From: a virus
Virus record (IMG/VR): IMGVR_UViG_3300006925_000008
Span: 33,369 to 97,368 of that record
Length of the DNA stretch: 64,000 bases
Strand: one strand, 5' to 3'
Notes under the pieces: generated by a model
Told to the model about the DNA's origin: nothing
Database searches by the model: none
What the model saw: only the letters and a program-made list of their open reading frames with translations
Program-made: the position numbers and the translations under genes
In this document: positions 1 to 64,000 of the stretch, piece by piece
How positions within the stretch are numbered: position 1 is the first letter of the stretch
How the letters are laid out: each line of letters opens with the position of its first letter

Positions 1-608
1 GGTAATGCACCGCCTGCTTGGACGGTAAACTCACCCTTTGGAGGTAAATCAGATGGCCCCGCATTTTGAAATAAATCTCTAAAGTGGATTCTTAGCCTTG
101 AAGTTGTAGGTGCTGAAAATGATTGTCCAATGTATTCACTTTGTCCAGCCATATTGACATATCTAGCCCTCAAATACCTAGACATTCCTCTTTCGCCAAC
201 TTGCCTGACCCGCTGGCTGTTAATTTTAGCCGCAATTACTCTAGCCGCTTCTTCAGAACCGAGGTTATAACCTCCGCCGTTTGCCAAACTATATGCGGCT
301 AGGTCAACAATGATTACATTTGTAGTGTCACTTGTTGGCTGGGCGGGTATTGAAGCAGGGCCAGCATTTGCCATACAGGTTTTGATCAGAACCTGAAGCC
401 CCTGCCGCCATGATTGGGTGTTTATTCCGTATTGCCACCCCCCTGTTCCCGAAGCGGAATGTTCGTCGGTATATTCAGTATCGGGATAGGTGATGTGCAT
501 AGAGAACCACCCTGAAGCGGGGTATCCCGATGGACCGCCGAGCGGTTGAATCGATGCGGGATAGACCTGTTTACGGTCCATGAACCCCCTATCCGCCAAT
601 CCCGCCAT
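1..608 (-). CDS. Partial (N-terminal part) large tail-region protein, runs off the window
   Basis: ATG at 608, 2 nt after the stop of 611..6490. Translated by hand MAGLADRGFMDRKQVYPASIQPLGGP...; no stop seen in the part checked (to about 180). Missing from the ORF track, consistent with no in-window stop. Confidence 0.75.
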   Translation of the reverse strand, partial: MAGLADRGFMDRKQVYPASIQPLGGPSGYPASGWFSMHITYPDTEYTDEHSASGTGGWQYGINTQSWRQGLQVLIKTCMANAGPASIPAQPTSDTTNVIIVDLAAYSLANGGGYNLGSEEAARVIAAKINSQRVRQVGERGMSRYLRARYVNMAGQSEYIGQSFSAPTTSRLRIHFRDLFQNAGPSDLPPKGEFTVQAGGAL

Positions 609-610
609 AT

Positions 611-3600
611 TTACCACACTAACCTAGATGCATACAATCCTTGCGCTTCTAAAACCGTAAAAGCACGGTCCCACACGCCAATATGGGCCAGCGAACCATT
701 CTTCAGGAATATCGGACCCACATCGTTATGACCATCGGTGGCCGGAACAACTTGAGGAGTCCCATAAGTCGAGGAGCCAATAACGCTCGGAGCCTGATCG
801 AAATAGTGAGACCCATTATGGGGCGCACCGTGTAAGGCAACGCCAACAGTAGCCATGCAATTCCCCCTGACACCTTTCGTAGGGTCAACTGTCGATGGTT
901 GTCCGTTTTCCAATGGGACATAAGGATGGTCAGCAACTCCCTCGGATGTTGGTGAGCCTTGATGTTCATGCCGAGGGTATTTTGAGCCACCTGATGTTGT
1001 TGTGCGACTATTTGGTGCAGTGCCATCATAGAGAGCATCTTGGTCTGTCACCAAGAACGCCGATAAATCAACTCCGTCGATGATCAATTTACAAGTAGCC
1101 ATTGACAAGCCTGATTGGTTGCCGTCATGAACGAAAACACAGTGATGCCATTCATTATTTGTAATGTATAACGGCGAACCTCCGTGAGCGGCCATATATG
1201 CGGCAACATCAACATATGCGAATCTAGGTTGGCCGCTGGTTAAATCGGCATAGTGCAACGCAAAGTTGTATTCTTGATTCAAAGCCGAGGTATTTGCACC
1301 CCCCATCGAAACCCCCCAAGGTAAACCACTCGCATCAATTCCGTGAATTATTGGCCCTGACATCGCATCCGGTCCACCATTTATTGACATAAAAAAGAAT
1401 GAAACTGTAAATGGCTTCGACGCTGATAGCGGCCTATTCACCTCGGATGAAATCTCGCCTCCAATTCCACTTCTAGGCCCAAGGTGAGGCAGGGATGCAA
1501 AGGCCTCTCCGACACCCGTATTGTCCCAGTCATGACACACCAAGTATGGGTATCCGGTGGTTGGCCATGGCCCCGCACCTGTATGTCCTATGAATTGAAT
1601 AGGCCTAAACTTAGTGTGGCCTGTGGGCGAAGTTGCTGTCAGCGTTGCTTTTCCTGCGGGAACGCTTAACTTTTGATAACGACCATAAATCTCCTCTTTT
1701 AACACAGTTTCATCGTTTTGAGGATATGCCGCAGTGTATTCAGTCGTGTAACTCGCCGCATAGGGCAACGGGTTCTCTTCGACCATTGAAAGGTATAACA
1801 AGCAATCGTCAATAGGTTGACCAGTGGATGGTCTTATTCGTGATTTATGATGCAACCCTATGTATGAGTTTTCATTGATCGTATCGTGGTCTTTAATCAG
1901 CGTAAAGTCGAGGACCGCTGAAGCCTTATTCGTTTCATGTAAGTTTTGCATTCCTGCGAAGCCGGTGGGACCTTTTGAGTAGTGATGCCTGTATGAGTCG
2001 CTATAATCGTTTGAAGAACCATCGCTGACATCGACCATCACCCCCGTATGCCCGCCTCCAAAGAATAGGATTCCTTTTGAGTTGACCAATGGCCAAAGTA
2101 TCTCCACGCTCAATCCTAGAGCGTCTGTTTCAACCCCTAAACTGTCTTTAATGAATAGACTGTCGTAAAACTTCTCAATTTCAACCCATGGGGTGATATT
2201 TCGCAGGAGAACGCCATTTGTAATTCTCAATCCTTTGTTGCTCAACTGACTAATTCCTTCAAACCAAAACATCCTGCCATTTACCCTGCCAATCCCTCTA
2301 TTTGCCGCACTGATCTCCGAGCCAAGCGTCAGAAGGCCTTCATATGCACGATTATCAACAGCGATATAGTCTATCGGGGGGGAGTTGGCGGCATTGAAAC
2401 CTGCCAATGCGTGAAGACTCCCAAACATCGTCTGTCCGGTTGTAGGCCTTCTTGGGACCACCATTTTGATGTAATCGCCTGTTATTGTCGTGTCCTCGTC
2501 ATCATCACTAAGAGTCGGTTGAATCGTTGTTGTTACAATTGTTTGGCCGACCCCTGTATAAGACCGAATCTGCTCGTTATATGGTGAAAGTAAACGCCCA
2601 TGAGACCCGCCGGTAAATGTAGTGATAGGAACAAAGGTTTCACCATCAGAACCGATTGGTAAAGGTGCAGGGAATGAGTTTGCTTGATAATGAAGGCTAT
2701 TTGTCGCCAATAGACCCCCTGAACCAATACACGCAACCGGCTGATAGGGGTATGGGCTTCTGTTATCCAACCATATTGCGAAGTTACGAGCCGTAGCCCC
2801 CGGTATGGTGCTGTGAATTACAATTGTTTTGCCCTTTTCGCCGTTTCGACTTTCAACTTCTTTACCTTCAAAAGCCCTCACATAGCCCATATGAGAGCCG
2901 GTGTTACCCTCTCCAAGGTGGTCGAGGTCGAAATGATTTGGTGCGTCAAAAGCACTGAACCCGATGTCGTTTTTAGCGGCGGGGTGAGCCGCCAAGTTGA
3001 TTTTTCTGATTACTTCATCAAAGCATGAATTGAAGTCCTTCTTTGTAGTTGCTATTCCATTGAAATCTAAATCCATAGGCCTAATGTATTTTGTTGAAAG
3101 TCCATCGCTAGATTTGCCTTGAAGAGACAAAGCCGATGGTTTACAATCGACACCCAAAACCAGCGGGCGATCAGAAAAGGAATACAACGCCTCATCGCAA
3201 TCATAATCAAAAGCCTCCATAGAAGGAACCCCTCTTAGCCAATACTTGTTCACATTTGTCTCGTCACGAGTAATGTCTTGGCCCCCTGTTGCTGAAACTC
3301 CCCGTCCAAACAAAAACCCAATTTTATGTGCAATTGAATAAGCGATGTCCTCCTTTGTATGAGAATTGTGAGCCGAAACCGCTAGATTCCACGAGTCTGT
3401 TGCCAAGGAGGTCATACAAACATAACCGCCTAAGACAACAGTCATCCCCGGAGTAATGTCATTCAAACTCGCCGCCGCAATTGACGATGCCTCCGTTATA
3501 CGGTCTGTTTTTGACATCGACCAAAGTGCGTCAATAGTAAAGGTATTCCCCACTCTTGTAACCTTGGCAACATAACCCATTTTACCTCCAAGTAGCCCCT

Positions 3601-6490
3601 CTCCAATTGTTATGCAATGTATGCCTGTCAATGGCAAGTCGTTTAGTTGTAATCCTAATTCTGATAAAGAGTCCCAGCCATCCGCATTATCCACGGTAAT
3701 CGTGCTAGAAGGTCCATCAACGCTTTCAACAACCGCTGTAACGCTTGGGCGTTGGCATCTGATCAAAGGACGGTGGCGGGCCACTTCAGCCAATGCCCCA
3801 TAAGTCGATACGGTCAAACCGGGCTGACCACCGTCGCCAGTGGGTAAGGAATGCTTGTAAATTGAGTCTGTAACTTCAAAAGAGGACGCATATGCGTCAA
3901 TACCCCAGTCAATAGAAAAACGGCCCTCTTGATTCTTCATTTCAGGCCGGTTCATTGCCGTCATCGTGCAATCAATGGTCATGCCAAATCCTTTTTCTGT
4001 TGGCAATGGTTGATTGTCAGCATCGGGATAAAGAATCTTCTTTGTATCGTAAAACATCGAAGGGAATAGAGGCAATTCAACCAATGCTCTTGTCGATGCA
4101 TAATATGTTGAGGACTGTTTATCGTTTCTTACAGATGCATTCCCCGCCCCAACTATCCTGTCCTTCCATCCGGGGAAAATAGGGTGTTGTATTCGTGAAG
4201 GTTTTACATCAATAGCCCCCTGACCCGGACCTCCTAATGACAATGAAACGGTTGGCGTGCCTAAATCACCAATCTCTTTGAGGGGGGTCCCCTCCGACAA
4301 TTTGAAGTCCCTTTCTGTTTTCTGATCGGACAAATCCATGAGTAAAGAGCGGCCTCTAACTGTTATACCCGCACTCGCAGAAGTGCTAGTCCCCGGTTCA
4401 ATTTCTTCGATTCGTCCTTTCATGAGGGTATATTCCAAATGAACGAGGTGAGACTCGCTAGGGTTTGAAGGTTCAGTTATCAAACCGTCTAAACCGCCTC
4501 CAATCCCTCTTGAAGTCGGATGAACCAAGACTAGCAACTCTTCACTGGTAATGTCGTTATCAATGACATCAAACGCTCTATTTGATGCCGACGAGAACAC
4601 ACTGCTCTCTTTCTTTTTGATGTAATCTGATGACCCCGCACTCGATGACACCCTTAGAAGGTGGTAATCCGCCGAAGTGTCAGGGTCGGGGACCACCGTG
4701 CTGGGTATTGCCTTTGGACGGCCAAATCCTCGGTATGAATATCGATTATTGACAAGACAGTCATCAAGGTTGATAAAGGGTGAAGGAGTTATTTCACCAC
4801 TAGGAGCCGAAGTCAACACATTTGATTTTAGTGGCTTGTTTAGATTTTTAGCGGGTATCGATACAATACCGCCGGGTGCAATAATCTGAAAACCAATTTC
4901 AGATGCGGCTGGTGTTGCCCCTGAAATATCCCAAGGCCTCTTTAGAAGGTCAGCAAGTGGCCTGATTGCCCCTGTTGACATTTCATAGGCTTGACTTCCC
5001 GCTGGGAATGTTTTTCTGACAACTAAATGCCCTTTATGCTGACCGTCTCCTGTAATCCAAGGCTTGGCGTAATCATTTACAACAGTGTGCGGGTTTGCTA
5101 TACCCGTCCCTGCAACAACTTCGCCCGTCAAGTCAATAGCGTCATAATGAACCTCGATGATTGGAGGGACACCATTTGCGACTAAATATGCGGGGGTTGT
5201 GATCAAAGCAACTCTTGTGTTTTTGTCAGGAGTCAGGTGTTTGATATAAGCCTCGTTTGTAGGGATATATTTCACTGTTTCATTTGGGCCAATGTAATTC
5301 CCTGTTTTATGCTCTCTAAATTGAGCGTTATGGTTTATGTCTAATGACTTTAACATGAAAGGCTTGATGTCATCAACTGCAATAGCAATGATGTCATCAC
5401 AGGTGGATGAGGATAAATTGTAACCCCCCGCTCCAACTTGTTGAAACGCTCCTGATGAGTATTCACTAATTACCCTGTTATATGGAGAGGCGGGGGCTAG
5501 ACCCATAGTGCCAACAACAGATGAAGACTTATTCATAACACGATTTACTTCACCTTGATACACCATTTCAGTTACTTTCACCATATCGCTTTCGTTTATG
5601 ATGCTGTTAAGAGAGAGGTCATCTGATTCATAAGTGAAAGTGTCCGATATTCCTTGAACCGTCTTTTTCACATATTGAGCATCAGGCTGGGGCAATGATT
5701 TGAGATAAAACTCACCTTCAACAATTGAATATGATGTTACTCCCCCCATCGCCCCATAGGTCAATTCCGAATCGGGTTCGATCAGGACTCCCGTGTCGTC
5801 GGTTACTTTCATACCAAGGCTTGCGGGCGCACTCGGAGCATAGGGTGGCGGTGAAGGTTCTTCGGGTGGGGGTTCAGGGGGGTCAAACGGTTCTTCGGGG
5901 TCAGGGCCAATAGGGGGTGTTACAGGTGTGGATGTAGGTGGTTCTTCGGGTTCTTCAGGTGGTTCAGGTGGTTCAGGTGGTCCTTCGCCCCCCTCAAAAT
6001 TGTAAGTGCCTGTCATTAACGCCGCCATTATAGCATCAGGGTCCAGCATAAAGAGAGATTCAGCATTAGCAATGTTCCAATTTGATTTATCTTGGGGGTT
6101 CCCTCCAACTGAAGGAACGGCATGTGAAAGGTATGTTTTGTCAGGCGAGGTGGAGTCGGATGAATACCGAACCTCCAACTCCTCTATTGCGAATGCGCTG
6201 TTGCCAATTTGTTCTGAAATCATTCCCGCCGCTTCTGCGGGGGGGACTCCAAGACCTGATTCTTCATCGACCATGTAAGCGGCTAAACTGCCCAAACAAT
6301 GCCCTAGATGTGTGAGGTCAGTGCTGACTATATCTCTAAAAACATCATCATTCAATTCCGCCCAGTTGACCGGCAACTGATGAGGGGCCTCGGCTGACAT
6401 GAAAATACGACTGAAGTATTCCGTGAATATAGTAGGGAACAGCGTAGGTTCAAGTTGTTGGAGTTGTTGTTTTGTAAAAGCAAACGCCAT
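611..6490 (-). CDS. Large tail-tip/baseplate-region protein with C-terminal LamG/concanavalin-like domain
   Basis: 1959 aa, downstream of the tape measure. Pro/Glu linker near the N-terminus. C-terminal FTVSFFF...NNEWHHCVFVHDG...KLIIDG...IGVWDRAFT pattern is LamG-like. Confidence 0.65.
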   Translation of the reverse strand: MAFAFTKQQLQQLEPTLFPTIFTEYFSRIFMSAEAPHQLPVNWAELNDDVFRDIVSTDLTHLGHCLGSLAAYMVDEESGLGVPPAEAAGMISEQIGNSAFAIEELEVRYSSDSTSPDKTYLSHAVPSVGGNPQDKSNWNIANAESLFMLDPDAIMAALMTGTYNFEGGEGPPEPPEPPEEPEEPPTSTPVTPPIGPDPEEPFDPPEPPPEEPSPPPYAPSAPASLGMKVTDDTGVLIEPDSELTYGAMGGVTSYSIVEGEFYLKSLPQPDAQYVKKTVQGISDTFTYESDDLSLNSIINESDMVKVTEMVYQGEVNRVMNKSSSVVGTMGLAPASPYNRVISEYSSGAFQQVGAGGYNLSSSTCDDIIAIAVDDIKPFMLKSLDINHNAQFREHKTGNYIGPNETVKYIPTNEAYIKHLTPDKNTRVALITTPAYLVANGVPPIIEVHYDAIDLTGEVVAGTGIANPHTVVNDYAKPWITGDGQHKGHLVVRKTFPAGSQAYEMSTGAIRPLADLLKRPWDISGATPAASEIGFQIIAPGGIVSIPAKNLNKPLKSNVLTSAPSGEITPSPFINLDDCLVNNRYSYRGFGRPKAIPSTVVPDPDTSADYHLLRVSSSAGSSDYIKKKESSVFSSASNRAFDVIDNDITSEELLVLVHPTSRGIGGGLDGLITEPSNPSESHLVHLEYTLMKGRIEEIEPGTSTSASAGITVRGRSLLMDLSDQKTERDFKLSEGTPLKEIGDLGTPTVSLSLGGPGQGAIDVKPSRIQHPIFPGWKDRIVGAGNASVRNDKQSSTYYASTRALVELPLFPSMFYDTKKILYPDADNQPLPTEKGFGMTIDCTMTAMNRPEMKNQEGRFSIDWGIDAYASSFEVTDSIYKHSLPTGDGGQPGLTVSTYGALAEVARHRPLIRCQRPSVTAVVESVDGPSSTITVDNADGWDSLSELGLQLNDLPLTGIHCITIGEGLLGGKMGYVAKVTRVGNTFTIDALWSMSKTDRITEASSIAAASLNDITPGMTVVLGGYVCMTSLATDSWNLAVSAHNSHTKEDIAYSIAHKIGFLFGRGVSATGGQDITRDETNVNKYWLRGVPSMEAFDYDCDEALYSFSDRPLVLGVDCKPSALSLQGKSSDGLSTKYIRPMDLDFNGIATTKKDFNSCFDEVIRKINLAAHPAAKNDIGFSAFDAPNHFDLDHLGEGNTGSHMGYVRAFEGKEVESRNGEKGKTIVIHSTIPGATARNFAIWLDNRSPYPYQPVACIGSGGLLATNSLHYQANSFPAPLPIGSDGETFVPITTFTGGSHGRLLSPYNEQIRSYTGVGQTIVTTTIQPTLSDDDEDTTITGDYIKMVVPRRPTTGQTMFGSLHALAGFNAANSPPIDYIAVDNRAYEGLLTLGSEISAANRGIGRVNGRMFWFEGISQLSNKGLRITNGVLLRNITPWVEIEKFYDSLFIKDSLGVETDALGLSVEILWPLVNSKGILFFGGGHTGVMVDVSDGSSNDYSDSYRHHYSKGPTGFAGMQNLHETNKASAVLDFTLIKDHDTINENSYIGLHHKSRIRPSTGQPIDDCLLYLSMVEENPLPYAASYTTEYTAAYPQNDETVLKEEIYGRYQKLSVPAGKATLTATSPTGHTKFRPIQFIGHTGAGPWPTTGYPYLVCHDWDNTGVGEAFASLPHLGPRSGIGGEISSEVNRPLSASKPFTVSFFFMSINGGPDAMSGPIIHGIDASGLPWGVSMGGANTSALNQEYNFALHYADLTSGQPRFAYVDVAAYMAAHGGSPLYITNNEWHHCVFVHDGNQSGLSMATCKLIIDGVDLSAFLVTDQDALYDGTAPNSRTTTSGGSKYPRHEHQGSPTSEGVADHPYVPLENGQPSTVDPTKGVRGNCMATVGVALHGAPHNGSHYFDQAPSVIGSSTYGTPQVVPATDGHNDVGPIFLKNGSLAHIGVWDRAFTVLEAQGLYASRLVW

Positions 6491-9034
6491 CTAAATCACT
6501 CCGTATTTTTCAAGGAAATAAGCGTTTACCTCGACCATTTCAGTATCTGATAACGCTTTATCATAAATCATCCATTCGGCTATTCTAAAGTCCGTCACTG
6601 CACCAAAATTAGAGGTTGTAGCAAGACCTGTTGCGGGGTCAACCGCACTTGCATTGCCCAATAAACTGAATATCTGATCGTGAAAGTCAACAGCCGTCGC
6701 AATCGAACCATCACTAATTTGGTTATCCAACTTGACCCCGTGCGTCCATTCCTCGACTTTACTCGTGACTCCCGTTCCACTAATCCGAATACAAAGCAAT
6801 TGTGTTTGATTGGCGGAGGGAATCGGGAGAGCGGGCGGTATAACTCCGGCTGACGCATTTGAAAAGGTTCTGCTATTTGTCGGGAGGAGGTAATCAAGTG
6901 AAGTGAGGTTGGTCCCTCCCTGAACCGAAAAGACACGCAGGTTTGATGTAATGTCGTAAACAGGGTTTATCATCATAAAAATAGTGTATGAATCAGTTGG
7001 CGATGTCGTGAGTTTATTTGTTGTCGATGACCCGCCATTTACTAAGACCTTACCGTTTACGGAGGAACCTTGGACTTTGTAACAGGGTTGCCCATTGAAT
7101 AGGGTGTTACTAGACTCCCACGCCCAATCCCCGCCGTTTGTATCTCCAAAGAAGTCCATCTTGTTGCCTGAAAGGTCTTTGAAATGCCTGCAAAAAACAC
7201 CACTGTAATACAGTTTATGAGCGGCATTATGCCAAAAAATGAGATTCTTTTTTGGGGGGTCCTGACCCGCCGGGTTGTAATTTGTATCCCCCGCAGACAT
7301 CCACATCTGTGGCTGATTAAGGTGCGAGGGTATTACCTTGGGTGATCGACTTTGAATTGAAACCCAAAAAGCCTCGTTCTTATTCCCTGAAACATCCTTA
7401 AAACGCTGGCCCTGTGAAAACACAGCACGAGTATATGCGTCCTTTGGTCGTGTTTTTTGGCCCGGATTTGTGACCAAATCTGTCTTTTTCTCTCCGTCAT
7501 CGAAAACCAAATCTCCATTGCCTAGACAAATCCAAACAGGGGTGTCGTCATCATGGTGATACTTGAAACTAGAAAATCCGGGTCGGTTTTCAACGCCGCC
7601 GATACCGCTTGAACCGTTGGCGGTTTCATCACTAGCGGCATGGGTGGACACGCATAAAACCACATTTTGGGTGAAATCAATACCAATCACCCTGACTCTT
7701 TCAGTTGGGTTCGTCATTGGGTCTAAATCAGTGTCAACCCCCTTCGCTAATACTCTCTCAACCAAATACAATTCACTGCTTGGGGTGGTCGTGGGGTCCA
7801 TGTATGGCATCCGTAGTGAACCCGTTGAACCTTTGTGATATTTAGTGTCAGGGTGAGTCCCTGAATGATTTATGATCAAGTTTAGGTTTGATTGAGGGAT
7901 TCCCTGTAAAGACCCTGCGGGGTCAAGGTAATCAAATACATTAGAATTGCTTTGACCGCCTGTTACAGTAGTCTCGGAGGAGAATAACAGGTTCCCTCCA
8001 ACATACCATGACTGTTCTCTTATTTCTTCTAAAGGAATACCAGTGAATAAGGATGCCAACTTCTCCGTTGCTGAATATATGTCTTCTGTGGTTGAAAGGT
8101 TACGAGGCAATTCCCTCACTCTAAAGGTTCCGAGGCCTGACGGGTTCCCAGCGACACCAATTGTTTTGAAATCGTAACCAATCATTACTAGAGGTATGTC
8201 AAACATACCATCATCGGTTCCGGGTCCATCCCTCCCTTGAGTTGCACTCCCTGACTTTGAATTACTGAAAAACTTGACATCAGGAATCTCTATGTCATCA
8301 TTGAAATCCCAAAAGCCAATGCATTCGTCAATGTTTGTCAAAGGTTCAAGTTTAGGGGCCACTGTTCCACGGCTGATACGAATGCTTTCGATCAGGCCAC
8401 GATATTCTCCTCCTTTGCCTCCAATGAAAAGGTCTGAAGACTTTTGGTCCATTAGTCGTGAGTCCCCCCCAAATGACAATTCAGCGACTAAAGCAGTGTT
8501 CATGAATAGTTTGAGGCCATGGGTATTAAACTGTGCTGTAACCATCATAAGTGGTTGCTTATTGAATGTGTAGTCCTGTGGCTTAAGCCGGTTGTCTCCA
8601 TATTTATGCATGGTTGATGGGAGGAATGTGTCAATTGAAAAACTGGTTTCGACTGTAAAAGAATTGCCACCTGATATAATTGTGAATGAGATAGGCCCCG
8701 CTTGAGTCCCATTTACAGGGTCATATACTCCAAACGGGTTGCCAACTTGTAGTGAAAACTGGCCGTCTTTGGATACCACCATCCCGCCCATGTCAGGAAC
8801 CACATAAGCGTCTATGGTGAAAGCCCCTCTAAGTGTGTTCAATGGATTTGTTTCATTCGGGATATGTTCACGCCCCGTTCTTGTCGAATTACTATATTCG
8901 GTGGTGGGCGAAAACGAATAAGCAGGTCTATTCTTCTTTACACCCCGTTCTTTGAATGCCCCAGTTGGGACGACTAAGCCATCAGTAGTGCCATTCATAC
9001 GAATAGACTTGCCATAAAAACGATGAACACCCAT
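6491..9034 (-). CDS. Tail protein with LamG/concanavalin-like domains
   Basis: 847 aa; FTIDAYV...LKLFMN...LFIGG...YRGLIESIRIS and C-terminal IAEWMIYDKALSDTEMVEVNAYFLEKYG patterns; tail-module position. Confidence 0.65.
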   Translation of the reverse strand: MGVHRFYGKSIRMNGTTDGLVVPTGAFKERGVKKNRPAYSFSPTTEYSNSTRTGREHIPNETNPLNTLRGAFTIDAYVVPDMGGMVVSKDGQFSLQVGNPFGVYDPVNGTQAGPISFTIISGGNSFTVETSFSIDTFLPSTMHKYGDNRLKPQDYTFNKQPLMMVTAQFNTHGLKLFMNTALVAELSFGGDSRLMDQKSSDLFIGGKGGEYRGLIESIRISRGTVAPKLEPLTNIDECIGFWDFNDDIEIPDVKFFSNSKSGSATQGRDGPGTDDGMFDIPLVMIGYDFKTIGVAGNPSGLGTFRVRELPRNLSTTEDIYSATEKLASLFTGIPLEEIREQSWYVGGNLLFSSETTVTGGQSNSNVFDYLDPAGSLQGIPQSNLNLIINHSGTHPDTKYHKGSTGSLRMPYMDPTTTPSSELYLVERVLAKGVDTDLDPMTNPTERVRVIGIDFTQNVVLCVSTHAASDETANGSSGIGGVENRPGFSSFKYHHDDDTPVWICLGNGDLVFDDGEKKTDLVTNPGQKTRPKDAYTRAVFSQGQRFKDVSGNKNEAFWVSIQSRSPKVIPSHLNQPQMWMSAGDTNYNPAGQDPPKKNLIFWHNAAHKLYYSGVFCRHFKDLSGNKMDFFGDTNGGDWAWESSNTLFNGQPCYKVQGSSVNGKVLVNGGSSTTNKLTTSPTDSYTIFMMINPVYDITSNLRVFSVQGGTNLTSLDYLLPTNSRTFSNASAGVIPPALPIPSANQTQLLCIRISGTGVTSKVEEWTHGVKLDNQISDGSIATAVDFHDQIFSLLGNASAVDPATGLATTSNFGAVTDFRIAEWMIYDKALSDTEMVEVNAYFLEKYGVI

Positions 9035-9039
9035 TCATA

Positions 9040-10299
9040 TCACAGTCCCACAAGTTGCTCAACCGCCGCCATCGAAAGGTCGTAATTCCATACAGAATCA
9101 CCTGCTGAATATGATGGGTCAAATGAGGTTACGATTGCTGGGATAGCAATACCCTGTTGTAAGAAGGGATTTGGCCTGACCGTTTCCCCGTTTACAATGT
9201 CAACTGGGTCATACACGGAGGTGTTGGACTCCGCTGAAAAGTCGGTCCCCGGACCCGCAGGGATTAAGAATTGTCTCAAAACTTGTTGCCCGTTTGGGTC
9301 TGAAATGATCGACTCGTAAGGAATCCTGATTCCTATAATGTATTTTTGAACGGCTTTACTTTCACTTATTCTTAAAAATTGGGCAGTATCAACTGAAGCA
9401 ATGGAGTCAGGTAAATCGATAAGACTCCCCGTCAGAACCTGTGGGCTGATGAGCGCACCGCCGGGACTAGGGTTTGAAATCATATTCATCAGGTCTTGCA
9501 GTTTGTCTCCTTTTGTCATTTTCAATGCGGCCACGCCGCCCGTGAGGTTGGATATGAGGAATGGATTTGGCCAGTCTTGGCCAGCACCGCCAATGGTCGA
9601 ATCTGACTGTTTGATGACAGTATGATTGCTATGTGACCCTGTTTTTACATTTGACAGGGTAATCTTTTCACCTGTCGTGAAATTACCTTCGACGCTGTTC
9701 TGTGCGTGATACGAAATAGCATCAGCCTGCCCTAAACCTTGAGCCACTGTCATTTCAGATGTGAATAAAACCGGAATAGAACCAACATGTATTGATGCGG
9801 CATTTAGTGCCAGTCTGATCGCAGTTGCCACGGTTTCAGTATCGGTGGTCGAAGAGACATCGACATTGATAATCGACTTGTTTGCGATTGTATTAGCCAC
9901 TGCGCCATTAGTGAAGCGGATAGTAAAGTTTTCATTGAGTCCGGCGGCTAATTGGCCAGCCGTTGAAGCGACAACCTCTTTTCCAAACAACAAACCTTTT
10001 GCATAATTCCACGAGGGGGTCCTAAGTGAACCAAACCATGTTGACCCAAGTGAGGACCCACCCGACAGGGACAGGTCAAGCATCATAGAAGAACCAACGC
10101 CAGCAGAACCGTTTGAATCGTCTGATAGAATGCCAGTTACTTTGATTATGATGTTTGTTTGATTTAGGTCAAGAGCGGCACGAGTTGCTAAGACAGGTAA
10201 TGCATGAACAGCAACCATCCTTTGAAAACTGAATGCAATCTCCTCGGCTTCTAACTCAATGACACTGCCGTCTCTCCTAATGAGTTGAATCTTGGGCAT
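9040..10299 (-). CDS. Putative distal tail/baseplate hub protein
   Basis: Immediately after the tape measure; beta-rich termini with a central insertion. Positional call. Confidence 0.45.
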   Translation of the reverse strand: MPKIQLIRRDGSVIELEAEEIAFSFQRMVAVHALPVLATRAALDLNQTNIIIKVTGILSDDSNGSAGVGSSMMLDLSLSGGSSLGSTWFGSLRTPSWNYAKGLLFGKEVVASTAGQLAAGLNENFTIRFTNGAVANTIANKSIINVDVSSTTDTETVATAIRLALNAASIHVGSIPVLFTSEMTVAQGLGQADAISYHAQNSVEGNFTTGEKITLSNVKTGSHSNHTVIKQSDSTIGGAGQDWPNPFLISNLTGGVAALKMTKGDKLQDLMNMISNPSPGGALISPQVLTGSLIDLPDSIASVDTAQFLRISESKAVQKYIIGIRIPYESIISDPNGQQVLRQFLIPAGPGTDFSAESNTSVYDPVDIVNGETVRPNPFLQQGIAIPAIVTSFDPSYSAGDSVWNYDLSMAAVEQLVGL

Positions 10300-11786
10300 T
10301 ACATTACACCTCTCCCATATCCGCCTGAACGAGACCTCGTTCTAAATGCTCTTTGAACCTCTTGACTTACTTTGTCGGCTATTTCACGAGCATTGCCCCC
10401 GCCACTGACGGAGATGTTGATGTTGTTGGTGTCACCACCGCCGCCGCCGCCCATACCTTTCACGGTGACTGGGATGCTACTGCCGTCAGGAAGAGGGACA
10501 ACTGCTTCGGTCCCGTGTAGCGTGGCTAAATATCCTGAATCAGGTCCACGGGATACACCGCCCGAATCGAAAAGTCCACCCACAAAGTCTGCCGTTCCAC
10601 CGATGAATCCGCCAACGCCGTCAACAATTCCCTCTATCGTATCAACAATAGGGGATAAGAAGTCCATGATGTCATCAACCCATCCTTCGACATAACTCCA
10701 AAGTGCATCAAAGGTGTCTATGAATATATCACCGAAGCCTACGATCAAGTCCCAAACCTTACCCCAGTCCCCGGTGAAAACCGCTACAATGATTCTGATA
10801 ATGTTGACTATAACTCTCATTACGAACATGAAAAGAGCAACTGCAACTTGAAATGCTAACTTGAAACCAAACCACAGGGGCATAAGGAACGGAATGATAA
10901 ACGCCACGAGATAAACGACAATGGCTATGATAACTCCGATTACCCTGACTACAATAGCCGCCACTTCAAAGAGCATCATACCTATTTCAACTATGAAATC
11001 AATTATGCCACTGGATATGAGGAAGTCAACAAAGCCACTAATTGCCCCTGTAATGAATGATGTTACACTTGCGAAGTCAACACCTACATTGTTTAATGCC
11101 CCGAATACGATGCCAAAGGCGAACATTACCGCCTCCATTAAACCACCAATCGCATCAATCATCCCCTGTAAAGCACCAGTATCCGACAGGTGTTGAAATA
11201 TCATTACAATCGATTCTATTACTGCGGCAACTATGGTGGTCCACATGGTATATGCTTGGATAATACCCGCAAATATGACCATCCCTGCGGCCATCAAAGG
11301 TTCTATTATGGGCATAAAGTCTAGCCCCATGATTATCCCAATCAATTGCCCCACCGAGCCTATTATGCTCATGAAATTATCAATTATCCCCCCTAAAGCG
11401 TCTTGAATACCGGGGAGCATATCGCCAAAGCCGCCCATTCCGCCCCCTAAAAGACCCAACGCCATCATTAAAGCGAGGCCAATACCTATGGCCATAGTGA
11501 ATGTCATTACAATTTTGGTCATCCCCGAACCCAACATGCCAATTGTTTTGGTGATCGGTGCGGCGGCTTCGTCCATGGTTTCAAACGCCTCACTGACATC
11601 AGCCATGACTTCAGTGGCTGTTGCCATTACCTGTTTTGACTTAATCCACAGGTCATAGAATGGGCCGAATGCCTTGTTATACATCTTGGTATAAAGAGCG
11701 GCGGATTGGACATTCTTAGTGAAACCGCCAATAGCAATGCTTGCCGCCGCTATTTCACTTGTTGCCGCCGATGCACCTTCCGCCAT
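10299..11786 (-). CDS. Tape measure protein
   Basis: Helical, hydrophobic, Ala/Gly/Ile-rich; follows the chaperone pair; C-terminal FDSGG...GP..G..ATLHGTEAVVPL motif typical of tape measure ends. Confidence 0.8.
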   Translation of the reverse strand: MAEGASAATSEIAAASIAIGGFTKNVQSAALYTKMYNKAFGPFYDLWIKSKQVMATATEVMADVSEAFETMDEAAAPITKTIGMLGSGMTKIVMTFTMAIGIGLALMMALGLLGGGMGGFGDMLPGIQDALGGIIDNFMSIIGSVGQLIGIIMGLDFMPIIEPLMAAGMVIFAGIIQAYTMWTTIVAAVIESIVMIFQHLSDTGALQGMIDAIGGLMEAVMFAFGIVFGALNNVGVDFASVTSFITGAISGFVDFLISSGIIDFIVEIGMMLFEVAAIVVRVIGVIIAIVVYLVAFIIPFLMPLWFGFKLAFQVAVALFMFVMRVIVNIIRIIVAVFTGDWGKVWDLIVGFGDIFIDTFDALWSYVEGWVDDIMDFLSPIVDTIEGIVDGVGGFIGGTADFVGGLFDSGGVSRGPDSGYLATLHGTEAVVPLPDGSSIPVTVKGMGGGGGGDTNNINISVSGGGNAREIADKVSQEVQRAFRTRSRSGGYGRGVM

Positions 11787-11787
11787 T

Positions 11788-12105
11788 TTATTCCCTCATT
11801 TGCTGATTTACTCGCTCAAAGTAGTCCTCGTCGCTAGTAGTGCGTAGTGGTCGCCCACTTTTATTATTCGCCCCTTTACTCATGTTTTTGTGCATTTTAT
11901 CCATTTCAGACTTGGTTATATCCTGTGCGGCACGCATGAATATAAAATCAAGCATAACGCTCTCATGCGATTGATCGTCCCAAGAATGTGGTGGACATTT
12001 GAAATAAGAACCGAGAGCAAAAGTTACGGTCTTATGAGCCAAAATTGTCTGCTGTGGAGGCGTAAAAGGATTCTTCTCGCCATCAGATGAAATGTAATCT
12101 ATCAA
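11788..12105 (-). CDS. Tail assembly chaperone, frameshifted C-terminal part (gpT-like)
   Basis: Lies in the -1 frame of the upstream chaperone and is open from the CCCTTTG heptamer; only a weak TTG start of its own. Confidence 0.7.
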   Translation of the reverse strand: MIDYISSDGEKNPFTPPQQTILAHKTVTFALGSYFKCPPHSWDDQSHESVMLDFIFMRAAQDITKSEMDKMHKNMSKGANNKSGRPLRTTSDEDYFERVNQQMRE

Positions 12106-12116
12106 ATCGGAGAAGG

Positions 12117-12485
12117 TTATACCAAAGGGTCTGCTTCACCGCCGGATGCAAACTGTTGCATGATGTCCGTCAATGAAGGAAGAACCGCTTGGATGGCGTT
12201 GCCAACTTCAGGTTTTAGATTGAATAGGTCTTGTTTGCTCAATGCTGGTTCTGTTCTGTCAACGCATCGTGCTAACACATAACGCCAGTAACCTCCGAGG
12301 TCGATTGAAGGCGATGCCTCACCGTCAATAACCTTGAAGTCAACGAATTGAGACATTGCCTCCTGCTGTTCAATCCATGATAGTGGTTTAACATAGACAA
12401 TCAATGTGCCATCAGGTGTCTCCACCTCATGACGATTGGCACTGCGGCTCAATACAAACCGATGATTATTCTGATCCTGTTGCAT
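12117..12485 (-). CDS. Tail assembly chaperone (gpG-like)
   Basis: Between tail tube and tape measure; start moved to MQQDQ (12485) behind GAGGTGG; ends in a slippery site. Confidence 0.7.
   Translation of the reverse strand: MQQDQNNHRFVLSRSANRHEVETPDGTLIVYVKPLSWIEQQEAMSQFVDFKVIDGEASPSIDLGGYWRYVLARCVDRTEPALSKQDLFNLKPEVGNAIQAVLPSLTDIMQQFASGGEADPLV
12123..12129 (-). other. Programmed -1 ribosomal frameshift slippery site C CCT TTG
   Basis: X XXY YYZ heptamer in the correct phase just before the stop of the chaperone ORF; a -1 slip reads CCC TTT GGT ATA ACC TTC TCC GAT TTG into 11788..12105. Confidence 0.8.
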
Positions 12486-12864
12486 CGTCTTCCACCTCTT
12501 CAACAGTTTCTTCAGCCGGGGCTTCAGCCGGGGCTTCTGTCGAGTTTCCTTCTGTTTCAGCACTTTCGTAACGCTCAATCAAATCCTTTTTGTTGCCATA
12601 AATAGGCAATCCCTTCTCCTTCAGCATAAGGCGAAGGTCGGTAACAGTCAAATCCCAAAGTCCTCCGGTTGGGTTTTCGACTACATTGGCTTCAGCCATT
12701 ACCGATGTTCCGGTTGAGTTTGTATAATCAGGCAATGACACATGGACCTTTACCTCATCGGCACTTAGTCCGGGGCCAGCATTCACTGATGTCCCTGTAA
12801 TTGTCCAGTCAAGGGGCGTTCTTACCCCGTTTAATGTCACGAATCCTGATAGTCGCATAGCCAT
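12466..12864 (-). CDS. SAP-domain protein with acidic tail
   Basis: LTVTDLRLMLKEKGLPIYGNKKDLIERY matches the SAP consensus. Confidence 0.7.
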   Translation of the reverse strand: MAMRLSGFVTLNGVRTPLDWTITGTSVNAGPGLSADEVKVHVSLPDYTNSTGTSVMAEANVVENPTGGLWDLTVTDLRLMLKEKGLPIYGNKKDLIERYESAETEGNSTEAPAEAPAEETVEEVEDDATGSE

Positions 12865-12898
12865 CCCACTACGGTATAACGCTTAATCATTACGCTTC

Positions 12899-13303
12899 TT
12901 ATTGAAATCTAGGATGGCCTTCAAACTTCATCTGATCGGCAATTGCTTGTAATTCCTTTAGCCGTCGCTGGCTTTCTTCATGACTTTTGACTCTCCCTTG
13001 TATTCTTTCGGTTGCCGCTGTTTCAGGCATATTGCCCAGTGATTCTAAAGGAAAATCGGGGTCGCCTACATTAGCGGCCACAGTCCCTTGCATGTTGGCC
13101 GCATTAGACATGTAATCCTCCGCCCAGCCTTCAGGGTCTCCTTTGTAAGGGGCGGGTATAGGGCTTTGCGAGACCGCCTGTGCGGTTTCTTGACCTCCAA
13201 GCATCTGAAGTTGTTGCATGTCCTGCTCATAATCCCCCTTCAAGAATTGACTCCATGCGGAGTCCAATGCCTGCTTGTGAATCATGGCTTCTGTTTTTGG
13301 CAT
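12899..13303 (-). CDS. Hypothetical protein with ALDSAWSQFLK leader variant
   Basis: ATG at 13303 behind GGTGA; first 18 aa nearly identical to those of the upstream gene. Confidence 0.65.
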   Translation of the reverse strand: MPKTEAMIHKQALDSAWSQFLKGDYEQDMQQLQMLGGQETAQAVSQSPIPAPYKGDPEGWAEDYMSNAANMQGTVAANVGDPDFPLESLGNMPETAATERIQGRVKSHEESQRRLKELQAIADQMKFEGHPRFQ

Positions 13304-13949
13304 TTTACTCACCTGAATAGGTCAGTTGTCGGTTGCGGGGCGGGGGGAGTTGTCCTTGTGGCTGTGGCCTCTCTAACTCCATTCCCTTATCAGCAAAACG
13401 GTCATAGAACATGGGATGAATCTCATCCGCTCGTTGTCCGGGGTTTACCAGCCATTCAGGGATGCCCTCCATGGGTGACTCTCCCGTTCCTTCTGTTCTA
13501 ATACTGCTCTCTCCTTCTGCGTGTTCAGGGTTCTTCACCGTGTCTTTAGTTGAAACACGCATTTCACTGTTTTTGTCAGGTAAGGCATAACCCTGCTTCC
13601 TGTCATAATTCGGATGAGACGGGTCTAAAGCACCTCTTTCGTAGTGTTCGGGTCGGGGGGCCATTACTTCTGAATCTCCGGGCCTTCTTTTTCTCCGGTC
13701 ATATAGGTCGGGGTTTCCTGATGTAGCACTTAGCATATTTGCTCTTTCGTCCCTCAAGTTGCTCCTCACTTTTCGCTCATATTCCGTCACTACTGGCTGA
13801 TCAATTTGGTCATCAAGATGTTCTAAATCTCGCCTCAAATTATCAGCGTGCGCTTGATGACCATGCGGTGCATATGAGCCGTAAAACTTCATCAGACTCC
13901 ATGCGGAATCTAGGGCTTGCTTGTGAATCATGTCTTCTGTTTTAGGCAT
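13249..13949 (-). repeat. 55-nt imperfect direct repeat (13249-13303 and 13895-13949) encoding the shared leader
   Basis: 48/55 identical by manual alignment; encodes MPKTE(A/D)MIHKQALDSAWS. Confidence 0.85.
13305..13949 (-). CDS. Hypothetical protein with ALDSAWSLMK leader variant
   Basis: Start moved to MPKTEDM (13949) after the tail tube stop; shares its N-terminus with the next gene. Confidence 0.65.
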   Translation of the reverse strand: MPKTEDMIHKQALDSAWSLMKFYGSYAPHGHQAHADNLRRDLEHLDDQIDQPVVTEYERKVRSNLRDERANMLSATSGNPDLYDRRKRRPGDSEVMAPRPEHYERGALDPSHPNYDRKQGYALPDKNSEMRVSTKDTVKNPEHAEGESSIRTEGTGESPMEGIPEWLVNPGQRADEIHPMFYDRFADKGMELERPQPQGQLPPPRNRQLTYSGE

Positions 13950-13959
13950 AATAATCAAC

Positions 13960-16407
13960 TCATAGGGTATAATATGGATTAGTTTCTTCAATCTTCAAGT
14001 GTCGGACAATGCATTCAACTTCAGCGGTGACTGGTCCCTTGTCATCAGGCATTGGATGATTTGCTTTGACGATGGTGTAGTCTTCAAGCGTGATTACTGT
14101 GCTTTGTCTTGTAGCCGCTGAACCTGTCTTGTTCATTCTGAACACGATGTCGTTTGAATTAGTGTGATGCTTTCTAGTCCTCATTTCAGTCCAATAGCGG
14201 TCATCCTCGACAATGGCCGAGAAGTTAAACTTGTATTCTCTCATTGCTTCTGTGATGTCAAGTGCCTGATGTGTTCCGCCGTGTTGAACCTGATCACCGT
14301 CAAGCGTTTGACCTTCAAATCCACGAACATACCAGCGAGCGGAATTGTTGTTGGCGAGACTAAACTCAAATTGAGTCCCACGGAGGACAGGTGTGCCAAA
14401 TGCTTCAACGCTCAAGTCTTGGAATAGGTATGGCTTTTCACCATCAACTGCAACACCTGAAACCAATCGGTTGACAAAAGTGTTCGCTGTATTTTCAAAC
14501 ATACGGTGTGGGACAAACTTGTTGACAGTATCCGTGTAGTGGCGTGTTGCCTCATACTCCATTGTCAGTTTGCATTCTCCTTCACTATCAGCCGCTAGTT
14601 TAGCGGATTGCACTTTGCATCCATTGAAGAGTCGTAGCATTTGTTCACGGCCCGGAGTTGCGTTTGTTTGTCTAAAAGACTGTTCGATCATAAATGTCGG
14701 AACATGAGTATGCCCGAATAATGTGTGAGATACACCATGGGCCAAAGCACCACCAGTGCCAATCATTGGGGTCCCTCTTCGACCATCCTTGACAGTCAAA
14801 GCACCAGCCGTTGAATGCACATAGCCCATTCTTTCAATGCCACATGATGCGGCGATGTGGTCAAGTAGCCATGGTTCTTCGATATACAACTCGGTGTTTG
14901 CATTGTTCTTGCCGATAATCCTGCGGATTTCATTCTTGAACACAGTTGGCAGTGTTGAGTCAGCACCCGGAATAGAATGGGTGTCTTTGTCGTAAATCTG
15001 AATATAGTCGCCAGCGGAGTATTTCGCACCTAGGGTCGCACTAACCTTGACAAACACATCGCCTGAAGCAATGCTCGCAGTTGGCGAACCAAGAAGTTGG
15101 ACCGGGACATCGACAAGTTTGACTCGTGCTTGCACACCCGCATCGATGTCGGCAACGGTCTTGTGAGCCGGTGCATCAACAAGGACTGAAGTGGATGCCG
15201 CAAATGAAGCGGAACCAGCACCGCTAGTGACAGTGATTGTCACTGTTGGATAGGAGGTATATCCGCTACCCGGTTCAGTGATTACGATTGCGTCTAATGT
15301 TCCTGTCGCAGTGACAGTCCCAGTGGCTTGAACGCCCCCTGTGAGGTCGGGCGCACCGAAGACTACATCAGCGGAGTTTATCACTCCTGCTTGAGTTACA
15401 TCGCCCATAGCAGGCACGCCAACCGCTGAAATGCCAGCGGCGAATGAACCGATCAAGACTTTACCGTCAGTGCCAAGAGTTTTGATAATTCCGGCAGTTG
15501 GAACCGTAGCATGGGAAGTAGCAAAAGAGCCGACACCCATTACATTCCCGGTGTCCGTAGCAATAGTCCTAGCACCAAGGAGAATGGTCTGACCATCAGC
15601 ACCACCAGTGAGGCTGGCGAGACCAGCCGCCCCTAGTGTCGTTAGGTCTGTGACATTCACTTTATTGGTTGACCCATATGCTTGAACCGCCCAAATGTCA
15701 GTTGCACTGTCTTTGAGGTTCAATGGATTCTCGGTTAATATGGTTGCACCTGAAAGACTGTTAATGCTAGACAATTCGCCATCGCTCTTTGAAACACAGC
15801 CGCCAAGTGCATATTTCATCCACTTCAAGGTGTGTGCGTTTGACTCCATGCTCCCACCGGCCAGTGTTTCACGGCCACTGGTCAATACATTGACATCTCG
15901 ACCCATGCCAATGACATGTTGCTTTCTGACATCAATTTCAGGTTCAGGCAATCCAAATGTGTTTAGCAATCCAATGAAACCATCGCTCTTTACTTGAGAC
16001 GATGAATCCGTGCTTGCCGCATCAATGGTTGGACAGCCAATGCTGTCAAGAGTAAAAATATCTGACGCTTTTGCATTGCCCGTAGTAGCCATTGCAGGTT
16101 GAACATTGATCGTGTTAGTTGAACAGTCATTTGCAGTGATGTAATAGGTGCGGCGTGTTGCTGAATAGTCATCAGACGAATAGACATCTCCACCCGCTAC
16201 ACGAAGGATACAACCCACGAGAACATTGTCAGGAACCGCATTATGGAACCATGCATTGCTACCGTATGTAATCACGGAGGTATTTGGCAATGTAGCGTGT
16301 GCCGCCACTGCCCAACCATCCGCACTGTCGTCGCCTTCTAGTCTCAATCCTGTTTCTTTGCCCCAAGATACTTCTGCTAAGTCGCCCTTGAATACTGTGT
16401 TTACCAT
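13960..16407 (-). CDS. Major tail (tube) protein with large inserted domain(s)
   Basis: 815 aa; N-terminal VSWGKET and C-terminal FMIEQSF...FNGCKVQSAKL...CKLTMEY tube-like segments; insertion contains ITEPGSGYTSYPTVTI; position before the chaperones. Confidence 0.7.
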   Translation of the reverse strand: MVNTVFKGDLAEVSWGKETGLRLEGDDSADGWAVAAHATLPNTSVITYGSNAWFHNAVPDNVLVGCILRVAGGDVYSSDDYSATRRTYYITANDCSTNTINVQPAMATTGNAKASDIFTLDSIGCPTIDAASTDSSSQVKSDGFIGLLNTFGLPEPEIDVRKQHVIGMGRDVNVLTSGRETLAGGSMESNAHTLKWMKYALGGCVSKSDGELSSINSLSGATILTENPLNLKDSATDIWAVQAYGSTNKVNVTDLTTLGAAGLASLTGGADGQTILLGARTIATDTGNVMGVGSFATSHATVPTAGIIKTLGTDGKVLIGSFAAGISAVGVPAMGDVTQAGVINSADVVFGAPDLTGGVQATGTVTATGTLDAIVITEPGSGYTSYPTVTITVTSGAGSASFAASTSVLVDAPAHKTVADIDAGVQARVKLVDVPVQLLGSPTASIASGDVFVKVSATLGAKYSAGDYIQIYDKDTHSIPGADSTLPTVFKNEIRRIIGKNNANTELYIEEPWLLDHIAASCGIERMGYVHSTAGALTVKDGRRGTPMIGTGGALAHGVSHTLFGHTHVPTFMIEQSFRQTNATPGREQMLRLFNGCKVQSAKLAADSEGECKLTMEYEATRHYTDTVNKFVPHRMFENTANTFVNRLVSGVAVDGEKPYLFQDLSVEAFGTPVLRGTQFEFSLANNNSARWYVRGFEGQTLDGDQVQHGGTHQALDITEAMREYKFNFSAIVEDDRYWTEMRTRKHHTNSNDIVFRMNKTGSAATRQSTVITLEDYTIVKANHPMPDDKGPVTAEVECIVRHLKIEETNPYYTL

Positions 16408-16418
16408 ATTTCTTCACC

Positions 16419-16850
16419 TCATACTGCCACTAATGGCTTGCTAAATGTAATGACCTCGGCCTGCATAGTGTAGCGGAACATCCTCTTACTACGGTCTGAC
16501 AAGTCGGTTCGGGTTTTGAATATAACCCTGTCAAAGTTGGTCCCATCTCCTTTTCGATGGAGGTGGAGGATACGCCGGACTTCATCACGAATTGCACTTA
16601 AACGCTCCCGGCTCTTTACGGTTCGCACATCGATGGTCAAATTGATATGCTCGTTAATGAAGTCGAAAAGCAATTCAGGCTGTGCTTCGTTGTGTGCTGT
16701 TTCAAACACACGCACTACATCCTTATCCTGCATACGGACTCTTTTACCTTCGCCACGATCAAGAACAGCAATGTCCTCAATGCTTGGTTTAGGGGATAAA
16801 GTCCAGTTTGAGTTGAGTAAATTGACAATTGCTATAATGGCATCAGTCAT
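16419..16850 (-). CDS. Putative tail terminator/completion protein
   Basis: 143 aa directly upstream of the tail tube; alpha/beta pattern; positional call. Confidence 0.55.
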   Translation of the reverse strand: MTDAIIAIVNLLNSNWTLSPKPSIEDIAVLDRGEGKRVRMQDKDVVRVFETAHNEAQPELLFDFINEHINLTIDVRTVKSRERLSAIRDEVRRILHLHRKGDGTNFDRVIFKTRTDLSDRSKRMFRYTMQAEVITFSKPLVAV

Positions 16851-16852
16851 CC

Positions 16853-17131
16853 TTAAATCCCCCTGTATAATTTGTCTTTGAGGTGATTAAACTTCATTCG
16901 GTGAGGGTTTGTCGGCAGTTGAATATCAACAACATGCTCAATTTCGGCCTCGGACATGTCTAGCCCATCCAATTCAGACATAAGAGATTCACGCATGATT
17001 TGACCATCTCGCCAGTCTATCTCATTGGCGGGCAACTCTTTAGCGCATACATCCAACTGTTTGGAGATGGCTGTCAAAGACATCAACCATTCTTCAGTAA
17101 CAGGGAACAGTTTTTCAGCCATATCAGCCAC
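16853..17131 (-). CDS. Hypothetical protein, head-tail region
   Basis: 92-aa ORF packed between its neighbours. Confidence 0.6.
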   Translation of the reverse strand: MADMAEKLFPVTEEWLMSLTAISKQLDVCAKELPANEIDWRDGQIMRESLMSELDGLDMSEAEIEHVVDIQLPTNPHRMKFNHLKDKLYRGI

Positions 17132-18764
17132 CCATGCCCGCTACAATAATTGATTCTTGGAATGGAACCAGCAACTGTTTTGCTTCTGTTTCTAACCTTT
17201 GCACCTTAGCGTTAAGGTCTATTCCTTGAGAGCCTTCAGGGAACATAACGGAGTAATCATCAGCCATCAATATGTCAATGACAACCAATTTGGTGCAAGC
17301 GTCTTCGATCATCTTATCGACATACCTTTCGCCATACACATATGAAATCTTTAGGCTGTGGTTCTCAAAGAACGGGTATTGGTTGTTAAACATGATTGCC
17401 CCGTTGTCCTCCATTGACCACCAATCTGTTTGTCGTTCTTCGGAGGTGGCATCGCTATTGAATCGGTGTTGCGTCAAAGTGTCTGTCGCTAATACATTAT
17501 CGCCAAAAGTCCCTGATAAGTCAGTGACGATAGTGAATGTATTGCCCACACGGGTGCATAATGCCACATGATTCCCTGAACATACAATACCATGGCCCTC
17601 CGTAAAAGTCCCAGCATCATCAACAACAAACCCGGTAATTGGTGAACCACCAGTCACTGATGTGATTGTAGTCGAATGTGTTGCCCCTAAAGTGAATGTG
17701 AATGAATTGGTGTTTGTAACGCCGATGGTGGCATTCTCCCCCTCCTCCGTTGAACGCATACTGCTGATCATAATTTTGCCATCTCCATCGTCGCTGTTTG
17801 CTGTTGCCAAAAACTCATGGCTGACATTCAATGGTTTAGGGACTCCGTTTGGGTCTGTCCCTTCAGTCAAAGAGCCTATCTGTATTGCTGTTTTTTCAGC
17901 GGCGGCATCCATGTTTATCAGATTTGAAATCTGTTGAGCAATGGTTTTTATCCCGAAGTCTTTACTCCATTGGTTATTGCCAACCCCTTGTTCAAGCGTT
18001 GCTGTTGCATTTACTCCACCGGGGCATAGGAAAAACTTGTCAGATGCTTGTATCTGTATGGGGTTTGTAATTGACAGTTTGATACGAGACGCACCTAACT
18101 CTCGATAGTAATCCCCTTGCCAAACCGAAAGCCGTAAAATGCGTTGAACCGCTCTATTCTTCAGATATACCGCACCTACATAATCGGTGTAATATCTCCT
18201 TCGATATGGTTTGAAAGTGGTGAAGTTTTGATACTCGTCAGATACAAGACTTGGCCTCCATGACATACGGGTGGTCCTGTCAATGTAATCCTGTCTTTGC
18301 CTGATCAGGTCCTCAACATGAGACTTGCTCAAGCCTCTTTCTTTGCTGTTGCTTATTGAAGAGTTGGCTTGGACAACAGCACCTTGAGCGGTTGTATATG
18401 CAACTCCGGGGTCTTCAGCAATGAGGTTTACTTTTCCCCCAGTCCCTGCTGATTTGACCAAGGATACGCTTAGAGTTGAACCCATTGATTCAACATCATC
18501 ATACACAGTTATGCTGTCGCCCGCTGAAAAGCCCCAGCGTCGATAGTCAGCCCCCCCAATGGGGATTAGAATGTAATTTGTTAAAGCAGTTAATGAAGCG
18601 TCAATGTTCGCACCAGTATCAACGGTGGTGTCTCCCGCTAAAATCACAGGTTCAGGAAGTGGCAATTGTAGGTATTCGCTTACTTTTTGGACGGTGGTGT
18701 AAACCAAGTCATCAGGATATAACGGCTGACTAGGCCGATGACCCGGATGAAAGACTCTTGGCAT
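17124..18764 (-). CDS. Head-tail adaptor/connector protein with insertions
   Basis: N-terminal YTTVQKVSEYL, IRQRQDYIDRTT and C-terminal ISYVYG...IEDACTKLV segments typical of gp6/gp15-like adaptors. Confidence 0.6.
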   Translation of the reverse strand: MPRVFHPGHRPSQPLYPDDLVYTTVQKVSEYLQLPLPEPVILAGDTTVDTGANIDASLTALTNYILIPIGGADYRRWGFSAGDSITVYDDVESMGSTLSVSLVKSAGTGGKVNLIAEDPGVAYTTAQGAVVQANSSISNSKERGLSKSHVEDLIRQRQDYIDRTTRMSWRPSLVSDEYQNFTTFKPYRRRYYTDYVGAVYLKNRAVQRILRLSVWQGDYYRELGASRIKLSITNPIQIQASDKFFLCPGGVNATATLEQGVGNNQWSKDFGIKTIAQQISNLINMDAAAEKTAIQIGSLTEGTDPNGVPKPLNVSHEFLATANSDDGDGKIMISSMRSTEEGENATIGVTNTNSFTFTLGATHSTTITSVTGGSPITGFVVDDAGTFTEGHGIVCSGNHVALCTRVGNTFTIVTDLSGTFGDNVLATDTLTQHRFNSDATSEERQTDWWSMEDNGAIMFNNQYPFFENHSLKISYVYGERYVDKMIEDACTKLVVIDILMADDYSVMFPEGSQGIDLNAKVQRLETEAKQLLVPFQESIIVAGMGG

Positions 18765-18780
18765 ACATTACCCCCCCTCC

Positions 18781-19332
18781 TCAATAATCGTCTCCGATTT
18801 CAAGATGTCTTACTTTTCCGCCTTGTCTGCGTTGTTGTTTTCCGGCATGTCTCGACTCGGCTCTCCGGCGTGAACATGTTGAAGGGACTTCACCAGCGGC
18901 ACATTGGTCAGGGGAGTCCGTTGACATAGCACCGCACCCTCTTACTGAACATGGCTGTGCTTTGATCAGGGACCAACCGCAGTCACCCGCTTCTTGAATT
19001 GCTTTAGCGAGTTTAGCCTTCTTTGGGTAACAGTTTTCACATGCATTGCCGTCAGTGTCCGTCCCGTCCGAGCAATTCATACAATTCATATTCTTGTATG
19101 CCTTTTCATCACTCTTAGCAACTTTCTTGTTGCCATCCTCATCCATGTCCAATATATTGACGGCATTAGGTGAAGAATCCGTGACCTGCTTAGGAACGCC
19201 ACACTTTTGGTTACATTCGCTTTTCTGTGCTGGTGTGCATTCAGAATAATTGCAGTTGAAATGTTTCTGACAGTATGCGTTCTTTTCATCCATGTCGGCT
19301 CTCGCCTTCAAAATTAACTCATTTAGATTCAT
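18781..19332 (-). CDS. Cys-rich hypothetical protein with ILKA and internal GWSLIKA motifs
   Basis: Three small Cys clusters separated by K-A/K-S motifs. Confidence 0.6.
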   Translation of the reverse strand: MNLNELILKARADMDEKNAYCQKHFNCNYSECTPAQKSECNQKCGVPKQVTDSSPNAVNILDMDEDGNKKVAKSDEKAYKNMNCMNCSDGTDTDGNACENCYPKKAKLAKAIQEAGDCGWSLIKAQPCSVRGCGAMSTDSPDQCAAGEVPSTCSRRRAESRHAGKQQRRQGGKVRHLEIGDDY

Positions 19333-19670
19333 GCTATTTGCCTCGCTTTTGAATTATGATGGCTACCTAAATTGTAGTCCATAGGACCGCTACATACAGC
19401 ACAGGAGGGAGTCCAGCAAAAATGTAGCATCCCACAGTCCAAGCATCTAGTGCCTGAACCAATGCTTTGGATGTCCATTCTTTCATTGCCTTTAATCTCC
19501 ATTCGTATATCGGTGGAATTGCGTGCCAGCCACTCTTTGCTGAATGGGGCAATAGATTCGTGAACGGATGAGTTATGAGAGTTTGCTACTTCTAGCATTC
19601 GACTATTGCGCCTCTTCTCAATTTCAAACGCTTCGTCAAGATCGACTGAATCAACAGATAGTCTTGCCAT
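19329..19670 (-). CDS. Zinc-ribbon protein
   Basis: CLDC...CAVC; ATGA overlap with the next gene. Confidence 0.6.
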   Translation of the reverse strand: MARLSVDSVDLDEAFEIEKRRNSRMLEVANSHNSSVHESIAPFSKEWLARNSTDIRMEIKGNERMDIQSIGSGTRCLDCGMLHFCWTPSCAVCSGPMDYNLGSHHNSKARQIA

Positions 19671-19684
19671 ATTGGACAGCCCCT

Positions 19685-20038
19685 TCAGGCTCGCCCGCCG
19701 GTAATCATGATTCTAATGATGAGGCCTGTTCCTAGGAGAACATCGCCGCTTAGGTCAAGTCCTGTTGCTTCAATAAGTGCAACATTTGCACCGCCACCGT
19801 CAGCGGGGTCGGTTTGAACATACGCCTTGATAGTCTTAGTTGCACGGTCATATTCAAAGACATAACCGCCGGTGTTTTCAATGTGAACCATATCAGGGTT
19901 CGCTACATAGGAGGTTGCATCGAAAGTTGCGCCGCCTGCGTCCCATGAGGTGTCTGCTGTTGATGCACTAAGGGATACAGTCAATCTGTTGCCCGATACA
20001 TTGGTTCGCCCTGCTTGAGTAACTGTAAGAGTCGTCAT
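19685..20038 (-). CDS. Small virion structural protein (possible decoration protein)
   Basis: Thr/Gly/Ala-rich beta protein downstream of the capsid gene. Confidence 0.5.
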   Translation of the reverse strand: MTTLTVTQAGRTNVSGNRLTVSLSASTADTSWDAGGATFDATSYVANPDMVHIENTGGYVFEYDRATKTIKAYVQTDPADGGGANVALIEATGLDLSGDVLLGTGLIIRIMITGGRA

Positions 20039-20045
20039 TGCTATC

Positions 20046-20072
20046 AATCCGTTCAGTATGTCTTTCCTTATA
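20046..20072 (-). promoter_or_regulatory. Putative late promoter TATAAGGAAAGACAT-N6-CGGATT
   Basis: Near-identical motif and spacing to the element upstream of the protease gene. Confidence 0.55.
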
Positions 20073-20087
20073 ACAATAACTTACTAT

Positions 20088-20678
20088 TCAAGAATAGTAA
20101 ACTATGACTCGGATTGGCCCTGTGGAAGTATGAAATGTGTTTGCACTTAGGAATTGAAGAACAAACTTGACACTGCCACAGACTCTCCCGGTCCATGGTT
20201 GAACACTGCCGACCACTCTAGGGGTTCCGCCTGCATCAGCGACATTAGGGGCCGCTGGTGTGCTATGCCCTGACAGCCCAGTCCTAACACTCAATGCAAT
20301 ATCCATTGTAGTCCCGTTCTGTGCCGCACCTTCATTGGTTTGAAATTGATAAAAGGTTTCAGGGTTTTGTCCTGTGAAGTCAACGCCTCCAATAGGTGTG
20401 AAGAGGTTTTCTTGACTACCTGACATGGTAAAGAAGTCACCATTGACCATACTGAATTGTCCTTTAGTGGTTTCAACATCAGACTGTGTAGTAGCCAGCG
20501 ACATACCCACATCAAGTTTAATCGTATGGATTTCACCGTTGATCGGAATCTTTGCTGATTCAACCATTGGGTTTGACGCTAAATCAGCCTCATCGAATTG
20601 ATAGACTAGACGATTGACACGAGTCCTAGAAGCGTATCGCCCATCACCATCATCAATGGTGTGTTCAATAATACCCAT
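20088..20678 (-). CDS. Hypothetical structural protein
   Basis: Beta-rich; TGATG overlap with the upstream gene. Confidence 0.55.
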   Translation of the reverse strand: MGIIEHTIDDGDGRYASRTRVNRLVYQFDEADLASNPMVESAKIPINGEIHTIKLDVGMSLATTQSDVETTKGQFSMVNGDFFTMSGSQENLFTPIGGVDFTGQNPETFYQFQTNEGAAQNGTTMDIALSVRTGLSGHSTPAAPNVADAGGTPRVVGSVQPWTGRVCGSVKFVLQFLSANTFHTSTGPIRVIVYYS

Positions 20679-21145
20679 CAAGCATCAACCCCTGCATTGA
20701 ATGCAAGGGCCTTTTCAATCAAAGTGGCTTTGGTATCCTTCGTAACCGTAGGAATGCCTTTACTTCTGCACCATGACATCATTTGCGCTCTTGACATTGA
20801 TTCACTGAATTGAGGTCCTTCTTCGATTGCATCAATCATTGCTTGAGACTGTTCAGTAGTGGCAGGTGGTGTTTCAACCACTGTTTCAACTACTTCTTCG
20901 ACAACTGGGGTTTTATCCTCAACTGCGTCAAGCATTGCTTTTGATTTGTCTTCAGGTTCTGAATCCGATACTGTCCACATTGAAGCACCATTGTCGATCA
21001 TCGGGATGATGACTTCTTTGATGAATGCTTCAGGGACATCTGTTCGGGCCTCGCCACGAGCGAATCCAAACTTAAGTGGATGCAATTTGAAGTGCGTCAA
21101 TTCAGCGTAAGGCCTTGCACCTGTGTAGGTTAAGGTTAGAGTCAT
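20678..21145 (-). CDS. Protein with C-terminal HeH/SAP-like motif
   Basis: MSRAQMMSWCRSKGIP...TKATLIEK after an acidic linker. Confidence 0.5.
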   Translation of the reverse strand: MTLTLTYTGARPYAELTHFKLHPLKFGFARGEARTDVPEAFIKEVIIPMIDNGASMWTVSDSEPEDKSKAMLDAVEDKTPVVEEVVETVVETPPATTEQSQAMIDAIEEGPQFSESMSRAQMMSWCRSKGIPTVTKDTKATLIEKALAFNAGVDA

Positions 21146-21156
21146 AAAGACTCACC

Positions 21157-21546
21157 TCAAGCATACAAGAAGCAAAGTCGGTGCGTATCGCCAGCGGTTC
21201 CTGAACCGGAGGTGAAGTTGATCACAGCGTTGTTTGTTCCTGAAAGGTAAACTGCTGTTGGGACTTCAAAGCCACCGGACATGTTGTTGACTGAAAGAAT
21301 TGCTAGTCCGTGGGTCCCACTGACTCCGACAATTCCTGTTGAGGTCAAGTCGATTGCTGATGCACCTGCGGCTGTGCAGACTACATCAAGAATCATCATC
21401 TTGACTCCGCCTTCCGCTTGTGAATCTGCGGCAACACCTGTAATGCCTGCCAACCATGCGGTTGAATCATTTCGGGTTCCCATCCAAAGACCTTCGTCTA
21501 GGACTACGCTTGCTGTTGTTTCTTCGATATTTGTTACTACTGCCAT
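21157..21546 (-). CDS. Small structural protein (possible capsid decoration)
   Basis: 129 aa, beta-rich, immediately downstream of the capsid gene. Confidence 0.5.
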   Translation of the reverse strand: MAVVTNIEETTASVVLDEGLWMGTRNDSTAWLAGITGVAADSQAEGGVKMMILDVVCTAAGASAIDLTSTGIVGVSGTHGLAILSVNNMSGGFEVPTAVYLSGTNNAVINFTSGSGTAGDTHRLCFLYA

Positions 21547-21583
21547 CTAAATCATCTCTTTAATTTTCATTTCTCCGTTGAGA

Positions 21584-22753
21584 TCAAGCACTTAGGTCCC
21601 TCACCTTGCCGTGTGCGCCATAGAACAGTTGCCATAGGTTGCCCATCGTGTGGAACATTCCCATTTGACCTAGACGGTTGATACCGAATGGGTCTCCTGT
21701 CTCAATGCCTGATTCGTGATAGAGAGTTGGTTTTGCAGTGCAGAAGTAGGTGTAATCAGTATCCATGTAGTATAGACGGCTGATTCCTGCTCCTCCTTCG
21801 TTGTGAACATCCTTAGAAGGAATAAGAGGCACACCGTTGTATGTAGCAACGATAAACCCTGCCTCCATACCCGGAACACCTTTCACGCCGTTGACACCCG
21901 GAACAACTTTCTTCATTTCAGTGAAGCGTTGTTGAGGTTGTAGCAACTGTTGAATCTTCTCAAGAGTATCGTATCCAGTCATGATGACCTTTGGTTGTCC
22001 ACCACGCTCCCAAATGTTGCGGAACATGCCATCGAGGATGTTCAGTGTAAGTGGGCGTTCATCACCATTGGTTCCCGCATCAACATTTGCATCAGACCAT
22101 TCTTGCGTTGCCGCTTCAGGTCGGCTGATGTTGTATTGGTCGTGGTCGCCTGCCGATACATCGCCAAAGGTTGAAGCCTTCTCGATCTTAGCGGATGAAG
22201 TAATACGGTCAATAGAGTCAAAGTCATTCAATGTGGTGCTACGGTAGGAAATATCCTTTAGAAGCATTTTGTTGATGGTTTCAGCGTGGTGCTTGGCCAT
22301 CTCCATTTTCATGACAGCACGAGCATCACCAAGACCGTCATCCTTGTCAGCAAGGAACATTGCGGTTTCAGTGAGGTCAAAGGTGTGAGCCACTGTGCGT
22401 GGTTTGTCATTGACATGCAAGAAAGTTGGTTTGCTTGTTTCAGGCAGTGTTGCGTTTTCAGGAACGCCGCCACCCTTGCTAGAATCAGGCTTGCCAGTGA
22501 CGACTCGCCATCCACTCTTTTCCCATGGTTTCTTTGGCATGATTGAAAATGCGTTAAACTCTTGGTTCAACTGTGACCAAACCTTACGGCCAAAAATAGC
22601 CTGATAGGTTCCGCTTGTAGTGGACATCAATGGAGAGTCAGCCTTCAATAGGTCTGTTCCGCTGTATGCCCATGCGTTGTTTCCTGCTCCTGCACCGTAA
22701 TACAGTCGCTCCATGTCTTCAATTGTTCGTAGGTATCCTCGTGATCCGCTCAT
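21584..22753 (-). CDS. Major capsid protein (HK97 fold)
   Basis: 389 aa directly after the protease; GGVPENATLPET, PKVIMTG and YNGVPLIPS segments; N-terminal pro-region ending DLLK37-A38. Confidence 0.9.
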   Translation of the reverse strand: MSGSRGYLRTIEDMERLYYGAGAGNNAWAYSGTDLLKADSPLMSTTSGTYQAIFGRKVWSQLNQEFNAFSIMPKKPWEKSGWRVVTGKPDSSKGGGVPENATLPETSKPTFLHVNDKPRTVAHTFDLTETAMFLADKDDGLGDARAVMKMEMAKHHAETINKMLLKDISYRSTTLNDFDSIDRITSSAKIEKASTFGDVSAGDHDQYNISRPEAATQEWSDANVDAGTNGDERPLTLNILDGMFRNIWERGGQPKVIMTGYDTLEKIQQLLQPQQRFTEMKKVVPGVNGVKGVPGMEAGFIVATYNGVPLIPSKDVHNEGGAGISRLYYMDTDYTYFCTAKPTLYHESGIETGDPFGINRLGQMGMFHTMGNLWQLFYGAHGKVRDLSA

Positions 22754-22793
22754 TTCTTTTCATCTCCTTTTTTCAAGTTGTATTTTGAAAGGA

Positions 22794-24122
22794 TTATTCT
22801 CCTCTCAAGGCCCTCCGTGCCAAGTCTTCAGCCGCAAGCCATCCATCGACACCATTGCCCATTGCGTTAAACTCGTCATGGGTTGGCACACGAACAGATG
22901 TTGTTGCAGGTTCAGCAACGACGGACTTCTGCAAGTCAGTGTTTTCTTGCTTCAATGAGGCAATCTCATTTCGCAGGGAGTTGATTTGTCCACCAAAGTC
23001 ATTTTGCTTTTGGATGGCCAATGCATTTTCCGTTTCAGCATTGTAACGGTCTTTCCACTCTTTTTCAACAAGGGATTTGACTGCTTCTTCATCACGAATG
23101 GATGCGTAAGCGTGGTATCCTCGTTCAAGGGATTGAGGTGAAAGGTTCAAGCCGCCTTTGATAACCTGCTTGTTACCTGAAGGTGCATTCATCTTCATCG
23201 AGCCAGTTTGCTTGATGACATTCTGATTGCCGCTTGCTGATGGCAAACTTGGGTAAGATGGTTCAGAAGCGGATTCTCCACTTCCTTCAGCATCTCCTTG
23301 ACCACGGTGACTGTATCCGCCACTGCCTTCTTGGAGGTAAGCCTTCTCAAGACCGAAGTGGTTACGGAGGGAATCAAGGTTGACTCCACTCTCGTGAGCA
23401 AACTTCTCAAGCGTATCGATGTATGCAATTGCACTACTATCGGCATGTTGATCAGTCTTAACAACTGGTTCATTTGCTGGTTCTTCGTCTTCAATGTGCT
23501 TTAACACACGGCTTAGGCTGTCTCGTATTTCGCTCAATGCTTCATTACTCATTTCTTGTTCACTTCCTGTATTGTCCATTTTAAGGATTGTATATCGGGC
23601 TTCCGGGTTGATGCCCTTTTTGCACAAGGTAATCTCGTGCAATTCTAAATCGGTAATCTCCCTGTGTGTCCCATGTTCAGGGGTGGTTTTGGTTACACGG
23701 AATAACGCTTGACCACCGATAGAGAATGCTTTGAGGTCGCCACTGCGAACCTGCTTTTGGACTTCACGAGCCTTTTGGATGTCGTCACGGACACGGCATA
23801 CGACAAAGAGTCCATGCTCGTCCACTTCTGATTTCCAAACTCGTCCTTCCGAATCTGTATAATTGTCAACTACTTCACCGACTTGAATGCCGCTATGTGC
23901 TAGTTGAACATTTCTGAATGCCTTGTTACCCATAAACTTCGTGAATGCCTTTGACAATGCAGATGCTGGGATTCGATCACCCTGCTTGTCAACCATGTCC
24001 ACACTTGCATATCCCGCAATGTATAGGTCACTACCTTCTGACGCTTTCAGAATAAAATCGCTTCCAACAGCCGAGAACCCTGCGGTTCTGACAGTAGGAT
24101 TAGCCATTATACTGGTCGCCAT
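22794..24122 (-). CDS. Prohead (HK97-type) maturation protease fused to scaffold-like coiled coil
   Basis: IAGYASVDMVDKQGD, LAHS (His), AFSIGG (Ser), LHEITL...GINP; C-terminal coiled coil. Confidence 0.9.
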   Translation of the reverse strand: MATSIMANPTVRTAGFSAVGSDFILKASEGSDLYIAGYASVDMVDKQGDRIPASALSKAFTKFMGNKAFRNVQLAHSGIQVGEVVDNYTDSEGRVWKSEVDEHGLFVVCRVRDDIQKAREVQKQVRSGDLKAFSIGGQALFRVTKTTPEHGTHREITDLELHEITLCKKGINPEARYTILKMDNTGSEQEMSNEALSEIRDSLSRVLKHIEDEEPANEPVVKTDQHADSSAIAYIDTLEKFAHESGVNLDSLRNHFGLEKAYLQEGSGGYSHRGQGDAEGSGESASEPSYPSLPSASGNQNVIKQTGSMKMNAPSGNKQVIKGGLNLSPQSLERGYHAYASIRDEEAVKSLVEKEWKDRYNAETENALAIQKQNDFGGQINSLRNEIASLKQENTDLQKSVVAEPATTSVRVPTHDEFNAMGNGVDGWLAAEDLARRALRGE

Positions 24123-24124
24123 GA

Positions 24125-24150
24125 AATCCGAGAATCATGTCTTTCTATAT
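24125..24150 (-). promoter_or_regulatory. Putative late promoter ATATAGAAAGACAT-N6-CGGATT
   Basis: TATA-like element about 25 nt upstream of the protease ATG; motif shared with 20046-20072. Confidence 0.55.
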
Positions 24151-24204
24151 GAAGGGTGTGCATTATCAGTTGATCTAATATATTGAATGTGTATGGGTCT
24201 AAAT

Positions 24205-24417
24205 ATGTCAGACGAGGAACATGAATGCAGTATATGTGGTGGGGAGTTTAATGGTGAAAATGGACGACTGGCGTTCATTGGGGGTGTTTTAATCAAAATA
24301 GGACCGTGGTGCATATCTCCTATCATGGAGATGTTCAAAGACCAAATTATTGGGGATTTCATAGAAGACCTCCCCGATGCACTTAGAATAGAGATTGAAA
24401 AACACTCAAGCGAGTAA
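24205..24417 (+). CDS. Small zinc-finger-like protein on the opposite strand
   Basis: MSDEEHECSICGG...WCISP; fills the gap between the protease and the upstream gene. Confidence 0.55.
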   Translation: MSDEEHECSICGGEFNGENGRLAFIGGVLIKIGPWCISPIMEMFKDQIIGDFIEDLPDALRIEIEKHSSE

Positions 24418-27400
24418 TTCATCTTCTTCAAGTTGGTCAGTGGCTTCAACCTTAGTCCTTACTTCTTCTTCAGTTGCCTGTGCTTGAGGAGTCCTCAATG
24501 GATAGGAGAGTTTGGCCCGACCCATTTCAATATCAATACTAGCGGGTCCGTCTTTCTGTGGGTCCATACTAATTTGCAGGTGGTATGGCTGTTCCACCTC
24601 CTCCTCCGGTTCTTCATCATTCAAATTAGACAAAGCACCTATTGTTGTAGCATCATCGTCGGTCAACTCCGTTGGACCTCTTGGTGCGGTAATATCTGCT
24701 TGCATTCCTGACCATGCGCCGCCATCAGGCGAAGCACCATTCATACGAGGATATACGAAGTTTTCAATGATGTCATCATCAATTGCCTCATTTACGGTCC
24801 ACTTATCTCCCTCCTCGGTTCTTTCAACACCGTATTCAGGGCCAAAAACCTCAATCATTTTAGGGGTCAACCCCTTGACAGCAGTGCATAACTCATCTGA
24901 AGTCATTGCTTCTTCAGCATCAGACAACGCCCTGCGTGCGTGAACCATCATGTGAGACTTTTCTTCACGATCACCGCTGTCATCAAGTAATTCAGGCGCA
25001 CGGAGAATCAAATCGTCTTCTGTATTGACACGCTTACGAGGTTTCTTTCTTTTAGAAGGGGCTGAATGTATTGCGGAATGTGTCCCGCCTGTTGTTGACG
25101 ACACCGTGCCAGCACCACCAGCACCAGCACCAGCACCAGCACCACCGCCGCCAGCCGCACCTTCTTTCAATAAGGCAATAGCAACTGGACCCCATAGTTT
25201 CAGTTGAGTCCTCGCATGTTTCACTAGCGTGGTGGTTCCCCTATACAGGTCGATGTCCATAGCATGTCTGCCATTGAATTGACCTTTAACGATAACTGGC
25301 TCTAATAACCCCGGATACTCCAAAATGATGTCCTGTCCTTTCACCATTACTTCAGGCAGTGGTCCATATGGGACTGTCTTAGCAATTTCTTCATCAGCAA
25401 AGTGAACCCATTTAGGGTGCATCTCTTTACCTTTGATAAAAGTCGAGGTGGCATCCCTAATCAACAAACCAGTGCCGCCCAATTCGTCCACTGCCTTTGC
25501 TAAACCATGCTCATCAGTAGTGATACATGAGTTTGGCATTGGGAAGTGAAGGTATTCATCTGAATGATAAAGTGTTCTTAGAGCGTTCAATCTGTCTTCT
25601 AAAGGCTCCATGTGAAGGTCTGTTCCTTTATGGACTAGGAGGTCAACCACATTCAGTTTGTCTCCTTTCACATATGCATCAACCGTAAAGTCACCTTTAC
25701 GCTCTTTCAATGCTTTTTTGACCTTTGATGGCAAGTCGATTGGGTCAACTCTTTTACCCTCTTTCTTAACAAGCATTCTCTTACCTTCAGGCATTTTCTG
25801 AACAACCCACTCACCACTAAATCCTTTGATAGTGGATAGGTCATCTAAATCGTAAACCGTGTGGGCTGGCTTGATCATCGTTTCAAACACACCAGTCGGC
25901 TCATAGTCATCCGCTTTTCGCAATGAACCTGTTTGAAGAGGTGCATACCCGCTTTGGTCAACTGAAGAGATTGCATTGATGTCCTTTGTTTTAGGCGATA
26001 ACTTTGACATTGGACCCATGAGAGCAGGGGATATTGCCCTCACTAAATCAGCATGAGCCGTTCTTTGGAGTATGTTGAAAGGGGCATCAGCAATGTTGTA
26101 TGCGTATCCCTGTTGTTCCGGGTCATAACGCCATGTTAAGGTGGCGGGCATGTCATGCCCCCAAGCGTCAGTATCGCCACTCACATAAGTTGGGGGAACG
26201 ATAGCATGGGAATCAGGGGAGACTGGCCCCACTGAACCCATAGTCGAAGACATTTCCGCATTCGGTGCTAGAGTTTTGTAGGACTCGCCCATTTGCATAC
26301 GAAGTAATGAATGGTTTGCCGCCGCCGCTATTTGTTGAAGGTTGCCTCGACAAATAGTATGCATCATCTCATCATCAGAACCCATTGGATTCAAAACTTG
26401 AGGACCAAATTGAGCAATCACCTTTTGAGCATGTTGTTGCATAACACGAGACATATGACTGTTTGAGGCCCTAAAGTGTTCGTTATGGTGACTCCAATAG
26501 TCATCAGTCGAAAACGGATGCTCCTCTCGCCCATAGCCGGTTCTAGGTCCCCCCATGTCGGTTTGAGCGGCTAATGCACGCCCTAGACTGGACATCATCA
26601 AAGCGTCATCGGGGACATCAATACGACCACCGCTCAATTCTGAAGGGTGTTCATGTAACCTGTTTGATGCCGCTGAATACATTGCGAGCCTCTTTTGATA
26701 ATCATTGTCAGGGTCGAAGGTTGAACCCAATGCGGCCCTGCCGGGGTGGTCCGGCTCCATTTGATTAACAGCACTAGGAAAATGAGTCCCACCTTGATTA
26801 AACGAGCCAGCCTCTTCTAAGTCATGGTTGATCAGATGTTTATTCATCCAACCCCCATTGAATATATCAGGGTAAGACTGACTTAATATGCTATCCAATG
26901 AATCTATACTCCTGCCAACTCCCCCCCAATACTGGTATGGTTCCCAATGATGGTAATTCATTGAAGGCTCGATACCTGACTCACTTGATACCCAAGGAGA
27001 CATGTAATGCTGTAAGTCTCCCCCCGGATGTGGTTCTGTTGGCCCGTGTCTATCAGGGGACCTTTGCCACCAAGACGACATTGGCTTGAATCGTTCTCTC
27101 CAATTTCTCAATGCACGCCCCCAAGAGATGCCTGCCTTTTCTTGAAATTGATTCTCTATTCGTTTTGCATCAGGCGAACCCTCTTCGGTCATTGCCATTT
27201 GTCCCATAAGGTCCATGAAATTACTACGCTGTCCTTCAGTAATCCATTCTAAACCAAACAACTGTGGCAACATGCCAAACGAGGTGGACAACTCCTGTCG
27301 CTTATTGTCGTGATATTCCTCATCGCTAAGGAATGAATTACGATTCCGATCACGAGTATAAAGGTCATGTTGGCTCTCAATAGGCAGGCCTAGATAATTG

Positions 27401-27891
27401 ACAACTGACATCTCACTGGTTGGGACCTTTGCTTTAGCCTTTTCATTTTCAGCCATGATTGGCAGTTGCTCAATAGAACGCATGATGTGATGAACATATT
27501 CAGGGTCTCCATGTGCCGCACCATGCAATAGAGGGTGGCTATTTGATTTCATGCCAAAGGGATGGTGTTCACCAAATGGGTTATCCTCCTTCGCCTGTGG
27601 CCAGTCTTGAGTATAATCGGTTGTAACCTTTGCATGACCTGAAAGGTAATTCTTGAGGTTTTCAGGGATTACCATGCTAGTGGCCGAGACTGGGCTATTC
27701 AAATCACGCATCGAATATGCCGGTGTCGATTCAGCCACGGCTAATGTCGAAGCCAAAGCCTCATCTTCAGGCGTGGGCATACCCCCCTGCATTGCTTCGG
27801 TATAGGAGGGAATGTCAACATCCTTCAACAAAAGTATTGACAGGACGGTATCGGTTCTTTTGAGAATCAACTCTTCCTGTTCTTTAGACAT
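24406..27891 (-). CDS. Large head-module protein with a degenerate ATP-dependent DNA ligase-like domain
   Basis: WVVQKMPEGKRMLV (motif I-like), FTVDAYV, VVDLL..GTDL..EPLEDRLNAL, GLLIRDATSTF.KG...KW. Confidence 0.65.
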   Translation of the reverse strand: MSKEQEELILKRTDTVLSILLLKDVDIPSYTEAMQGGMPTPEDEALASTLAVAESTPAYSMRDLNSPVSATSMVIPENLKNYLSGHAKVTTDYTQDWPQAKEDNPFGEHHPFGMKSNSHPLLHGAAHGDPEYVHHIMRSIEQLPIMAENEKAKAKVPTSEMSVVNYLGLPIESQHDLYTRDRNRNSFLSDEEYHDNKRQELSTSFGMLPQLFGLEWITEGQRSNFMDLMGQMAMTEEGSPDAKRIENQFQEKAGISWGRALRNWRERFKPMSSWWQRSPDRHGPTEPHPGGDLQHYMSPWVSSESGIEPSMNYHHWEPYQYWGGVGRSIDSLDSILSQSYPDIFNGGWMNKHLINHDLEEAGSFNQGGTHFPSAVNQMEPDHPGRAALGSTFDPDNDYQKRLAMYSAASNRLHEHPSELSGGRIDVPDDALMMSSLGRALAAQTDMGGPRTGYGREEHPFSTDDYWSHHNEHFRASNSHMSRVMQQHAQKVIAQFGPQVLNPMGSDDEMMHTICRGNLQQIAAAANHSLLRMQMGESYKTLAPNAEMSSTMGSVGPVSPDSHAIVPPTYVSGDTDAWGHDMPATLTWRYDPEQQGYAYNIADAPFNILQRTAHADLVRAISPALMGPMSKLSPKTKDINAISSVDQSGYAPLQTGSLRKADDYEPTGVFETMIKPAHTVYDLDDLSTIKGFSGEWVVQKMPEGKRMLVKKEGKRVDPIDLPSKVKKALKERKGDFTVDAYVKGDKLNVVDLLVHKGTDLHMEPLEDRLNALRTLYHSDEYLHFPMPNSCITTDEHGLAKAVDELGGTGLLIRDATSTFIKGKEMHPKWVHFADEEIAKTVPYGPLPEVMVKGQDIILEYPGLLEPVIVKGQFNGRHAMDIDLYRGTTTLVKHARTQLKLWGPVAIALLKEGAAGGGGAGAGAGAGGAGTVSSTTGGTHSAIHSAPSKRKKPRKRVNTEDDLILRAPELLDDSGDREEKSHMMVHARRALSDAEEAMTSDELCTAVKGLTPKMIEVFGPEYGVERTEEGDKWTVNEAIDDDIIENFVYPRMNGASPDGGAWSGMQADITAPRGPTELTDDDATTIGALSNLNDEEPEEEVEQPYHLQISMDPQKDGPASIDIEMGRAKLSYPLRTPQAQATEEEVRTKVEATDQLEEDELLA

Positions 27892-27905
27892 TCAAAAACC
27901 CCCTT

Positions 27906-28361
27906 TCACAGGCGGTTCTCAATTTGTTTGAGCAATGCCTCTATTTCATTGATGACTTGAATATCTCCGGCATCAGCGTTTTTCTTGATCATTGTCAACT
28001 TAGACATTTTATCCTCAACAGAATCTCGATACATCCCTTTGGTGGTTCCGCCATCATTCATGTGCATGTGCAATGATGAGCCTTTTACATCGTATCCGGT
28101 TTGATATGATGCGGGCATTGAATATACCTCGCTAATTGGTTTTGATGCCGGTGCTGAATCTGAAAAATGTGGGTAAACTTGGTTGGTTGTATAACCCGCC
28201 GCCGCTTGAACGGGAACGCCACCAGCGTGGTCCATAAAAGTAGGAACAGCATTATCGCCGGTTGGGTCCTGCTGATATTTCAAAAGGTCTAACTCCATGG
28301 TTAGGATGTCTTTCAATAAACTGCCTTCGGGGGTATTGGAGGGGTCGTGCCATTCAATCAT
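27906..28361 (-). CDS. Hypothetical head-region protein
   Basis: ATGA overlap at 28358-28361; contains LLK motifs. Confidence 0.6.
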   Translation of the reverse strand: MIEWHDPSNTPEGSLLKDILTMELDLLKYQQDPTGDNAVPTFMDHAGGVPVQAAAGYTTNQVYPHFSDSAPASKPISEVYSMPASYQTGYDVKGSSLHMHMNDGGTTKGMYRDSVEDKMSKLTMIKKNADAGDIQVINEIEALLKQIENRL

Positions 28362-28696
28362 TGTCGCATCACCGTCTGTTCTGCTTGCTTCCACTCTTCT
28401 AATTCATCGTGTCTCGATTGCTTTTGAAAAGTGTCCCCAGTCCCATTAAATGGTCCTGAAAAGGATTGAGAATTGTCAGATACATCCCTTTGTAGGGGGT
28501 CGTAGGCCTCATCAGCCATTGGAGTTATTACTTTCAACCACCCTGCTTTCTTCATCATGGTTTCAGGGTCATCGAGAGATTTGGTTAGCATGGTGTTCTG
28601 TGTTTCTAATGAGACCACACGCTGGCGCAATTCCTTGATTTCAGTGACCATCTCTTTCATCAGGTCGATCTTGGCTTGCTCCTGTTCGTCACTCAT
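28358..28696 (-). CDS. Small coiled-coil protein
   Basis: Heptad pattern EMVTEIKELRQRVVSLETQN followed by LTKS. Confidence 0.6.
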   Translation of the reverse strand: MSDEQEQAKIDLMKEMVTEIKELRQRVVSLETQNTMLTKSLDDPETMMKKAGWLKVITPMADEAYDPLQRDVSDNSQSFSGPFNGTGDTFQKQSRHDELEEWKQAEQTVMRQ

Positions 28697-28702
28697 TTCA
28701 AA

Positions 28703-29224
28703 TCACATCGCTTGAGAGGGGTTCATAGTTGCCGCATCTTGTGGTGGCATTGGTTGAGGCATATTCATTGGGTCTTGTTGCATTGATGCCGCCGCCATTG
28801 GGTCATTTACAGGTGGTCCGTGTTGACCTAGTGATGCGTGCATCTCCTTTATCATGGCTAAATCCTGCAATAGGCTCAATTGCTTTTGCCTCATTTTTTC
28901 AACATCACCCTGCATTGCTAAAGTGGGTTCAGGGGCAATGCCTGTTGCTCGACTTTGTGAAAGTAATTGTCCAACACTAGCAAACATGTCAGCGAGGCCT
29001 TGAATGCCCGAATCCATTTCATCAAGCATACTTCCTATTGCCGATTTAGGAGGTGCGGGTGGCATACCCATTCCCGGCATACCCGCTTCCATTCCCGGCA
29101 TTTGACCGGCTGGTGAAGGCATTGGAGGCATCATAGCCTGCTTGATGATCAAGCCGTTGTATGCTTCGCCTTCATGACGGAATCTAGGAGATACCGCTTT
29201 ACTGTTGCCTTCATCCCAATACAT
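28703..29224 (-). CDS. Met/Pro/Gln-rich coiled-coil protein
   Basis: ORF in operon; low-complexity composition; LIIKQ motif. Confidence 0.6.
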   Translation of the reverse strand: MYWDEGNSKAVSPRFRHEGEAYNGLIIKQAMMPPMPSPAGQMPGMEAGMPGMGMPPAPPKSAIGSMLDEMDSGIQGLADMFASVGQLLSQSRATGIAPEPTLAMQGDVEKMRQKQLSLLQDLAMIKEMHASLGQHGPPVNDPMAAASMQQDPMNMPQPMPPQDAATMNPSQAM

Positions 29225-29234
29225 TCTAAACGCC

Positions 29235-29600
29235 TCAAAATACTCGGTGTGGTCGCATTATTGTTGTTGAGCGGCCTTTGCGTGAAACACCAGTCACTTG
29301 TTGGTCTTGGGTTCCATCGTAATCTGAATCTGTTGCTTTGAATTGGTATAGATTGCCAGCCGACTTTTGAAGTTGGCTAGAATCTGTTGCCGAGGTAAAG
29401 GATTTGGCGAGTCGGTCATGTAGGTCGAGGTCAGATTTCAATTGCGAAAGTGCGTTTTGAGCCGCCTCTAAATGCTTGGCAATATCATCACGATTGTTGT
29501 GCTGTATTGCTGTTTGCATTGCTTCTAGTTGCGCTTGCGCTCGACGGGCCATAGGGTCCATCTTCGTAATAATTCCAAAATCTCCAATCGTTTCGCTCAT
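29235..29600 (-). CDS. Small helical head-region protein
   Basis: Follows the portal; IITKM, LAKS and LQKS motifs. Confidence 0.6.
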   Translation of the reverse strand: MSETIGDFGIITKMDPMARRAQAQLEAMQTAIQHNNRDDIAKHLEAAQNALSQLKSDLDLHDRLAKSFTSATDSSQLQKSAGNLYQFKATDSDYDGTQDQQVTGVSRKGRSTTIMRPHRVF

Positions 29601-29633
29601 CTCGACCACTCCATCCCATGCATAGGTTGCGTA

Positions 29634-31466
29634 TTATCGTTGCCCCTTTGAACCGGCTCTCCGCTCGATTTGTTTGATTCTATCGTCAACCGCCCTCTCG
29701 CTCGATGACTTCATGTCTCTTTTGTCTCCCTTAGTGGATGACAAAGCCGCCTCACCGTCAACTCGTTTGATGTGGTCGGGGGATTGACCGCCGCCTGCTC
29801 TATCGCCCATTTGACTGTCGCCAATGGTTCTCAAAGAAGGGAGGTCATTCGCCGCATTTACCGCCGCTGATTCAGGGATTACCATTGAACCCCCTCTATT
29901 CGGTGTAAACTCGGTTCGCTTGAATAACATTTCAGGGGTAATCTCCAACTGTTCAACACTGGTCTGAACCGGACCTCCACCCTGCTGTCCACCCTGCTGT
30001 CCACCCTGCTGTTCAGCCGCCGCCGCTTGTTGAGCCGCCGCTACTTCTTGAGGGTCAGGTTGCTTGTAATCAAACTCTAGCATTTGGTTGTCCGTGCCGT
30101 CTCTTAGGTTAGCATCGAAACCTGCCTGCTTCATTTGCATCATGTTTCTAATCGCCATTTCATCTCGGCGTAGCGTCATGATTTCATCCTCTTCTTCGTG
30201 TGGACTCAAAGTCAAGGTCCACTCGCTGATCGTAAATGCCTCCATCAATGCGGGGAATAGAACCGTATTGTAAATGGATTGCGAATAAGCAACTGACCTG
30301 TTACTGACCACGATTTGCATACCTTCATTGTTTAAGCCTCCACCTGAAACATCGTTCATGAATACATTTGAAACACCAAAGAATGCGGCTATTCGCTGAC
30401 GGATGTCATCCTTGATTGGGATATACTGCAACTCTTCTAAAGTGTCCATCATACGGACATATTCAAGACCGCCTCTTCCTGATTCGGTTTCAACACCAAC
30501 AGTCGGAATGTAATTTGGGTCTCTTTCAAGATGCTCTTGGATATTGCGTGCTGTTCTCTCAACTGTTTCAAGGTTCGATGATTTGATGACCATCACACCA
30601 CGAGGCATCCTTCGCTTCTGATATGCGGAATAGACATAGTTGTCCATTGCGATTAAGGTGTTTACCTGCCTCCACATTGTAGCAATTGGGCTACGGCCAT
30701 AGAGTTTAGAAGGAGACCATTTACTTACATGAATGATTTCGTCATCAGTGTAAACTTGACCTGAACCGACTCCTGCTAGGTTCATGTAATGAATCGGGAC
30801 AACGGCCATTCCTGTTTTAGGACACTTCGCATCTTTGTCAGTGGTTCTAAAGGACCGATCAACAAGACTGGTGAATTGACGGCCACCACGAACACCACGC
30901 TTATCTGAAACAATACGCATGAAAATAGGGTCGGCACGAGTAACCTCTTTGATTCGATAAAATTGAGGTTTCTTAGTCGCAGGGTCAATGAAGTATTCCT
31001 TTGTCAAAACAATATATGCGTCATCAACAATGTTCAAATCCATTTCGATTTCACGAAGGACTTCAATGAATGACTGCTTCATTCGGTTACTATCGTTAAG
31101 AATCAAGTCGGCGTATTCAAGTTGCTCTTTATCGGGGGGCCTGACCTCGCCCCCGCACATTTCACAGGACTCAACCTGTTGCTGATATTGTTCATCACAT
31201 TCCCTGCATTTAACAACAAACTTTGGCTTCCATGCCCAGCCTTTTCTGAATGTTTCAACATTCAAATGATTTAGAATTGAGCGAAGGACTACACACTCGT
31301 ATGCCGCCGCATAGAGAGCGGGGATTGTAATTCCTTGAAGCAAAGGTGGTTCCTGAACACCACTTGTAAACAGCGGCATGGCAGGGACCGGCGTGGTATG
31401 GCGTTCCATGTCAACGCCAATAGCCGAGAATAACCTTTGCATACGCTTTGAGTTTTCATTGGCCAT
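29634..31466 (-). CDS. Portal protein with zinc-ribbon insertion
   Basis: DLNIVDDAYI, EIIHV...LYGRSPI, PRGVMVI and IAAFFGVS portal motifs; CREC...CEMC insertion. Confidence 0.88.
   Translation of the reverse strand: MANENSKRMQRLFSAIGVDMERHTTPVPAMPLFTSGVQEPPLLQGITIPALYAAAYECVVLRSILNHLNVETFRKGWAWKPKFVVKCRECDEQYQQQVESCEMCGGEVRPPDKEQLEYADLILNDSNRMKQSFIEVLREIEMDLNIVDDAYIVLTKEYFIDPATKKPQFYRIKEVTRADPIFMRIVSDKRGVRGGRQFTSLVDRSFRTTDKDAKCPKTGMAVVPIHYMNLAGVGSGQVYTDDEIIHVSKWSPSKLYGRSPIATMWRQVNTLIAMDNYVYSAYQKRRMPRGVMVIKSSNLETVERTARNIQEHLERDPNYIPTVGVETESGRGGLEYVRMMDTLEELQYIPIKDDIRQRIAAFFGVSNVFMNDVSGGGLNNEGMQIVVSNRSVAYSQSIYNTVLFPALMEAFTISEWTLTLSPHEEEDEIMTLRRDEMAIRNMMQMKQAGFDANLRDGTDNQMLEFDYKQPDPQEVAAAQQAAAAEQQGGQQGGQQGGGPVQTSVEQLEITPEMLFKRTEFTPNRGGSMVIPESAAVNAANDLPSLRTIGDSQMGDRAGGGQSPDHIKRVDGEAALSSTKGDKRDMKSSSERAVDDRIKQIERRAGSKGQR
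29977..30012. repeat. 12-bp tandem repeat x3 (ccaccctgctgt), encodes QQGG in the portal tail
   Basis: Read directly from sequence. Confidence 0.9.
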
Positions 31467-32922
31467 CAGCAACAACCTCCTTTAGAACCTGATCGAATGT
31501 CTCAATGGACCAATTCCATGCTTTCATCATTTCCATTTGTTTCGTGGGCAATGCGTAATTGAATGCTAAAACTTTCTGTGCGTTTTCATCGCCGTCTAAG
31601 GATTTCTTCATAATGACCGCATCCTGCTTCTTTTCGTTCATCGAAGGTATTGCCCATTCTAAGGCTTTACGGACAGCAAAGTCCCCCTCAATAATCAAAG
31701 ATGAACCCTCCGCCCTAACATTCCTGACACCCATCTCACTCTTAACAGCGTTGGCATAGGACGGGGCGTTCAGACTAGAAAATTGCATTGTAAGCCGTGG
31801 TTCACCACGAGGTCCAATGCCTAATTCTCCGCTAGTGTCTAGCAATGAACCGACGAGCCTGCCAACATTCTTGATTAGAATATCAGGACGGTCTATGTCA
31901 TAAAACAAACTTCTTTCATCGGCTCTTGTTCCTTGGCCCGCCGTGATTATATCAAACAAAAAACCATGAGATTTGATGAGTTTTGCTATTTCTTTAGAAG
32001 GAGATGATACTCCATATGACTGTAAGGTTTGAGCATTCATCGGACCTCTTTCATACATCACACTCGCACACCGCTCTAAAACTGCATTTTCACGAGATGA
32101 AAGCCTTGATGATTTATCAATTCGATTCCGCCATATGTTATGCGCTCGTTCCTTTTGAGCGTCATCGCTAGAAGATGTCCAAGCCTTGACTAATTGTAAA
32201 AACGGTATTTTTAGACGGTCAAGGTTCTTGTTTAACTGTTCATAGTCCTTATCATTCAATGGCAATTCATTTACAATATCGGGGTTTACTCCCTCGTAAT
32301 ACTTGACAATGGCTTTTCGTTCTTCGATAATTAGTGGTTGCATTGACTCTAGTGCGTCAAACCTCTCGGCTTTGATCAGAATATCTGTAACCTTTGCACT
32401 ACTCATGCCAAAGTTATCCTGAAAGTAAGAGCGTGTTATTGGCACTTCGGCTTGAAGAGGAGGAGGTGCTTCAACCCCGTCCGACTCTCCCGGTGCAGAC
32501 CCGCTCAAATTATTTTTCATACCCCTTACTCCGACATCGGTCCGAGGACCGCCTAGATTCTCCGGTTCTATTGAATCCAATAATGCTTGTCCATCATCAA
32601 CCGGCTCACCCGGCATTTCAGGTTCAGGCGTTGGGATGTCATCAATGACTGGCTGTTCAACCGTTGCTTCTTGTTCCTCGGCGGTTGCTAATTCCTCTTC
32701 GGCTTGTCGCTGTTCAGAAGAAGTGTCCTTGACTTTTTTTCTTGCTTCATTCAGCAATGCGCTACCCATACCCGCCACCTGTTGACCACGGCCATAGGGG
32801 TTATCCTGTCGCTGATTAGGATTAAACTTCAATATAGAATCAACAATACATTCGACTCCGATTACTGCTTCTATTCGATCACGCACTTTGCCACCCCAGT
32901 CTCTTACTCCATGTGTCGGCAT
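31456..32922 (-). CDS. Hypothetical protein between terminase and portal, possible C-terminal LAGLIDADG-like fold
   Basis: LVGSLLDTSGELGI followed by LTMQFS; acidic disordered N-terminal half. Confidence 0.45.
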   Translation of the reverse strand: MPTHGVRDWGGKVRDRIEAVIGVECIVDSILKFNPNQRQDNPYGRGQQVAGMGSALLNEARKKVKDTSSEQRQAEEELATAEEQEATVEQPVIDDIPTPEPEMPGEPVDDGQALLDSIEPENLGGPRTDVGVRGMKNNLSGSAPGESDGVEAPPPLQAEVPITRSYFQDNFGMSSAKVTDILIKAERFDALESMQPLIIEERKAIVKYYEGVNPDIVNELPLNDKDYEQLNKNLDRLKIPFLQLVKAWTSSSDDAQKERAHNIWRNRIDKSSRLSSRENAVLERCASVMYERGPMNAQTLQSYGVSSPSKEIAKLIKSHGFLFDIITAGQGTRADERSLFYDIDRPDILIKNVGRLVGSLLDTSGELGIGPRGEPRLTMQFSSLNAPSYANAVKSEMGVRNVRAEGSSLIIEGDFAVRKALEWAIPSMNEKKQDAVIMKKSLDGDENAQKVLAFNYALPTKQMEMMKAWNWSIETFDQVLKEVVADGQ

Positions 32923-34294
32923 CAAGGATTACAATGTTATCCCTATACTCTTTTGTTGCTTGAACAGACAAAGCGAGCGCAATGACCATATCGTCGTGTG
33001 CGCCTAAACTCTCCATCCTGCCATTCTCAAGCATGGTAAATGTTGACAATTCAGTGATAAGGTTGTTCATGTGCCTCAATGTCGAGCCTTGGTCCTTGTA
33101 AGGAATCGCTAAATGCCCTTGTTCAAAGTGTAACTGCAATGTATGAATTAACGCTTCTTTCTTCATACGGCTCATATTGAACGGTTTGATTGGTAAATCG
33201 CTAATCTCTTTTAATACTTGATTGAATGCTACTGCAAAGTTGTTTGTCTCTAATTCGATAATAACTGGGTTAAATCGTGCATTCAATTCAATGATTTTAT
33301 CAATCTGACTACTGAAGTCCATCCCCTTTTCATGATGGGTGTGAATCACTCTCTTATGCCTGTTCTCATCCATGGCGATGACCATCATGCAGGTGTAATC
33401 CGCTTTTCTGTTTGCACTGATAGCAGGGTCCCAGCCAATGTAGTAATTGAAATGTTCATCGGGGTCGGGGTAATATGAGAGGGATAATGAATCGTCCTTT
33501 GCGTTTGCGATCATCTCTTCAGGGAATAGGCTCTCTTCACTGGATAGTGGTTGACATAGGTATTCACGGGTAAATGCAATAGAAGTCATCTCATTGCGTC
33601 TTGAGTTTAATGCGTCTATGTTCCACCGTTCAGGCCATAGGGGGTCGCCAGTCTTTTCGTTGATTGCCGGATACTCCCTGACTTCATACCCCTTGAGTCC
33701 TTTCAATTCAGCATAAAGGTCTGTGAAAGAGAACGGAGTCCCAACTATGCACAACTGTGCGGTGTGGTGAAGAACAGGCAATAGTGCGGTGTAAAACCAT
33801 TGAGCGACGGACTTCAATTGAGTTGCCGCTTCACTGGATAAAATATCGTCAAGCACTACAATATCAGGGTGCGCTCCACGAACCGCTTTGCCAACAGACA
33901 TTGCCCGAATAGAAGACTTGTTTGTCATTTTGAACAATTGCTTCGCCCATCCACGCTTCGGTTTTAGGTGCTGTAAAGCGGGGGTCATCATAATCAATTC
34001 ATCCATTTTCGCCATGTGGTCAATGGATTGATGTTGACTGTGTGAAAAGAATAGGACTTCTGTTCCGGGGTTGTATGCCATTTTCCAAAGAAGGTAAACA
34101 CGATAGAACACAGACTTGCCGTGGTCTCGTGATGCAATAACGCAGGTTTTGTTATGTCCCTCCGACATCTCATACCATTCTTTGTGAAAGTGTGCTAACT
34201 GAAATCCGCATATGTCTTCAAAGAAGTATTTGAAATCACGGCGACCCATCTCATAATCGACTTTTCCGGTTAAGTCGAGCAGGGGGTTACTCAT
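32879..34294 (-). CDS. terL: Terminase large subunit
   Basis: Walker A ASRDHGKS, Walker B VVLDD, IVGTP, nuclease IGWDPA and HDDMVIALAL. Confidence 0.93.
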   Translation of the reverse strand: MSNPLLDLTGKVDYEMGRRDFKYFFEDICGFQLAHFHKEWYEMSEGHNKTCVIASRDHGKSVFYRVYLLWKMAYNPGTEVLFFSHSQHQSIDHMAKMDELIMMTPALQHLKPKRGWAKQLFKMTNKSSIRAMSVGKAVRGAHPDIVVLDDILSSEAATQLKSVAQWFYTALLPVLHHTAQLCIVGTPFSFTDLYAELKGLKGYEVREYPAINEKTGDPLWPERWNIDALNSRRNEMTSIAFTREYLCQPLSSEESLFPEEMIANAKDDSLSLSYYPDPDEHFNYYIGWDPAISANRKADYTCMMVIAMDENRHKRVIHTHHEKGMDFSSQIDKIIELNARFNPVIIELETNNFAVAFNQVLKEISDLPIKPFNMSRMKKEALIHTLQLHFEQGHLAIPYKDQGSTLRHMNNLITELSTFTMLENGRMESLGAHDDMVIALALSVQATKEYRDNIVILDADTWSKRLGWQSA

Positions 34295-37200
34295 TGGTCA
34301 TCACCCCAGCCCGCAGGCAATAGGCTCATGTTATCCTGAACCGCCATTTGTTTCTGTGGACCCTGATCAAAGAATGATGAAGGTAATAGGGAATAATTGT
34401 CATTAGAGTTTTCTGATTTTAGCATTCGTCGGGGTGGCGTTCCATCTTCGCTTATTGTCCTTGGTGCAATATGCATACTCATCGGAATGCCTTCACCCAG
34501 TTGACTTGAGACCGACATCGGCCCCACGCCATCCTTCATACCTTCGCCCGGATAACGGACCGCCATATCCTTGGTTGGCCAATGATTCAAAGCCGCCAAT
34601 AAACTAGCACTAAACGACTGGTTGCCAATCATTCTCTCTCCTTCTTTTCCTGCTAACAATTCTTTGAAATCATTTGGGCCGGTCTCATGTAAAGTGGCGT
34701 TGACATCATCAATAGGCATTCGGCGGGAGACTTCACTACGCATTTGTCTATCAGGCAGGGCGTGCATCTCCGGGTTGAGGTCATCAAATCCAAATTGTCC
34801 TTTCATGCCGGGGACCATTTTACCGGATTTTGGCGTGCCTTGTCCTTGGCCAAACATGATTCTAGTCTCCGAGTCGTCAGGGCGAGCGGAGCGATTCTTC
34901 GGTCTGAACCCTTTTTTCTTCAAAGCGTTGATGATCGAGAATGGCATCCCCGCTACTTTTTTTCTTGGCAACCCGCTCATCCCTTGTCCAGTCCTAGTGG
35001 CGAAGTCATACTGCGGCAGTTTCATCCCATCGAGACCTGTATGTCCTTCAGGATTAAATGGATGAATCAACTCCCCCGCTTCGTTTGTTGCCGTTGGGTC
35101 GGGGAACATTGATGGAGTTGTAATTTTCTTTGGTGAGTCTTTGTATTTACGCTCTAAAGCCCTTTGTAATGAGGAGAGATATATGTCTCGTTTCAAGTAA
35201 TTACCATGTTCGTCTTTTTCGTCCAATCCGGGGACATCATCAATGTGTGAAAAACTGGGACCTTCAAAAGTCCGGTATTTGCTTTTTCCTGATGAGGACC
35301 CAATTGGTCCAATGGCCTTCACAGCCTCCGCTATTTTATCGGGGTCAACTTGAGTCACCCTGTATTTTTGGTTAGCATAGACATCTCTTGATTCATCCTT
35401 GAATCGCTGTCGGTCTTCAGGTGAAACAAAATTAGGGTCGTCCTTGTCTAATTCGCTTTCAAAAAACATGTTGTCATAGGTCTCCATTGGTTTACTCATG
35501 CCGGGGAGTTGAGTCGCCCCCACATTTAACATTCGACCAGTGTATCTGTCAATCGCTCTCATTCCAACCGGCTCCCCTGCGTCATTCCAATACACATAGG
35601 TATTTGGGGGGTTTCGTTGTTTACCTGTCCCTATTGTAAGTTTTCTTGCATAAGAGATTGCGGCGATCAACTCATCAGGAGATAGAGTTGGCGGTTCGGA
35701 CTCTAACTCGTCAAAGTCGTAATGAGTCCCAAACTCATCCGGTTTCATATATCTCCTCATATTAGGGTCCCGGTCATTACCATAAGTGTATTTTTTTGCA
35801 TAGCCTTCTTCACCTAGAGCCTCCCTTTCGCTTAGGATGCTCGGTGACTTTTGGTCTCCTTCAATAGAGGCAATGAGGTCGTTTAAGTCATCATACATGT
35901 CGTCATAATTCTCACCAAGAGCATTAGCCAAGTCTTCATCAAGACTATTCTTCAAATGTTTAGCGGCGGCGAGATTCCCTCCCTCGGCCTCCTCCATATA
36001 CATCGGCCAATACTCCTCGGCATTTGAAGCGTATATCATAGGGAAGTCCTCCGGCTTATCCGGCTCATCCTTTGGCTTATCTAGGATGTCAGGCATCTCC
36101 ATCATACCGCCCATAGTCTCGCCGTCCTCCGGTCCGAGGTCGGGGTTATCGAGGTCTCCGGGTGTTGCCCCTTCTATATCGGTTCTGATTGCATCCATGA
36201 CATCAGTTTCAAACTCATGTCCGATGATGTCCTCTTCAGTAAGAGTCGGTTCTTCAAAGTCCTCTCCTTCATCAGCATCCTCCCATTCCTCATCATTAGG
36301 AGGCTCAACCTTTGCGTCTTCGACTAAATCATCGACTACTTCAATAGGAACAGATTGACCTTTTTCATTGTCCCACCTTGATGATGCCATTTGCTTTTCT
36401 TTGTCAGTGGGCGGTCTATTCAACTGCAACACTTTACCGTCGAATGTGGCTTCGCCTCCGATCAACTTCTCGGCCTTCTTTTTAGTGATTTTACTGCCGA
36501 TGATAGTGCCATCATCCGCCACTTGATACATACGCTTAGGCATTTCAACCTGCATTGTCTCCTCGGCAATGTCTTCAGTTGATTCCTTTTTGCCACCAAC
36601 TGGGACAAGGTTCAACAAGTCTAGCAACTTATCATTGTCAACTTTATTAGACAGGGGGATTACTTCAAGTAAACTATCGGAGTTTGGAGGCTTAGTTTCT
36701 TCAATAATCTCTTCTTGAATACGCCGGTTTACCCCCCCAATATCAGGATTCGTCTCGCTTTCAGCGGAGTCCAAATCGTTATTTGACATCATTTCGTCAA
36801 AGCCTGCTAGAGCCGCTTTATCCTCAACGGTCTGTTCAGTTTCCTCCACCTTTTCTTTTTTGGACGGAGAGCCTGACCAATTCACCACCCTTGTTGGGTT
36901 TTCCTCTTCCTCTTCAGATTCAGGGGTCGAATCAGCAGGAGGATTTGGGACCACATCAGCAACTTCTGTATTTGTTGCACTAGGGACTTCGGACACTAAG
37001 TCCTCTTTCGCATCATCCTTGTTTGACTTATTTTGTCTTTTAATCGATGCCCGCACCGCCGCCAGTTGTTCTTTCAACTCCTTTATTTCGACTTCCCGTG
37101 CTTTGACCTGTGCGGCTCGTTTTTTTGAGGCGGATATTTCCTTTGTTCTCGCCGCTGATTGGGCTTTGCTTTGATTGACTTTGTTGTTGATGTCATCAGG

Positions 37201-37581
37201 CTTCCCCAACTTTGAGCCGGGGGGTGCGCTTACTACTTCTTCAACAGGAGTTGCTGGGGGGGTATTGTCAGGAACAATGTCAGCAGGAACATATTCAGTT
37301 GTTGTATTTTGCACTACACCGGGGTCGGCAGGTGCTTCTGTGTCCTCACTGATCGTGCGAACCGATGGTGCGGCGGCGGCTTCACGCCTCTCCGTCATTC
37401 TCTCCATTGCACCCGGTATTCGTCTTGCTCTTTCTTGGGCTTGTCGTTTTGCACGACCAAAGGACTCAAAGAATCCCTTTTCTAAATCATCCCAAACTAA
37501 ATCAAATGCTTCATCATGCCTATCGGACTGCTTACCCTCGGCCTTCAATAGCAAGACATCAAACTTGTCTTCGCCTTCCAT
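34291..37581 (-). CDS. Very large acidic low-complexity protein (candidate internal virion protein)
   Basis: 1096 aa, Asp/Glu/Pro-rich; N-terminal LLLKA and AFDLVWDDLEKG motifs. Confidence 0.65.
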   Translation of the reverse strand: MEGEDKFDVLLLKAEGKQSDRHDEAFDLVWDDLEKGFFESFGRAKRQAQERARRIPGAMERMTERREAAAAPSVRTISEDTEAPADPGVVQNTTTEYVPADIVPDNTPPATPVEEVVSAPPGSKLGKPDDINNKVNQSKAQSAARTKEISASKKRAAQVKAREVEIKELKEQLAAVRASIKRQNKSNKDDAKEDLVSEVPSATNTEVADVVPNPPADSTPESEEEEENPTRVVNWSGSPSKKEKVEETEQTVEDKAALAGFDEMMSNNDLDSAESETNPDIGGVNRRIQEEIIEETKPPNSDSLLEVIPLSNKVDNDKLLDLLNLVPVGGKKESTEDIAEETMQVEMPKRMYQVADDGTIIGSKITKKKAEKLIGGEATFDGKVLQLNRPPTDKEKQMASSRWDNEKGQSVPIEVVDDLVEDAKVEPPNDEEWEDADEGEDFEEPTLTEEDIIGHEFETDVMDAIRTDIEGATPGDLDNPDLGPEDGETMGGMMEMPDILDKPKDEPDKPEDFPMIYASNAEEYWPMYMEEAEGGNLAAAKHLKNSLDEDLANALGENYDDMYDDLNDLIASIEGDQKSPSILSEREALGEEGYAKKYTYGNDRDPNMRRYMKPDEFGTHYDFDELESEPPTLSPDELIAAISYARKLTIGTGKQRNPPNTYVYWNDAGEPVGMRAIDRYTGRMLNVGATQLPGMSKPMETYDNMFFESELDKDDPNFVSPEDRQRFKDESRDVYANQKYRVTQVDPDKIAEAVKAIGPIGSSSGKSKYRTFEGPSFSHIDDVPGLDEKDEHGNYLKRDIYLSSLQRALERKYKDSPKKITTPSMFPDPTATNEAGELIHPFNPEGHTGLDGMKLPQYDFATRTGQGMSGLPRKKVAGMPFSIINALKKKGFRPKNRSARPDDSETRIMFGQGQGTPKSGKMVPGMKGQFGFDDLNPEMHALPDRQMRSEVSRRMPIDDVNATLHETGPNDFKELLAGKEGERMIGNQSFSASLLAALNHWPTKDMAVRYPGEGMKDGVGPMSVSSQLGEGIPMSMHIAPRTISEDGTPPRRMLKSENSNDNYSLLPSSFFDQGPQKQMAVQDNMSLLPAGWGDDQ

Positions 37582-38590
37582 TGCGTAGCATCTCCGTTGT
37601 ATTTCTTGCTTGATAGCCTTTTCTCAATTCAATGGTTTGATACGCATTGCTGATTTGATTTTGAAAATGAATGGATTTGCTAAAGTCGCCTCGACCATAT
37701 GAATTAAGACGCTGACGGCCTTGGTTCCGTTGGTATGCATTGTATGCACCACGAGCCATACCTGACGCTCCTAATGTTAAGAGGTTGGACATAAAGCCGG
37801 TTCCAATACCGCCCTTTGTTCTCGCTTGTGCTTGAGCGTCTTGGATTTGAGCCGCTTGAGCCATTGCCTGCGGGCTACCTTGAGGTGCGCCGCCTTGTTG
37901 TTGCTGACCACCTTGTTGTTGTTGCTGGTTGACATTTTGCACTTTCTGATCCATTGTCGGATTTTGTTGTGCGGTCAATGCATCTAAGTCAGGTGCGCCG
38001 GGAACAGTCGTTGCATTTATGTCTTGATTGGCGGCTTCGGCATTTGCTGATGCTTGAGCGACGGTTTCCCCCTTAGAAGCATCAGGTGCGACCTTTCCTG
38101 CGTTATACGCATCGGTTTGTAACTTGGATTTCGCATTGTTTTTTAGTGCTTGTCCTTGGCCCATTGAAATGTCTGATTGCTCATTTGGCCTGATATGTGT
38201 GTTCGCCTGTTGACCGGCAATAGCCGCCGTTTCAAGTCCCGCACCAATTGTGTTTCCAAGTTTGCCAGCGGCCCTGATTGGAGCCATTGCTGTTTGACCG
38301 AACCTGCGAGCAAGACCCTTTGCTTTTCCTTTAACTCCTTGTGCCGAAATTGGCCCTTCGCCACCGTAAAAGCCTTTATCGGCCCAATTTGCCGCTCCAC
38401 CCATCAGGCCTGCCCCGATGTCTTTAGCCTTTTGACCGGGAGTGGTTGCGACATAATTCTTAATCAGCAAATGATTATCTGAACACCATTGAGCGGAAAC
38501 ACCATGGTCTGACATCAAATACGATTTGACCAAAGTGGTCTTGTCTTCGATCATCTGTTCTTCTCTTGCTTTTAGGATTAAGTCATTCAT
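37559..38590 (-). CDS. Gly/Ala/Gln-rich protein (candidate internal/ejection protein)
   Basis: LILKA, LVKS and LIKN motifs; Gly-rich amphipathic segments. Confidence 0.6.
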   Translation of the reverse strand: MNDLILKAREEQMIEDKTTLVKSYLMSDHGVSAQWCSDNHLLIKNYVATTPGQKAKDIGAGLMGGAANWADKGFYGGEGPISAQGVKGKAKGLARRFGQTAMAPIRAAGKLGNTIGAGLETAAIAGQQANTHIRPNEQSDISMGQGQALKNNAKSKLQTDAYNAGKVAPDASKGETVAQASANAEAANQDINATTVPGAPDLDALTAQQNPTMDQKVQNVNQQQQQGGQQQQGGAPQGSPQAMAQAAQIQDAQAQARTKGGIGTGFMSNLLTLGASGMARGAYNAYQRNQGRQRLNSYGRGDFSKSIHFQNQISNAYQTIELRKGYQARNTTEMLRNGRRRQV

Positions 38591-40481
38591 TGAATATCAC
38601 CTTTACTTCTTGGACCGCTTCATGAGGGACATTGAATGATTTAGCAATATCCCGCCAGTCACCACGGCTGTGAATAATTGCAGTAATGTCGCTTGATGTC
38701 TTTTTCAAGCGGCCTGCTACAATTGAAATATCGACGGGAGACTCCGGGTTCATTGGTGTCGCACTTATGGTCAATTCGGACTTTGCTATATCAATTTGAA
38801 CCTGTTCTAGGTATTGTTCGATTTGCTGTTTTTCGCCGTCAGACTTGCCAAAGATGCCACCGGGAAATCTGTTCCCGTATAAGCGTCCTAATGCGCCTCC
38901 AAGTGAATCCATAACGCCTCGCCGTGTCGAGGGAGGAGATGCCGCCCCTAAAGCATTGTTCATGCCGAGCGAGGGAGGGGGTGCGATTTGAGTATCAACT
39001 TTTGGAGGAGGGGGAGCCACCGCACCAGCACCTAAGCCGGGGGGTGACGAAAGGACATCTGTTGGAGGAGGTGCAACAGTTGGGGGACCCGAATGCATTG
39101 TCATTCCACCGTGTTTAGTATCCATGCCGGGGGCTGTCACTTTACTAGGGGTAGCCTGTTGAGGGGTGTCAGAATCAGGGGCAGGAGGGGGGGGTGATGC
39201 TGACAAAGGTTGTTGAGGCATTGGCATGTGCGTTCCTTGAGCAACCCAATTTGGGGCTACGCCTCCACTGTTGGCCAATGTCGCATGAGCCAATGCAGTA
39301 TTCCAACGCTGTCTAAAGTTGCCTTCTTTTCTAGTCCCTGCGTGAGCGGTTTGCCAAACACCTCTAGCCTGTTCCTCGGTCAACCCCTGAAGGGCCATTA
39401 GGTCCTTTACGCCCGCTTCCATACCTCCGCCCGCTTGTGAATGACCGTTCTTACCGCCAATGTGGAGATTTTTATGCCAGCCTTTTTCCTGTAATTCAGG
39501 ATGCGTCCAGCCCGACAAATCAGTGCCTAATGGCATTTGGGCTAATTCGCTACTGACTGTTGGGTCGCCCATCGAATCAGTTTGCATTTCATTAGGAATG
39601 TTTTGATTTTCAGGAGTAAACATTGCGGCGTTATCAGCGTATTGCCCATATGACTCCTCAAAGGAACGGTGATGAATACCACCAGTTACTTTCTTGAATG
39701 TTTTATTTTGCATCAATGCCTGATGTGCGGCTTGAGCGGGGTCGGCCCCAGTTTGTTGAGCCGTTGCCTGTGCCTCTTTGACAGTGTTCCATAATTCAAC
39801 CAATGCTCGCCTGTCCGGTATTCTGATCGTGTTCCTATGAACCAAACCGGGGTGAATTGTATCATTAGTCTTTTTTCTGTGCTGTGGGCCTCCTTGACCT
39901 CTCCTCTCCTCCAATGCTTCTGAATAAGGTCTAAGCCATCCCTCTCCTTGTAAATTGATTTCACTTTTGATATTAGTGACCAACTTTCTTGTTTGAGGGT
40001 CCCAAGGGTCAATAAATCGACCATTGCTGTTCCTTTTTACATCCTTCATTGACAATGCATGAGGCTTATGTCCCCATTGCCCATCGACTTGGTAATCCTT
40101 GCCCATCACATTTGAAAAGGGTTTATTCATTGCATGTATGCCTCTCGACGCATTGATTACATTCTGTCTTTCAACTAAACTGTTAATCAAGGGTGCGCCC
40201 GCTAAAGCCGCCCTTCTAAAGGCCTCCATGTATTTGGGGTTGCTCGGACCCTCGTGGTATATGCGTGCGGTTTCTTCATCAATCAACCCTTTGCGATATG
40301 CCTCGTGTGCGGCATCACCTTCAACACCAGTGATTTCTGAATGCTGGATGTCGTGATGTGAATTGGCTAAAGCCGCCGTTGTCAGTTGGGGGTTATCCGT
40401 TTGTAATGCCGCATTGATGAAATCCCAAAGGTCGTGGACTCCTTCACCTTTGATGATCAAGAATCTATCGAGGTGCAACAT
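38583..40481 (-). CDS. Large protein with Pro-rich linker (candidate internal virion protein)
   Basis: 632 aa; LIIKG N-terminal and IAKS C-terminal motifs. Confidence 0.6.
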   Translation of the reverse strand: MLHLDRFLIIKGEGVHDLWDFINAALQTDNPQLTTAALANSHHDIQHSEITGVEGDAAHEAYRKGLIDEETARIYHEGPSNPKYMEAFRRAALAGAPLINSLVERQNVINASRGIHAMNKPFSNVMGKDYQVDGQWGHKPHALSMKDVKRNSNGRFIDPWDPQTRKLVTNIKSEINLQGEGWLRPYSEALEERRGQGGPQHRKKTNDTIHPGLVHRNTIRIPDRRALVELWNTVKEAQATAQQTGADPAQAAHQALMQNKTFKKVTGGIHHRSFEESYGQYADNAAMFTPENQNIPNEMQTDSMGDPTVSSELAQMPLGTDLSGWTHPELQEKGWHKNLHIGGKNGHSQAGGGMEAGVKDLMALQGLTEEQARGVWQTAHAGTRKEGNFRQRWNTALAHATLANSGGVAPNWVAQGTHMPMPQQPLSASPPPPAPDSDTPQQATPSKVTAPGMDTKHGGMTMHSGPPTVAPPPTDVLSSPPGLGAGAVAPPPPKVDTQIAPPPSLGMNNALGAASPPSTRRGVMDSLGGALGRLYGNRFPGGIFGKSDGEKQQIEQYLEQVQIDIAKSELTISATPMNPESPVDISIVAGRLKKTSSDITAIIHSRGDWRDIAKSFNVPHEAVQEVKVIFNE

Positions 40482-40487
40482 TGATAA

Positions 40488-41792
40488 TCACCGCTTACTA
40501 ACAATGTGTTCAACCAGTGAAGTATCATCAAACATTCTGTAAGCCTCTTTATCCTCATCAAGTGTCGTCATTCCTTGGGGGGCGGAGGCTTTGTCCTTGC
40601 CCGCTTGGTTTCCAATTTTGGCTTCTTGACCGTGTTCAGGAGTTGACTTTTTCATCCTATTGAGTTTGTTTAGCATCTGTTCGATTTTACGGAGGAGGGA
40701 TTTGACCTCGGCACGGTTCAATGATGCGAGACCGCCGCCCGACTTTGCTAGAGAAGGCAATGCGTCTGATGTCCCTAATGGGTCTCCAACTCCTCCGGGG
40801 CTAATGCGCTCCCTTCTTGATGCTGATGCTGATGTGGGGTTTGTCCCCATTTTGGGACTAGAAGGCATTTTTGTTGAGGTTCCTTTGGTTCCTCCAATTG
40901 TTCCCCCTCGTCCACCTGATGCTGAAGTATCATAGTGGTGAGACATCCCACGAGGCATTGCCCCTTGCTTTCTTCGCTCACGCTCATATGCCTTTTTCCT
41001 CTCCCATGCAACAGGGTCTCGGAGTCGGAGAGGGATACCCTCCGCTCTAGTAGCACCAAGCATTCTCAACGGCAGGCTCTTTGTATTCGGATTGAACGCT
41101 TGACGCTTTGAATATCGGTTGAGGTTTCTTTCTGCTGAAGCGGCACGCCTTTTCGTAGCGGATTTGATTTCACGACCACCACGGGCTGTTTTCTTGCCTT
41201 TTCCTTTTCGTTTCTTCTCACGCTTGCGCTTGAGTTTTCCTTTACGCTCGTCTTCATGAGACTCGTCGTCCTCTTCGTATTTGCGACCTTTGTATCTTCG
41301 CTTTGCTTTTTGAAGGACATCAGTCATTGAAAATGGGACATACCCAATGTGAAGTGCTATTGATTTACCTATGTCGGATTGATATGAGATTTGGCCTGTT
41401 GGACTTCTGATCGGACCAACATTCGCACCAACTGCTTGAGATATACCTCGGCCCGCTAAACCCATGTCAACGCCCAAAGCACTTTCTAGTAATTCGCTTG
41501 AACCTTCACCTTGAGGACTTCTTGAAATCTCCTCATCAATTTTAGCAGGCTTCATTGAGATATGCGGCAATGCTGGTTCTAATTCAGCCAATGCACGCTT
41601 TCGTCTTTTCTTAGCATCGGCTTGGTCCGTGCTTTCATAGTCTTCAGGACTTTGACGGCTATGGTGCGACAACCCCTCATTGTCCTCATTTGGATTGACA
41701 TCGTAGTCGCCCAGCATCTCCCTTGGGTTATGACCTCCGGTAAACTCTTGGGTTCTAGGTGTCCAAAGAGCAGGGTCACGAGGGTTAGACAT
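40488..41792 (-). CDS. Highly basic disordered protein (possible DNA-condensing core protein)
   Basis: Lys/Arg tracts (KLKRKREKKRKGKGKK) bounded by LQKA and LAKS. Confidence 0.55.
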   Translation of the reverse strand: MSNPRDPALWTPRTQEFTGGHNPREMLGDYDVNPNEDNEGLSHHSRQSPEDYESTDQADAKKRRKRALAELEPALPHISMKPAKIDEEISRSPQGEGSSELLESALGVDMGLAGRGISQAVGANVGPIRSPTGQISYQSDIGKSIALHIGYVPFSMTDVLQKAKRRYKGRKYEEDDESHEDERKGKLKRKREKKRKGKGKKTARGGREIKSATKRRAASAERNLNRYSKRQAFNPNTKSLPLRMLGATRAEGIPLRLRDPVAWERKKAYERERRKQGAMPRGMSHHYDTSASGGRGGTIGGTKGTSTKMPSSPKMGTNPTSASASRRERISPGGVGDPLGTSDALPSLAKSGGGLASLNRAEVKSLLRKIEQMLNKLNRMKKSTPEHGQEAKIGNQAGKDKASAPQGMTTLDEDKEAYRMFDDTSLVEHIVSKR

Positions 41793-42204
41793 TACCACGG
41801 GCTTCCCTCCTCATTGTGTTGTAATAATTCTGAACCTTTACTGGCAGGGATAGATACCAGTGTGCTAAAGAAGGTGTTCTAGCGTATGACTTCGCCATGG
41901 TGATCATCGATTGCTTCAAGCAATTTAGCACCTTGACGGCTTCGGTGAAAGGGATTTTAGGACCGCCGGTCTCCATCAAATCGACAAAGAGCATACGGAC
42001 TTGTAACAAATCACCATAAATGGTCATTGCTACATCCTCCTGTCCTTCAATATCAAAAGAATCCATTGCTTCATTCCATTCTTTAACCACGAAGTCCAAT
42101 GCATTCAAAAAACAAACCGCATCAGTTGGATTATCAACAATACCCTCGTGCAAGATGTCCTCAAGGTCTGTATCCTTAAGCATCAACTCGTGTATTGTCT
42201 TCAT
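41785..42204 (-). CDS. Hypothetical helical protein
   Basis: Start moved to MKTIHELMLKD behind GGAG. Confidence 0.6.
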   Translation of the reverse strand: MKTIHELMLKDTDLEDILHEGIVDNPTDAVCFLNALDFVVKEWNEAMDSFDIEGQEDVAMTIYGDLLQVRMLFVDLMETGGPKIPFTEAVKVLNCLKQSMITMAKSYARTPSLAHWYLSLPVKVQNYYNTMRREARGNV

Positions 42205-42221
42205 GTTAAACAACTCCTTTT

Positions 42222-42524
42222 TCAGCGGCATCCGGGTAACTCTTTTGCACAGTTACCATTCTTAGGACCATCAGGGGCATAATATGGATGTTCCGGTGTT
42301 TTCTGTCCACCACATGCTTCACATGTATCGTCATCAGGGTTGAAATCAGACTTGACAATACTCCACCCGATTGTAAACGCTTTACTAATTGTTTCAACCG
42401 TAGCATTGCCGGGTGCATGGTCAGCACACGGGCCACAGCATCTCATCTCCGTTTCTTCATTTTGAACGGTATGCGTTGCCTCACCCGTGCAATCCTTATC
42501 TTTTCCCGATTCACACCTAGCCAT
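42222..42524 (-). CDS. Two-module Cys/His zinc-binding protein with internal AFTIGWSIVKS motif
   Basis: ATG at 42524 behind GGTGA; two Cys clusters separated by the motif. Confidence 0.6.
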   Translation of the reverse strand: MARCESGKDKDCTGEATHTVQNEETEMRCCGPCADHAPGNATVETISKAFTIGWSIVKSDFNPDDDTCEACGGQKTPEHPYYAPDGPKNGNCAKELPGCR

Positions 42525-42529
42525 TTTAA

Positions 42530-42721
42530 TCACCAAATTGAAATCTCCCACGCTGTATCAAAAGCCTTCTTCAAATCCGCTGGATGTTTACCTTCTTTTT
42601 TGAGGTCTTTGTAGCAAGCACACATAGGTTCTTTCTGTGAACATTTCATATTGCCCTTCTTCATGCAAGCGCATGGTTTACTCTTTGTTGCACCACAGCA
42701 ACAACCATCATTATCAGCCAT
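42530..42721 (-). CDS. Metallothionein-like Cys-rich peptide with C-terminal AFDTAW motif
   Basis: CCC, CAC, C, CAC in the first 37 aa. Confidence 0.6.
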   Translation of the reverse strand: MADNDGCCCGATKSKPCACMKKGNMKCSQKEPMCACYKDLKKEGKHPADLKKAFDTAWEISIW

Positions 42722-43427
42722 CTTCTAAAACCCCCGCTTCAGCCAAAGACTGTCTCAATTCACGCCATTCGGCGGGAGACTTTTCAGCAAAGTGAGCCTG
42801 TATTACTGTGAGGACAGACATCGAATGACCCTGTTCAATGGTTTCAGCCTTGTCCATCCACTTAGCCAAATCAGTCAGGGTCTCCCTAACTTCTTTATGC
42901 ATTTTGATTGCGATTTGTAAATCAGCCGCTGTCGCCTGTTCCTCTTCATCCCTCATTGCATTCTCAACATGATCGAGATGTAAAGACAAAAGCCGGTCCA
43001 TGCGGTTCATGTTATTTTCAACACGCTTCAATGAATCTGTTACTGATGACATTGCCGATGGTAACACCTCAATCTCGACTTGTTTTTGAACAAGAGGTTT
43101 CGTGTGCTTCTCCATGTGGTCAAAAAGAGTCCCCTCTTCAATACCTAATTCAACTGCAAAGTCTTCGACAGTCGCTCGGCCTTCAAGAATTGCTTCTTCT
43201 ATTACCGCCCTGTCACCGTTGGTGCATACTGGGCAATCTGAATTACTGTTGTTATGATACTCGCCGGAATGCCGCCTCATGTGGCGGTGTGCGGTTCCTT
43301 CAGCCCAGCCTTGGTCTTTATCGAGAGTCTTGACATCCAACATTCCGACTCGGATTTGATGTTCAAAGTCATCCCTTTCAGGGTGCTGACAAAAGTGGCA
43401 ATTCGCCCTTGTCTTACGCCCCGCCAT
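42714..43427 (-). CDS. Tandem zinc-binding HTH protein with coiled coil (terminase small subunit candidate)
   Basis: Duplicated CxxC...HxxxH/HTH units followed by a helical oligomerisation-like region. Confidence 0.5.
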   Translation of the reverse strand: MAGRKTRANCHFCQHPERDDFEHQIRVGMLDVKTLDKDQGWAEGTAHRHMRRHSGEYHNNSNSDCPVCTNGDRAVIEEAILEGRATVEDFAVELGIEEGTLFDHMEKHTKPLVQKQVEIEVLPSAMSSVTDSLKRVENNMNRMDRLLSLHLDHVENAMRDEEEQATAADLQIAIKMHKEVRETLTDLAKWMDKAETIEQGHSMSVLTVIQAHFAEKSPAEWRELRQSLAEAGVLEDG

Positions 43428-43448
43428 GTATGGCCCATGTCAAGTGCC

Positions 43449-43628
43449 TCAATTAGCCTTTTCATTCAACTTACCATGAATTGTGCAATATCCTTCGTAT
43501 TTAGGAGATGCCAAACGCTTACACGGGTTCCCCGTTTTTGTCAATGCCTTACACTTCATTGAAGTGTCTTCCTTCGGCTTCTCTTGAACGGGCGGAGCCT
43601 CGATTATTGCTTCTCGATACTCCATCAT
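43449..43628 (-). CDS. Small C-x9-C-x10-C-x2-H zinc-finger protein
   Basis: CKALTKTGNPCKR...YCTIH. Confidence 0.6.
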   Translation of the reverse strand: MMEYREAIIEAPPVQEKPKEDTSMKCKALTKTGNPCKRLASPKYEGYCTIHGKLNEKAN

Positions 43629-43647
43629 TGGCGACAGGCGATACCTG

Positions 43648-43920
43648 TCAATACCGAAAGGATGCGAATTGTTTGATCGCAACCGACATGGTGAAAATAA
43701 GGCCAAAGAATCCAAGCATCATTTGGGTGGCTGTCAAGTCCTGACCCCGCCAAATCAATGTCACCAAAGAGAATAACAGGAACGCAATTATGAATATCAT
43801 TGTCGCACTTTCGACTAGCATTTTATTTGGAGATACGAAAGCGTCAAGCGTATTTGCCCAACTCACCGTATTCATGTGTTCGTCCTGTAACTGCGTTTCC
43901 GACTTTTTTCCTTCATTCAT
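43648..43920 (-). CDS. Small two-TM membrane protein
   Basis: Two hydrophobic segments (MIFIIAFLLFSLVTLIW; MMLGFFGLIFTMSVAI). Confidence 0.7.
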   Translation of the reverse strand: MNEGKKSETQLQDEHMNTVSWANTLDAFVSPNKMLVESATMIFIIAFLLFSLVTLIWRGQDLTATQMMLGFFGLIFTMSVAIKQFASFRY

Positions 43921-43930
43921 TTAATTCACC

Positions 43931-44572
43931 TCAAAGGCCCATAGGGGACATTACCGCCCCTGCTTTTGCCACATTGCCCATGGCATTACCCATGCCGCCT
44001 TGTTGTTGCATTTGGTTGCCTAGCATACCGCCGAGTAAACTGCCAAAGAATCCGGGTTGTTGTTGGTTCATAGCCATTGGATTATGAGCCATTAGGAACA
44101 TCTGTTGTTGTTGCATTCTTTGCTGGATTCCCATGTTGATGTTGTTTTGCACTTGTTGTAGTGTGAGTTGTAAGTTTTCAGGGGACATTGTTGCCAAGGT
44201 TGCTGGCATTGAAGAAGTATCGATAACAAAGTTTTCTTCAGCGTCTTGCTTAAACTTCACAGACTGGAAAAACTCTTTGACGGCCAAAGTAACAACTCCA
44301 CCCATCAACTCGATCAGCATTGCGAAGTTTTGCGAGACAATGAAATCAGACACGGGGTCATTGAAATCAAGAAGGCGAGCGGTTGCAGTAATGGGGTCAT
44401 TAGCCATTTGTTGCATCATTGGATTTTGAGCCTGTTGACCCATCATCATAGCACCCATACCTCCTTGATTCATTCCGTTCATTCCGTTCATTCCTCCTGC
44501 ATTGGGTTGCCCAAAAGAGGGGGTCCCAAATTGAGAGGTTGGTGTTGCACTATCTTTTGAAAACCAGCCCAT
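43931..44572 (-). CDS. Gln/Met/Gly-rich protein
   Basis: Low-complexity ends; MGWF amphipathic N-terminus. Confidence 0.65.
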   Translation of the reverse strand: MGWFSKDSATPTSQFGTPSFGQPNAGGMNGMNGMNQGGMGAMMMGQQAQNPMMQQMANDPITATARLLDFNDPVSDFIVSQNFAMLIELMGGVVTLAVKEFFQSVKFKQDAEENFVIDTSSMPATLATMSPENLQLTLQQVQNNINMGIQQRMQQQQMFLMAHNPMAMNQQQPGFFGSLLGGMLGNQMQQQGGMGNAMGNVAKAGAVMSPMGL

Positions 44573-44576
44573 TGTT

Positions 44577-45533
44577 TCATTCTCCTGTTATCGGTTGTAG
44601 CGTTGCCGCCTGTGGTGATGGCACAGCAACCTGATTCATCATACTTGCGCTACCTGCTACTCCGAGATATTGATTTTGCATTTGCTGGCTTTCTAACTGC
44701 AATGCACGAAGGTCGAATGTGACCATGACTATATCCGCCACGCCACTTATTGGATTTGGATGCTGGACCATGGTTATGCCTTTGCTATGTGCGGCATCAC
44801 GGTGAATCATTTCAAAAAAAGGCTCATACTTCTGAAGAGACTCCAATGTTGATCGGTTTTGTTTTTTACCTTGCATACCCTTCATCATTGCCCCAACTCC
44901 GGGTATTTTTTGAAATCTAGTCCCTTTGCTGACCTTTTTCCCAAAACCTTCGCTTTCTAATTCATGTTCCTGCGTGAGAGAGGTGAGGGTGTGCTTAATG
45001 TGAAGGTGAGCGGGACAAAGCGTGCTATTCATTTCATCTCCGTGGTCGCCGTGGGTTCTAGCATGTGGCTTCTTTGCCTGTCCAGTGTCCTCGTCAAACC
45101 AATAAATATCCGCCAAAGATAAGCCCACTCGCTCATCAACAATGTGTGCATAGGCGTTATCCCCTTCTAGGAACCTTCTGACATCAACCCCACAACACGC
45201 ACACTCATATGCGGCATTGTAACGATATATTTTGAAAAGTCCAAGATTGTAATTAGGCGGGCGTAACGCTTTACGAAGCATTTTGATATTCTTTTTACGA
45301 GCCTTTTTGGGGTTTTTAGGATTCTGTTTTAATTGAATCTCAACAGTTGGGATTAGCATCTCTTGTTTGTCATCAACTCCGCCGGATGAGCCGGAAGAGG
45401 CCATTTCAGCCCTTTGCTGTGCCTTGATTAAATCAAAACTGATACCGCTTTGGGCCGACAAAACACGCAACTGTTCGTCATTCAATGAAGTAAGCGAGGG
45501 GGTTCCTCCCCCCATAAACGGCATCCACGCCAT
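44577..45533 (-). CDS. Hypothetical protein with CxxC...CxxH zinc site
   Basis: ECACCG...LCPAH. Confidence 0.6.
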   Translation of the reverse strand: MAWMPFMGGGTPSLTSLNDEQLRVLSAQSGISFDLIKAQQRAEMASSGSSGGVDDKQEMLIPTVEIQLKQNPKNPKKARKKNIKMLRKALRPPNYNLGLFKIYRYNAAYECACCGVDVRRFLEGDNAYAHIVDERVGLSLADIYWFDEDTGQAKKPHARTHGDHGDEMNSTLCPAHLHIKHTLTSLTQEHELESEGFGKKVSKGTRFQKIPGVGAMMKGMQGKKQNRSTLESLQKYEPFFEMIHRDAAHSKGITMVQHPNPISGVADIVMVTFDLRALQLESQQMQNQYLGVAGSASMMNQVAVPSPQAATLQPITGE

Positions 45534-45574
45534 ATACCTGCCAGTCCTGACAGGCTGATAAGGGTGGCGGTAAT

Positions 45575-46306
45575 TTACATCCCTTCTATCAATTTAACCA
45601 AAACGCTTTCAACATTCAAACCATGTTGGGCTGAAATCGCTTCAACTTCAGCCCTTATCCCTGCTTTTCTTAGTCTCTTGAGTCCATCTCTAAAGGGATA
45701 TACAATAGGATGTTCTCGCTTCATGTTCATATCCCAAAGGGCTTTGGCGTTATGGTCATACCAAATGTCCATCTTGTTGATCAGAAGACAAAAAAGTTTA
45801 GGCTCATACTTGTTTGCTTTACGCTTCATCCGACGATTAAAGGTCGAAGGATACCGTTTTTTGAGCAAAGCATCCACTACATATTCAAAACCAGCGACGG
45901 CATCCATCCTGCATTGGAGATTTGTTAATACTCGATGATCAACCATGTAAATGACAACCTCAACCTTTCGACCTATCATGTCCTCAATCCAAAGGTTACG
46001 AAACTGGGCCTGACCGCCTATGTCATTGTTGACAACAGACTTCTTGTCTTTTTTCCATCGCAACAATTTTCTTTTTGCTTTTGGCATTCTGTATTTTTTT
46101 GTATCCGTTTCATAAGCGTGAGTCGTTCTAAACTCAAGAGGGATAGGGTCTATATCTCCGGGGACTGTCAAGTATTGGTCAAGAGTTGTTTTACCCGCCA
46201 TCGAAGGGCCATATATGCCAAAGCGGTAAGGTTTGAGTATTCGATATATCTGATGGGCGACTGTTATCGAACCTAGGATAAAATGTCCTGCGACAAGCGC
46301 ACTCAA
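45575..46306 (-). CDS. Small Ras-superfamily GTPase, Arf-like
   Basis: G1 GPSMAGKTT, G2 RTT, G3 DIGGQAQFRNLW, VVIYMVD, G4 NKMD, G5 ISA; hydrophobic N-terminal helix. Confidence 0.88.
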   Translation of the reverse strand: MSALVAGHFILGSITVAHQIYRILKPYRFGIYGPSMAGKTTLDQYLTVPGDIDPIPLEFRTTHAYETDTKKYRMPKAKRKLLRWKKDKKSVVNNDIGGQAQFRNLWIEDMIGRKVEVVIYMVDHRVLTNLQCRMDAVAGFEYVVDALLKKRYPSTFNRRMKRKANKYEPKLFCLLINKMDIWYDHNAKALWDMNMKREHPIVYPFRDGLKRLRKAGIRAEVEAISAQHGLNVESVLVKLIEGM

Positions 46307-46319
46307 ATTGAGGTCCCCC

Positions 46320-46541
46320 TCATCGGTTGACTATGTAGTCCCAAACATCGGACGGAGTATATCCTAAAACATCCAAACCAAAAAGTAATGCGAAGGTGAG
46401 ACCAACCCCGGCAATCATCGCTATAATTGTTCTTACCCATCCTGCCATCCTCTCCATTTTTCGTTCATATGAGTTTTCAGCAAGAATCATAGACATCGCT
46501 TCCGCTTGTCTTTCCTGCTTGTTGGTGAACGGCCATACCAT
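46320..46541 (-). CDS. Small single-TM membrane protein
   Basis: IIAMIAGVGLTFALLFGL. Confidence 0.7.
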   Translation of the reverse strand: MVWPFTNKQERQAEAMSMILAENSYERKMERMAGWVRTIIAMIAGVGLTFALLFGLDVLGYTPSDVWDYIVNR

Positions 46542-46557
46542 GAATAGACCTCCTTAA

Positions 46558-47043
46558 TCAGTCATTTTCATTGTTTTCACTGGTTTCTTCATCAGTCGAT
46601 GAACCCTGCATCTGTTGCCATGGATAACCAAACACCTGCCCCTGTGACTGTTGCTGGTTGTTTTGATAGTAATTTTGTTTTTGGTTCCTGCGTTGCATTA
46701 AACGCATTTGGCTTCTTTGCCATTTGTCATAACGATGCTCTTGGGATAATTCCGCCCTGATCGCCAAAGAGTCTCGGATGCCACCCACATGAAACAAAAC
46801 CATTGCGGTGCATAAGAAACCGAATGCAATTAGTCCATATTGTAGTCCCATTTCACCGGGGGTCGCATTTGGTAAATACCACCCTAAATGAGAAACTGCA
46901 ACTGCGCTTCCTGTAAGCAATGCCTGCCATAGCAACATGGCTATCAGATTTACATCGATTCGTTGGTTGTCTTGCGCCCAAGGAGGAACCCCTCCGTTTG
47001 GCGAATGCGGTCCTTGTGGCCGAATTGGTCCATTTTGTTTCAT
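46558..47043 (-). CDS. Two-TM membrane protein with Gln-rich tail
   Basis: Two hydrophobic segments followed by a polar C-terminus. Confidence 0.7.
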   Translation of the reverse strand: MKQNGPIRPQGPHSPNGGVPPWAQDNQRIDVNLIAMLLWQALLTGSAVAVSHLGWYLPNATPGEMGLQYGLIAFGFLCTAMVLFHVGGIRDSLAIRAELSQEHRYDKWQRSQMRLMQRRNQKQNYYQNNQQQSQGQVFGYPWQQMQGSSTDEETSENNEND

Positions 47044-47257
47044 TTTCCTTCACCCGATTTGGTTTTTTCGTTCTTGAAATACTGTTCAAGAACAAAATTG
47101 ATGAACGACGACTTAGATTCCCTGCCTCTTTCAGACTCCATTTTTACATACAAATGGTCCTGCATTACAACTGAAACATGTCGGCTCATCGTATAATGCC
47201 AACCCTGACAGCCTTATGAGCATTATGATGAAGTAGTGAGACCGTTTGGGGTATATC

Positions 47258-47755
47258 ATGCCGAACCTGATCGAAGCCGTAAATGCAATGAGGTCATACA
47301 ATAATACAATTGAAGCAACCTCTCTCGACACTTCAGCATTAGCGTCATGGATTGACAGAAACGCAAACACGAATGTGCAACGCCAACAACAATTCTCAAC
47401 AGATGCGGCGATAGGAGTCTTAAGTTACTACGGGCATCCTCTATTCACCAGTGCAAATCTAAACCAGTCTCAAATGGACTGGACGGCTTTAATGGCATCC
47501 GCAGAACAGATTCTTCAACAAGAAGTAACTTGGAGTAACCAACAGGTGTCAATAGCAAACTTGACTATGTTCGCTCGTTTGTTTGGTTCTGATGTTAGTT
47601 GGCTAAACACTTGGGCCAATGGACGAATGGCTCCGAATACAAGCATCGAGTTTATTGTAAACGAATTGATTTCCGATTTTAGAACCTGTCAAGGTCAAAG
47701 CGGTGCGGGTTCGATCAACCACCAGTCTCATACGCCGGTTTCACCAATACCCTGA
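47258..47755 (+). CDS. Hypothetical protein, opposite strand
   Basis: Only long ORF in the gap; ATG at 47258; converges on the GP88-like gene. Confidence 0.6.
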   Translation: MPNLIEAVNAMRSYNNTIEATSLDTSALASWIDRNANTNVQRQQQFSTDAAIGVLSYYGHPLFTSANLNQSQMDWTALMASAEQILQQEVTWSNQQVSIANLTMFARLFGSDVSWLNTWANGRMAPNTSIEFIVNELISDFRTCQGQSGAGSINHQSHTPVSPIP

Positions 47756-49020
47756 AGATTGAATTGCGAGAGGTCAACCCCATCCATTGGGACCTGAACC
47801 TGCTGTCTTTCAGCGAGTCTCATGTTTGTGTTTTGAACCGCTTGGTCGTGAGAAGCCTGTTCTAATGGGTTTCTGCTCATCATAGCGGCTTTAGTCGTAT
47901 GCCCTGAATAGTCAATATGTTTGATGCTTGGGTCCCAGCAGGCATTGCACCCGTGCGACTCGCACTTACCCATGTCGTCTTTTTGGCCTGCCGATGGACA
48001 CACCCACACGCTGTCAGGTGCTAGATGTGACGCATTCATTGTCGATACGCTGACTTGAGGGTGTTGAGACATGTATTCCTCGATTAGACCCTGCGCCAAT
48101 TGATTACCTTTGGGTGTGGACATACGCAATGCGAGGTTTTTAGGAATATCCGCATTAGCCACGCCGCCATTGGCATCCATCCAAGTCCCAACATGGTTGT
48201 ATTCACGAGTCGGCAACCAAAACTGCTTTTCAGGATGCGCTCGTGCTATGTCCATTAACATGGACAAATGTTCGGGGGACTGTAAATCTCCTGCGGAAAA
48301 CAGCCGGATGTGGTCTCCCGCTTGATGGTTTTCGATTTGATATGACAAAGCGGCGGCATAGAGCATAGGGTTGGCCATGCCTAGCATGTTCCTCCATTGA
48401 ATACGCTGGGGGTGTTCTTGATTTTGTCTGCTGTAATCAGCATAACAGCCATTGCACGCTGAACCCTCCACATTTCTCAATTTTCCTCCTACATTACAAG
48501 CCGCTGTTGGGAGGTCTTCAGCACCGCCCCACATTTTACCGGGGGATGAAAGCCCCCCGTATCCATCGTATGAGTTTGAATTGACTCCTTTTATCCCGCT
48601 TTTCTTAATCCATTCAAGTATTTGCCTCGGAGTCTGTGCGGGCATACCTGTTTGATTTTGATAAATGTCTTTCATGACATGACCGCCCTGACCGTTCCTA
48701 AATTGAACGCCTGCGCCTGTGATCGGATAAGTTGCTAGTCCCGCTCTTGATTCGTCTATTGCTTGTTGCCATGTCGGGTGTATTGGCAGTTTTGTTGCCT
48801 CAATCATCGAACCGGCTCCACCGGGACCCTCGTAGCCTCTCGACGCACGGAATACATCGAGACCTGTTCCCAACTGCGGCAATAACTCATTCACCTCTTT
48901 GATACTGCGGAGGAGGATGTCCTTCACTAGAGAGTCATGCATAGGACCTCCGCATGAATGACAAATCAGGTGATGGGTGTCATCATGGAGGATTGCATTT
49001 TCAGGGTTGCCTCGACTCAT
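47728..49020 (-). CDS. GP88-like Cys-rich (radical-SAM-related) protein with N-terminal extension
   Basis: C...CxxCYA, IRLFSAGDL, FWLPTRE, LRMS and CP...C...CxxCW; ATGA overlap at 49017-49020. Confidence 0.65.
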   Translation of the reverse strand: MSRGNPENAILHDDTHHLICHSCGGPMHDSLVKDILLRSIKEVNELLPQLGTGLDVFRASRGYEGPGGAGSMIEATKLPIHPTWQQAIDESRAGLATYPITGAGVQFRNGQGGHVMKDIYQNQTGMPAQTPRQILEWIKKSGIKGVNSNSYDGYGGLSSPGKMWGGAEDLPTAACNVGGKLRNVEGSACNGCYADYSRQNQEHPQRIQWRNMLGMANPMLYAAALSYQIENHQAGDHIRLFSAGDLQSPEHLSMLMDIARAHPEKQFWLPTREYNHVGTWMDANGGVANADIPKNLALRMSTPKGNQLAQGLIEEYMSQHPQVSVSTMNASHLAPDSVWVCPSAGQKDDMGKCESHGCNACWDPSIKHIDYSGHTTKAAMMSRNPLEQASHDQAVQNTNMRLAERQQVQVPMDGVDLSQFNLQGIGETGV

Positions 49021-51350
49021 GGTGTCCAACTCCCCCTTGAGTTTTTCCAACTGGCTATCTCATCGGCTCCCATATCAGACAACCATGGCATGTTCGCATA
49101 TGCAAACATTTCGGGAACCTTCTTTGCATCCGACTTTACATTGCCCTCCCACCTATCGGCGGTGGCAAACTCCCCACCCTCGGACTCATCAACAAACTTG
49201 GTGTTTTCAGGATGAGGCGTGTCATGCCATGTCACGGGTATGCCCCGCTTGGCCAATGTTTGAAACAATTGACCAATGATGTCTGAATCCTCACTACGCC
49301 ATCCAGTGTGCTGGCCTTCTTGACCTCGATAAGGAGGGTCCAAAGCAACTGCGAAGTTTTCCGGCATTCGCTTTTGGTTGATCAGGTCTTTTACACCCAT
49401 ATTCAGAATGTTTGAATTGCGAAGGGTTCTATGATAATCGCCAAAGTCTGTCTCATCCTCGGTGATTCCGTAAGGCATTGTTCCACCCGCATAATATGCT
49501 GGTTGCCTTAGACCACCTTTACCCATCCATTCAGGTTTAGCCGCATCTGATTTAGCCCATTCAGGTCTAACCTTGCCAAAGTTGCCCTTTGCATCCGAAG
49601 TCCATATGTCCTCATCATCTTCACTCAATCCAAAGCGGTCCCGGTTTATTTTCCCCGAATTGATGATTGACTCCACTGATGAACCAAAGCCTCGCCCCGC
49701 ACTTGCTCTTGGTCTAGGTCCGGGCATATTCATGTGGCCACCTTTATTGTAGCGGAATGATTGCGAATAGGCGTTCTTAGAGAGGAACCATGTGAGCCTC
49801 AATAACTCAATCTCTTCATCAGGAGTAAGTCCGGCTACTTTTCGTTTGTCAGTCAAACGATTGAAACGGTCTTGTTGCTTGTAATAGTTGATTCCATAGA
49901 AGACACCTTCTAGGTCAGGCATACCAAATTGGTCAATCTCGTCTTGTGTGACGGGTCCACCGACTGGCATTTCAGGCGAACCCTCCTTGCCTTTGTATGA
50001 TGAAAAGGTCGGTGTTTCGCCAACACGAGTCAAAACCATATCCTGCAAAGCCTTTGCATCAAAGATTTCAGGGCGGTATTTGACAGCATTATGCAGGCTT
50101 GCCATCTCACGGCTTAAATCCGAACCTATGTGTGAGGGGGGTTGTAAACCATATGTGATTCCGCCACCACCCATGAATGGTTCAACAAGAGTTGTCCCCT
50201 CCTCCATAAGAGGGGCATACGCTGATTGATATTGCCTCCTGTAAGGTTTTTTCAAATCAGCCATATTCTTCACGCCCATGATCGATGCTAAGGGTTTCAA
50301 TGGTGCAGGCCTGTCCCATTTGACAACAGACCACGCATCTTCAAATATCGCTGATGATTCATCTGAACGGATAATGTCTCCCGACAATGCCTGCTCATAC
50401 ACCCTGCGTCCTTGGGGGGTCAAATCGTCAGGGTTGAAGTAAAGCCCATAACGACCAGTAGCCAAACCTTGGTTAATGCCATGCTTGCCTTCTGTTGCTG
50501 ACATAGTTGGAGGGACAGGAACACCTGCTTTTCCTTCATGCTCAACATATCCACTAGCATAGCCCGCACTAGGAATCATCAAAAGAGGGTCCACTGAACC
50601 TGTGACCTGATAATCTCTAGCCTCACGCCATGGCCTGCCTTCGTCCTCTCGATATTCACGCCTGCCTTCTTTGTCTTGGGAGAATACACTGTAACCTAAC
50701 CGAGGCATTTCATACCCCTCTTCATTGAATAAAGCAATGTCTCCTTGATATGTGCGGCCCACATTGAAACCTAAATCGCCTAGGTTTTTTCGCCCCTGCA
50801 TTAAATCAAGCATCAACTGCTGATCAAGATTACCTTGAGTCCACAAATGCCGAGACCTAACGCCGCTAAATGGTTTTTTGAACCTATCTGAATGAGACCC
50901 CTGCATTGGTCTTCCTTCTGAATCTCTATGCATTGTCCCGTGAAATGCCTGCCTTTGCTGTCCTTCATCAACGGCAATACGAGGTTTCTGAAGTGGCATT
51001 GCATTGGCAACGGCTACGACTGACGGAGAGCCAGTGCCAAACTTGCGTTCAAGGCTCAACATTGCTGAAGACTTGTCATTGACGGGGTTGGGGGAATGAA
51101 ACTTTGATTGAGAGATGTTTCTGAACATCCTTGCGTCGGCTGGTTCGCCTAGAGGGTCTTTTGACTTGAATTGCTTAGGCGGTTGCATAAACCGTGTGTC
51201 ATCAATGTTTTTTTGGTCAGCCACTGGATACATTGTCAAGCCAGTTTGACTAACCACTCCTTGGCCCGGTCTGCCTCTTTTGTTACCCGGCCATTCTTTC
51301 AATATACTGATGCCCGCTGTGGCGGCTTGGGTATGGCTGTCGCCGGACAT
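49017..51350 (-). CDS. Fusion protein with C-terminal Dam-like N6-adenine DNA methyltransferase domain
   Basis: Motif I LVEPFMGGGG followed by GSD, motif IV ALDPPY; the domain begins right after the internal AIFEDAWSVVK motif. Confidence 0.75.
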   Translation of the reverse strand: MSGDSHTQAATAGISILKEWPGNKRGRPGQGVVSQTGLTMYPVADQKNIDDTRFMQPPKQFKSKDPLGEPADARMFRNISQSKFHSPNPVNDKSSAMLSLERKFGTGSPSVVAVANAMPLQKPRIAVDEGQQRQAFHGTMHRDSEGRPMQGSHSDRFKKPFSGVRSRHLWTQGNLDQQLMLDLMQGRKNLGDLGFNVGRTYQGDIALFNEEGYEMPRLGYSVFSQDKEGRREYREDEGRPWREARDYQVTGSVDPLLMIPSAGYASGYVEHEGKAGVPVPPTMSATEGKHGINQGLATGRYGLYFNPDDLTPQGRRVYEQALSGDIIRSDESSAIFEDAWSVVKWDRPAPLKPLASIMGVKNMADLKKPYRRQYQSAYAPLMEEGTTLVEPFMGGGGITYGLQPPSHIGSDLSREMASLHNAVKYRPEIFDAKALQDMVLTRVGETPTFSSYKGKEGSPEMPVGGPVTQDEIDQFGMPDLEGVFYGINYYKQQDRFNRLTDKRKVAGLTPDEEIELLRLTWFLSKNAYSQSFRYNKGGHMNMPGPRPRASAGRGFGSSVESIINSGKINRDRFGLSEDDEDIWTSDAKGNFGKVRPEWAKSDAAKPEWMGKGGLRQPAYYAGGTMPYGITEDETDFGDYHRTLRNSNILNMGVKDLINQKRMPENFAVALDPPYRGQEGQHTGWRSEDSDIIGQLFQTLAKRGIPVTWHDTPHPENTKFVDESEGGEFATADRWEGNVKSDAKKVPEMFAYANMPWLSDMGADEIASWKNSRGSWTP

Positions 51351-51499
51351 CAGTTATCGGATCAACAGGGAGATGATATGCTTTTTCAATGAATAAGACA
51401 ATAAATCGGTTTTTTATGGTTAGATATGAACAGCCGGGGCAATTGTTAATTTCCTTCAACGATTTCAAACCTACCTCCGAATGGGTTGCCCTTGGTTGT

Positions 51500-52309
51500 T
51501 CACCTTACATTGGACCCGTCGAAGCAACGCTTGCAGTCTCCGCAGGTTCCCTCAATACTTTGATCGTGCGCTTTTCGTATATTCAATGGACATAGTGCTT
51601 TGTATCTATCGCCCTTCTCGTTTAACAATTCTGAATAAAGCAATGCTGGGGGGGAGTAATTGTCGTAAAAAAACAAAGAAACACCATGGTCATCCATTAT
51701 TTGTTGCATGTCAGGGTATTCGCCTTTGTCGCACTGATATGAAAAGAATATACGGTCTTTCATAGGAATGTCTAATGAAAGCACCTTTTCCCTACGCTTT
51801 AGGGATTCTTTATCGAGACTAAAGTGTAAATGGAGATTCGGATAATTCTTTACAAGTTTTGCCATTTTTGGTATTCTTGTCACAATCCATATGACCACAT
51901 CGGGATGATTTTCACCTATGTGGTTCAATGCTTCAACAGATTCAGGGAATAGGTCGCCTCCGCCGTTCCACCGCAGGTAAGTAAGTGAACGCTTACGATA
52001 TTCTTTAATGACTTCTTCAGCGAACCAAATGGGGTCTTTGACACAGTTTTCGTAGCACCAAACCTGTTTTCTTAGAGAATTGGTCCACGCCGTCATCCCA
52101 TTGGCATAATAGCAGGTCTTGACGCACAATTTAGATGGATTGCATGTCCCCTGTATAGGAAAATTAAGCGACCATCCTGATACCTTGTTTGCGCTTAATA
52201 TGTCAGTTGGCCTCTTCAATTCAGGCATTTCGTCGTTTTGGTCAAGTATTTTGAGCCTTATGTCCTTTGTTTTCTTGATAACTCTCGTTACACGGGCTTG
52301 GTCGGCCAT
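51500..52309 (-). CDS. GP88-like Cys-rich (radical-SAM-related) protein
   Basis: NK...SLNFP..GTC...C...CYY, LRWNGGGDL, WIVTR, LHFSLD and CP...CGDCKRCF. Confidence 0.7.
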   Translation of the reverse strand: MADQARVTRVIKKTKDIRLKILDQNDEMPELKRPTDILSANKVSGWSLNFPIQGTCNPSKLCVKTCYYANGMTAWTNSLRKQVWCYENCVKDPIWFAEEVIKEYRKRSLTYLRWNGGGDLFPESVEALNHIGENHPDVVIWIVTRIPKMAKLVKNYPNLHLHFSLDKESLKRREKVLSLDIPMKDRIFFSYQCDKGEYPDMQQIMDDHGVSLFFYDNYSPPALLYSELLNEKGDRYKALCPLNIRKAHDQSIEGTCGDCKRCFDGSNVR

Positions 52310-52346
52310 GATACTCCCACTCCTGTCAACTCTATTAACTGATCAT

Positions 52347-52736
52347 TCAAATCTCACGAGCGATATAGCCTCTTGAATGAATCTCTTTTGGCTTCGTCCG
52401 TTCAACATCGGTCAATGGATACCCAACCGATTTGCCTTCTTTATCCTCTTTTGACCCCTTTGGGACTCTATGTTGTTTTCTATCCCGGTCAAACTCCTGT
52501 GAATTGTTGTATTGCTTTGGCTTTTCAATATCCATAAAGCCGACTAATTCAGCGGGACCTTTGCCCGTCCTGATAATACCGACCTCCTCACCCACATACG
52601 GGTCGAGACTATTGGTCCTTCTAGTTTCAATGGTCTTCTCACCATCAAGTATCATTTCAGTATATGGGGCTTCACTATCATTGATGTTAATCCCCATCTG
52701 TTTAACCAATGCCCACGCTCGGTCAAAGGCCGTCAT
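52347..52736 (-). CDS. Leader-tagged ASCH (PUA-like) domain protein
   Basis: MTAFDRAWALVK leader; PYTEMILDGEKTIETR matches the ASCH GxKxxExR motif. Confidence 0.8.
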   Translation of the reverse strand: MTAFDRAWALVKQMGININDSEAPYTEMILDGEKTIETRRTNSLDPYVGEEVGIIRTGKGPAELVGFMDIEKPKQYNNSQEFDRDRKQHRVPKGSKEDKEGKSVGYPLTDVERTKPKEIHSRGYIAREI

Positions 52737-52760
52737 GGTAATGGGACGCACCGATCATAC

Positions 52761-53180
52761 TTAGGCGATCTGTTTGGTTATAGCCCAAGCATCAACAAAT
52801 GCTTTGTCAGATGATGCAGTGAAGTAATCGGCCAAACGACTCCCGCCTTTATTCCAGTCAGGGTCTTCAGGGTCAATTTCTAAACCGTGAGTATCCTCTT
52901 CAACATCTCTCGGATTAAATCTAGGTTGGGGGTTGGAGGGGTTCATACCCTGCGGGTCCGTGGGGTCCGGCTTGTATCCCCTGAATGGGTTAGGCTTTTC
53001 ATTTTCCCTGCCGGTGTATGCTCGTGGGATAAAACCTGATTGCCTTCTCCCCTCTTTTTCATAATCCTCTAGGGGTATTCCTGTTGTTCGTGGGTCGGTG
53101 TCGTCCCAGTCTTCCTCCTCGTCATCAGCAGGAGCCATTGCCGACTTTAGAACATTCCATGCCCGATCAAAGGCCGACAT
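52761..53180 (-). CDS. Leader-tagged acidic hypothetical protein with a second motif copy at the C-terminus
   Basis: MSAFDRAWNVLK...AFVDAWAITK; TGATG overlap. Confidence 0.7.
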   Translation of the reverse strand: MSAFDRAWNVLKSAMAPADDEEEDWDDTDPRTTGIPLEDYEKEGRRQSGFIPRAYTGRENEKPNPFRGYKPDPTDPQGMNPSNPQPRFNPRDVEEDTHGLEIDPEDPDWNKGGSRLADYFTASSDKAFVDAWAITKQIA

Positions 53181-53665
53181 CAACAATTCCACCGTTTTAA
53201 TGAAGCACCCTTTGGGGTAAGTTTGCCGCCTTTACTGGTTGGTCCCTTGACACCGCCCATTCTTGCACAGAACGATTTACGGCGTTTTGCTTTTTTAGAG
53301 CCGGGTTTGAGGGATGATGGCTTTTCAGTTACAGGTGGCTTCAGATTCGCCCCTTCTTCTCTTTTTGCTTTGGCTCGGCCTTTAGCATTTAATCCACCCT
53401 TTTTGCTGTGTTTGTTTGGATTGTAACCATGAAATGGCTTTGACTTAGCCTTTGTTAAAAGAGATGCAACAAGCACATTGCATGTGCCGCAGTCACAAGC
53501 CGACTTCTTTGTCGATGATGGGACGCAGTTTGGGACTTTACGACCTCCCTTTTCTTTCATACCAACCTGCTTGTATCCGTCCCAGCAAGGGTCTTCCTTC
53601 TCCTCTTTGTATGTCTTTTCCTCGTTTTTCAACAGGGACCATCCATTAGCAAAAGCAGATGACAT
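53180..53665 (-). CDS. Leader-tagged basic protein with small phage modules
   Basis: MSSAFANGWSLLK; PCWDGYKQVGMK...VPNCVP and GGLNAKGRA...RRKSFCARM...RWNC modules, recalled from marine phage proteins. Confidence 0.7.
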   Translation of the reverse strand: MSSAFANGWSLLKNEEKTYKEEKEDPCWDGYKQVGMKEKGGRKVPNCVPSSTKKSACDCGTCNVLVASLLTKAKSKPFHGYNPNKHSKKGGLNAKGRAKAKREEGANLKPPVTEKPSSLKPGSKKAKRRKSFCARMGGVKGPTSKGGKLTPKGASLKRWNC

Positions 53666-53667
53666 AA

Positions 53668-54312
53668 TCATTCCTCGTTTTTAGAGTCCTTTTTATCGCT
53701 TGGTTTCTTAAACTTTGAAGAACCCGGCATAGTGTGAGTATTCTTTCTTGCACGGTCAATTAGACCCTGCCCTAGTTTAGGTGGCTTTGCGGGGTTCTCC
53801 ATGTCAGGAGATTTACCTTTTCTGTCGCCGCCAGCGGTTCGTCTTTTTTCCTCACTACGCTTCTGTTCGTAGTTTTTAGGAGACATTTCACGCATTGGAC
53901 CTTCGCCTTGTCCACCATACGGCTCGCCCGTATCACCTTTGCCGGGGTAGTCTTTTGGATTCGCCATCATTCTTTTTTGGCGTTCCGGGTCCATTTGGCC
54001 CATTGCATCAGGAGGAGTAATGTCTCCCCTATCAAACATTCTTGTTCTTGGAGGCGGTGAGTCGTATTCAGAAGGTGGTCCCGTTGGGTTCATTCCTCCC
54101 ATTGGGTTTTGATGCATTGGAGGGATTTTTTGGCCCTCTTCAACTCTCATGTTGATCAGCGCATCTAGTAAACGGGGGTTCATTCGACGCATGGCATCAG
54201 CATGGGAGCCTTGCCCCAGTGGACCATTGATGGTATTACCATCCATTGGGTCATCACCATACATATTTGGCATTTTAAGCACGCTCCATGCACGCTCAAA
54301 GGAATCGGACAT
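53668..54312 (-). CDS. Leader-tagged Pro/Gly/Met-rich disordered protein
   Basis: MSDSFERAWSVLK leader. Confidence 0.7.
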   Translation of the reverse strand: MSDSFERAWSVLKMPNMYGDDPMDGNTINGPLGQGSHADAMRRMNPRLLDALINMRVEEGQKIPPMHQNPMGGMNPTGPPSEYDSPPPRTRMFDRGDITPPDAMGQMDPERQKRMMANPKDYPGKGDTGEPYGGQGEGPMREMSPKNYEQKRSEEKRRTAGGDRKGKSPDMENPAKPPKLGQGLIDRARKNTHTMPGSSKFKKPSDKKDSKNEE

Positions 54313-54335
54313 GGTTTTGCGAGGGTGTTTAATAC

Positions 54336-54506
54336 CTAAACACTTTCTATAAGACCGGCTTCTTTTATCTCATCCTGCGTCATTTCACGCATCCGCCGCT
54401 GGCATTTACTGCAATTGGGCCTTTTGGCTATTGAATACAACCGATGGATTGATTTTGTGTCAACATTGTAACATCCCCTGCGACATTCGCACCATCTATA
54501 CGGCAT
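54336..54506 (-). CDS. 56-aa zinc-ribbon protein, below ORF-track cutoff
   Basis: Hand translation MPYRWCECRRGC...PNCSKCQRRM...GLIESV*; fills the gap on the coding strand. Confidence 0.6.
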   Translation of the reverse strand: MPYRWCECRRGCYNVDTKSIHRLYSIAKRPNCSKCQRRMREMTQDEIKEAGLIESV

Positions 54507-54561
54507 AGATTTCAAGAGATGGGCTGTTGGTTTTTGAATGTTTACTTCGGGTCAAAGGGTT

Positions 54562-55275
54562 TTATTGTCCCCTCTCTCTCAAACGCCTTACAAAGTCATG
54601 TGGTTTTGAACCACCAATCAACATATCATTTGTTGTGATTTTATCCCAAAGTGGTTGTTCACCGTATAACTCTTCAAGGGCTTCATACAATTCCCCTGAA
54701 TGCACTTCATCGCCTCGTAAATCGGGATAAATAGATTCCCAGTGGCCACGCCCTCCTTTTCGGGGCGGGAGGAATATATTATCCCATGCCTCATCCTCAT
54801 CACCATCATCGGAGTAATGTTCTTCCTCAAAGTCATCCATTTCTTCGTCATACAAATCCGAGTCAATGATATTTTGAATGATTTGGGCTATGTGTTCATC
54901 CGGCAATTTTTTTGAATGAGGCGGGACAACCCCTTCTTGATCATGAAAAGCCACACGGCCTCTTTCAATTGCGCTTGAAATACCATTACCCATGTATTCT
55001 TCATCCCTCGGAACATCAATGTATTCATCCTTTGGCGCAGTTGCCATGTGTAATTCGGGATAATGCACATTTGCATCAACAAAAGGCGAACCCTCGTAAT
55101 CGTTGCGTGGACCAAACATTGCGTAAGCCAAAGCCTTTGATTTGTGCGGTGTCCAATATCCTGTGTCTTCGTCACCAGTCCTTCGACCTTGGTATAAATA
55201 ATCAGTCTGCAAACCGCCGTCCTCGACGACAAAAGGCATTTTGAGAAGACTCCAAGCCTGATCGAATGCGGTCAT
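54562..55275 (-). CDS. Leader-tagged protein, possible ADP-ribosyltransferase-like fold
   Basis: MTAFDQAWSLLK; LYQG...GYWTPHKSKALAYA; paralog of 57378..58127. Confidence 0.5.
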   Translation of the reverse strand: MTAFDQAWSLLKMPFVVEDGGLQTDYLYQGRRTGDEDTGYWTPHKSKALAYAMFGPRNDYEGSPFVDANVHYPELHMATAPKDEYIDVPRDEEYMGNGISSAIERGRVAFHDQEGVVPPHSKKLPDEHIAQIIQNIIDSDLYDEEMDDFEEEHYSDDGDEDEAWDNIFLPPRKGGRGHWESIYPDLRGDEVHSGELYEALEELYGEQPLWDKITTNDMLIGGSKPHDFVRRLRERGQ

Positions 55276-55782
55276 TCAATAATCACCTACTTCTGTGTGC
55301 CATCTCATTTTTTCCCGCCAATCACGGTCATTTGGGTCTTGGAGAATATGCGCCAACGACTCCCAACCATATTTCAAATCTCGCTTCCTGTTTTGTAATT
55401 TCCAACTAATCACATCATCTAAGGTAAGAGCATGACCGTATTCATGGTTGTAATTTTTAATAAAATCCCTGATAAATCGTTCCTCAAAAAGTGGATGGCT
55501 CGCATCCTTTGATGCCGCAAGCATTTCCTCAAAGCCTTTCATGTCTTCTATTTTGTCAGCATCATCTATCATATTAAAACTGGTTCCCATCGCAATGTTA
55601 GGGAGGTGCAAAAGAATGTTGCCTTCATTTGGTTGGTCGGAGATAAACAGGCCTTCAGGTATGGTCGCCCTATTGCTTTCTTCACCCGTAATGTCTTGAT
55701 AGCGTTTATGCCAATTGCTTTCGCTTGTTGTCAAATCAGGAGATATTTTGATTAAACCCCATGCGGTGTCGAAGGCGGTCAT
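55276..55782 (-). CDS. Leader-tagged HExxH zinc metallopeptidase-like protein
   Basis: MTAFDTAWGLIK; NHEYGH with downstream ESLA. Confidence 0.65.
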   Translation of the reverse strand: MTAFDTAWGLIKISPDLTTSESNWHKRYQDITGEESNRATIPEGLFISDQPNEGNILLHLPNIAMGTSFNMIDDADKIEDMKGFEEMLAASKDASHPLFEERFIRDFIKNYNHEYGHALTLDDVISWKLQNRKRDLKYGWESLAHILQDPNDRDWREKMRWHTEVGDY

Positions 55783-56552
55783 TCATACCCCTCCAACCAT
55801 TTTGGTTTACCGTCAATAGTGAGGGTGTTTGGGTTGTCAGAATAAGGCTCAAGGAGCCGCATCAAATCATTAAATCTCTTAAATCTGCCTTCATCTCTAT
55901 CGTTAAAGAAGTCCAATACCTTTGAAGTCGGATGTTGAATGCCGTAAGGGTTCAATGCTTCCGTTTGATATTTCTCCGGGTTATCAGCCTGAAGAGACCT
56001 ATCAAACTCTATTCCAATACCATCAAGGTCAAAATTGCGTAAGTGTCCCGCACTGTCGGTCCCATAATTTCCTTTATGCCTGTCTTGAATAAGATGTGCA
56101 AGCGCACGATCAGCCACCTCAAATTGTTGATTGACATCCATGTTGCCGCCCCCTCGCATTACATTGGCGTTCAATTTAGGCTGAATTGTATGCTCCCATT
56201 CGGAACCCGGCATTTCAGGGGCTAAAGGATAACCAAGTTGCTCAAGGAATTGAAGAGTTTCTGCTTCATCAGGTTTCATGCGACGGGTCTTGAAACTATC
56301 ACGATAATAATCGTCATCGTGCGGGACCTTAACAACAAAGTCTTCGCTCCATGGGTGTTCAAACACATGAGTTTTTGACCCGCTATTTAGAAAACCCTCT
56401 ATGTCCTCTTTATATTCGTCATCATCAGTGTCCCACTGTTCAATGAAAGGCATTTCATCCTCTTCAACAGGCCCTATGTCTCTAACTTCATCACGCCAAT
56501 TTGGTGTGTAATTTTTGAGAAGGCTCCAAGCCTGATCGAATGCGTCAACCAA
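55779..56552 (-). CDS. Leader-tagged kinase-like protein (PI3K/HipA-type catalytic loop)
   Basis: TTG start behind GGAGG gives MVDAFDQAWSLLK; LNSGSKTHVF, FVVKVP, DRHKGN, NFDLDG. Confidence 0.7.
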   Translation of the reverse strand: MVDAFDQAWSLLKNYTPNWRDEVRDIGPVEEDEMPFIEQWDTDDDEYKEDIEGFLNSGSKTHVFEHPWSEDFVVKVPHDDDYYRDSFKTRRMKPDEAETLQFLEQLGYPLAPEMPGSEWEHTIQPKLNANVMRGGGNMDVNQQFEVADRALAHLIQDRHKGNYGTDSAGHLRNFDLDGIGIEFDRSLQADNPEKYQTEALNPYGIQHPTSKVLDFFNDRDEGRFKRFNDLMRLLEPYSDNPNTLTIDGKPKWLEGYE

Positions 56553-57381
56553 AGAACCGCCTCCTTCGTAATTCATCCATGATACCCTGATGCTCCATGC
56601 CTTCGACAAGCATTGCACCATACTCTTGTTGAGTATTGGGGGGATTGCTTTCTGAATAATACATTGGCTCATATCCCTCGTCTTCAAACTCCATCTCTCG
56701 GTTTTCCTTTAGTGGGCTGAATACCGCCTGATGTCCTTCTTCATGAGCAATGCTGTCAATGATTCTTCTGATCGTGTCCTCTTCATTCATTCCATGATAC
56801 CATGGGTGAGATAAATTAACACCAGTGTAATAATCACGCTCTTTAGAGTCATAATGCGGGTCTAGTCTCATAGAATCCCACCTTCCGGCTGACCCGTCCG
56901 GGTCATCGGTCCCATAATAGAAGTTTGACTTGAGCAAAGTCCAAGCGGTGTCGAAGGCGGTCATAGGTTCACCTGCTAATTTTTCTTGCCAATCATCACT
57001 ATGGGCTTCATCAATATGAAAATCGCCTATTTCGTCTATTTTTGATTCGGGATTGGGGATGAAAATGCGAGCGTGTTTTGGGTCTTTTGGATTCTTTCTT
57101 TTTCTTGATAGGTTTTGTAAATCCTCTTGATAATCAGCCATAGCCTGTTTAGCACCGACATATTCCCCCTTTTCATCGGCTAAACGGTTTGTGCCAATGT
57201 GTGTCCTCTCCATCGATTGTGGTTTGTCGCTATTCGGCATTAAAACCTCAATCGGTTCAGCAACATGAAACCAACGCTGAAATCTATTGAAATCACCATC
57301 TCCCTGATCGTATGCTTCTTGAAGTGTTTTTGCGGTGGCATCCTCTTCGCCTTTGCGCCAAGCGGTGTCAAAGTCGGTCAT
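56545..57381 (-). CDS. Fusion of two leader-tagged modules; C-terminal HExxH peptidase-like domain
   Basis: MTDFDTAWRK start; in-frame internal MTAFDTAWTLLK at 56964 with its own GGTGA; IAHEEGH...EYGA. Confidence 0.7.
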   Translation of the reverse strand: MTDFDTAWRKGEEDATAKTLQEAYDQGDGDFNRFQRWFHVAEPIEVLMPNSDKPQSMERTHIGTNRLADEKGEYVGAKQAMADYQEDLQNLSRKRKNPKDPKHARIFIPNPESKIDEIGDFHIDEAHSDDWQEKLAGEPMTAFDTAWTLLKSNFYYGTDDPDGSAGRWDSMRLDPHYDSKERDYYTGVNLSHPWYHGMNEEDTIRRIIDSIAHEEGHQAVFSPLKENREMEFEDEGYEPMYYSESNPPNTQQEYGAMLVEGMEHQGIMDELRRRRFFG

Positions 57382-58127
57382 ATCCAATCATCCTCCGAAT
57401 ATCCAGCCTCAATAGCGGCCTCTCGTTGCCAATCCTCTAAATCATTCCATTCGCCAAGCATATCAGCCATGCTATCATCATAACCGAGCGTTTCTATAAA
57501 ATCGTCATATTCAGCCGTTCTAAACACATCTCCATCCATCTCATAACTCGGTGGTTTTGGGTTGAACCTCTCAAGTGATTCATTATTCCTGTAAGCAATC
57601 AAGCGGCTTAGAGCGTCTTTTGCGTGTTGCCCTCTTTGTTCACCGCTAAACATTTCGCCTGTTGTTCCACCCAAAGACCCAACTCCTCCAACCCTGTATC
57701 GGCCCTCATCAATGTATTCTTGAAGTAATTCAATAACTCGGTCATGCGATAACCGATCACCCATGTTATCATCATCCATAACACCAATACCGGGGCTAAA
57801 CGGGTCTTCTTGCATTATACCGACTTCGGGTTCTTGAAAATCTCTTGGGTCAATAATGCTGATACTTGGTATTGTTCTCCGCATTGGCGGGGTGGTTTTA
57901 CCTTCTGTATCTCTTCTCCCTCCCTTATCAGCATAAGGAACGGCTGAACCATACAAAGCATAATGCAAAGCAATATCAGGGTCGTTTGAATAATAGCGTG
58001 GGTCATCTCTAAAATCGCCACCGCTATACAACATCTCATCATCACCAATCTGTCTTATTCGGCCACGGTCCGAATAAACATCAATAGGGGCTTTCACCAA
58101 AGACCAAGCGGTATCGAAGGCGGTCAT
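57378..58127 (-). CDS. Leader-tagged protein, possible ADP-ribosyltransferase-like fold
   Basis: MTAFDTAWSLVK; LYSG...YYSNDPDIALHYA. Confidence 0.5.
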   Translation of the reverse strand: MTAFDTAWSLVKAPIDVYSDRGRIRQIGDDEMLYSGGDFRDDPRYYSNDPDIALHYALYGSAVPYADKGGRRDTEGKTTPPMRRTIPSISIIDPRDFQEPEVGIMQEDPFSPGIGVMDDDNMGDRLSHDRVIELLQEYIDEGRYRVGGVGSLGGTTGEMFSGEQRGQHAKDALSRLIAYRNNESLERFNPKPPSYEMDGDVFRTAEYDDFIETLGYDDSMADMLGEWNDLEDWQREAAIEAGYSEDDWI

Positions 58128-58681
58128 GGTGGTGTTCTCCTAACCATGTATTCTCCTTTGTCATTATCCATTCTTTTTCCTTGATGAGAATACGGTGCTA
58201 TCCCCGCATCCATGTATTGAAACGCTTGGTCGGCTATCCGGTCAAGGGATTGCAGGTCAAATATCCCCGCATCGTTTAATGCGTTGATTAACGAAGCCCT
58301 CTCCAATTCCCCCATAAGCACTTCTGTTCCCATGTCGGACGGGCGTTTGAATGCGGGTATTTCATCGCTTCCATAGCGAAAGGACTTATCCTCTATACCG
58401 TCTTTCATATTTTCACCAAAGTCCCCCATCTCATAATCAATCACAGGGGGATTATCCATGCGCTCACCCCTCCTTCGTTGTAATTCGTGAGCGACACTCT
58501 CCATAAATTGTCCATCGGGAACATCTTGGTTATTCCCCGCATCAAAAGCCCTAAAATCGGGAATGCGAGAACCTCTAAATGCTAAGTTAGCGTGTGCGTC
58601 TGTAAATTGTGGGCGGTCCAAAGGTGTCGGCAACCGCATATCGGTCTTAAGTAAATCCCAAGCGGTGTCAAATGCGGTCAT
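58124..58681 (-). CDS. Leader-tagged hypothetical protein
   Basis: MTAFDTAWDLLK leader. Confidence 0.7.
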   Translation of the reverse strand: MTAFDTAWDLLKTDMRLPTPLDRPQFTDAHANLAFRGSRIPDFRAFDAGNNQDVPDGQFMESVAHELQRRRGERMDNPPVIDYEMGDFGENMKDGIEDKSFRYGSDEIPAFKRPSDMGTEVLMGELERASLINALNDAGIFDLQSLDRIADQAFQYMDAGIAPYSHQGKRMDNDKGEYMVRRTPP

Positions 58682-59751
58682 CAGTCATCGCCCCCGTAAA
58701 TCAAGCGATGTAGTCTTTCTTTATCCTTTTTTACCTTTTCAGGTGATCGATAAAAGTCGGGGTTTTCTTCATAAAACTTACCCATGCTGTGAGATACTTC
58801 TCTTTGCATGTCATGATGGTCATCAAGGGAGTTACTGCTATACTCGGCAACTTTCTGTTTCCAGTCTGAATCCTCATTATGAGGGTCTTCATAAATAGAC
58901 GCTAAAGACTCCTGCATCAGTATCCGGCGCATAATGCCGCTTATGTCATCATCAACACTGCCACCTCTCCTTTGGTCGCCAACATAATGCTCTCCCCCTC
59001 TTTCTGCATATTTGTTGGTCCATTCGTGTTCTTCTTCAGGTTGAGTTGTATGACCTAATTCATGGTTAATGATGCTGATAATCCTGTCCATAATGGGAAT
59101 GTCCTCATTATCTCTTAGGTATGACTCTCTTTGAGAGTTATAAGCGTCTTGACTTCGCCTATGCCTCCTCTCGGCAATCTTGTTGTTTGCTCTTAAACGG
59201 TCTTGTTCTTTAGATTGCTCTCGCCAGTTATCGGAGTCATAATCAATACTAGGCATGTCCATCCAATGAGTATATCCCGGTGTTCTTGTCAAAGAGGGGG
59301 GACTTGGATTGTTTTTGCTATATTCCTCCTCCATGTCAAATCGAACATTTTGGGTGATGTTGGGAAGGCTGATCAACATTCGGCCATCACCAAAAAGTGG
59401 TTTGTTATAGTCATTTGATGTCTCACCTCGCCAATTAGTTTTCTGTTCGTAGCCTTCGTCACTATTGGCTTGACCGCTCGGAGTAAAACGACCATACTCA
59501 TCTAAGTAGCGTTCTCGATGTGTTTGATTCTCTTCACCGCCATGTGCGTCTTCACGGTCAGGTTTATCCCAATGAGGGACTTCATCCCAGCCACCATCCT
59601 TATCATACTTGTTTGGGTTTTCTTCGGGGGTATCCTTTAAGCGGTTATACAACCACATCCGCTTGTAAGCAATTTCTTGAGGGGTTTCATTACCCTCAAT
59701 AAAATCAAAATCAGCCTTAAGGAAAAGCCATACTTCATCGAATGCGGTCAA
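58681..59751 (-). CDS. Leader-tagged HExxH zinc metallopeptidase-like protein
   Basis: TTG start behind GGTGA gives MTAFDEVWLFLK; IINHELGH...ESLA. Confidence 0.65.
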   Translation of the reverse strand: MTAFDEVWLFLKADFDFIEGNETPQEIAYKRMWLYNRLKDTPEENPNKYDKDGGWDEVPHWDKPDREDAHGGEENQTHRERYLDEYGRFTPSGQANSDEGYEQKTNWRGETSNDYNKPLFGDGRMLISLPNITQNVRFDMEEEYSKNNPSPPSLTRTPGYTHWMDMPSIDYDSDNWREQSKEQDRLRANNKIAERRHRRSQDAYNSQRESYLRDNEDIPIMDRIISIINHELGHTTQPEEEHEWTNKYAERGGEHYVGDQRRGGSVDDDISGIMRRILMQESLASIYEDPHNEDSDWKQKVAEYSSNSLDDHHDMQREVSHSMGKFYEENPDFYRSPEKVKKDKERLHRLIYGGDD

Positions 59752-60622
59752 TGACTTCACCGCCTTTATTCTTGATCGCTCTTACTGCACGGCGCATTTT
59801 CATGCCACGAGGCTTATTTTTTATCCAATTAGCCAGTCGCACAGCATCTTTCAGGTCCTTTGACTTAACACCACAGTCGATGTCTCTAGCCTCGCACCAA
59901 TCCACGAATACTTCAGTCGCTAGGTTTGCACCTGAACCGGGAATGAATGGGCAACCACCTAAGCCGCCAATGCTAGTATCAAACTCGGTTATCCCTAAAT
60001 CAACAGCAATATCGACATTTTGATACAAATAAGGGCCATGATGCAGGTGTAATGCGATGTTTTCAGTAATTGCACTGGTAATGTCGTATGCTTTCTTGAT
60101 CATCACCGGAGTGGCAATACCATCGGTGTCGCATAGCACTACGCCGTTGCCGAATTGCATTCCTATTTCGACAGCATTCTTCAAGTCTTCATCGGGACAA
60201 TCGAATGCCATTGAGATATAGACACGCACTTTGCTAGGTTCTATACCCTCCAATGCCAATTTGTATTCTTCAACGATAGAATCTAAGGTCCTGCCATAGT
60301 TTGACATGTTGAATACTTCATTGGGTGAGTAAAATATGTTGAATAAGTCAGCACCTACTAACTTAGCACGGTCAACACCACGCTTATTCGGCACTAAAAC
60401 CGACATATTAGCATCTAAACCGGCAACTGCGGCATATACGCTGTCGCTTTCAGCCATATTTGGGACTAATTTGGGATGAACAAATGCACCGACTTCTATG
60501 TCAGTAAGTCCTGACTTAGCCAACGCCTCCACTAATTCCACCTTTTCATCAAATGAAATGCTATGAGGAAGTGCTTGAAGGCCATCTCTAGGCCCAACTT
60601 CAAAGATGGAGACTTTCTTCAT
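59735..60622 (-). CDS. Hydroxymethylglutaryl-CoA lyase (DRE-TIM metallolyase)
   Basis: IFEVGPRDGLQ, IEVGAFVHPK.VP, LVPNKRG, LCDTDG, LHLH, GGLGGCPF.PG..NLATE. Confidence 0.88.
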   Translation of the reverse strand: MKKVSIFEVGPRDGLQALPHSISFDEKVELVEALAKSGLTDIEVGAFVHPKLVPNMAESDSVYAAVAGLDANMSVLVPNKRGVDRAKLVGADLFNIFYSPNEVFNMSNYGRTLDSIVEEYKLALEGIEPSKVRVYISMAFDCPDEDLKNAVEIGMQFGNGVVLCDTDGIATPVMIKKAYDITSAITENIALHLHHGPYLYQNVDIAVDLGITEFDTSIGGLGGCPFIPGSGANLATEVFVDWCEARDIDCGVKSKDLKDAVRLANWIKNKPRGMKMRRAVRAIKNKGGEVIDRIR

Positions 60623-61794
60623 ACCCATCCACCTTCAGTATCACGGAAGAAGTCTTCTCCAAGCAATTGGGCAATGCGAGAGTCGGGGTTCTTTTCACTG
60701 AAATCCATCAGGCGTTTCAATGGGACAGCGTTTTCATGAAAGAACCCGTGGACACCCGACGAACCCATTGGGGTGACATATGTCTTCAGGTCGGAGATCG
60801 GATTGCGTTCTTTGCCTTCATACCTTAATTCCAGCGGATATGTATCATGTAATTCAGGGTTGGTCTTATCGCCCCTTCTCCTGTAAATCTGTTCAAACTT
60901 GTATGGATGTGGGCTTGGCGCACCCCACTTGGTCCCTTTCAACTGCCATTTACTTGGTTCCTCATAATAACTGCCGCCCATCACGGGGCGTTGATAAATC
61001 ATATCTCCCTCTTGGTTCTTCCTTCGGATTACATGGTCTGTGTTCCACTTCCCGCCATCTCTCCAAGGCTTTCTGTTAATTGCCATCCTCCGGCCATATC
61101 CGCCCTCGGTCATTTGCCGACCAAGTTTATTCCACATGCCATAGGCTTCAGGAGAATATGAGTCATCGCCTGCCCGACCATAGGTTTGAGCCATGGTCCC
61201 CAGCATATGAGAGCCAATTCCTTGGCCACCCATTCCGGGCAATACGCTCATCTGTGCTACATTGCCATCCAGCGTTGGTGCGCCGTGTCCGACAGTCATC
61301 CATTCTTTAGAATCGGTATCCGCCTCATGGCGTATTGCCGCTTCAAGGACTTCGGGGGCTAATGCCTGTTGCCACGGAGTCCATGCCACCGGCCTCCCGC
61401 TTCCATGTCTAGCAATACGGCGTTGCTCAAGGTGTTGAGGAAACTCGGCTAGACCTAATGGACTTGAATAGCGGTCATGTTTCATTTCACGAAGGGTTGA
61501 TTCAACAGTATCTCGTCCACTTCGACTGTCCTGATAGGGTTCGTCCTCCCATTCGGCATATACATCGGGCCATTGGTCGTATCTCCTATTGCGAAGTTTA
61601 CCTAAACGGTCAATGTTCTCCTCCAAAATTGGGATAACCTTGCCAACAGGCATTTTATACTCGTGCTGAAGCACGCCAGCATCTGAATAACCCATGCTCA
61701 TGTTGGGTCTGATGAGTTGTATCAGGCTTTCAGGGGTCTGTTGAAGAATCGGGTCAGCCTTAATGAGGTCCCATAACTGGTCGAAAGTTATCAT
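60619..61794 (-). CDS. Leader-tagged protein with GNAT acetyltransferase-like domain
   Basis: MITFDQLWDLIK; MSVLPGMGGQGIGSHML (motif A) and SPEAYGMWNKLG (motif B-like). Confidence 0.65.
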   Translation of the reverse strand: MITFDQLWDLIKADPILQQTPESLIQLIRPNMSMGYSDAGVLQHEYKMPVGKVIPILEENIDRLGKLRNRRYDQWPDVYAEWEDEPYQDSRSGRDTVESTLREMKHDRYSSPLGLAEFPQHLEQRRIARHGSGRPVAWTPWQQALAPEVLEAAIRHEADTDSKEWMTVGHGAPTLDGNVAQMSVLPGMGGQGIGSHMLGTMAQTYGRAGDDSYSPEAYGMWNKLGRQMTEGGYGRRMAINRKPWRDGGKWNTDHVIRRKNQEGDMIYQRPVMGGSYYEEPSKWQLKGTKWGAPSPHPYKFEQIYRRRGDKTNPELHDTYPLELRYEGKERNPISDLKTYVTPMGSSGVHGFFHENAVPLKRLMDFSEKNPDSRIAQLLGEDFFRDTEGGWV

Positions 61795-63437
61795 AGGCCC
61801 CGGTTCTCCATAAATTGACTAATATCAAAGTCTTTCCCCATAAGTTTGGCCGCATTAGCAACCGCACGGAGTCCCATTGCTTTTCGACTATCAGGGACTA
61901 CGCCAGCCTGATCGTTCACTGAACCAACCATCCGCTGGTCTTTGAGATGATGTCCAAGGTGGCTTATCTCACTTTTAGCATCATTTTGATAACTGTTGTA
62001 TTTGGGTGACAATCGCCTGTAATCTCTAAACAATGCGTCTTCAGACCCCGGTTCCATAGGAATAGAGTCATAATCAGGGTAATAGTCATCAGGGTCGATG
62101 TATTCATCCCACTTGTCCTCATACCAGCGGTTCCCTTCAGCCCCTGTTCTTACCCGGTATCCTCCGCCATATACCTCACTTCTTGGTTCAGCAAAAGCGT
62201 ATTCGTCGGAAAAGTCTGACAGTTTAGGAGGGAATGGGATGCCGGTCAACCTAGCGGTGTGAATCTCATCACCCATTGACATGCTTTCAGGAGACAGGTT
62301 GGTTCCGGGGTGAGCGGCATAATCCGCCCATGCATCCTCGTGCCTGCGATGAACACGGTTCCTTGGACCGTCTTGTCTTCGTCCAAAGGTCTTATTTGCA
62401 TTATTCAGCCCCGTTTCTTGACCTAAATGGGCCGCATACTCGTGCGCCCTGAAGAAGTTATCATCAACAAAGGCCTGCAATGCCGCCCGCTGTTCAGGGT
62501 TTGGCTTGTCATCATTTACTAAGCCATAGTCATCCTTCGCTTTCTGATCAACAGCCGCTTGATAGTGAGCCATCAATTCATCATTAACAGCGGCGTGCAT
62601 TGCTTCGTGGTGTAATGTTTGCTCAACACCCTCCTCTAATCGGTTCGATTCCTCTAAACCACGACCATAGACTCCGTAATTCATCCACCACGCTGGTGAT
62701 GACAGGTCAACGCCATAGAATCCTTTTTGCTGTTGAGGCAATACCTCACGCTTAGGCAACTGCTCCATATAGCGTTCAGGGGTTCCATCCTCGCCGTATC
62801 TCCAACGAGGCATTTCTGTTCGTGAATAGTTTTCAGCACGCCCTGCTTTGGTTCGCAGGTCATGGTTTTTACCGACTGGGACAAAATGCCCCAATGTATC
62901 TCCACCCATTGCACCCTGCATCATTCGCTTGCCATTATCCCTGACAGGCGTTCCAAAGAAGAAGTCCTTAGTGAGCATGTCCCACATGAAATCGAATGGG
63001 TCATCAAATGAAGTCGTGAAGTCTAAATCGGACCAAGGAGAGTCAGGCGGCATGTTCTCACCGCTGATCGGAATCCCATGGTCATCTTCTCTCGGACTCC
63101 ATTTGAAACCGCATTCAGTGCAATGGTCCCAGTTGTCAATGGAGGGACAGGGACATTCACCGCCTAGATAGGTCGGCATCAATGGCTTGTCAGTCATGGC
63201 CTCCTCTTCAGCAATAGCCCTAGCCTCTTCAATAGTTTCAGCATGACCCATTGCTATTGCCTCATCACCTAATTCATACAACTCATTATGGTATTCCATT
63301 GCATCCTCCGGCCATTCCTCACCGTGATTCTGTTCACCACCCATACGCCTGTCCAAAAACTGCTTTGGGTCATCGTTTTCAGCGTCAGAATCTTTCAAAA
63401 AAAGAAAACCAGCAGAAAATGCATTACCGCCGGTCAT
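61791..63437 (-). CDS. Multi-module protein: acidic/zinc-ribbon module, internal motif, HExxH peptidase-like module
   Basis: Start moved to MTGGNAFSAGFLFLK; internal FDFMWDMLTK; LHHEAMH...HEYAAH. Confidence 0.65.
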   Translation of the reverse strand: MTGGNAFSAGFLFLKDSDAENDDPKQFLDRRMGGEQNHGEEWPEDAMEYHNELYELGDEAIAMGHAETIEEARAIAEEEAMTDKPLMPTYLGGECPCPSIDNWDHCTECGFKWSPREDDHGIPISGENMPPDSPWSDLDFTTSFDDPFDFMWDMLTKDFFFGTPVRDNGKRMMQGAMGGDTLGHFVPVGKNHDLRTKAGRAENYSRTEMPRWRYGEDGTPERYMEQLPKREVLPQQQKGFYGVDLSSPAWWMNYGVYGRGLEESNRLEEGVEQTLHHEAMHAAVNDELMAHYQAAVDQKAKDDYGLVNDDKPNPEQRAALQAFVDDNFFRAHEYAAHLGQETGLNNANKTFGRRQDGPRNRVHRRHEDAWADYAAHPGTNLSPESMSMGDEIHTARLTGIPFPPKLSDFSDEYAFAEPRSEVYGGGYRVRTGAEGNRWYEDKWDEYIDPDDYYPDYDSIPMEPGSEDALFRDYRRLSPKYNSYQNDAKSEISHLGHHLKDQRMVGSVNDQAGVVPDSRKAMGLRAVANAAKLMGKDFDISQFMENRGL

Positions 63438-63619
63438 AGTTTCCCCGAAGGGGACCCAAAAGAAAAACATTGGGGAGATCGCACGCCAAAAACAGCCCAT
63501 TGCACCCTGTTAGGGCTGACAGCCGTTACCAAAAAAAATTGGGCGTAGCGTATGCGGTCAGCCGCCGCCCCGAAAAGAAAAAAAAAACATCTCCAAAGGC
63601 ACGCCAAAAGAAAAAGGGG

Positions 63620-64000
63620 ACAGCCCAGCCGCAGGCTGGGCATCCAATCGTGGCACTGGTCGGCTGGTCCAATGGCTGAACGCATTACTGCGCCCCATTG
63701 ACTCGATCATCTAGGCTGAACCCAGCAATGGACTGGTCCAGCATCCTGCTGGACCTGAATGCGGGCTGGTTTTGGGTGGTTCTCGGCCTGCATTGGCCCA
63801 GCCCAGCCACATTGGGCCTGTCCAGCGGTTTCAATGCGTTCTAGGCCCAGCCATTGCCCATTCTGTCCCCATTGCCCAGCCCAGCCTCCTCAATGCATTC
63901 CCAGCCCAGCCAATACCCTAGTTTCAGCACCCAGTCCAGTCAATGCATTGCCAGTTTCAATGCCATTGGCCGAAAACCAACAGGCCAAGCCTCCCCCAGC
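63620..64000. repeat. Non-coding region of short degenerate repeats (CCCAGCCCAGCC, CCATTG/CAATG) with hairpins
   Basis: Multiple CCCAGC units; inverted repeat 63735-63755; palindrome caatgcattg at 63941-63950. Confidence 0.7.

Follow-up and report, generated by a model that had tools for sequence, protein, structure and literature searches.

The virus analysed here, a tailed virus of the magrovirus type of marine Poseidoniales (Marine Group II, archaea that abound in the ocean), carries a cassette of co-oriented genes in which a small GTPase is encoded together with integral membrane proteins, a Cys/His protein and a glycine-zipper protein, and this cassette is virus-specific, core and vertically inherited in magrovirus-type viruses. 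That the GTPase is real and Arf-like is supported, and judging from sequence we tentatively suggest that its switch may gate a membrane-acting complex, the most likely output of which would be a breach of the host membrane that releases the virions. Magroviruses have been reported to be the third most abundant virus group of the surface ocean (PMC5434244) and the egress machinery of head-tailed archaeal viruses has been called completely uncharacterised (PMC10791045), while a search of the literature turned up no description of the block, nor any paper joining magroviruses with a GTPase. The cassette is a concrete and testable candidate for egress, or for another virus-driven action on the archaeal membrane.

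The virus and its cassette

The window, that is the whole stretch of 64,000 nucleotides that was analysed, stems from a record of 97,368 bp which is 92% complete. The virus carries TerL, portal, prohead protease and MCP as well as a thermosome subunit gene (515 bits), the thermosome being found in magrovirus groups A and D too (PMC5434244), and its sister genome is a 106-kb contig within a Poseidoniales single-cell genome with an 80% identical MCP. No archaeal-type replication genes were identified by Pfam in the virus. The nearest cultured MCPs are those of HCTV-1 and HVTV-1 at about 31% identity, and in the haloarchaeal tailed viruses with the nearest MCP neither the GTPase nor Zn318 has a match. 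The haloarchaeal framing of the initial annotation had to be given up, since the virus is marine, bears a thermosome and has its near relative in a Poseidoniales single-cell genome.

The cassette is a late-region block situated upstream of the terminase gene, with 4-41 nt between its genes as judged by ORF coordinates, and the six ORFs that had been annotated initially are all in the ORF list at the same coordinates on the - strand. In the order of transcription the block and its neighbours are:

47246..47755, + strand: opposite-strand gene, 169 aa, conserved, bounding the transcription unit of the cassette on its upstream side
47040..47189, - strand: s49, 49 aa, first gene of the unit
46558..47043, - strand: TM161, 161 aa, two-pass membrane protein (TM 33-51 and 71-89 by hydropathy)
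46320..46541, - strand: TM73, 73 aa, single-pass membrane protein (TM 38-56 by hydropathy)
45575..46306, - strand: Arf-like GTPase, 243 aa, TTG start
44577..45533, - strand: Zn318, 318 aa, Cys/His protein
43931..44572, - strand: QMG213, 213 aa, Gln/Met/Gly-rich glycine-zipper protein
43648..43920, - strand: TM90, 90 aa, two-pass membrane hairpin (38-56 and 64-82 by hydropathy)
42714..43427, - strand: p237, conserved and linked to the block, about 2.8 kb downstream from where the GTPase gene starts

The three small TM proteins and the Gln/Met/Gly-rich protein of the initial annotation are borne out, with 2, 1 and 2 TM segments by hydropathy (threshold: a Kyte-Doolittle 19-residue mean of 1.5), and positive-inside reasoning would place their tails in the cytoplasm. 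TM161, for which family searches gave no match, probably has an N-in/C-in topology and ends in a 70-aa C-terminal tail that passes from basic through Gln-rich to acidic, whereas the single segment of TM73 follows a 37-aa N-terminal part opening with a conserved MxWPF..QERQ motif. QMG213 has an N-terminal MGWFS motif, a Gln/Met/Gly low-complexity stretch, a central helical part and a C-terminal conserved glycine zipper, QPGFFGSLLGGMLGNQ (alignment A4), and is without match in family and PDB searches. The small s49 has the conserved N-terminus M(S/G)(R/K)HVSV(V/I) and the invariant residues H4, V5, S6, E18, R21, G22, K26 and S27 (alignment A3), and its pattern of a beta-strand and two helices looks like a putative ribbon-helix-helix. 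Pfam, PHROGs and a PDB profile search all returned no match for s49. The supposed zinc-site protein, Zn318, does have an invariant Cys/His set (C111, C173, H176, H178 and H181), from which zinc binding may be presumed. Its predicted model has a pLDDT of 70 and gave no fold match in the structure search, the PDB, Pfam, NCBIfam and Atlas searches were likewise without match, and its relatives fall in 775 clusters, none of which bears a name. Family searches gave no match for the product of the opposite-strand gene either. The protein p237 has a CxxC...CxxC pattern in its N-terminal part and a helical C-terminal part, with no family match above threshold and none in GenBank phage records, and the gene might be part of the cassette or else of the packaging genes that come next. 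GP88-family and methyltransferase proteins are encoded in the region near the cassette. The earlier remark that no holin or endolysin is recognisable holds among the proteins scanned, which are a part of those of the window.

The gene order was compared over 80 related loci with neighbours detected by BLAST. Zn318 is immediately downstream of the GTPase in 80/80 loci and p237 is found at a constant offset in 79/80, while QMG213 was detected in 53, TM73 in 50, TM161 in 48 and s49, in the same place, in 48 of the 80; the opposite-strand gene has a counterpart in the same place and on the opposite strand in 25 loci. Related viral contigs carry the block in collinear order, and a five-gene core is kept in two deeper clades (260 and 375 IMG/VR contigs). 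L061, from a clade at 43% identity, has the same architecture, with TM161, TM73 and QMG213 represented by positional equivalents at 5201-5758, 5764-6000 and 7622-8203, and so does L095 of the P0195 clade (4222-4719, 4725-4946 and 6410-7123), although its flanking genes differ and the block is there surrounded by apparent structural genes. The window's clade and L061 both have TM90, which was not observed in the equivalent place of the P0195 clade. Furthermore, the GTPase gene is found in all MCP-related contigs that extend to the expected position (17/17), and dN/dS across the cassette is 0.02-0.09 (s49 0.087, TM161 0.084, TM73 0.082, QMG213 0.066 and TM90 0.021), indicative of strong purifying selection. 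Since the gene order recurs in related loci and dN/dS is this low, the conservation is far beyond chance. A cluster that was not conserved, or a GTPase recently picked up from the host, had been named beforehand as grounds for rejecting the membrane remodelling module; the order is kept across related loci and deeper clades, and the GTPase profile finds no copy in 150 other Poseidoniales genomes.

The GTPase and its family

The complete G1-G5 set proposed initially can be read from the translation and from an alignment of 28 sequences (A1), and so can the Arf-type switch II, DxGGQxxxRxLW. G1 is GPSMAGKT (G33-PSMA-G38-K39-T40), switch I has R60-T61, G3/switch II is DIGGQAQFRNLW (D95-IG-G98-Q99 and W106), G4 is NKMD (N177-K178-M-D180) and G5 is SAQ (S225-A-Q227), so that GxxxxGK[ST], DxxG, NKxD and SAx follow one another in a G domain of about 170-240 aa as in the Ras superfamily (TRAFAC). 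The P-loop, D95, G98, W106 and NKxD are retained, across all clades, in 136-138 of the 138 distinct sequences, and the catalytic Gln, Q99, is present in most relatives and replaced by D or E in a minority. Two insertions set the family apart, one of about 30 aa in switch I with a conserved LTVPGDIDPIP..RT stretch, in which TVPGD..IP..RT is an invariant motif of the family's own, and a basic one of about 23 aa between G3 and G4.

The predicted model (pLDDT 84.3, pTM 0.82) is a six-stranded G domain, and the best 36 matches of a VIA structure search are all of the Arf family, with Z 16.0-17.1 and an rmsd of about 2.5 over about 160 residues. The top match is Arl6 (4v0l_A, Z 17.1, rmsd 2.5, 164 residues aligned), Arl1, Arl3, Arf6 and Arf1 are found at Z 16-17, Arl8 and Arl2 are Arf-family relatives as well, and Asgard GerdArfR1 (8oum_A) and LokiRagO follow at Z 16.0 and 15.8; no Ras or Rab chains are among the best 50 matches listed. 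The best PDB sequence match is likewise GerdArfR1 (8oun_A, E 2.6e-6), an Asgard ArfR (PDB 8OUN/8OUM; bioRxiv 10.1101/2024.02.28.582541). By sequence, the family appears as a very divergent, Arf-like one that stands apart. Pfam Arf (PF00025) reaches 21.3 bits, below the cut-off of 22.3, and aligns with residues 90-125 alone, it matches 11 of 28 family members at E <= 0.01 (best E 2e-4), and the GTPase profile reached no canonical Arf, Sar or Ras protein among 1.84 billion representatives (E <= 0.001).

A hydrophobic N-terminal helix spans residues 2-24 of the model, and G7 and Y21 in it are conserved across clades. With an Eisenberg hydrophobicity that averages about 0.5-0.6 over residues 1-21, and with a moment under 0.2, the helix is not classically amphipathic, and as the maximum Kyte-Doolittle 19-residue mean of the segment is 1.30, below 1.5, neither does it score as an autonomous TM segment. 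Arf proteins release an amphipathic N-terminal helix on GTP binding (the interswitch toggle), and the model here represents one predicted state.

Possible functions of the cassette

Membrane attachment, partners, timing and output of the cassette we infer as follows. The GTPase, predicted to be catalytically competent, would be docked on the cytoplasmic side of the host membrane through its hydrophobic N-terminal helix and/or through cytoplasmic parts of the 2-TM and 1-TM proteins, and its GTP/GDP switch would gate a complex of GTPase, TM proteins, Cys/His protein and glycine-zipper protein, in which Zn318 is a candidate regulator or effector. The output could be a controlled breach of the host membrane by which the tailed virions are released at the end of infection. 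The conserved G motifs, the Arf-like model, the TM neighbours, the conserved order and the purifying selection are consistent with this, as is a late-region position upstream of the terminase gene; the lysis genes of phage lambda occupy the equivalent place. However, no neighbour matches a holin or lysis family, nothing links the cassette directly to lysis, and the helix, with its low moment and without a TM score, makes Arf-type or SRbeta-type attachment a candidate only. Small TM proteins with charged tails are furthermore common and not diagnostic, and we know of no need for a nucleotide switch in tailed-virus lysis. The earlier idea of egress or remodelling is in our view plausible. To go further and regard the cassette as the egress machinery so far missing from the picture of head-tailed archaeal viruses, with a membrane-docked Arf-like switch timing and triggering rupture by holin-like and glycine-zipper partners, is doubtful, but if true it would amount to nucleotide-gated lysis without bacteriophage counterpart in a highly abundant virus group of the surface ocean.

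The Arf-like fold also suits a non-lytic remodelling of membranes, in which an Arf/ArvA-like switch buds vesicles or builds a membrane platform, intracellular or peripheral. The purpose might be replication, assembly, decoy vesicles or release without lysis; the TM proteins would be cargo or receptors, and the Cys/His protein would regulate the switch in the manner of a GAP. ArvA indeed vesiculates Haloferax with a Zn-ribbon partner (PMC10927574), and in the viral loci, too, a Cys/His protein gene invariably comes after that of the GTPase. OapB/ArvB was found in none of 61 genomes of the host order, with Haloferax volcanii and Methanosarcina acetivorans positive as controls, and the virus could therefore supply a function that the host lacks. 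We nevertheless consider remodelling rather unlikely, since no OapB/ArvB (PF09846) or DUF2072/ArvC Pfam match was found at E <= 0.1 in the cassette proteins scanned, Zn318 has no detectable fold relative, tailed virions are without membrane and the GTPase helix is not of the classical amphipathic kind.

The place of the block just upstream of packaging and head genes, and in the P0195 clade amid apparent structural genes, would agree equally well with a role off the membrane, in which the GTPase, depending on nucleotide, chaperones or checks the head, neck or DNA-packaging steps while Zn318 and p237 bind nucleic acid. The linkage of p237 in all but one locus points the same way, and so do winged-helix-like structural matches of the C-terminal part of Zn318, although these are weak and at noise level (Z about 4). 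Such a helper is unlikely, however, in that it explains neither why the GTPase is invariably paired with two integral membrane proteins nor the hydrophobic GTPase helix with its conserved G7 and Y21.

Exclusion systems of tailed phages typically employ small membrane proteins, and the cassette opens its own transcription unit behind an opposite-strand gene with a first gene that is small and possibly DNA-binding, as might be expected if the complex blocked a receptor, a transporter, cell division or the entry of a second virus. Exclusion genes are however usually variable accessory genes, and a core block of the late region under strong purifying selection makes host takeover or superinfection exclusion improbable. 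An entry device delivered by the virion, in which the TM and glycine-zipper proteins are ejected with the DNA as an envelope channel and the GTPase aids translocation, would fit the GP88-family and methyltransferase proteins encoded nearby, but is very improbable as the capsid interior would offer a soluble GTPase no GTP supply and as the N-terminal tag proposed for capsid-targeted cargo of this virus was not seen where the cassette proteins start.

Comparison with known systems

If the cassette acts in virion release, as we tentatively prefer, holin-type lysis cassettes are the obvious comparison, since they likewise encode, in the late region beside packaging genes, small proteins with one or two TM segments and charged tails in the cytoplasm. 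To our knowledge, no known holin system includes a GTPase, and the host has no murein. TM161, with its two TM segments and charged 70-aa tail, suits the generic description of holins as proteins with TM domains and a charged C-terminal tail (PMC10791045), but gave no holin match in family search and has no endolysin nearby. As holins share little sequence similarity, the lack of a family match decides nothing.

The fold also occurs in other viruses, since a BFVD search (best E 5.7e-9) found giant-virus (Nucleocytoviricota) Rab/Ran/Ras homologues and no tailed prokaryotic viruses among the matches listed, and tblastn with the GTPase gave no match in 50,697 GenBank phage records. The cassette GTPase differs from these giant-virus proteins, which derive from eukaryotic Rab/Ran/Ras genes that eukaryote-infecting viruses captured recently. 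SRbeta, on the other hand, likewise has an Arf-related G domain behind a hydrophobic N-terminal membrane anchor, and a distant relative (P0180) has been named 'SRP receptor subunit beta' by JGI. SRbeta (2fh5_B) matches the model at Z 15.5 with an rmsd of 3.0 over 167 residues, more than 1 Z unit under the Arf matches, and no SRalpha/SRX-like partner is recognisable. Identity with SRbeta was rejected, as Pfam SRPRB gave E 0.094 and 12.5 bits against a cut-off of 25 and the N-terminal segment is below the TM threshold.

The ArvA/OapA system of Euryarchaeota (ArvA-ArvB-ArvC) also combines an Arf-like GTPase, an N-terminal hydrophobic helix, a Cys/His (Zn) protein in the operon and, as may be the case for the viral cassette, action on the cell membrane, ArvA driving vesicle formation in Haloferax together with a Zn-ribbon protein for which a GAP role has been proposed. 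As described, its operon has no counterpart of the integral membrane proteins of the cassette, and the Pfam annotation of ArvA is PF01926 (PMC10927574), which matches only 1 of 28 viral family members, weakly. The haloarchaeal vesiculation system serves as an analogy only.

With the Arf family, the viral GTPase shares the G-domain fold, the switch II signature and a helix before the G domain. It differs in the insertions in switch I (about 30 aa) and between G3 and G4 (about 23 aa), in a much more hydrophobic N-terminal helix with low amphipathic moment and without Gly2, and in being confined to viral genomes, where it belongs to a fixed cassette. It would add to the Arf-like GTPases a virus-specific, deeply diverged branch that lies outside eukaryotes and Asgard archaea, and this branch would bear on the spread of membrane-acting small GTPases before and beside eukaryogenesis.

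The cassette and its GTPase

The six ORFs that the initial annotation had grouped into a membrane-protein cluster all lie on the minus strand, packed with gaps of 4-41 nt, and were recovered at the coordinates listed here together with the preceding gene s49 and the linked gene p237.

47040-47189, minus strand: s49, small conserved protein
46558-47043, minus strand: TM161, two-pass membrane protein
46320-46541, minus strand: TM73, single-pass membrane protein
45575-46306, minus strand: GTPase, 243 aa (from translation)
44577-45533, minus strand: Zn318, Cys/His protein of 318 aa
43931-44572, minus strand: QMG213, Gln/Met/Gly-rich protein
43648-43920, minus strand: TM90, two-pass membrane protein
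42714-43427, minus strand: p237, linked gene

The complete G1-G5 set and Arf-type switch II attributed to the GTPase are borne out by its translation and by an alignment of 28 relatives, in which the motif positions are invariant or nearly so: G1 is G33-PSMA-G38-K39-T40, switch I contains the conserved R60-T61, G3 and switch II read D95-IGGQAQFRNLW106, and G4 and G5 are N177-KMD180 and S225-AQ227. The P-loop, D95, G98, W106 and the NKxD motif are furthermore retained in 136-138 of 138 distinct sequences covering every clade found. The protein is conserved and probably active as a GTP switch. In a minority of the aligned relatives the catalytic Gln of DxxGQ (the Q99 column) is replaced by Asp or Glu (DIAGD, DLAGD, DIGGE), and GTP hydrolysis may be different or slow in those lineages.

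An AlphaFold model built on the alignment (pLDDT 84.3, pTM 0.82) shows an N-terminal helix at residues 2-24 and a G domain of six strands, with additional helices separating G3 from G4; the insert in switch I is poorly modelled. The top PDB match of this model in Foldseek is Arl2, and in VIA-align rows 1-36 are exclusively Arf-family chains, led by Arl6 (4v0l_A, Z 17.1, rmsd 2.5, 164 residues aligned) and followed by Arl1, Arl3, Arf6, Arl8 and Arf1; the Asgard protein GerdArfR1 (8oum_A) is found at Z 16.0, an Asgard Rag-like protein at Z 15.8 and SRbeta at Z 15.5. The N-terminal helix keeps G7 and Y21 across clades and appears, on approximate scales and reference helices, more hydrophobic than the Arf/Sar1 helix and of low amphipathic moment, while on similarly approximate hydropathy scales it scores below a stand-alone transmembrane segment.

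Conservation and neighbouring genes

The gene order is conserved in the window's clade, as the initial annotation had proposed to check, and a core of it persists well beyond. Relatives of the GTPase are encoded on 260 IMG/VR contigs according to its profile, and BLAST over 80 fetched loci places Zn318 directly downstream in all 80 and also detects p237 in 79. Nearly all of the 50 loci with a GTPase identity of at least 47% have the full order s49, TM161, TM73, GTPase, Zn318, QMG213, TM90, p237, p148, p436. In a clade at 43% identity the small neighbours have diverged beyond BLAST; its locus L061 nevertheless has the same architecture, with two-TM, one-TM, GTPase, Cys/His, Gln/Asn-rich and two-TM proteins followed by p252. 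A further clade, that of P0195 (GTPase of 223 aa, 375 further IMG/VR contigs), retains a core of five (two-TM, one-TM, GTPase, Cys/His, Gln/Met-rich) amid different flanking genes. Of the contigs retrieved through their capsid protein, 17 extend far enough upstream of the capsid gene (about 23 kb), and every one of them encodes the GTPase; the four tested contigs without a GTPase gene are fragments that break off within 13 kb of the capsid gene on that side. Compared with the closest relative, L005, every cassette gene, small ORFs included, has a dN/dS of 0.02-0.09.

The neighbours likewise agree with what had been described. Hydropathy gives two, one and two transmembrane segments for the proteins of 161, 73 and 90 aa, the putative zinc-site protein Zn318 has invariant C111, C173, H176, H178 and H181, and the 213-aa product is indeed rich in Gln, Met and Gly, its C-terminus forming in the alignment a conserved glycine zipper, QPGFFGSLLGGMLGNQ. 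QMG213 has no match in a PDB profile search. Zn318 has none in Pfam, NCBIfam, the PDB profile search or the Atlas, and in PHROGs only a family of unknown function at E 0.0015; no fold relative emerged either, the top hits being at E 0.97 in Foldseek and Z 4.3 in a VIA-wide search. Its relatives fall into 775 clusters; those listed are all without a name, and in contig size and in the source labels given, such as Tara, they match the GTPase relatives. The protein s49, for which Pfam, PHROGs and PDB profile searches gave no match, might at a guess be a ribbon-helix-helix protein by its residue pattern; no duplicated operator was found upstream of it, the 12-mers of 47185-47300 recurring in the genome only as chance-level single words.

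TM73 (start at 46527-46541) and QMG213 (start at 44558-44572) have in common an N-terminal M-x-W-(P)-F motif. Of 43 aligned TM73 sequences, 42 begin M(V/A)WPF..QERQ or MWPF..QERQ, and most of 49 QMG213 sequences begin MGWFS or MGLFG, with MVWPFS in one orthologue; the motif could be a docking signal common to both. Directly after the cassette an 88-aa protein (43449-43715, minus strand) resembles a DUF5763-type zinc finger (E 9.2e-6, 25.5 bits against a cut-off of 26.3), with a BLAST match in only 6 of the 80 loci.

Host and origin of the GTPase

The 97,368-bp IMG/VR record, of which the window is bases 33369-97368, is rated 92% complete, has a G+C content of about 46% and encodes a large terminase, a portal, a prohead protease and an HK97-type capsid protein. 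The window genes share one strand, with the single exception of a conserved plus-strand gene of 169 aa and no family (47246-47755), which overlaps the 3' end of a GP88-like gene and occupies the same place on the opposite strand in 25 of 80 related loci. The two GP88-family (PF17338) paralogues, scoring 67.5 and 73.1 bits, lie at 47728-49050 and 51500-52309 on the minus strand; between them is a 777-aa protein, part of which is DNA methyltransferase-like (phrog_56). An HMGL-like aldolase/lyase domain (PF00682, 73.6 bits) at 59735-60628 on the minus strand marks a possible auxiliary metabolic gene.

The 33 kb outside the window encode a thermosome-type group II chaperonin (PF00118, 515 bits; L002:2156-3799, plus strand, equal to G000:C1:2156-3799), which is characteristic of magrovirus groups A and D (PMC5434244), and the virus is therefore placed with the thermosome-bearing magrovirus groups. 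Among GenBank phage records, the Haloarcula viruses HCTV-1, HVTV-1 and HCTV-5 have the closest capsid proteins, with identities of about 31%. This agrees with the published magrovirus-halovirus relationship, and the similarity is probably the source of the haloarchaeal framing in the initial annotation. That framing is wrong, since a 106-kb contig of the single-cell genome Candidatus Poseidoniales AG-422-I20 holds a capsid protein 80% identical to that of the window, along with a GTPase at 56%. Furthermore, the sequencing runs with at least half of the sampled cassette words are all marine metagenome DNA; among the runs listed for the cassette, none is an RNA run. Given the thermosome gene, the capsid relationship, the marine runs and the single-cell contig, the host is almost certainly Marine Group II and not a haloarchaeon. 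A haloarchaeal origin of the virus was rejected on the chaperonin, the low capsid identity, the single-cell contig and the finding that the GTPase has no match in GenBank phage records, haloarchaeal relatives included; Zn318 and p237 have none there either.

By its sequence the GTPase family appears isolated. The top match in a PDB profile search is GerdArfR1 (8oun_A, E 2.6e-6), from a preprint on Asgard Arf GTPases (bioRxiv 10.1101/2024.02.28.582541), followed by Arl8, Arl6 and Rab33 at E of at least 0.016. The Pfam Arf score, 21.3 bits over only 36 aligned residues, is below the cut-off of 22.3, and the matches of family members to the Arf, Roc, Ras and Rag models are weak and inconsistent, although the farthest full-length relatives, P0168 and P0180, exceed the Arf cut-off. 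When 1.84 billion representatives were searched with the profile, no more than 83 proteins passed E <= 0.001, almost all belonging to the family itself, and no canonical Arf, Sar or Ras was reached; one match, P0120 (2180 aa), was discarded as a spurious repeat protein, and the longer proteins included no fused forms, which is weak evidence. In the Atlas the closest clusters are viral (Uroviricota) G-domain clusters and then bacterial Arf-like proteins, and the BFVD matches listed all come from giant viruses that infect eukaryotes, most being Rab, Ran or Ras homologues.

Recent capture from the host is rejected for the genomes searched: its profile had no match in a sample of 150 other genomes of the host's order, so the GTPase is not nested among recent host genes, a case the initial annotation had raised, and the sole Arf-like match in the Poseidoniales single-cell genome is the viral GTPase. 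GTPase and capsid identities to the window drop together (92%/96% in L005, 58%/86% in L013, 52%/78% in L038), as expected for vertical descent with the GTPase changing faster. The family is old and virus-specific. The same GTPase, at 41-54% identity, occurs on 8-16 kb contigs of Parvibaculum (L084, L087) and Promethearchaeati (L086) MAGs, most likely mis-binned viral contigs.

Possible function and known systems

The GTPase gene has a fixed place beside genes for integral membrane proteins, in a transcription unit of the late region that starts with s49, after the opposite-strand gene. By positive-inside reasoning, the long tails of TM161 and the N-terminal part of TM73 would be cytoplasmic and could contact GTPase, Zn318 and QMG213. 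A membrane-docked GTPase switch might then, late in infection, gate a complex that acts on the membrane, with virion release as its most likely purpose, a model we put forward tentatively and at somewhat less than even chances; for egress taken alone the chances are lower still. The release model fits the position beside packaging genes, the holin-like appearance of TM161, the glycine zipper at the end of QMG213 and the lack of any known egress system in tailed archaeal viruses (PMC10791045). Alternatively, the cassette may serve ArvA-like vesiculation or membrane platforms, may help in assembly or packaging, may act in exclusion or takeover at the membrane, or may be an entry device delivered by the virion.

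The cassette is not an Arv system, the vesiculating GTPase system of Euryarchaeota (PMC10927574): the scanned cassette proteins have no Pfam match to OapB or DUF2072, and a search of 61 host-order genomes gave no OapB, with the Haloferax and Methanosarcina controls detected. Two magrovirus papers, PMC5434244 among them, do not mention the GTPase cassette, nor did the literature searched contain a co-mention of 'magrovirus' with 'GTPase' or 'small GTPase'; the closest published case concerns Arf GTPases encoded in a putative mobile region of an Asgard genome (PMC11529989). Compared with the Arf family itself, the viral GTPase is predicted to fold, and would work, like a member, but it falls below the curated Pfam threshold and has its own inserts and its own N-terminus, and for these reasons we file it as an Arf-like virus-specific family and not as a member of Arf proper.

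Follow-up and report, generated by a model that had tools for sequence, protein, structure and literature searches.

A short peptide tag shared by an array of unrelated magrovirus genes as a candidate head-targeting and processing signal

The window examined here is a stretch of 64,000 nucleotides (positions 33,369 to 97,368 of IMG/VR record IMGVR_UViG_3300006925_000008) from a 97,368-bp contig of a magrovirus-type tailed virus, magroviruses being the tailed viruses of Poseidoniales or Marine Group II (MGII). At the far end of its leftward gene block, separated from the head genes by ~30 kb and adjoining a divergent replication module, lie 15 consecutive minus-strand genes (g01 to g15, 52347-63437; Table 1), which are tightly coupled and accompanied by Shine-Dalgarno-like sequences. 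As a preliminary description of this DNA had reported, 13 of the 15 begin with variants of one leader, and every leader peptide quoted there was found in its place. This leader, here called the tag, has the 12-residue consensus M-T-A-F-D-x-A-W-x-[LIV]-[LVM]-K and ends in two hydrophobic residues and a lysine (h-h-K). The bodies behind it are mutually dissimilar by BLASTP, with g06 and g10 as the sole exception. They are mostly acidic (median pI 4.9), and the largest protein has 548 aa.

Table 1. Tagged genes and related features of the window. A slash in a motif marks the junction after the lysine; L numbers denote compared viral loci (1-15 kb each).
Feature	Position	Strand	Description
Two adjoining tail-module genes	12899-13991	-	Common 21-25-aa leader ending ALDSAWSLMK or ALDSAWSQFLK
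Major capsid protein (MCP), HK97 fold	21584-22753	-	Pfam SU10_MCP; 37-aa pro-region ending NAWAYSGTDLLK37/ADSP
S78 prohead protease-scaffold fusion	22794-24122	-	Leader ending GFSAVGSDFILK26/A; YTILK181/M at domain junction; VIK304, V.K322; QK399/S
Portal protein	29634-31475	-	Pfam PF04860; core, Gln/Gly linker, PEMLFK/R junction (29916-29936), basic tail of ~95 aa
Acidic head-module protein, 1096 aa	34291-37581	-	FDVLLLK/A at residues 7-14; tag-like AFDLVWDDLEK at residues 25-35 (37477-37509)
Two small Cys-rich ORFs	42222-42721	-	One ends KAFDTAWE...; the other has AFTIGWSIVK internally (42351-42380), between two Cys clusters
GP88-family Cys-rich protein	47728-49050	-	Pfam PF17338; untagged here, tagged in relatives; second copy at 51500-52309
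777-aa protein	49017-51350	-	N-terminal half, internal tag (50319-50348), then D12-class N6-adenine DNA methyltransferase (Pfam PF02086)
g01	52347-52736	-	Tag MTAFDRAWALVK; 117-aa body, ASCH-like by motif only; orthologue in L044
g02	52761-53180	-	N-terminal tag; acidic low-complexity body; second, C-terminal tag (52773-52802, AFVDAWAITK + 3 aa)
g03	53180-53671	-	Tag; Cys knuckle; LLTK/A junction (53447-53464); very basic DUF6321 module (Pfam, 1.4e-16; pI 10.1)
g04	53668-54312	-	Tag MSDSFERAWSVLK; Pro/Gly/Met-rich body; start 91% conserved in L046
g05	54336-54515	-	Cys-rich ORF, 59 aa, untagged
g06	54562-55275	-	Tag; cluster-3 body, distantly ART-like; paralogue of g10
g07	55276-55782	-	Tag; zincin-like body, HExxH...E.GA
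g08	55779-56552	-	Tag, TTG start; body with kinase-like pattern K...E...D-x4-N...D
g09	56545-57387	-	Truncated tag MTDFDTAWRK; 140-aa module; in-frame full tag (56929-56964) with its own ATG and AGGTGA Shine-Dalgarno-like sequence; HExxH module
g10	57378-58127	-	Tag; cluster-3 body, weak ART-fold matches; 96% nucleotide identity in L046
g11	58124-58681	-	Tag; 173-aa body; other cassettes in its place in the nearest relative
g12	58681-59751	-	Tag, TTG start; HExxH body
g13	59735-60628	-	HMGL-like (HMG-CoA-lyase-type) enzyme, untagged; Pfam PF00682, 2.3e-20
g14	60619-61794	-	Tag MITFDQLWDLIK; 379-aa body
g15	61791-63437	-	Degenerate leader AFSAGFLFLK (63393-63422); internal tag FDFMWDMLTK (62967-62996), then HExxH module

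The assignment to an archaeal virus is borne out. Magroviruses have been characterized by genomes of ~100 kb, MCPs whose closest counterparts are those of haloarchaeal siphoviruses, a chaperonin gene of their own and an association with MGII archaea (PMC5434244), and all of these features are found here: the best MCP matches are HCTV-1 and HVTV-1 (~31% identity), a thermosome is encoded (2.8e-154), and an array of the same kind occurs on a Poseidoniales single-cell genome contig. This type of virus is abundant in the ocean and infects marine archaea.

A strict back-translated DNA pattern for F-[DE]-x-A-W-x-h-h-K matches the window 10 times, against 0.00 expected from 100 shuffles, and all of these are in-frame minus-strand matches; the other frames and the 33 kb of the genome beyond the window contain none. 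Synonymous codons are mixed at all conserved positions (156 TTT and 103 TTC for Phe, 149 AAA and 112 AAG for Lys, and 4-6 codons each at the Ala and Leu positions), so the conserved entity is the peptide, and selection on the tag acts at that level. Residues 3-11 form a helix in both AlphaFold models, and the tag is predicted to be an amphipathic helix. Its N-terminal position on the 13 array genes is not an exclusive one: five internal copies and the C-terminal copy of g02 occur in the window, and C-terminal copies like the latter recur in four relatives (L009, L043, L056, L044). In multi-tag proteins the tags stand directly before domain modules (L018:2541-3623, L027:7408-9459, g09 and the methyltransferase). 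In L005 and L048 the upstream module of g09 is followed by other tagged modules, and the homologous methyltransferase in L024:4014-5660 carries its tag near the N-terminus.

The motif proved to be confined to viruses and attached to variable cargo, as had been expected of a dedicated viral label. In 56 related IMG/VR loci and this window, 357 N-terminally tagged ORFs were found, whose bodies fall into 144 unrelated clusters; similarity does not always stop at the Lys, as had been stated, since [MA]-P follows it in 14 of these 144. A scan of cellular genomes (185,579 species' genomes, 596 Gb) located the tag on a single contig, 106 kb long, which belongs to a Poseidoniales single-cell genome and bears at least 20 tagged ORFs. 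Tagged genes number from 13 to 20 or more per genome. Cassettes differ between viruses with 96% identical MCPs, with breaks at gene starts.

The preliminary description had distributed the cargo among several families, of which the ADP-ribosyltransferase (ART)-like one has support from fold; the HExxH, kinase and ASCH assignments are motif matches, GNAT applies to relatives only, and Pfam supports none of these assignments within the array genes. Pfam and PDB sequence searches with g01 gave no match, and a profile search of the PDB with g08 was uninformative. The largest cargo family, found in relatives (cluster 0), has a model of pLDDT 83.5 whose top fold matches are Tpt1/KptA, DarT, cholera toxin A1 and Arr (Foldseek probability up to 0.98, E 0.04). 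Its profile matches Tpt1 at E = 1.6e-4, and YHGT ... F-x5-P-x2-A-x2-YA ... VLEI is conserved. On this modelling, cluster 0 is predicted to consist of enzymes of the ADP-ribosyltransferase superfamily with H-Y-E-type motif order. The model of g10 is of low confidence (pLDDT 64; KptA Z 5.5, Arr Z 5.1, Tpt1 Z 4.7), and in g06 and g10 the first-motif His is absent from the ART-like pattern. D12 and C5 DNA methyltransferases are also among the tagged proteins, and HExxH proteins are present in 20 of the loci (1-15 kb long). The GP88 family occurs in 16 of the loci, with 11 members N-terminally tagged, 3 internally tagged and 8 untagged. The HMGL-like gene, described as a magrovirus auxiliary metabolic gene (PMC10160649), is untagged in all 17 loci that contain one.

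The end of the tag recurs in the head proteins. DLLK/A in the capsid protein and FILK/A in the protease, both pointed out earlier, are present and conserved. All 80 relatives compared keep the MCP boundary TDLLK37/ADSP unchanged, and it is exactly at this Lys that homology to the HVTV-1 MCP sets in (K37/K102, 'KAD'). The protease belongs to Peptidase S78 (PF04586, residues 25-178; 41.1 bits, gathering cut-off 21), and in an alignment of 39 sequences K26, YTILK181/M, VIK304 and V.K322 are invariant amid otherwise variable linkers. The leaders of the two proteins have W..G[ST]D-h-h-K in common, and the degenerate leader of g15 is similar to that of the protease. In relatives, a tag-like h-h-K/A lies immediately upstream of the DUF6321 module. 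The h-h-K motif is short; within the first 40 residues it occurs in 21 of 43 non-array proteins of the morphogenesis strand and in 7 of 28 of the replication strand, with ~19% expected, a modest enrichment. It marks the propeptide boundary of the MCP, four sites in the protease-scaffold, the portal-tail junction and the tag end, and is probably the motif at which the head protease of this virus cuts.

The h-h-K/R junction of the portal protein is conserved in most of 80 relatives. In four loci (L031, L039, L222, L224) the portal stops short of the tail, and the tag opens the next gene or genes. A 106-aa tagged protein homologous to the portal tail is encoded in L031 and L039; in such proteins the tag K12-R13 is invariant and aligns with the K-R of the portal junction.

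It had been proposed that the tag is an address label that docks cargo in the prohead and is clipped after the Lys. The tie to the head and its protease is favoured by the common h-h-K and the portal-tail interchange; the purely N-terminal clipped leader is too narrow a picture, since the tag is also internal and C-terminal, and the conserved C-terminal copies cannot work in that way. We consider it reasonably likely that in a magrovirus lineage the tag serves as a portable signal for head targeting and processing. Because the tag ends in a probable head-protease motif, it is probable that the tagged enzymes are packaged in the virus head, and we infer prohead docking, cleavage, virion presence and injection of the tagged proteins. 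The first part of the tag, with F, A, W and L-L on one helix face, would dock the attached protein inside the assembling prohead, candidate receptors being the scaffold, the inner capsid surface and the protease. Its h-h-K end would be cut by the S78 protease, for which h-h-K may also be the site of self-cleavage and of trimming of the MCP, the scaffold and the portal tail, and internal copies would be joints at which multi-module proteins are cut apart. The cargo, consisting of quickly exchanged putative enzymes (ADP-ribosyltransferase-fold, HExxH, kinase-like, DNA methyltransferases) and basic peptides, would remain in the particle and be carried into the cell together with the DNA. Against head loading, acidic and in part large cargo of 13 to 20 species is a lot to fit beside ~100 kb of DNA, and the array, being remote from the head genes and beside the replication module, could be expressed early.

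In an alternative that we judge unlikely, the tag would act as a short helical motif for docking to a hub other than the capsid, whether a host protein or a component of the virus itself (thermosome, membrane cluster or replication compartment), its terminal Lys serving in binding, not cutting. N-terminal, internal and C-terminal copies and a predicted amphipathic helix would suit such a motif, and its F-x3-W-x2-L spacing is that of the p53 transactivation peptide that binds MDM2. The array moreover opens its transcription direction and adjoins replication genes, a frequent site of host-takeover genes, the acidic cargo resembles cytoplasmic proteins, and the thermosome is encoded by the virus. 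Such docking gives no account, however, of the h-h-K common to the tag end and the MCP, protease, scaffold and portal junctions, and it leaves unexplained both the exchange of a portal-fused module for a tagged free protein aligned at K-R and the tags ahead of each module in multi-module proteins.

The motif common to MCP, protease and portal is equally unexplained if the tag is a RiPP-like recognition leader for a dedicated neighbouring enzyme (GP88 or HExxH), independent of head assembly. Two GP88-family genes do lie beside the array, the frequency of both families across loci fits, and W and K at i, i+4 are reminiscent of Lys-Trp cross-linked peptides. The GP88 and HExxH proteins are usually tagged themselves, however, and so look like cargo; GP88, moreover, is a widespread phage family beyond this lineage and, on examination, had no demonstrable radical-SAM or other enzyme signature, which makes this reading quite improbable. 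A role of the conserved stretch in DNA or mRNA, whether as a handle for recombination in the exchange of cassettes or as the context of translation initiation, would agree with the tight coupling and Shine-Dalgarno-like sequences of the genes and with homology blocks between relatives that stop at gene starts or inside tags, although BLAST alignments should run on into the tag of the following gene in any case, all tags being alike. Residues that are fixed while synonymous codons vary freely, together with in-frame internal and C-terminal copies, leave it hardly any credence.

The comparative evidence supports a signal for capsid targeting and protease processing like that of T4. In the T4 capsid targeting sequence (CTS; IPI-III and Alt, cut by gp21), as here (13 of 15 array genes, 144 clusters), one short N-terminal peptide is common to unrelated, fast-evolving proteins of one virus and ends in a protease motif also found on the capsid protein, which for the present virus is predicted from sequence. 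The T4 cargo includes an ADP-ribosyltransferase, Alt, comparable to the predicted ART-fold family, and also anti-restriction proteins. The cut motif of the T4 CTS is L/I-x-E; the tag ends in h-h-K, its protease is of the HK97-type Pfam S78 family, and no sequence relationship between the two signals was found. In T4 the internal-protein loci are polymorphic and the tag alone is conserved (PMC3012670). The present system differs from T4 in belonging to an archaeal virus with an HK97-type head, an S78 protease and a protease-scaffold fusion, in carrying many more cargo genes in each genome (from 13 to 20 or more), in its internal and C-terminal tags, and in being predicted from sequence. Encapsulin cargo-loading peptides likewise address diverse enzymes into an HK97-fold shell, but they are usually C-terminal, uncleaved and of other sequence, and encapsulins have no portal, protease or DNA.

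Other phages offer partial parallels. In P1, an N-terminal signal loads DarB, an anti-restriction protein containing a DNA methyltransferase, into the head (PMC9024508), and D12 and C5 methyltransferases carry the tag here; the P1 signal, however, comprises the first 30 residues of one protein, has no common short motif, needs ordered Dar assembly and is not accompanied by an array of tagged genes. In giant phages (SPN3US and the phiKZ group), the prohead protease is reported to cut many head-internal proteins at one consensus motif (PMC7411985, PMC10052503); that motif differs from the one found here, and the propeptides are long and dissimilar and carry no portable 12-residue tag. The HK97 protease gp4 has a C-terminal signal for encapsidation (Duda, Oh and Hendrix 2013, cited in PMC9024508), an S78-type case in which a short terminal segment is reported to suffice to bring a protein into the prohead, although it serves the protease alone and has no cargo gene family. 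The literature searched held no such system in archaeal viruses, as had been supposed. By analogy, the predicted cargo classes match known packaged phage proteins, the ART fold corresponding to T4 Alt and the DNA methyltransferases to P1 DarB.

The 64-kb window forms the right-hand portion of a single contig of 97,368 bp, and all of its long ORFs, including the head genes, are encoded on the minus strand (see table). Relatives of the HK97-type major capsid protein (MCP) in GenBank phage records comprise only the haloarchaeal siphoviruses HCTV-1, HVTV-1 and HCTV-5 (~31% identity) and one methanogen virus. The plus strand of the left 33 kb carries genes for a thermosome subunit (2.8e-154) and a PD-(D/E)XK nuclease. 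Magroviruses, the viruses of Marine Group II archaea (Poseidoniales), are defined by a genome of ~100 kb, a head module resembling that of haloviruses and a chaperonin gene of their own (PMC5434244), and their MCP clade is described in PMC8651126. The HMG-CoA-lyase-like gene of the present genome, an auxiliary metabolic gene, and its 6-kb LamG-like gene are likewise known from magroviruses (PMC10160649; PMC11706807). The preliminary description was thus right to assign this DNA to an archaeal virus, as these three properties fit magroviruses. Relatives of the MCP were found in 223 IMG/VR loci, and the 80 of these that were listed are 75-100% identical to it; the protease-scaffold protein was matched by more than 2,700 proteins. 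On every tag-bearing contig checked the MCP is at least 75% identical to that of the window.

Coordinates of head genes and tag-bearing features (window positions unless a related viral locus, L018 or L027, is named)
Feature	Position	Strand
Terminase large subunit	32879-34294	minus
Portal	29634-31475	minus
S78 prohead protease fused to scaffold-like C-terminal half	22794-24122	minus
HK97-type MCP	21584-22753	minus
Two tail-module genes headed by longer tag variant	12899-13991	
Internal tag copy between two Cys clusters	42351-42380	
Internal tag copy preceding methyltransferase domain	50319-50348	
C-terminal tag copy	52773-52802	
Internal tag copies preceding HExxH modules	g09 and g15	
Two-tag protein	g09	
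Tag-domain-tag-ART protein	L018:2541-3623	
Three-tag protein	L027:7408-9459	

Within the array of 15 genes at 52347-63437 (g01-g15), 13 do begin with variants of M-T-A-F-D-x-A-W-x-L-L-K, the shared leader first noticed from the sequence alone and here termed the tag. Past it the encoded bodies are mutually dissimilar, with the paralogous pair g06 and g10 as the sole exception. The strict pattern has 10 matches in the window against 0.00 expected; all copies are in frame and on the coding strand, and a scan of the replication half of the genome returned no copy. Searching IMG/VR with a back-translated pattern recovered 56 loci, many with multiple matches, and a protein-level scan of these loci and the window yielded 415 copies (357 N-terminal, 50 internal and 8 C-terminal), at densities of up to 20 copies per 13-kb locus. 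The consensus across copies is M-T-A-F-[DE]-x-A-W-x-[LIV]-[LVM]-K, of which the scan pattern imposed F, W and K and left the remaining positions free. Clustering of 341 bodies of at least 40 residues by BLAST gave 144 clusters, including 92 singletons. Among cellular genomes representing 185,579 prokaryotic species, one per species, the pattern occurs on a single 106-kb contig from a Poseidoniales single-cell genome, with at least 20 tagged ORFs within 16 kb. Because this is the only cellular match, the tag is specific to this virus lineage, and the contig ties the lineage to its host. This pattern-based scan agrees with the earlier expectation of a virus-restricted motif attached to variable cargo. 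A tblastn search of GenBank phage records with g10 gave no match.

Residues 3-11 of the tag are helical in both AlphaFold models that include it, and the predicted helix places F, A, W and L-L on one face, in agreement with the amphipathic helix proposed earlier. In its F-x3-W-x2-L spacing the tag matches the p53 peptide that inserts into MDM2, a likeness that is a functional analogy for a docking helix and not homology.

The strongest evidence on the destination of the tagged proteins comes from comparison with the portal. This protein consists of a core, a Gln/Gly-rich linker, the junction PEMLFK/R (the slash marks a putative cut position) and a basic tail of ~95 residues, and a hydrophobic-hydrophobic-Lys motif (h-h-K) followed by Arg is kept at the junction in most of 80 portal relatives. 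In four viruses (loci L031, L039, L222 and L224) the portal ends after the linker, and the gene or genes that follow start with a tag. In L031 and L039 the product is a 106-residue protein, MTAFD[RQ]AWSLVK/RGLLDDIHG..., which is homologous to portal tails (E = 3e-8 pairwise); in the alignment the Lys-Arg of the tag never varies and coincides with the Lys-Arg at the portal junction, so the module is either tethered to the portal or made separately with a tag. The C-terminus of tailed-phage portals faces the capsid interior. The comparison suggests that tagged proteins share the destination of the portal tail and that the Lys marks a putative processing joint. Separately, the N-terminal part of the portal (residues ~88-110; window 30900-31250) carries a C-x2-C...C-x2-C zinc-ribbon-like insertion.

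The h-h-K that ends the tag also occurs at several other head-protein boundaries. In the MCP, ...NAWAYSGTDLLK37/ADSP is invariant among the 80 relatives listed of 223. BLAST homology between this MCP and that of HVTV-1 begins exactly at the Lys (K37 = K102, 'KAD'), the residues upstream of the shared Lys (37 here, 101 in HVTV-1) being unrelated, as a removable pro-region would give. An alignment of 39 protease-scaffold sequences (66-98% identity) shows a leader ending in ...G[WF]SAxGSDF[IL]LK26/, an invariant YTILK181/M at the protease-scaffold junction, invariant VIK304 and V.K322 in the variable Gly-rich linker, and a conserved QK399/S. The MCP and protease leaders have W..G[ST]D-h-h-K in common, the degenerate leader of g15 (AFSAGFLFLK) resembles the protease's own leader, and short leaders of the same kind (for example MNDLILK/A, MNLNELILK/A and FDVLLLK/A) head other head-module proteins. 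In tags and head-protein sites alike, the Lys is usually followed by A, E, G, M, S, N or D. Enrichment of h-h-K within the first 40 residues on the array strand is modest: 21 of 43 non-array proteins there have it, compared with 7 of 28 replication-strand proteins and an expectation of ~19%.

In the best-supported reading, the tag probably directs proteins to the capsid and marks them for protease processing, much as the capsid targeting sequence does in T4. The system falls outside the T4 family: its tag, its cut motif and the family of its protease are each different. A complex prediction pairing the protease-scaffold and MCP alignments with the first 40 residues of the g10 family gave no verdict (two uncontrolled runs, both scoring 0.00) and counts neither for nor against this reading. 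The tag could instead dock its proteins to some hub distinct from the capsid; this alternative is favored by the tag's independence of position in the protein and by the location of the array next to the replication module, and we regard it as unlikely but worth serious attention. We give considerably less weight to a role as a leader for a neighboring enzyme, such as a GP88-family or HExxH protein. A purely DNA-level role is barely credible; it is contradicted by the codon data, as synonymous codons are mixed at each conserved position and it is therefore the peptide that is under selection.

Proteins with several tags are built as strings of tag-plus-module units, and the modules turn over between viruses. 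The nearest relative (MCP 96% identical) retains g04, g10, g12 and g13 at 85-96% nucleotide identity, has a single 525-residue cassette in place of g06-g09 and other genes in place of g11, and the breaks fall at gene starts. The D12 methyltransferase has an internal tag before its domain in the window and a tag near the N-terminus in L024. The tag is present on the GP88-family proteins of some viruses and missing from those of others, and the HMG-CoA-lyase-type enzyme inside the array (59735-60628) is untagged in 17 of 17 loci. Upstream of the basic DUF6321 module of g03 (53180-53671) there is always a Cys knuckle and a tag-like h-h-K/A. This module is also found C-terminally in more than 2,800 marine-metagenome proteins (P0127-P0246 among them) of 287-1,600 residues, often with DUF5872. 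Cleavage may release it, which would make it a basic and possibly DNA-binding module of wide occurrence.

Cargo proteins are mostly acidic (median pI 4.9), with a strongly basic minority made up of g03 and the portal tail. Pfam searches with the array genes and 140 cluster representatives returned 8 families in all, and a PHROGs search returned only families of unknown function. The largest cargo family, with 30 members and none in the window, has a modeled ADP-ribosyltransferase (ART) fold (pLDDT 83.5) whose top matches are Tpt1/KptA, CC0527, cholera toxin A1, DarT and Arr; its profile matches Tpt1 at E = 1.6e-4. In the window, g06 and g10 form a distant sister family with weak ART-fold matches. 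HExxH...E.GA proteins (g07, g09b, g12 and g15) recur in 20 loci, and some relatives are fused to a GNAT-like R-G-x-G module. The kinase-like residue pattern of g08 suggests a kinase at the level of motif, and its profile matches PDB entries at chance level. Of the varied effectors first proposed, the ART-like assignment is supported by fold, GNAT was seen in relatives, and HExxH, kinase and ASCH are motif-level readings.

Two Cys-rich GP88-family (PF17338) proteins adjoin the array (47728-49050 and 51500-52309). The family is widespread in phages and has a C-x5-C-x3-C cluster and a GGGD motif. Searches of Pfam, PDB and the ESM Atlas found no link to a known enzyme fold, and a radical-SAM-like reading found no support in Pfam (E <= 10), PDB or the ESM Atlas, which returned GP88 clusters only. 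PDB sequence searches with g01 and a GP88-like protein gave no match. Elsewhere in the window, 45575-46306 encodes a small GTPase-like protein that weakly matches Arf and EF-Tu. Its neighbors (43648-47043) are small membrane proteins and Gln/Met/Gly-rich proteins, and together they form a conserved cluster that is found in 13-16 related loci and is untagged in all.

Magroviruses abound across the globe; they infect hosts that have not been cultured, and no function is known for the majority of their genes. The easily recognized tag gathers hundreds of these genes (13 to 20 or more per genome) into one testable class tied to head assembly. Should the tag prove to be a capsid address, virion loading and delivery of effectors as in T4 and P1 would extend to archaeal viruses that combine HK97-type heads with S78 proteases, the cargo would constitute a catalogue of candidate host-takeover and anti-defense enzymes aimed at Poseidoniales, and the short peptide would be a candidate tool for packaging proteins into HK97-type shells. 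A broader reading, which we hold only tentatively and would not yet bet on, is a lineage-wide programmable delivery system in the ocean's dominant archaeal viruses. A helical 12-residue address would load more than 140 exchangeable families (ADP-ribosyltransferases, zinc peptidases, kinase-like enzymes, DNA methyltransferases and basic DNA-binding peptides) into the capsid, the head protease would free them at h-h-K, and, arriving in the archaeal cell together with the DNA, they would serve as a first-strike arsenal for takeover and against host defenses. If true, this would be the first known virion-delivered effector system for any archaeal virus and would provide a unifying function for much magrovirus 'dark matter'. 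The earlier statement that no such system had been described in archaeal viruses agrees with our searches of the magrovirus literature and the literature on archaeal capsid targeting sequences, and a search for the literal string MTAFD retrieved no relevant paper. New here are the tag, the h-h-K code, the scale and the archaeal-virus setting.

Several non-coding signals were also observed. A conserved motif, TGAGCCTTGA[AT]A, lies ~30 nt upstream of the ATG of replication-module genes including that of the thermosome (L057:944, 2121, 9697 and 13522, plus strand, in the left 33 kb) and looks like a promoter for leaderless transcripts; upstream of the array it was not seen. Nor was the TGAGCCTTGAAA motif that precedes plus-strand replication genes seen there, a difference that is not decisive for the timing of array expression. 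In the minus-strand reading, the region upstream of the array (63501-64000) has ~300 nt of GC-richer non-coding sequence with dense short repeats (GGCTGGGC, CAATG and GCATTGA) followed by three long T tracts. This region lies at the contig end, and its candidate roles are those of an origin, a packaging site and a terminal region. The whole genome is free of ACGT, AGCT, CGCG, GTAC and CCWGG (expected 162, 263, 177, 178 and ~126, respectively), is depleted in GATC and GCGC, and lacks 48 of the 64 palindromic hexamers, a loss that points to heavy restriction pressure from the host. Within the tag itself, the Ala codon preceding TGG is GCC in 1 of 239 cases, an avoidance at a place where GCC would give CCTGG.

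Follow-up and report, generated by a model that had tools for sequence, protein, structure and literature searches.

Tag-coding repeats as probable sites of cassette exchange by short-homology recombination in a group A magrovirus

The turnover of a cassette array in a group A magrovirus is likely to result from short-homology recombination between repeats that encode a common N-terminal tag, as judged from the comparison of assembled sequences. A first-pass annotation had proposed that the tag-coding DNA may be a recombination handle by which genes are added, dropped or swapped, and had suggested alignment of the locus across relatives. In this alignment, the breakpoints of gains, losses and swaps fell into the tag repeats. 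Gene content was not conserved but differed between close relatives, and most of the block ends examined and many of the indels were positioned at tags instead of being unrelated to the repeats. The comparison revealed breakpoints, hybrid tags and a mosaic divergence of adjacent cassettes in the contigs considered here.

Magroviruses, which are tailed viruses of the Marine Group II archaea of the ocean, rank with the most abundant viruses of archaea in its surface waters. The stretch of 64,000 nucleotides analyzed, called “the window,” makes up the right-hand 64 kb of a genome of 97 kb, which belongs to a group A magrovirus on the basis of gene content. The window contains a head module with TerL, portal, prohead protease and major capsid protein, and the prohead protease gene at 22794-24122 matched head maturation protease PHROGs (1.9e-22). 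The virus also encodes a thermosome subunit of the archaeal type (match at 2.8e-154). Such a subunit has been reported for magrovirus groups A and D (Philosof et al. 2017, PMC5434244), and the tailed-virus head module and the archaeal-type thermosome subunit, on which the assignment to group A is based, were both found. The closest TerL proteins were those of Bacteroides phages, with 27% identity. When the array was compared by blastn with 50,697 phage records, zero matches were obtained, and no description of the tag or the array was found in the literature searched on magroviruses.

The array is one tightly packed operon, located upstream of GP88-like genes, a methyltransferase gene and head-assembly genes. 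Unrelated genes in it start with a tag of 12 residues with the consensus M-T-A-F-D-x-A-W-x-L-L-K, and the repeat coding for this tag occurs about 16 times in 11 kb, once per 0.4 to 1.1 kb. A close relative of the window, with 85 to 96% nucleotide identity, is represented by two records of the same form, L104 and L132. The features needed for the comparison are as follows.

52347..63434, minus strand: array of 14 tagged genes or modules and two untagged genes, all in one direction, from the open reading frame list, translations and motif scan
59735-60628 and 54336-54515, minus strand: the untagged array genes, HMGL-like and a 59-aa open reading frame, respectively
62970..63428, minus strand: two tags within the first gene, at 63393-63428 and 62970-63005, which bracket a 357-nt in-frame module
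61759..61794, minus strand: less canonical tag (MITFDQLW) of gene 60619-61794, a gene kept in L104
59716..59751, minus strand: tag of cassette 58681-59751, TTG start; hybrid of two L104/L132 tags
58646..58681, minus strand: tag of cassette 58124-58681; L104 homology stops at 58645
58092..58127, minus strand: tag of cassette 57378-58127; L104 homology begins exactly at the ATG (58127)
57378..58127, minus strand: cassette with changing neighbors across magrovirus contigs
57346..57381, minus strand: tag of module 56965-57381 (MTDFDTAW...); L104 homology stops inside, at 57358
56929..56964, minus strand: tag of module 56545-56964, one of two copies with 20 identical nt
56514..56552, minus strand: tag of cassette 55779-56552, TTG start, VDAFDQAW
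55747..55782, minus strand: tag of cassette 55276-55782, the other copy with 20 identical nt
55240..55275, minus strand: tag of cassette 54562-55275, the final gene of the segment replaced in L104 (57387-54562)
54516..54561, minus strand: untagged intergenic spacer; L104 homology resumes at 54548 (breakpoint F)
52701..54309, minus strand: conserved right-hand part of the array with tags at 54274-54309, 53627-53662, 53145-53180 and 52701-52736
50319..50354, minus strand: internal tag of a 777-aa protein, just before its D12-class methyltransferase domain

The cassettes gave few indications of function or descent. For the cassettes of both the window and its relatives, Pfam and PHROGs searches matched almost nothing, the few matches being DUF6321, a weak ASCH and a weak Tpt1/KptA (E = 0.022). 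The array had been called an accordion; as far as this term means duplicated genes, it does not apply, because the cassette bodies are unrelated to one another. Gene amplification of the poxvirus K3L type, with tandem copies of the same gene, was rejected since all-against-all blastp of the window's cassettes yielded no paralogous pair of bodies at E < 0.01.

The tag is also a repeat at the DNA level. As the first-pass annotation had stated, positions 55763-55782 and 56945-56964 are identical over 20 nt, and the second pair of copies, at the genes starting at 55275 and 56552, agreed at 29 of 30 positions (55240-55269 versus 56514-56543). The similarity of this second pair extends to a 55-nt unit with 80% identity, while the bodies are unrelated. 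A repeat search of the window found 10 gene starts with a copy of a 35-nt unit, and a unit of 35 to 36 nt is present at about 16 places overall. The pattern ACCGCNTTYGAYNNNGCNTGG, with at most one mismatch, had 8 matches, all on the minus strand, versus 0.00 expected. The overlaps of start codons with preceding stop codons described before were likewise present, as ATGA at 61794, 58127, 57381 and 55782, TGATG at 58681 and TGA-ATG at 55275. Among 375 canonical tags of relatives, 305 start with ATGA, and a Shine-Dalgarno-like 5-mer is located upstream of 229, compared to 19 of 375 in a control stretch. Tag pairs in the window have a mean identity of only 55%, which rises to 68% for the tags from 59751 to 55275, and exact runs of at least 12 nt are shared by only 8 of 120 pairs. 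The tags within 52701..54309 are less alike in their DNA, and their genes are retained in L104. Canonical tag DNA was found on 5 of 6 variable cassettes versus 3 of 10 conserved ones, an excess that is only suggestive.

The window and L104/L132 share five blocks, and the differences in the array amount to an inserted cassette, an in-frame module and two replacements. Six block ends (A to F) were examined, five of which are in or at tags; the single breakpoint outside tags (F) is in the spacer. L104/L132 carry an additional cassette of 288 nt with a tag on either side, and the tag at 59751 in the window is a hybrid of these two, with the crossover in an 18-nt core common to both and an overlap of 24 nt. 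Two other cassettes replace the body of 58124-58681 in L104, and one cassette of 525 aa is present instead of segment 57387-54562. Neither L104/L132 nor a contig from a 2025 sample contains the 357-nt module of the first gene; this indel has its right end at the start of the second tag, and the joint in that contig connects 62987 to 63376. Hybrid tags, the hallmark of a crossover in register between two tags, are present in several products. Because the tags resemble each other, alignments run into any of them, and the exact crossover is often ambiguous within 8 to 24 nt.

Further relatives and samples gave a similar picture. Cassette 57378-58127 is present on at least 7 contigs with different neighbors, and its homology starts exactly at the ATG. 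Its synonymous divergence between the window and L104, calculated for codons of identical residues, is 6%, compared to 15 to 35% in the flanking genes, which points to a recent exchange of this cassette as a unit. Module 56965-57381 is without a stop codon and continues in frame into the next tag; three genomes have it fused at this tag, each to another partner. Contigs from other samples split exactly at 58681, 56965, 56929/56930 and 55759, and the sequence of a Logan contig comes to a loose end exactly at 58681. In a contig from a 2025 sample, agreement with the upstream cassette extends over 24 nt of the tag at 55747..55782 before a different body follows, and divergence between L032 and L055 begins directly after the TGG. 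Among the 35 pure indels listed for related contigs, 9 had a tag at both ends, 10 at one end and 16 at neither; for comparison, only 8% of randomly chosen positions are within 45 nt of a tag. Eleven tag-to-tag indels display overlaps of 16 to 44 nt, five of them in other clades with the variant tags PMDxAWxLLK or PI(D/E)AAWxxLK.

Since the tags are at gene starts without a spacer, selection for intact genes would also leave junctions there. Illegitimate recombination could then occur anywhere, with only precise gene-to-gene junctions surviving and the tags being passive marks of the borders. The genes abut with ATGA overlaps so that gene border and tag coincide, the indels between L024 and L084 and between L167 and L170 share merely 5 to 6 nt (TATGA) or a stretch of Shine-Dalgarno sequence plus ATGA, and one breakpoint is in a spacer, all of which would agree with selection alone. 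In contrast, L071 and L087, as well as L073 and L085, are identical across the entire tag including its variable positions before unrelated bodies follow, meaning that junctions at the 3' end of the tag keep the resident variable positions in front of a new body. Other junctions are inside tags, as hybrids, and one is at the tag within the open reading frame without a stop codon. Moreover, about 17 events within arrays included zero imprecise in-frame fusions. Selection alone is therefore an unlikely, albeit conceivable, explanation for the junctions.

Evaluation of these junctions needs to consider the origin of the data. The evidence is entirely comparative and was drawn from metagenome assemblies, in which neither circles, duplications nor live events were seen. 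Assemblers can be misled by repeats and may jump between similar tags or co-occurring strains and generate false deletions or mosaics; overlaps of 16 to 44 nt are within the small word sizes of assemblers. The Logan contigs are blind to rare variants and circles, and uncovered stretches as well as small word shares were excluded. However, contigs of several other samples bridge the junctions of the window, the L104 form exists in two records, and its short first gene is also present in a 2025 sample. The flanks of the alternative forms differ by 3 to 15%, so that these forms represent distinct lineages, and the replacements introduce whole new open reading frames. An assembly artifact is thus very improbable as the source of the rearrangements.

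A dedicated site-specific recombinase that recognizes the tag DNA, in the manner of an integron with attC sites and an integrase, is similarly hard to reconcile with the data. The array does resemble an integron in its promoterless, unidirectional cassettes with a single repeat for each, and many open reading frames of the genome have no known function. On the other hand, the array had been predicted to be integrase-free, and no integrase or resolvase was indeed found in the 97-kb genome, estimated to be 92% complete, by searches for Phage_integrase (PF00589) and Resolvase matches. The crossovers are scattered over the whole tag without a fixed position. Folding of six junctions gave z-scores between −1.07 and +0.10, indicating no excess of secondary structure, which rules against a hairpin of the attC or PeSL (promoter-early stem-loop) type.

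Short-homology recombination between tags, as the preferred reading, raises the question of why the tag DNA is similar at all. The leader codons had been described as conserved at the nucleotide level, including synonymous sites. The repeats are real, as both pairs demonstrate, but the statement on synonymous sites was overstated for the window, where the fraction of same codons in the tags was 0.414 versus 0.379 expected from the codon usage of the genome (P = 0.07). The longest exact run among these tags was 21 nt (P = 0.013). Their codons were evenly distributed for Phe (TTT 8, TTC 8), Asp (GAT 6, GAC 6) and the first Ala (GCA 5, GCC 5), and the sole clearly biased residue was Thr, with ACC in 12 of 13 cases. 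In 575 distinct tags from many related contigs, ACC reached position-specific fractions of 0.62 to 0.74 versus a background of 0.21, and GAC reached 0.68 versus 0.31. GCC preceding TGG amounted to 0.01 versus 0.21, being avoided there because CCWGG is totally absent from the genome.

This near absence of GCC (1%), together with the location of the tag in the region of translation initiation, which often limits codon choice, would fit a nucleotide bias that serves translation or restriction avoidance and has no link to recombination. Such a function would account for the codon bias but not for the breakpoints, and as a full explanation it is most unlikely; it is compatible with tag similarity as a by-product.

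Homogenization of the tags within genomes was small. Same-codon fractions were 0.514 within and 0.448 between genomes for the tags, and 0.403 and 0.367, respectively, for the bodies; the resulting excess of +0.066 versus +0.036 was not counted as evidence for concerted evolution. Synonymous sites are barely homogenized within genomes, and recombination is therefore rare relative to mutation. Orthologous tags diverged by 12.3% versus 13.7% for their own bodies and were thus not better conserved. At the borders of swapped segments, 19 of 108 nt of the tags differed and 27 of 450 nt of their bodies, while off the borders the numbers were 13 of 180 and 76 of 750. The similarity of the tags is mostly the result of protein constraint plus some codon bias, and the exact runs of only 8 to 21 nt place the recombination at the scale of microhomology. 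The DNA similarity is probably a by-product of protein constraint and not an adaptation for recombination. That the tag has a dual use, with the codons ACC, GAC, GCT, TTG and CTC, which lineages have in common, selected to keep the DNA recombinogenic, appears doubtful. If true, the cargo arrays of magroviruses would have evolved into a cassette system without an integrase, and the address label of the proteins would serve as a coding attC.

Each cassette opens with about 50 nt of common DNA, composed of a Shine-Dalgarno-like GGAGG or GGTGA, the ATGA overlap and the 36-nt tag, so that in-register direct repeats are spread throughout the array. In the mechanism proposed, recombination may occur within replicating concatemers or between co-infecting relatives, and could lead to deletion of the cassettes between two tags, to insertion, or to replacement via crossovers in two tags. 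A crossover in register inside the coding tag leaves every product with a complete tag and does not disturb the reading frame, the ribosome-binding site or the overlap of stop and start codons. The reaction might be performed by host RadA or by annealing after resection, perhaps with the viral PD-(D/E)XK and ERCC4-type nucleases; both nucleases are encoded by the viral genome, and no RadA was found in it. We infer these enzymes, and also the benefit, which would be a fast turnover of virion cargo. By analogy to the capsid targeting sequence of phage T4, the tag may be a virion-loading or propeptide signal. If the tagged genes encode virion cargo, the tag joint would explain how injected proteins can be renewed quickly with frame, tag and expression intact. 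Repeat-guided modular shuffling, known in T4-type phages, would be extended to archaeal viruses and to a coding repeat. As a rule for reading magrovirus genomes, cutting the arrays at the tags should yield the exchangeable units.

Among known systems, the closest are the mobile regulatory cassettes with PeSLs, which have been described in the hyperplastic regions of the T4-type phages RB49 and phi1 (Arbiol et al. 2010, PMC2839356). The PeSL is non-coding and contains a sigma-70 promoter, a terminator hairpin and a Shine-Dalgarno sequence, and excised mini-circles with a chimeric motif have been demonstrated (PMC2839356). In both systems, short conserved motifs flank non-essential open reading frames, and the conserved motif is repeated between the open reading frames of a variable region, as found here. 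Where close relatives differ by an insertion, deletion or replacement, the breakpoints are at the motif, also in the magrovirus; the process is integrase-free, homology patches below 50 bp suffice, and the products stay expressible. The magrovirus repeat differs in being composed of a Shine-Dalgarno-like sequence, start codon and 36 coding nt without a hairpin, and its host is an archaeon.

The polymorphic internal-protein locus of T-even phages with its capsid targeting sequence, reportedly described by Mullaney and Black and by Repoila et al. in 1994, shares the short common N-terminal leader on unrelated proteins and the prohead protease in the genome, both found here; in each case, close relatives also differ in their sets of genes. 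The sequences are not similar, however, and loading and cleavage in the magrovirus, whose host is uncultured, are putative; the magrovirus array is far larger, with tags inside open reading frames as well.

In Rhs/CdiA polymorphic toxin loci, toxin tips are displaced. The DNA for a conserved peptide is the crossover site there as well, and unrelated modules are swapped in frame. The Rhs/CdiA motif precedes a C-terminal toxin and is accompanied by an immunity gene and silent orphan copies, whereas in the magrovirus the motif is at the N terminus, each cassette is expressed as a gene of its own and immunity genes are not evident. Integrons have one-directional promoterless cassettes with one repeat each in common with the array, which differs by the lack of an IntI-type integrase in the 97-kb genome, of structured attC sites and of crossovers at one position. 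Finally, boundary or linker sequences contribute to mosaicism in lambdoid phages according to the modular theory. Short conserved sequences at gene borders favor exchange between relatives in both cases, but the lambdoid linkers are sporadic and mostly intergenic, whereas the linker of the magrovirus is a systematic coding tag.

Fourteen genes or modules in the co-directional minus-strand array between 63434 and 52347 start with the 12-residue leader or "tag", M-(T/S)-A-F-D-x-A-W-x-L-L-K, or with a less strict version of this motif. Extra copies are found within the first gene, at one C-terminus and within a methyltransferase protein of 777 aa. A degenerate pattern of the tag DNA gave 8 matches versus 0.00 expected. 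The first-pass annotation had claimed identity of 55763-55782 and 56945-56964, which was borne out over 20 nt, and a sequence shared between the genes at 55275 and 56552, which was found as 30-mers at 55240 and 56514 that agree at 29 of 30 positions and sit in a 55-nt unit with 80% identity. The stop/start overlaps at the tag junctions were also as described. The junction consensus is GGgGg, 7 nt, ATGACcGC.TTtGACaa.GCtTGG; 61% of the tag copies are preceded by an SD-like 5-mer and 81% show the ATGA overlap, and the junctions displayed no excess folding compared to shuffled controls. The tags are real as repeats, yet weaker as DNA repeats than had been stated. In the 777-aa protein (49017-51350, minus strand), which is flanked by two GP88-like (PF17338) genes (47728-49050 and 51500-52309, minus strand), the internal tag lies immediately before a D12-class adenine methyltransferase domain.

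That recombination at the tags adds, drops or swaps genes was supported by the alignment of the locus across relatives, which had been proposed along with this claim. A close relative of the virus is represented by L104, an IMG/VR contig of 107 kb also retrieved as L185, and L132, a GenBank metagenome contig, both with 85-96% nucleotide identity to the window. Five homology blocks were shared with L104 (63995-63354, 62996-59727, 59750-58645, 58127-57358 and 54548-49919). Only the window has the in-frame module of 357 nt that separates the two first-gene tags, L104 holds an additional 288-nt cassette between the HMGL-like gene and the cassette 58681-59751, two other cassettes replace the cassette 58124-58681 in L104, and one 525-aa cassette in L104 replaces the five window modules from 57387 to 54562. 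Six block ends were inspected at the nucleotide level, with the pair around the 357-nt module inspected separately. Five of the six were inside a tag or at its edge, and the sixth (54548) was in the spacer that follows the final tagged gene of this stretch. The two alignments share 24 nt at the 288-nt indel, where the window tag is a hybrid, its 5' part being that of the upstream and its 3' part that of the downstream L104 tag, with the crossover mapping to an 18-nt stretch identical in both L104 tags. When orthologues were compared, tags bordering swapped segments had 19 differences in 108 nt and the bodies behind them 27 in 450 nt; away from the borders, the tags had 13 in 180 nt and the bodies 76 in 750 nt. 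Both comparisons are consistent with recombination.

From 198 loci, collected with one scan for the DNA pattern and three at the protein level, pairs with 90-98% identical flanks were compared. In L071/L087 and L073/L085, identity continued through the whole tag including its variable positions and was followed by unrelated bodies; L032/L055 broke directly after TGG, and L022/L050 differed by two single-cassette indels of 354 and 194 nt with overlaps of 16-18 nt inside the tags. Among the 35 pure indels listed, about 30 of them independent, a tag was within 45 nt of both ends in 9, of one end in 10 and of neither end in 16 cases. Only 8% of random positions were that near to a tag, so that about 0.2 double-ended indels would be expected by chance. 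On either side of five indels were tag variants that belong to other clades (PMDxAWxLLK and PI(D/E)AAWxxLK).

Selection for intact genes alone would also place surviving junctions at the tags, and the array genes do abut. Four observations, however, favour a crossover site within the tag itself. Some junctions are at the 3' end of a tag and join a resident tag to a foreign body; hybrid tags occur; and no imprecise in-frame fusion was seen among about 17 within-array events. Moreover, the module 56965-57381 lacks a stop codon and is read in frame into the next tag, with a different downstream partner in the window and in two related contigs. In none of the three genomes does this 139-aa module (MTDFDTAWRKGEE...) end in a stop codon of its own:
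Window, 56545-57381, minus strand
Contig L005, about 8900-9315
Contig L093, about 4350-4763
An SD-like AGGTGA is just upstream of the internal ATG, so that a separate product may be made as well as the fusion protein.

At least seven further contigs carry the cassette 57378-58127, with different neighbours every time, in alignments that start at its ATG (58127) and stop within the tag that follows (57358 or 57368). Of its codons for identical residues, 6% differed between the window and L104, versus 15-35% in the ten flanking genes, so that its common ancestor is more recent than that of the backbone. In a comparison at contig level, contigs of several 2017 marine samples bridged the window's own junctions, which makes their misassembly unlikely. 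Other contigs part from the window exactly at 58681, 56965, 56929/56930 and 55759, the last being 24 nt into a tag and leading into another S-L-L-K-M-P body. The first gene is in its short form in a 2025 sample (joint 62987 to 63376).

Conservation of the leader "including synonymous sites", as previously claimed, did not hold for the whole window: the same-codon fraction was 0.414 versus 0.379 (P = 0.07) when the expectation was conditioned on amino acids and genome codon usage. The codons for Phe, Asp, Lys and the first Ala were used about evenly, with Thr as the exception (ACC in 12 of 13), and the longest exact run between window tags was 21 nt (P = 0.013). Strong codon preferences at some positions were common to all lineages among 575 distinct tags from many contigs. 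GCC for Ala before Trp (TGG) is nearly absent from the tags because the genome lacks CCWGG, with 0 sites versus about 126 expected in G000:C1:1-97368, the whole record (third-order Markov model; 0 CCTGG versus about 58, 0 CCAGG versus about 68); there were 210 GGWCC sites. The lack of CCWGG suggests that a host restriction system cutting this sequence is being avoided. Homogenisation of synonymous sites within genomes was slight, indicating that exchange is rare relative to mutation, and nothing points to selection of the tag nucleotides for recombination.

Concerning cassette content, the HMGL-like (DRE-TIM metallolyase) gene is untagged and located mid-array (59735-60628, minus strand, Pfam 2.3e-20); many further magrovirus contigs have it at 40-50% identity, placed within or next to tagged arrays or close to head genes. 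An HExxH motif is present in four window cassettes:
61791-63434, minus strand
58681-59751, minus strand
56545-56964, minus strand
55276-55782, minus strand
Two of them share N-H-E-x-G-H, visible also as DNA repeat D16. No family match was found for these cassettes, which may encode small zinc peptidases. Arrays of many relatives contain cassettes with M-P-(Y/F)-H-G-T...G-L after the tag:
Contig L186, 3240-3719 and 7838-8272
Contig L192, 237-830
Contig L191, 7912-8364
One such cassette gave a weak match to Tpt1/KptA (ADP-ribosyltransferase fold; E = 0.022, below threshold); if real, it would be a counterpart to Alt, the ADP-ribosyltransferase that T4 packages.

The window is the final 64 kb of one linear 97,368-bp virus record (92% complete according to CheckV, GC content 46%), and its minus strand carries nearly all window genes. 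No close relative was found among deposited phages. A tape-measure-like protein and the following proteins were identified in the window with PHROGs:
32879-34294, large terminase subunit
29634-31475, portal
22794-24122, prohead protease
21584-22753, major capsid protein
The terminal 500 nt of the record (63500-64000) contain no convincing gene, only proline-rich spurious ORFs, and a short tandem-like repeat near the end (63880-63904 and 63930-63954, 80% identical); this may be the genome end or a regulatory region. The left arm, outside the window, encodes (record positions, plus strand):
G000:C1:2156-3799, thermosome subunit (Cpn60_TCP1; 2.8e-154)
G000:C1:16884-17978, PD-(D/E)XK nuclease (2.2e-21)
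G000:C1:20260-21000, ERCC4 + HhH nuclease (1e-14)
Thermosome genes have been reported for magrovirus groups A and D (Philosof et al. 2017, PMC5434244).

An "accordion" of duplicated genes was rejected, as the cassette bodies are mutually unrelated. The "integrase-free" part of this proposal agreed with the genome search, which turned up neither a tyrosine integrase nor a serine resolvase nor RadA/Rad51. Short-homology recombination is the most likely mechanism, acting between tag-coding repeats that are in register; such a crossover would leave tag, reading frame and translational coupling intact, and the two left-arm nucleases are candidates for assisting recombination by strand annealing. 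Among known systems, the nearest is the modular shuffling mediated by promoter-early stem-loops (PeSLs), the mobile regulatory cassettes of T4-type phages (PMC2839356); unlike these, the magrovirus repeat is coding, has no hairpin and resides in an archaeal virus.
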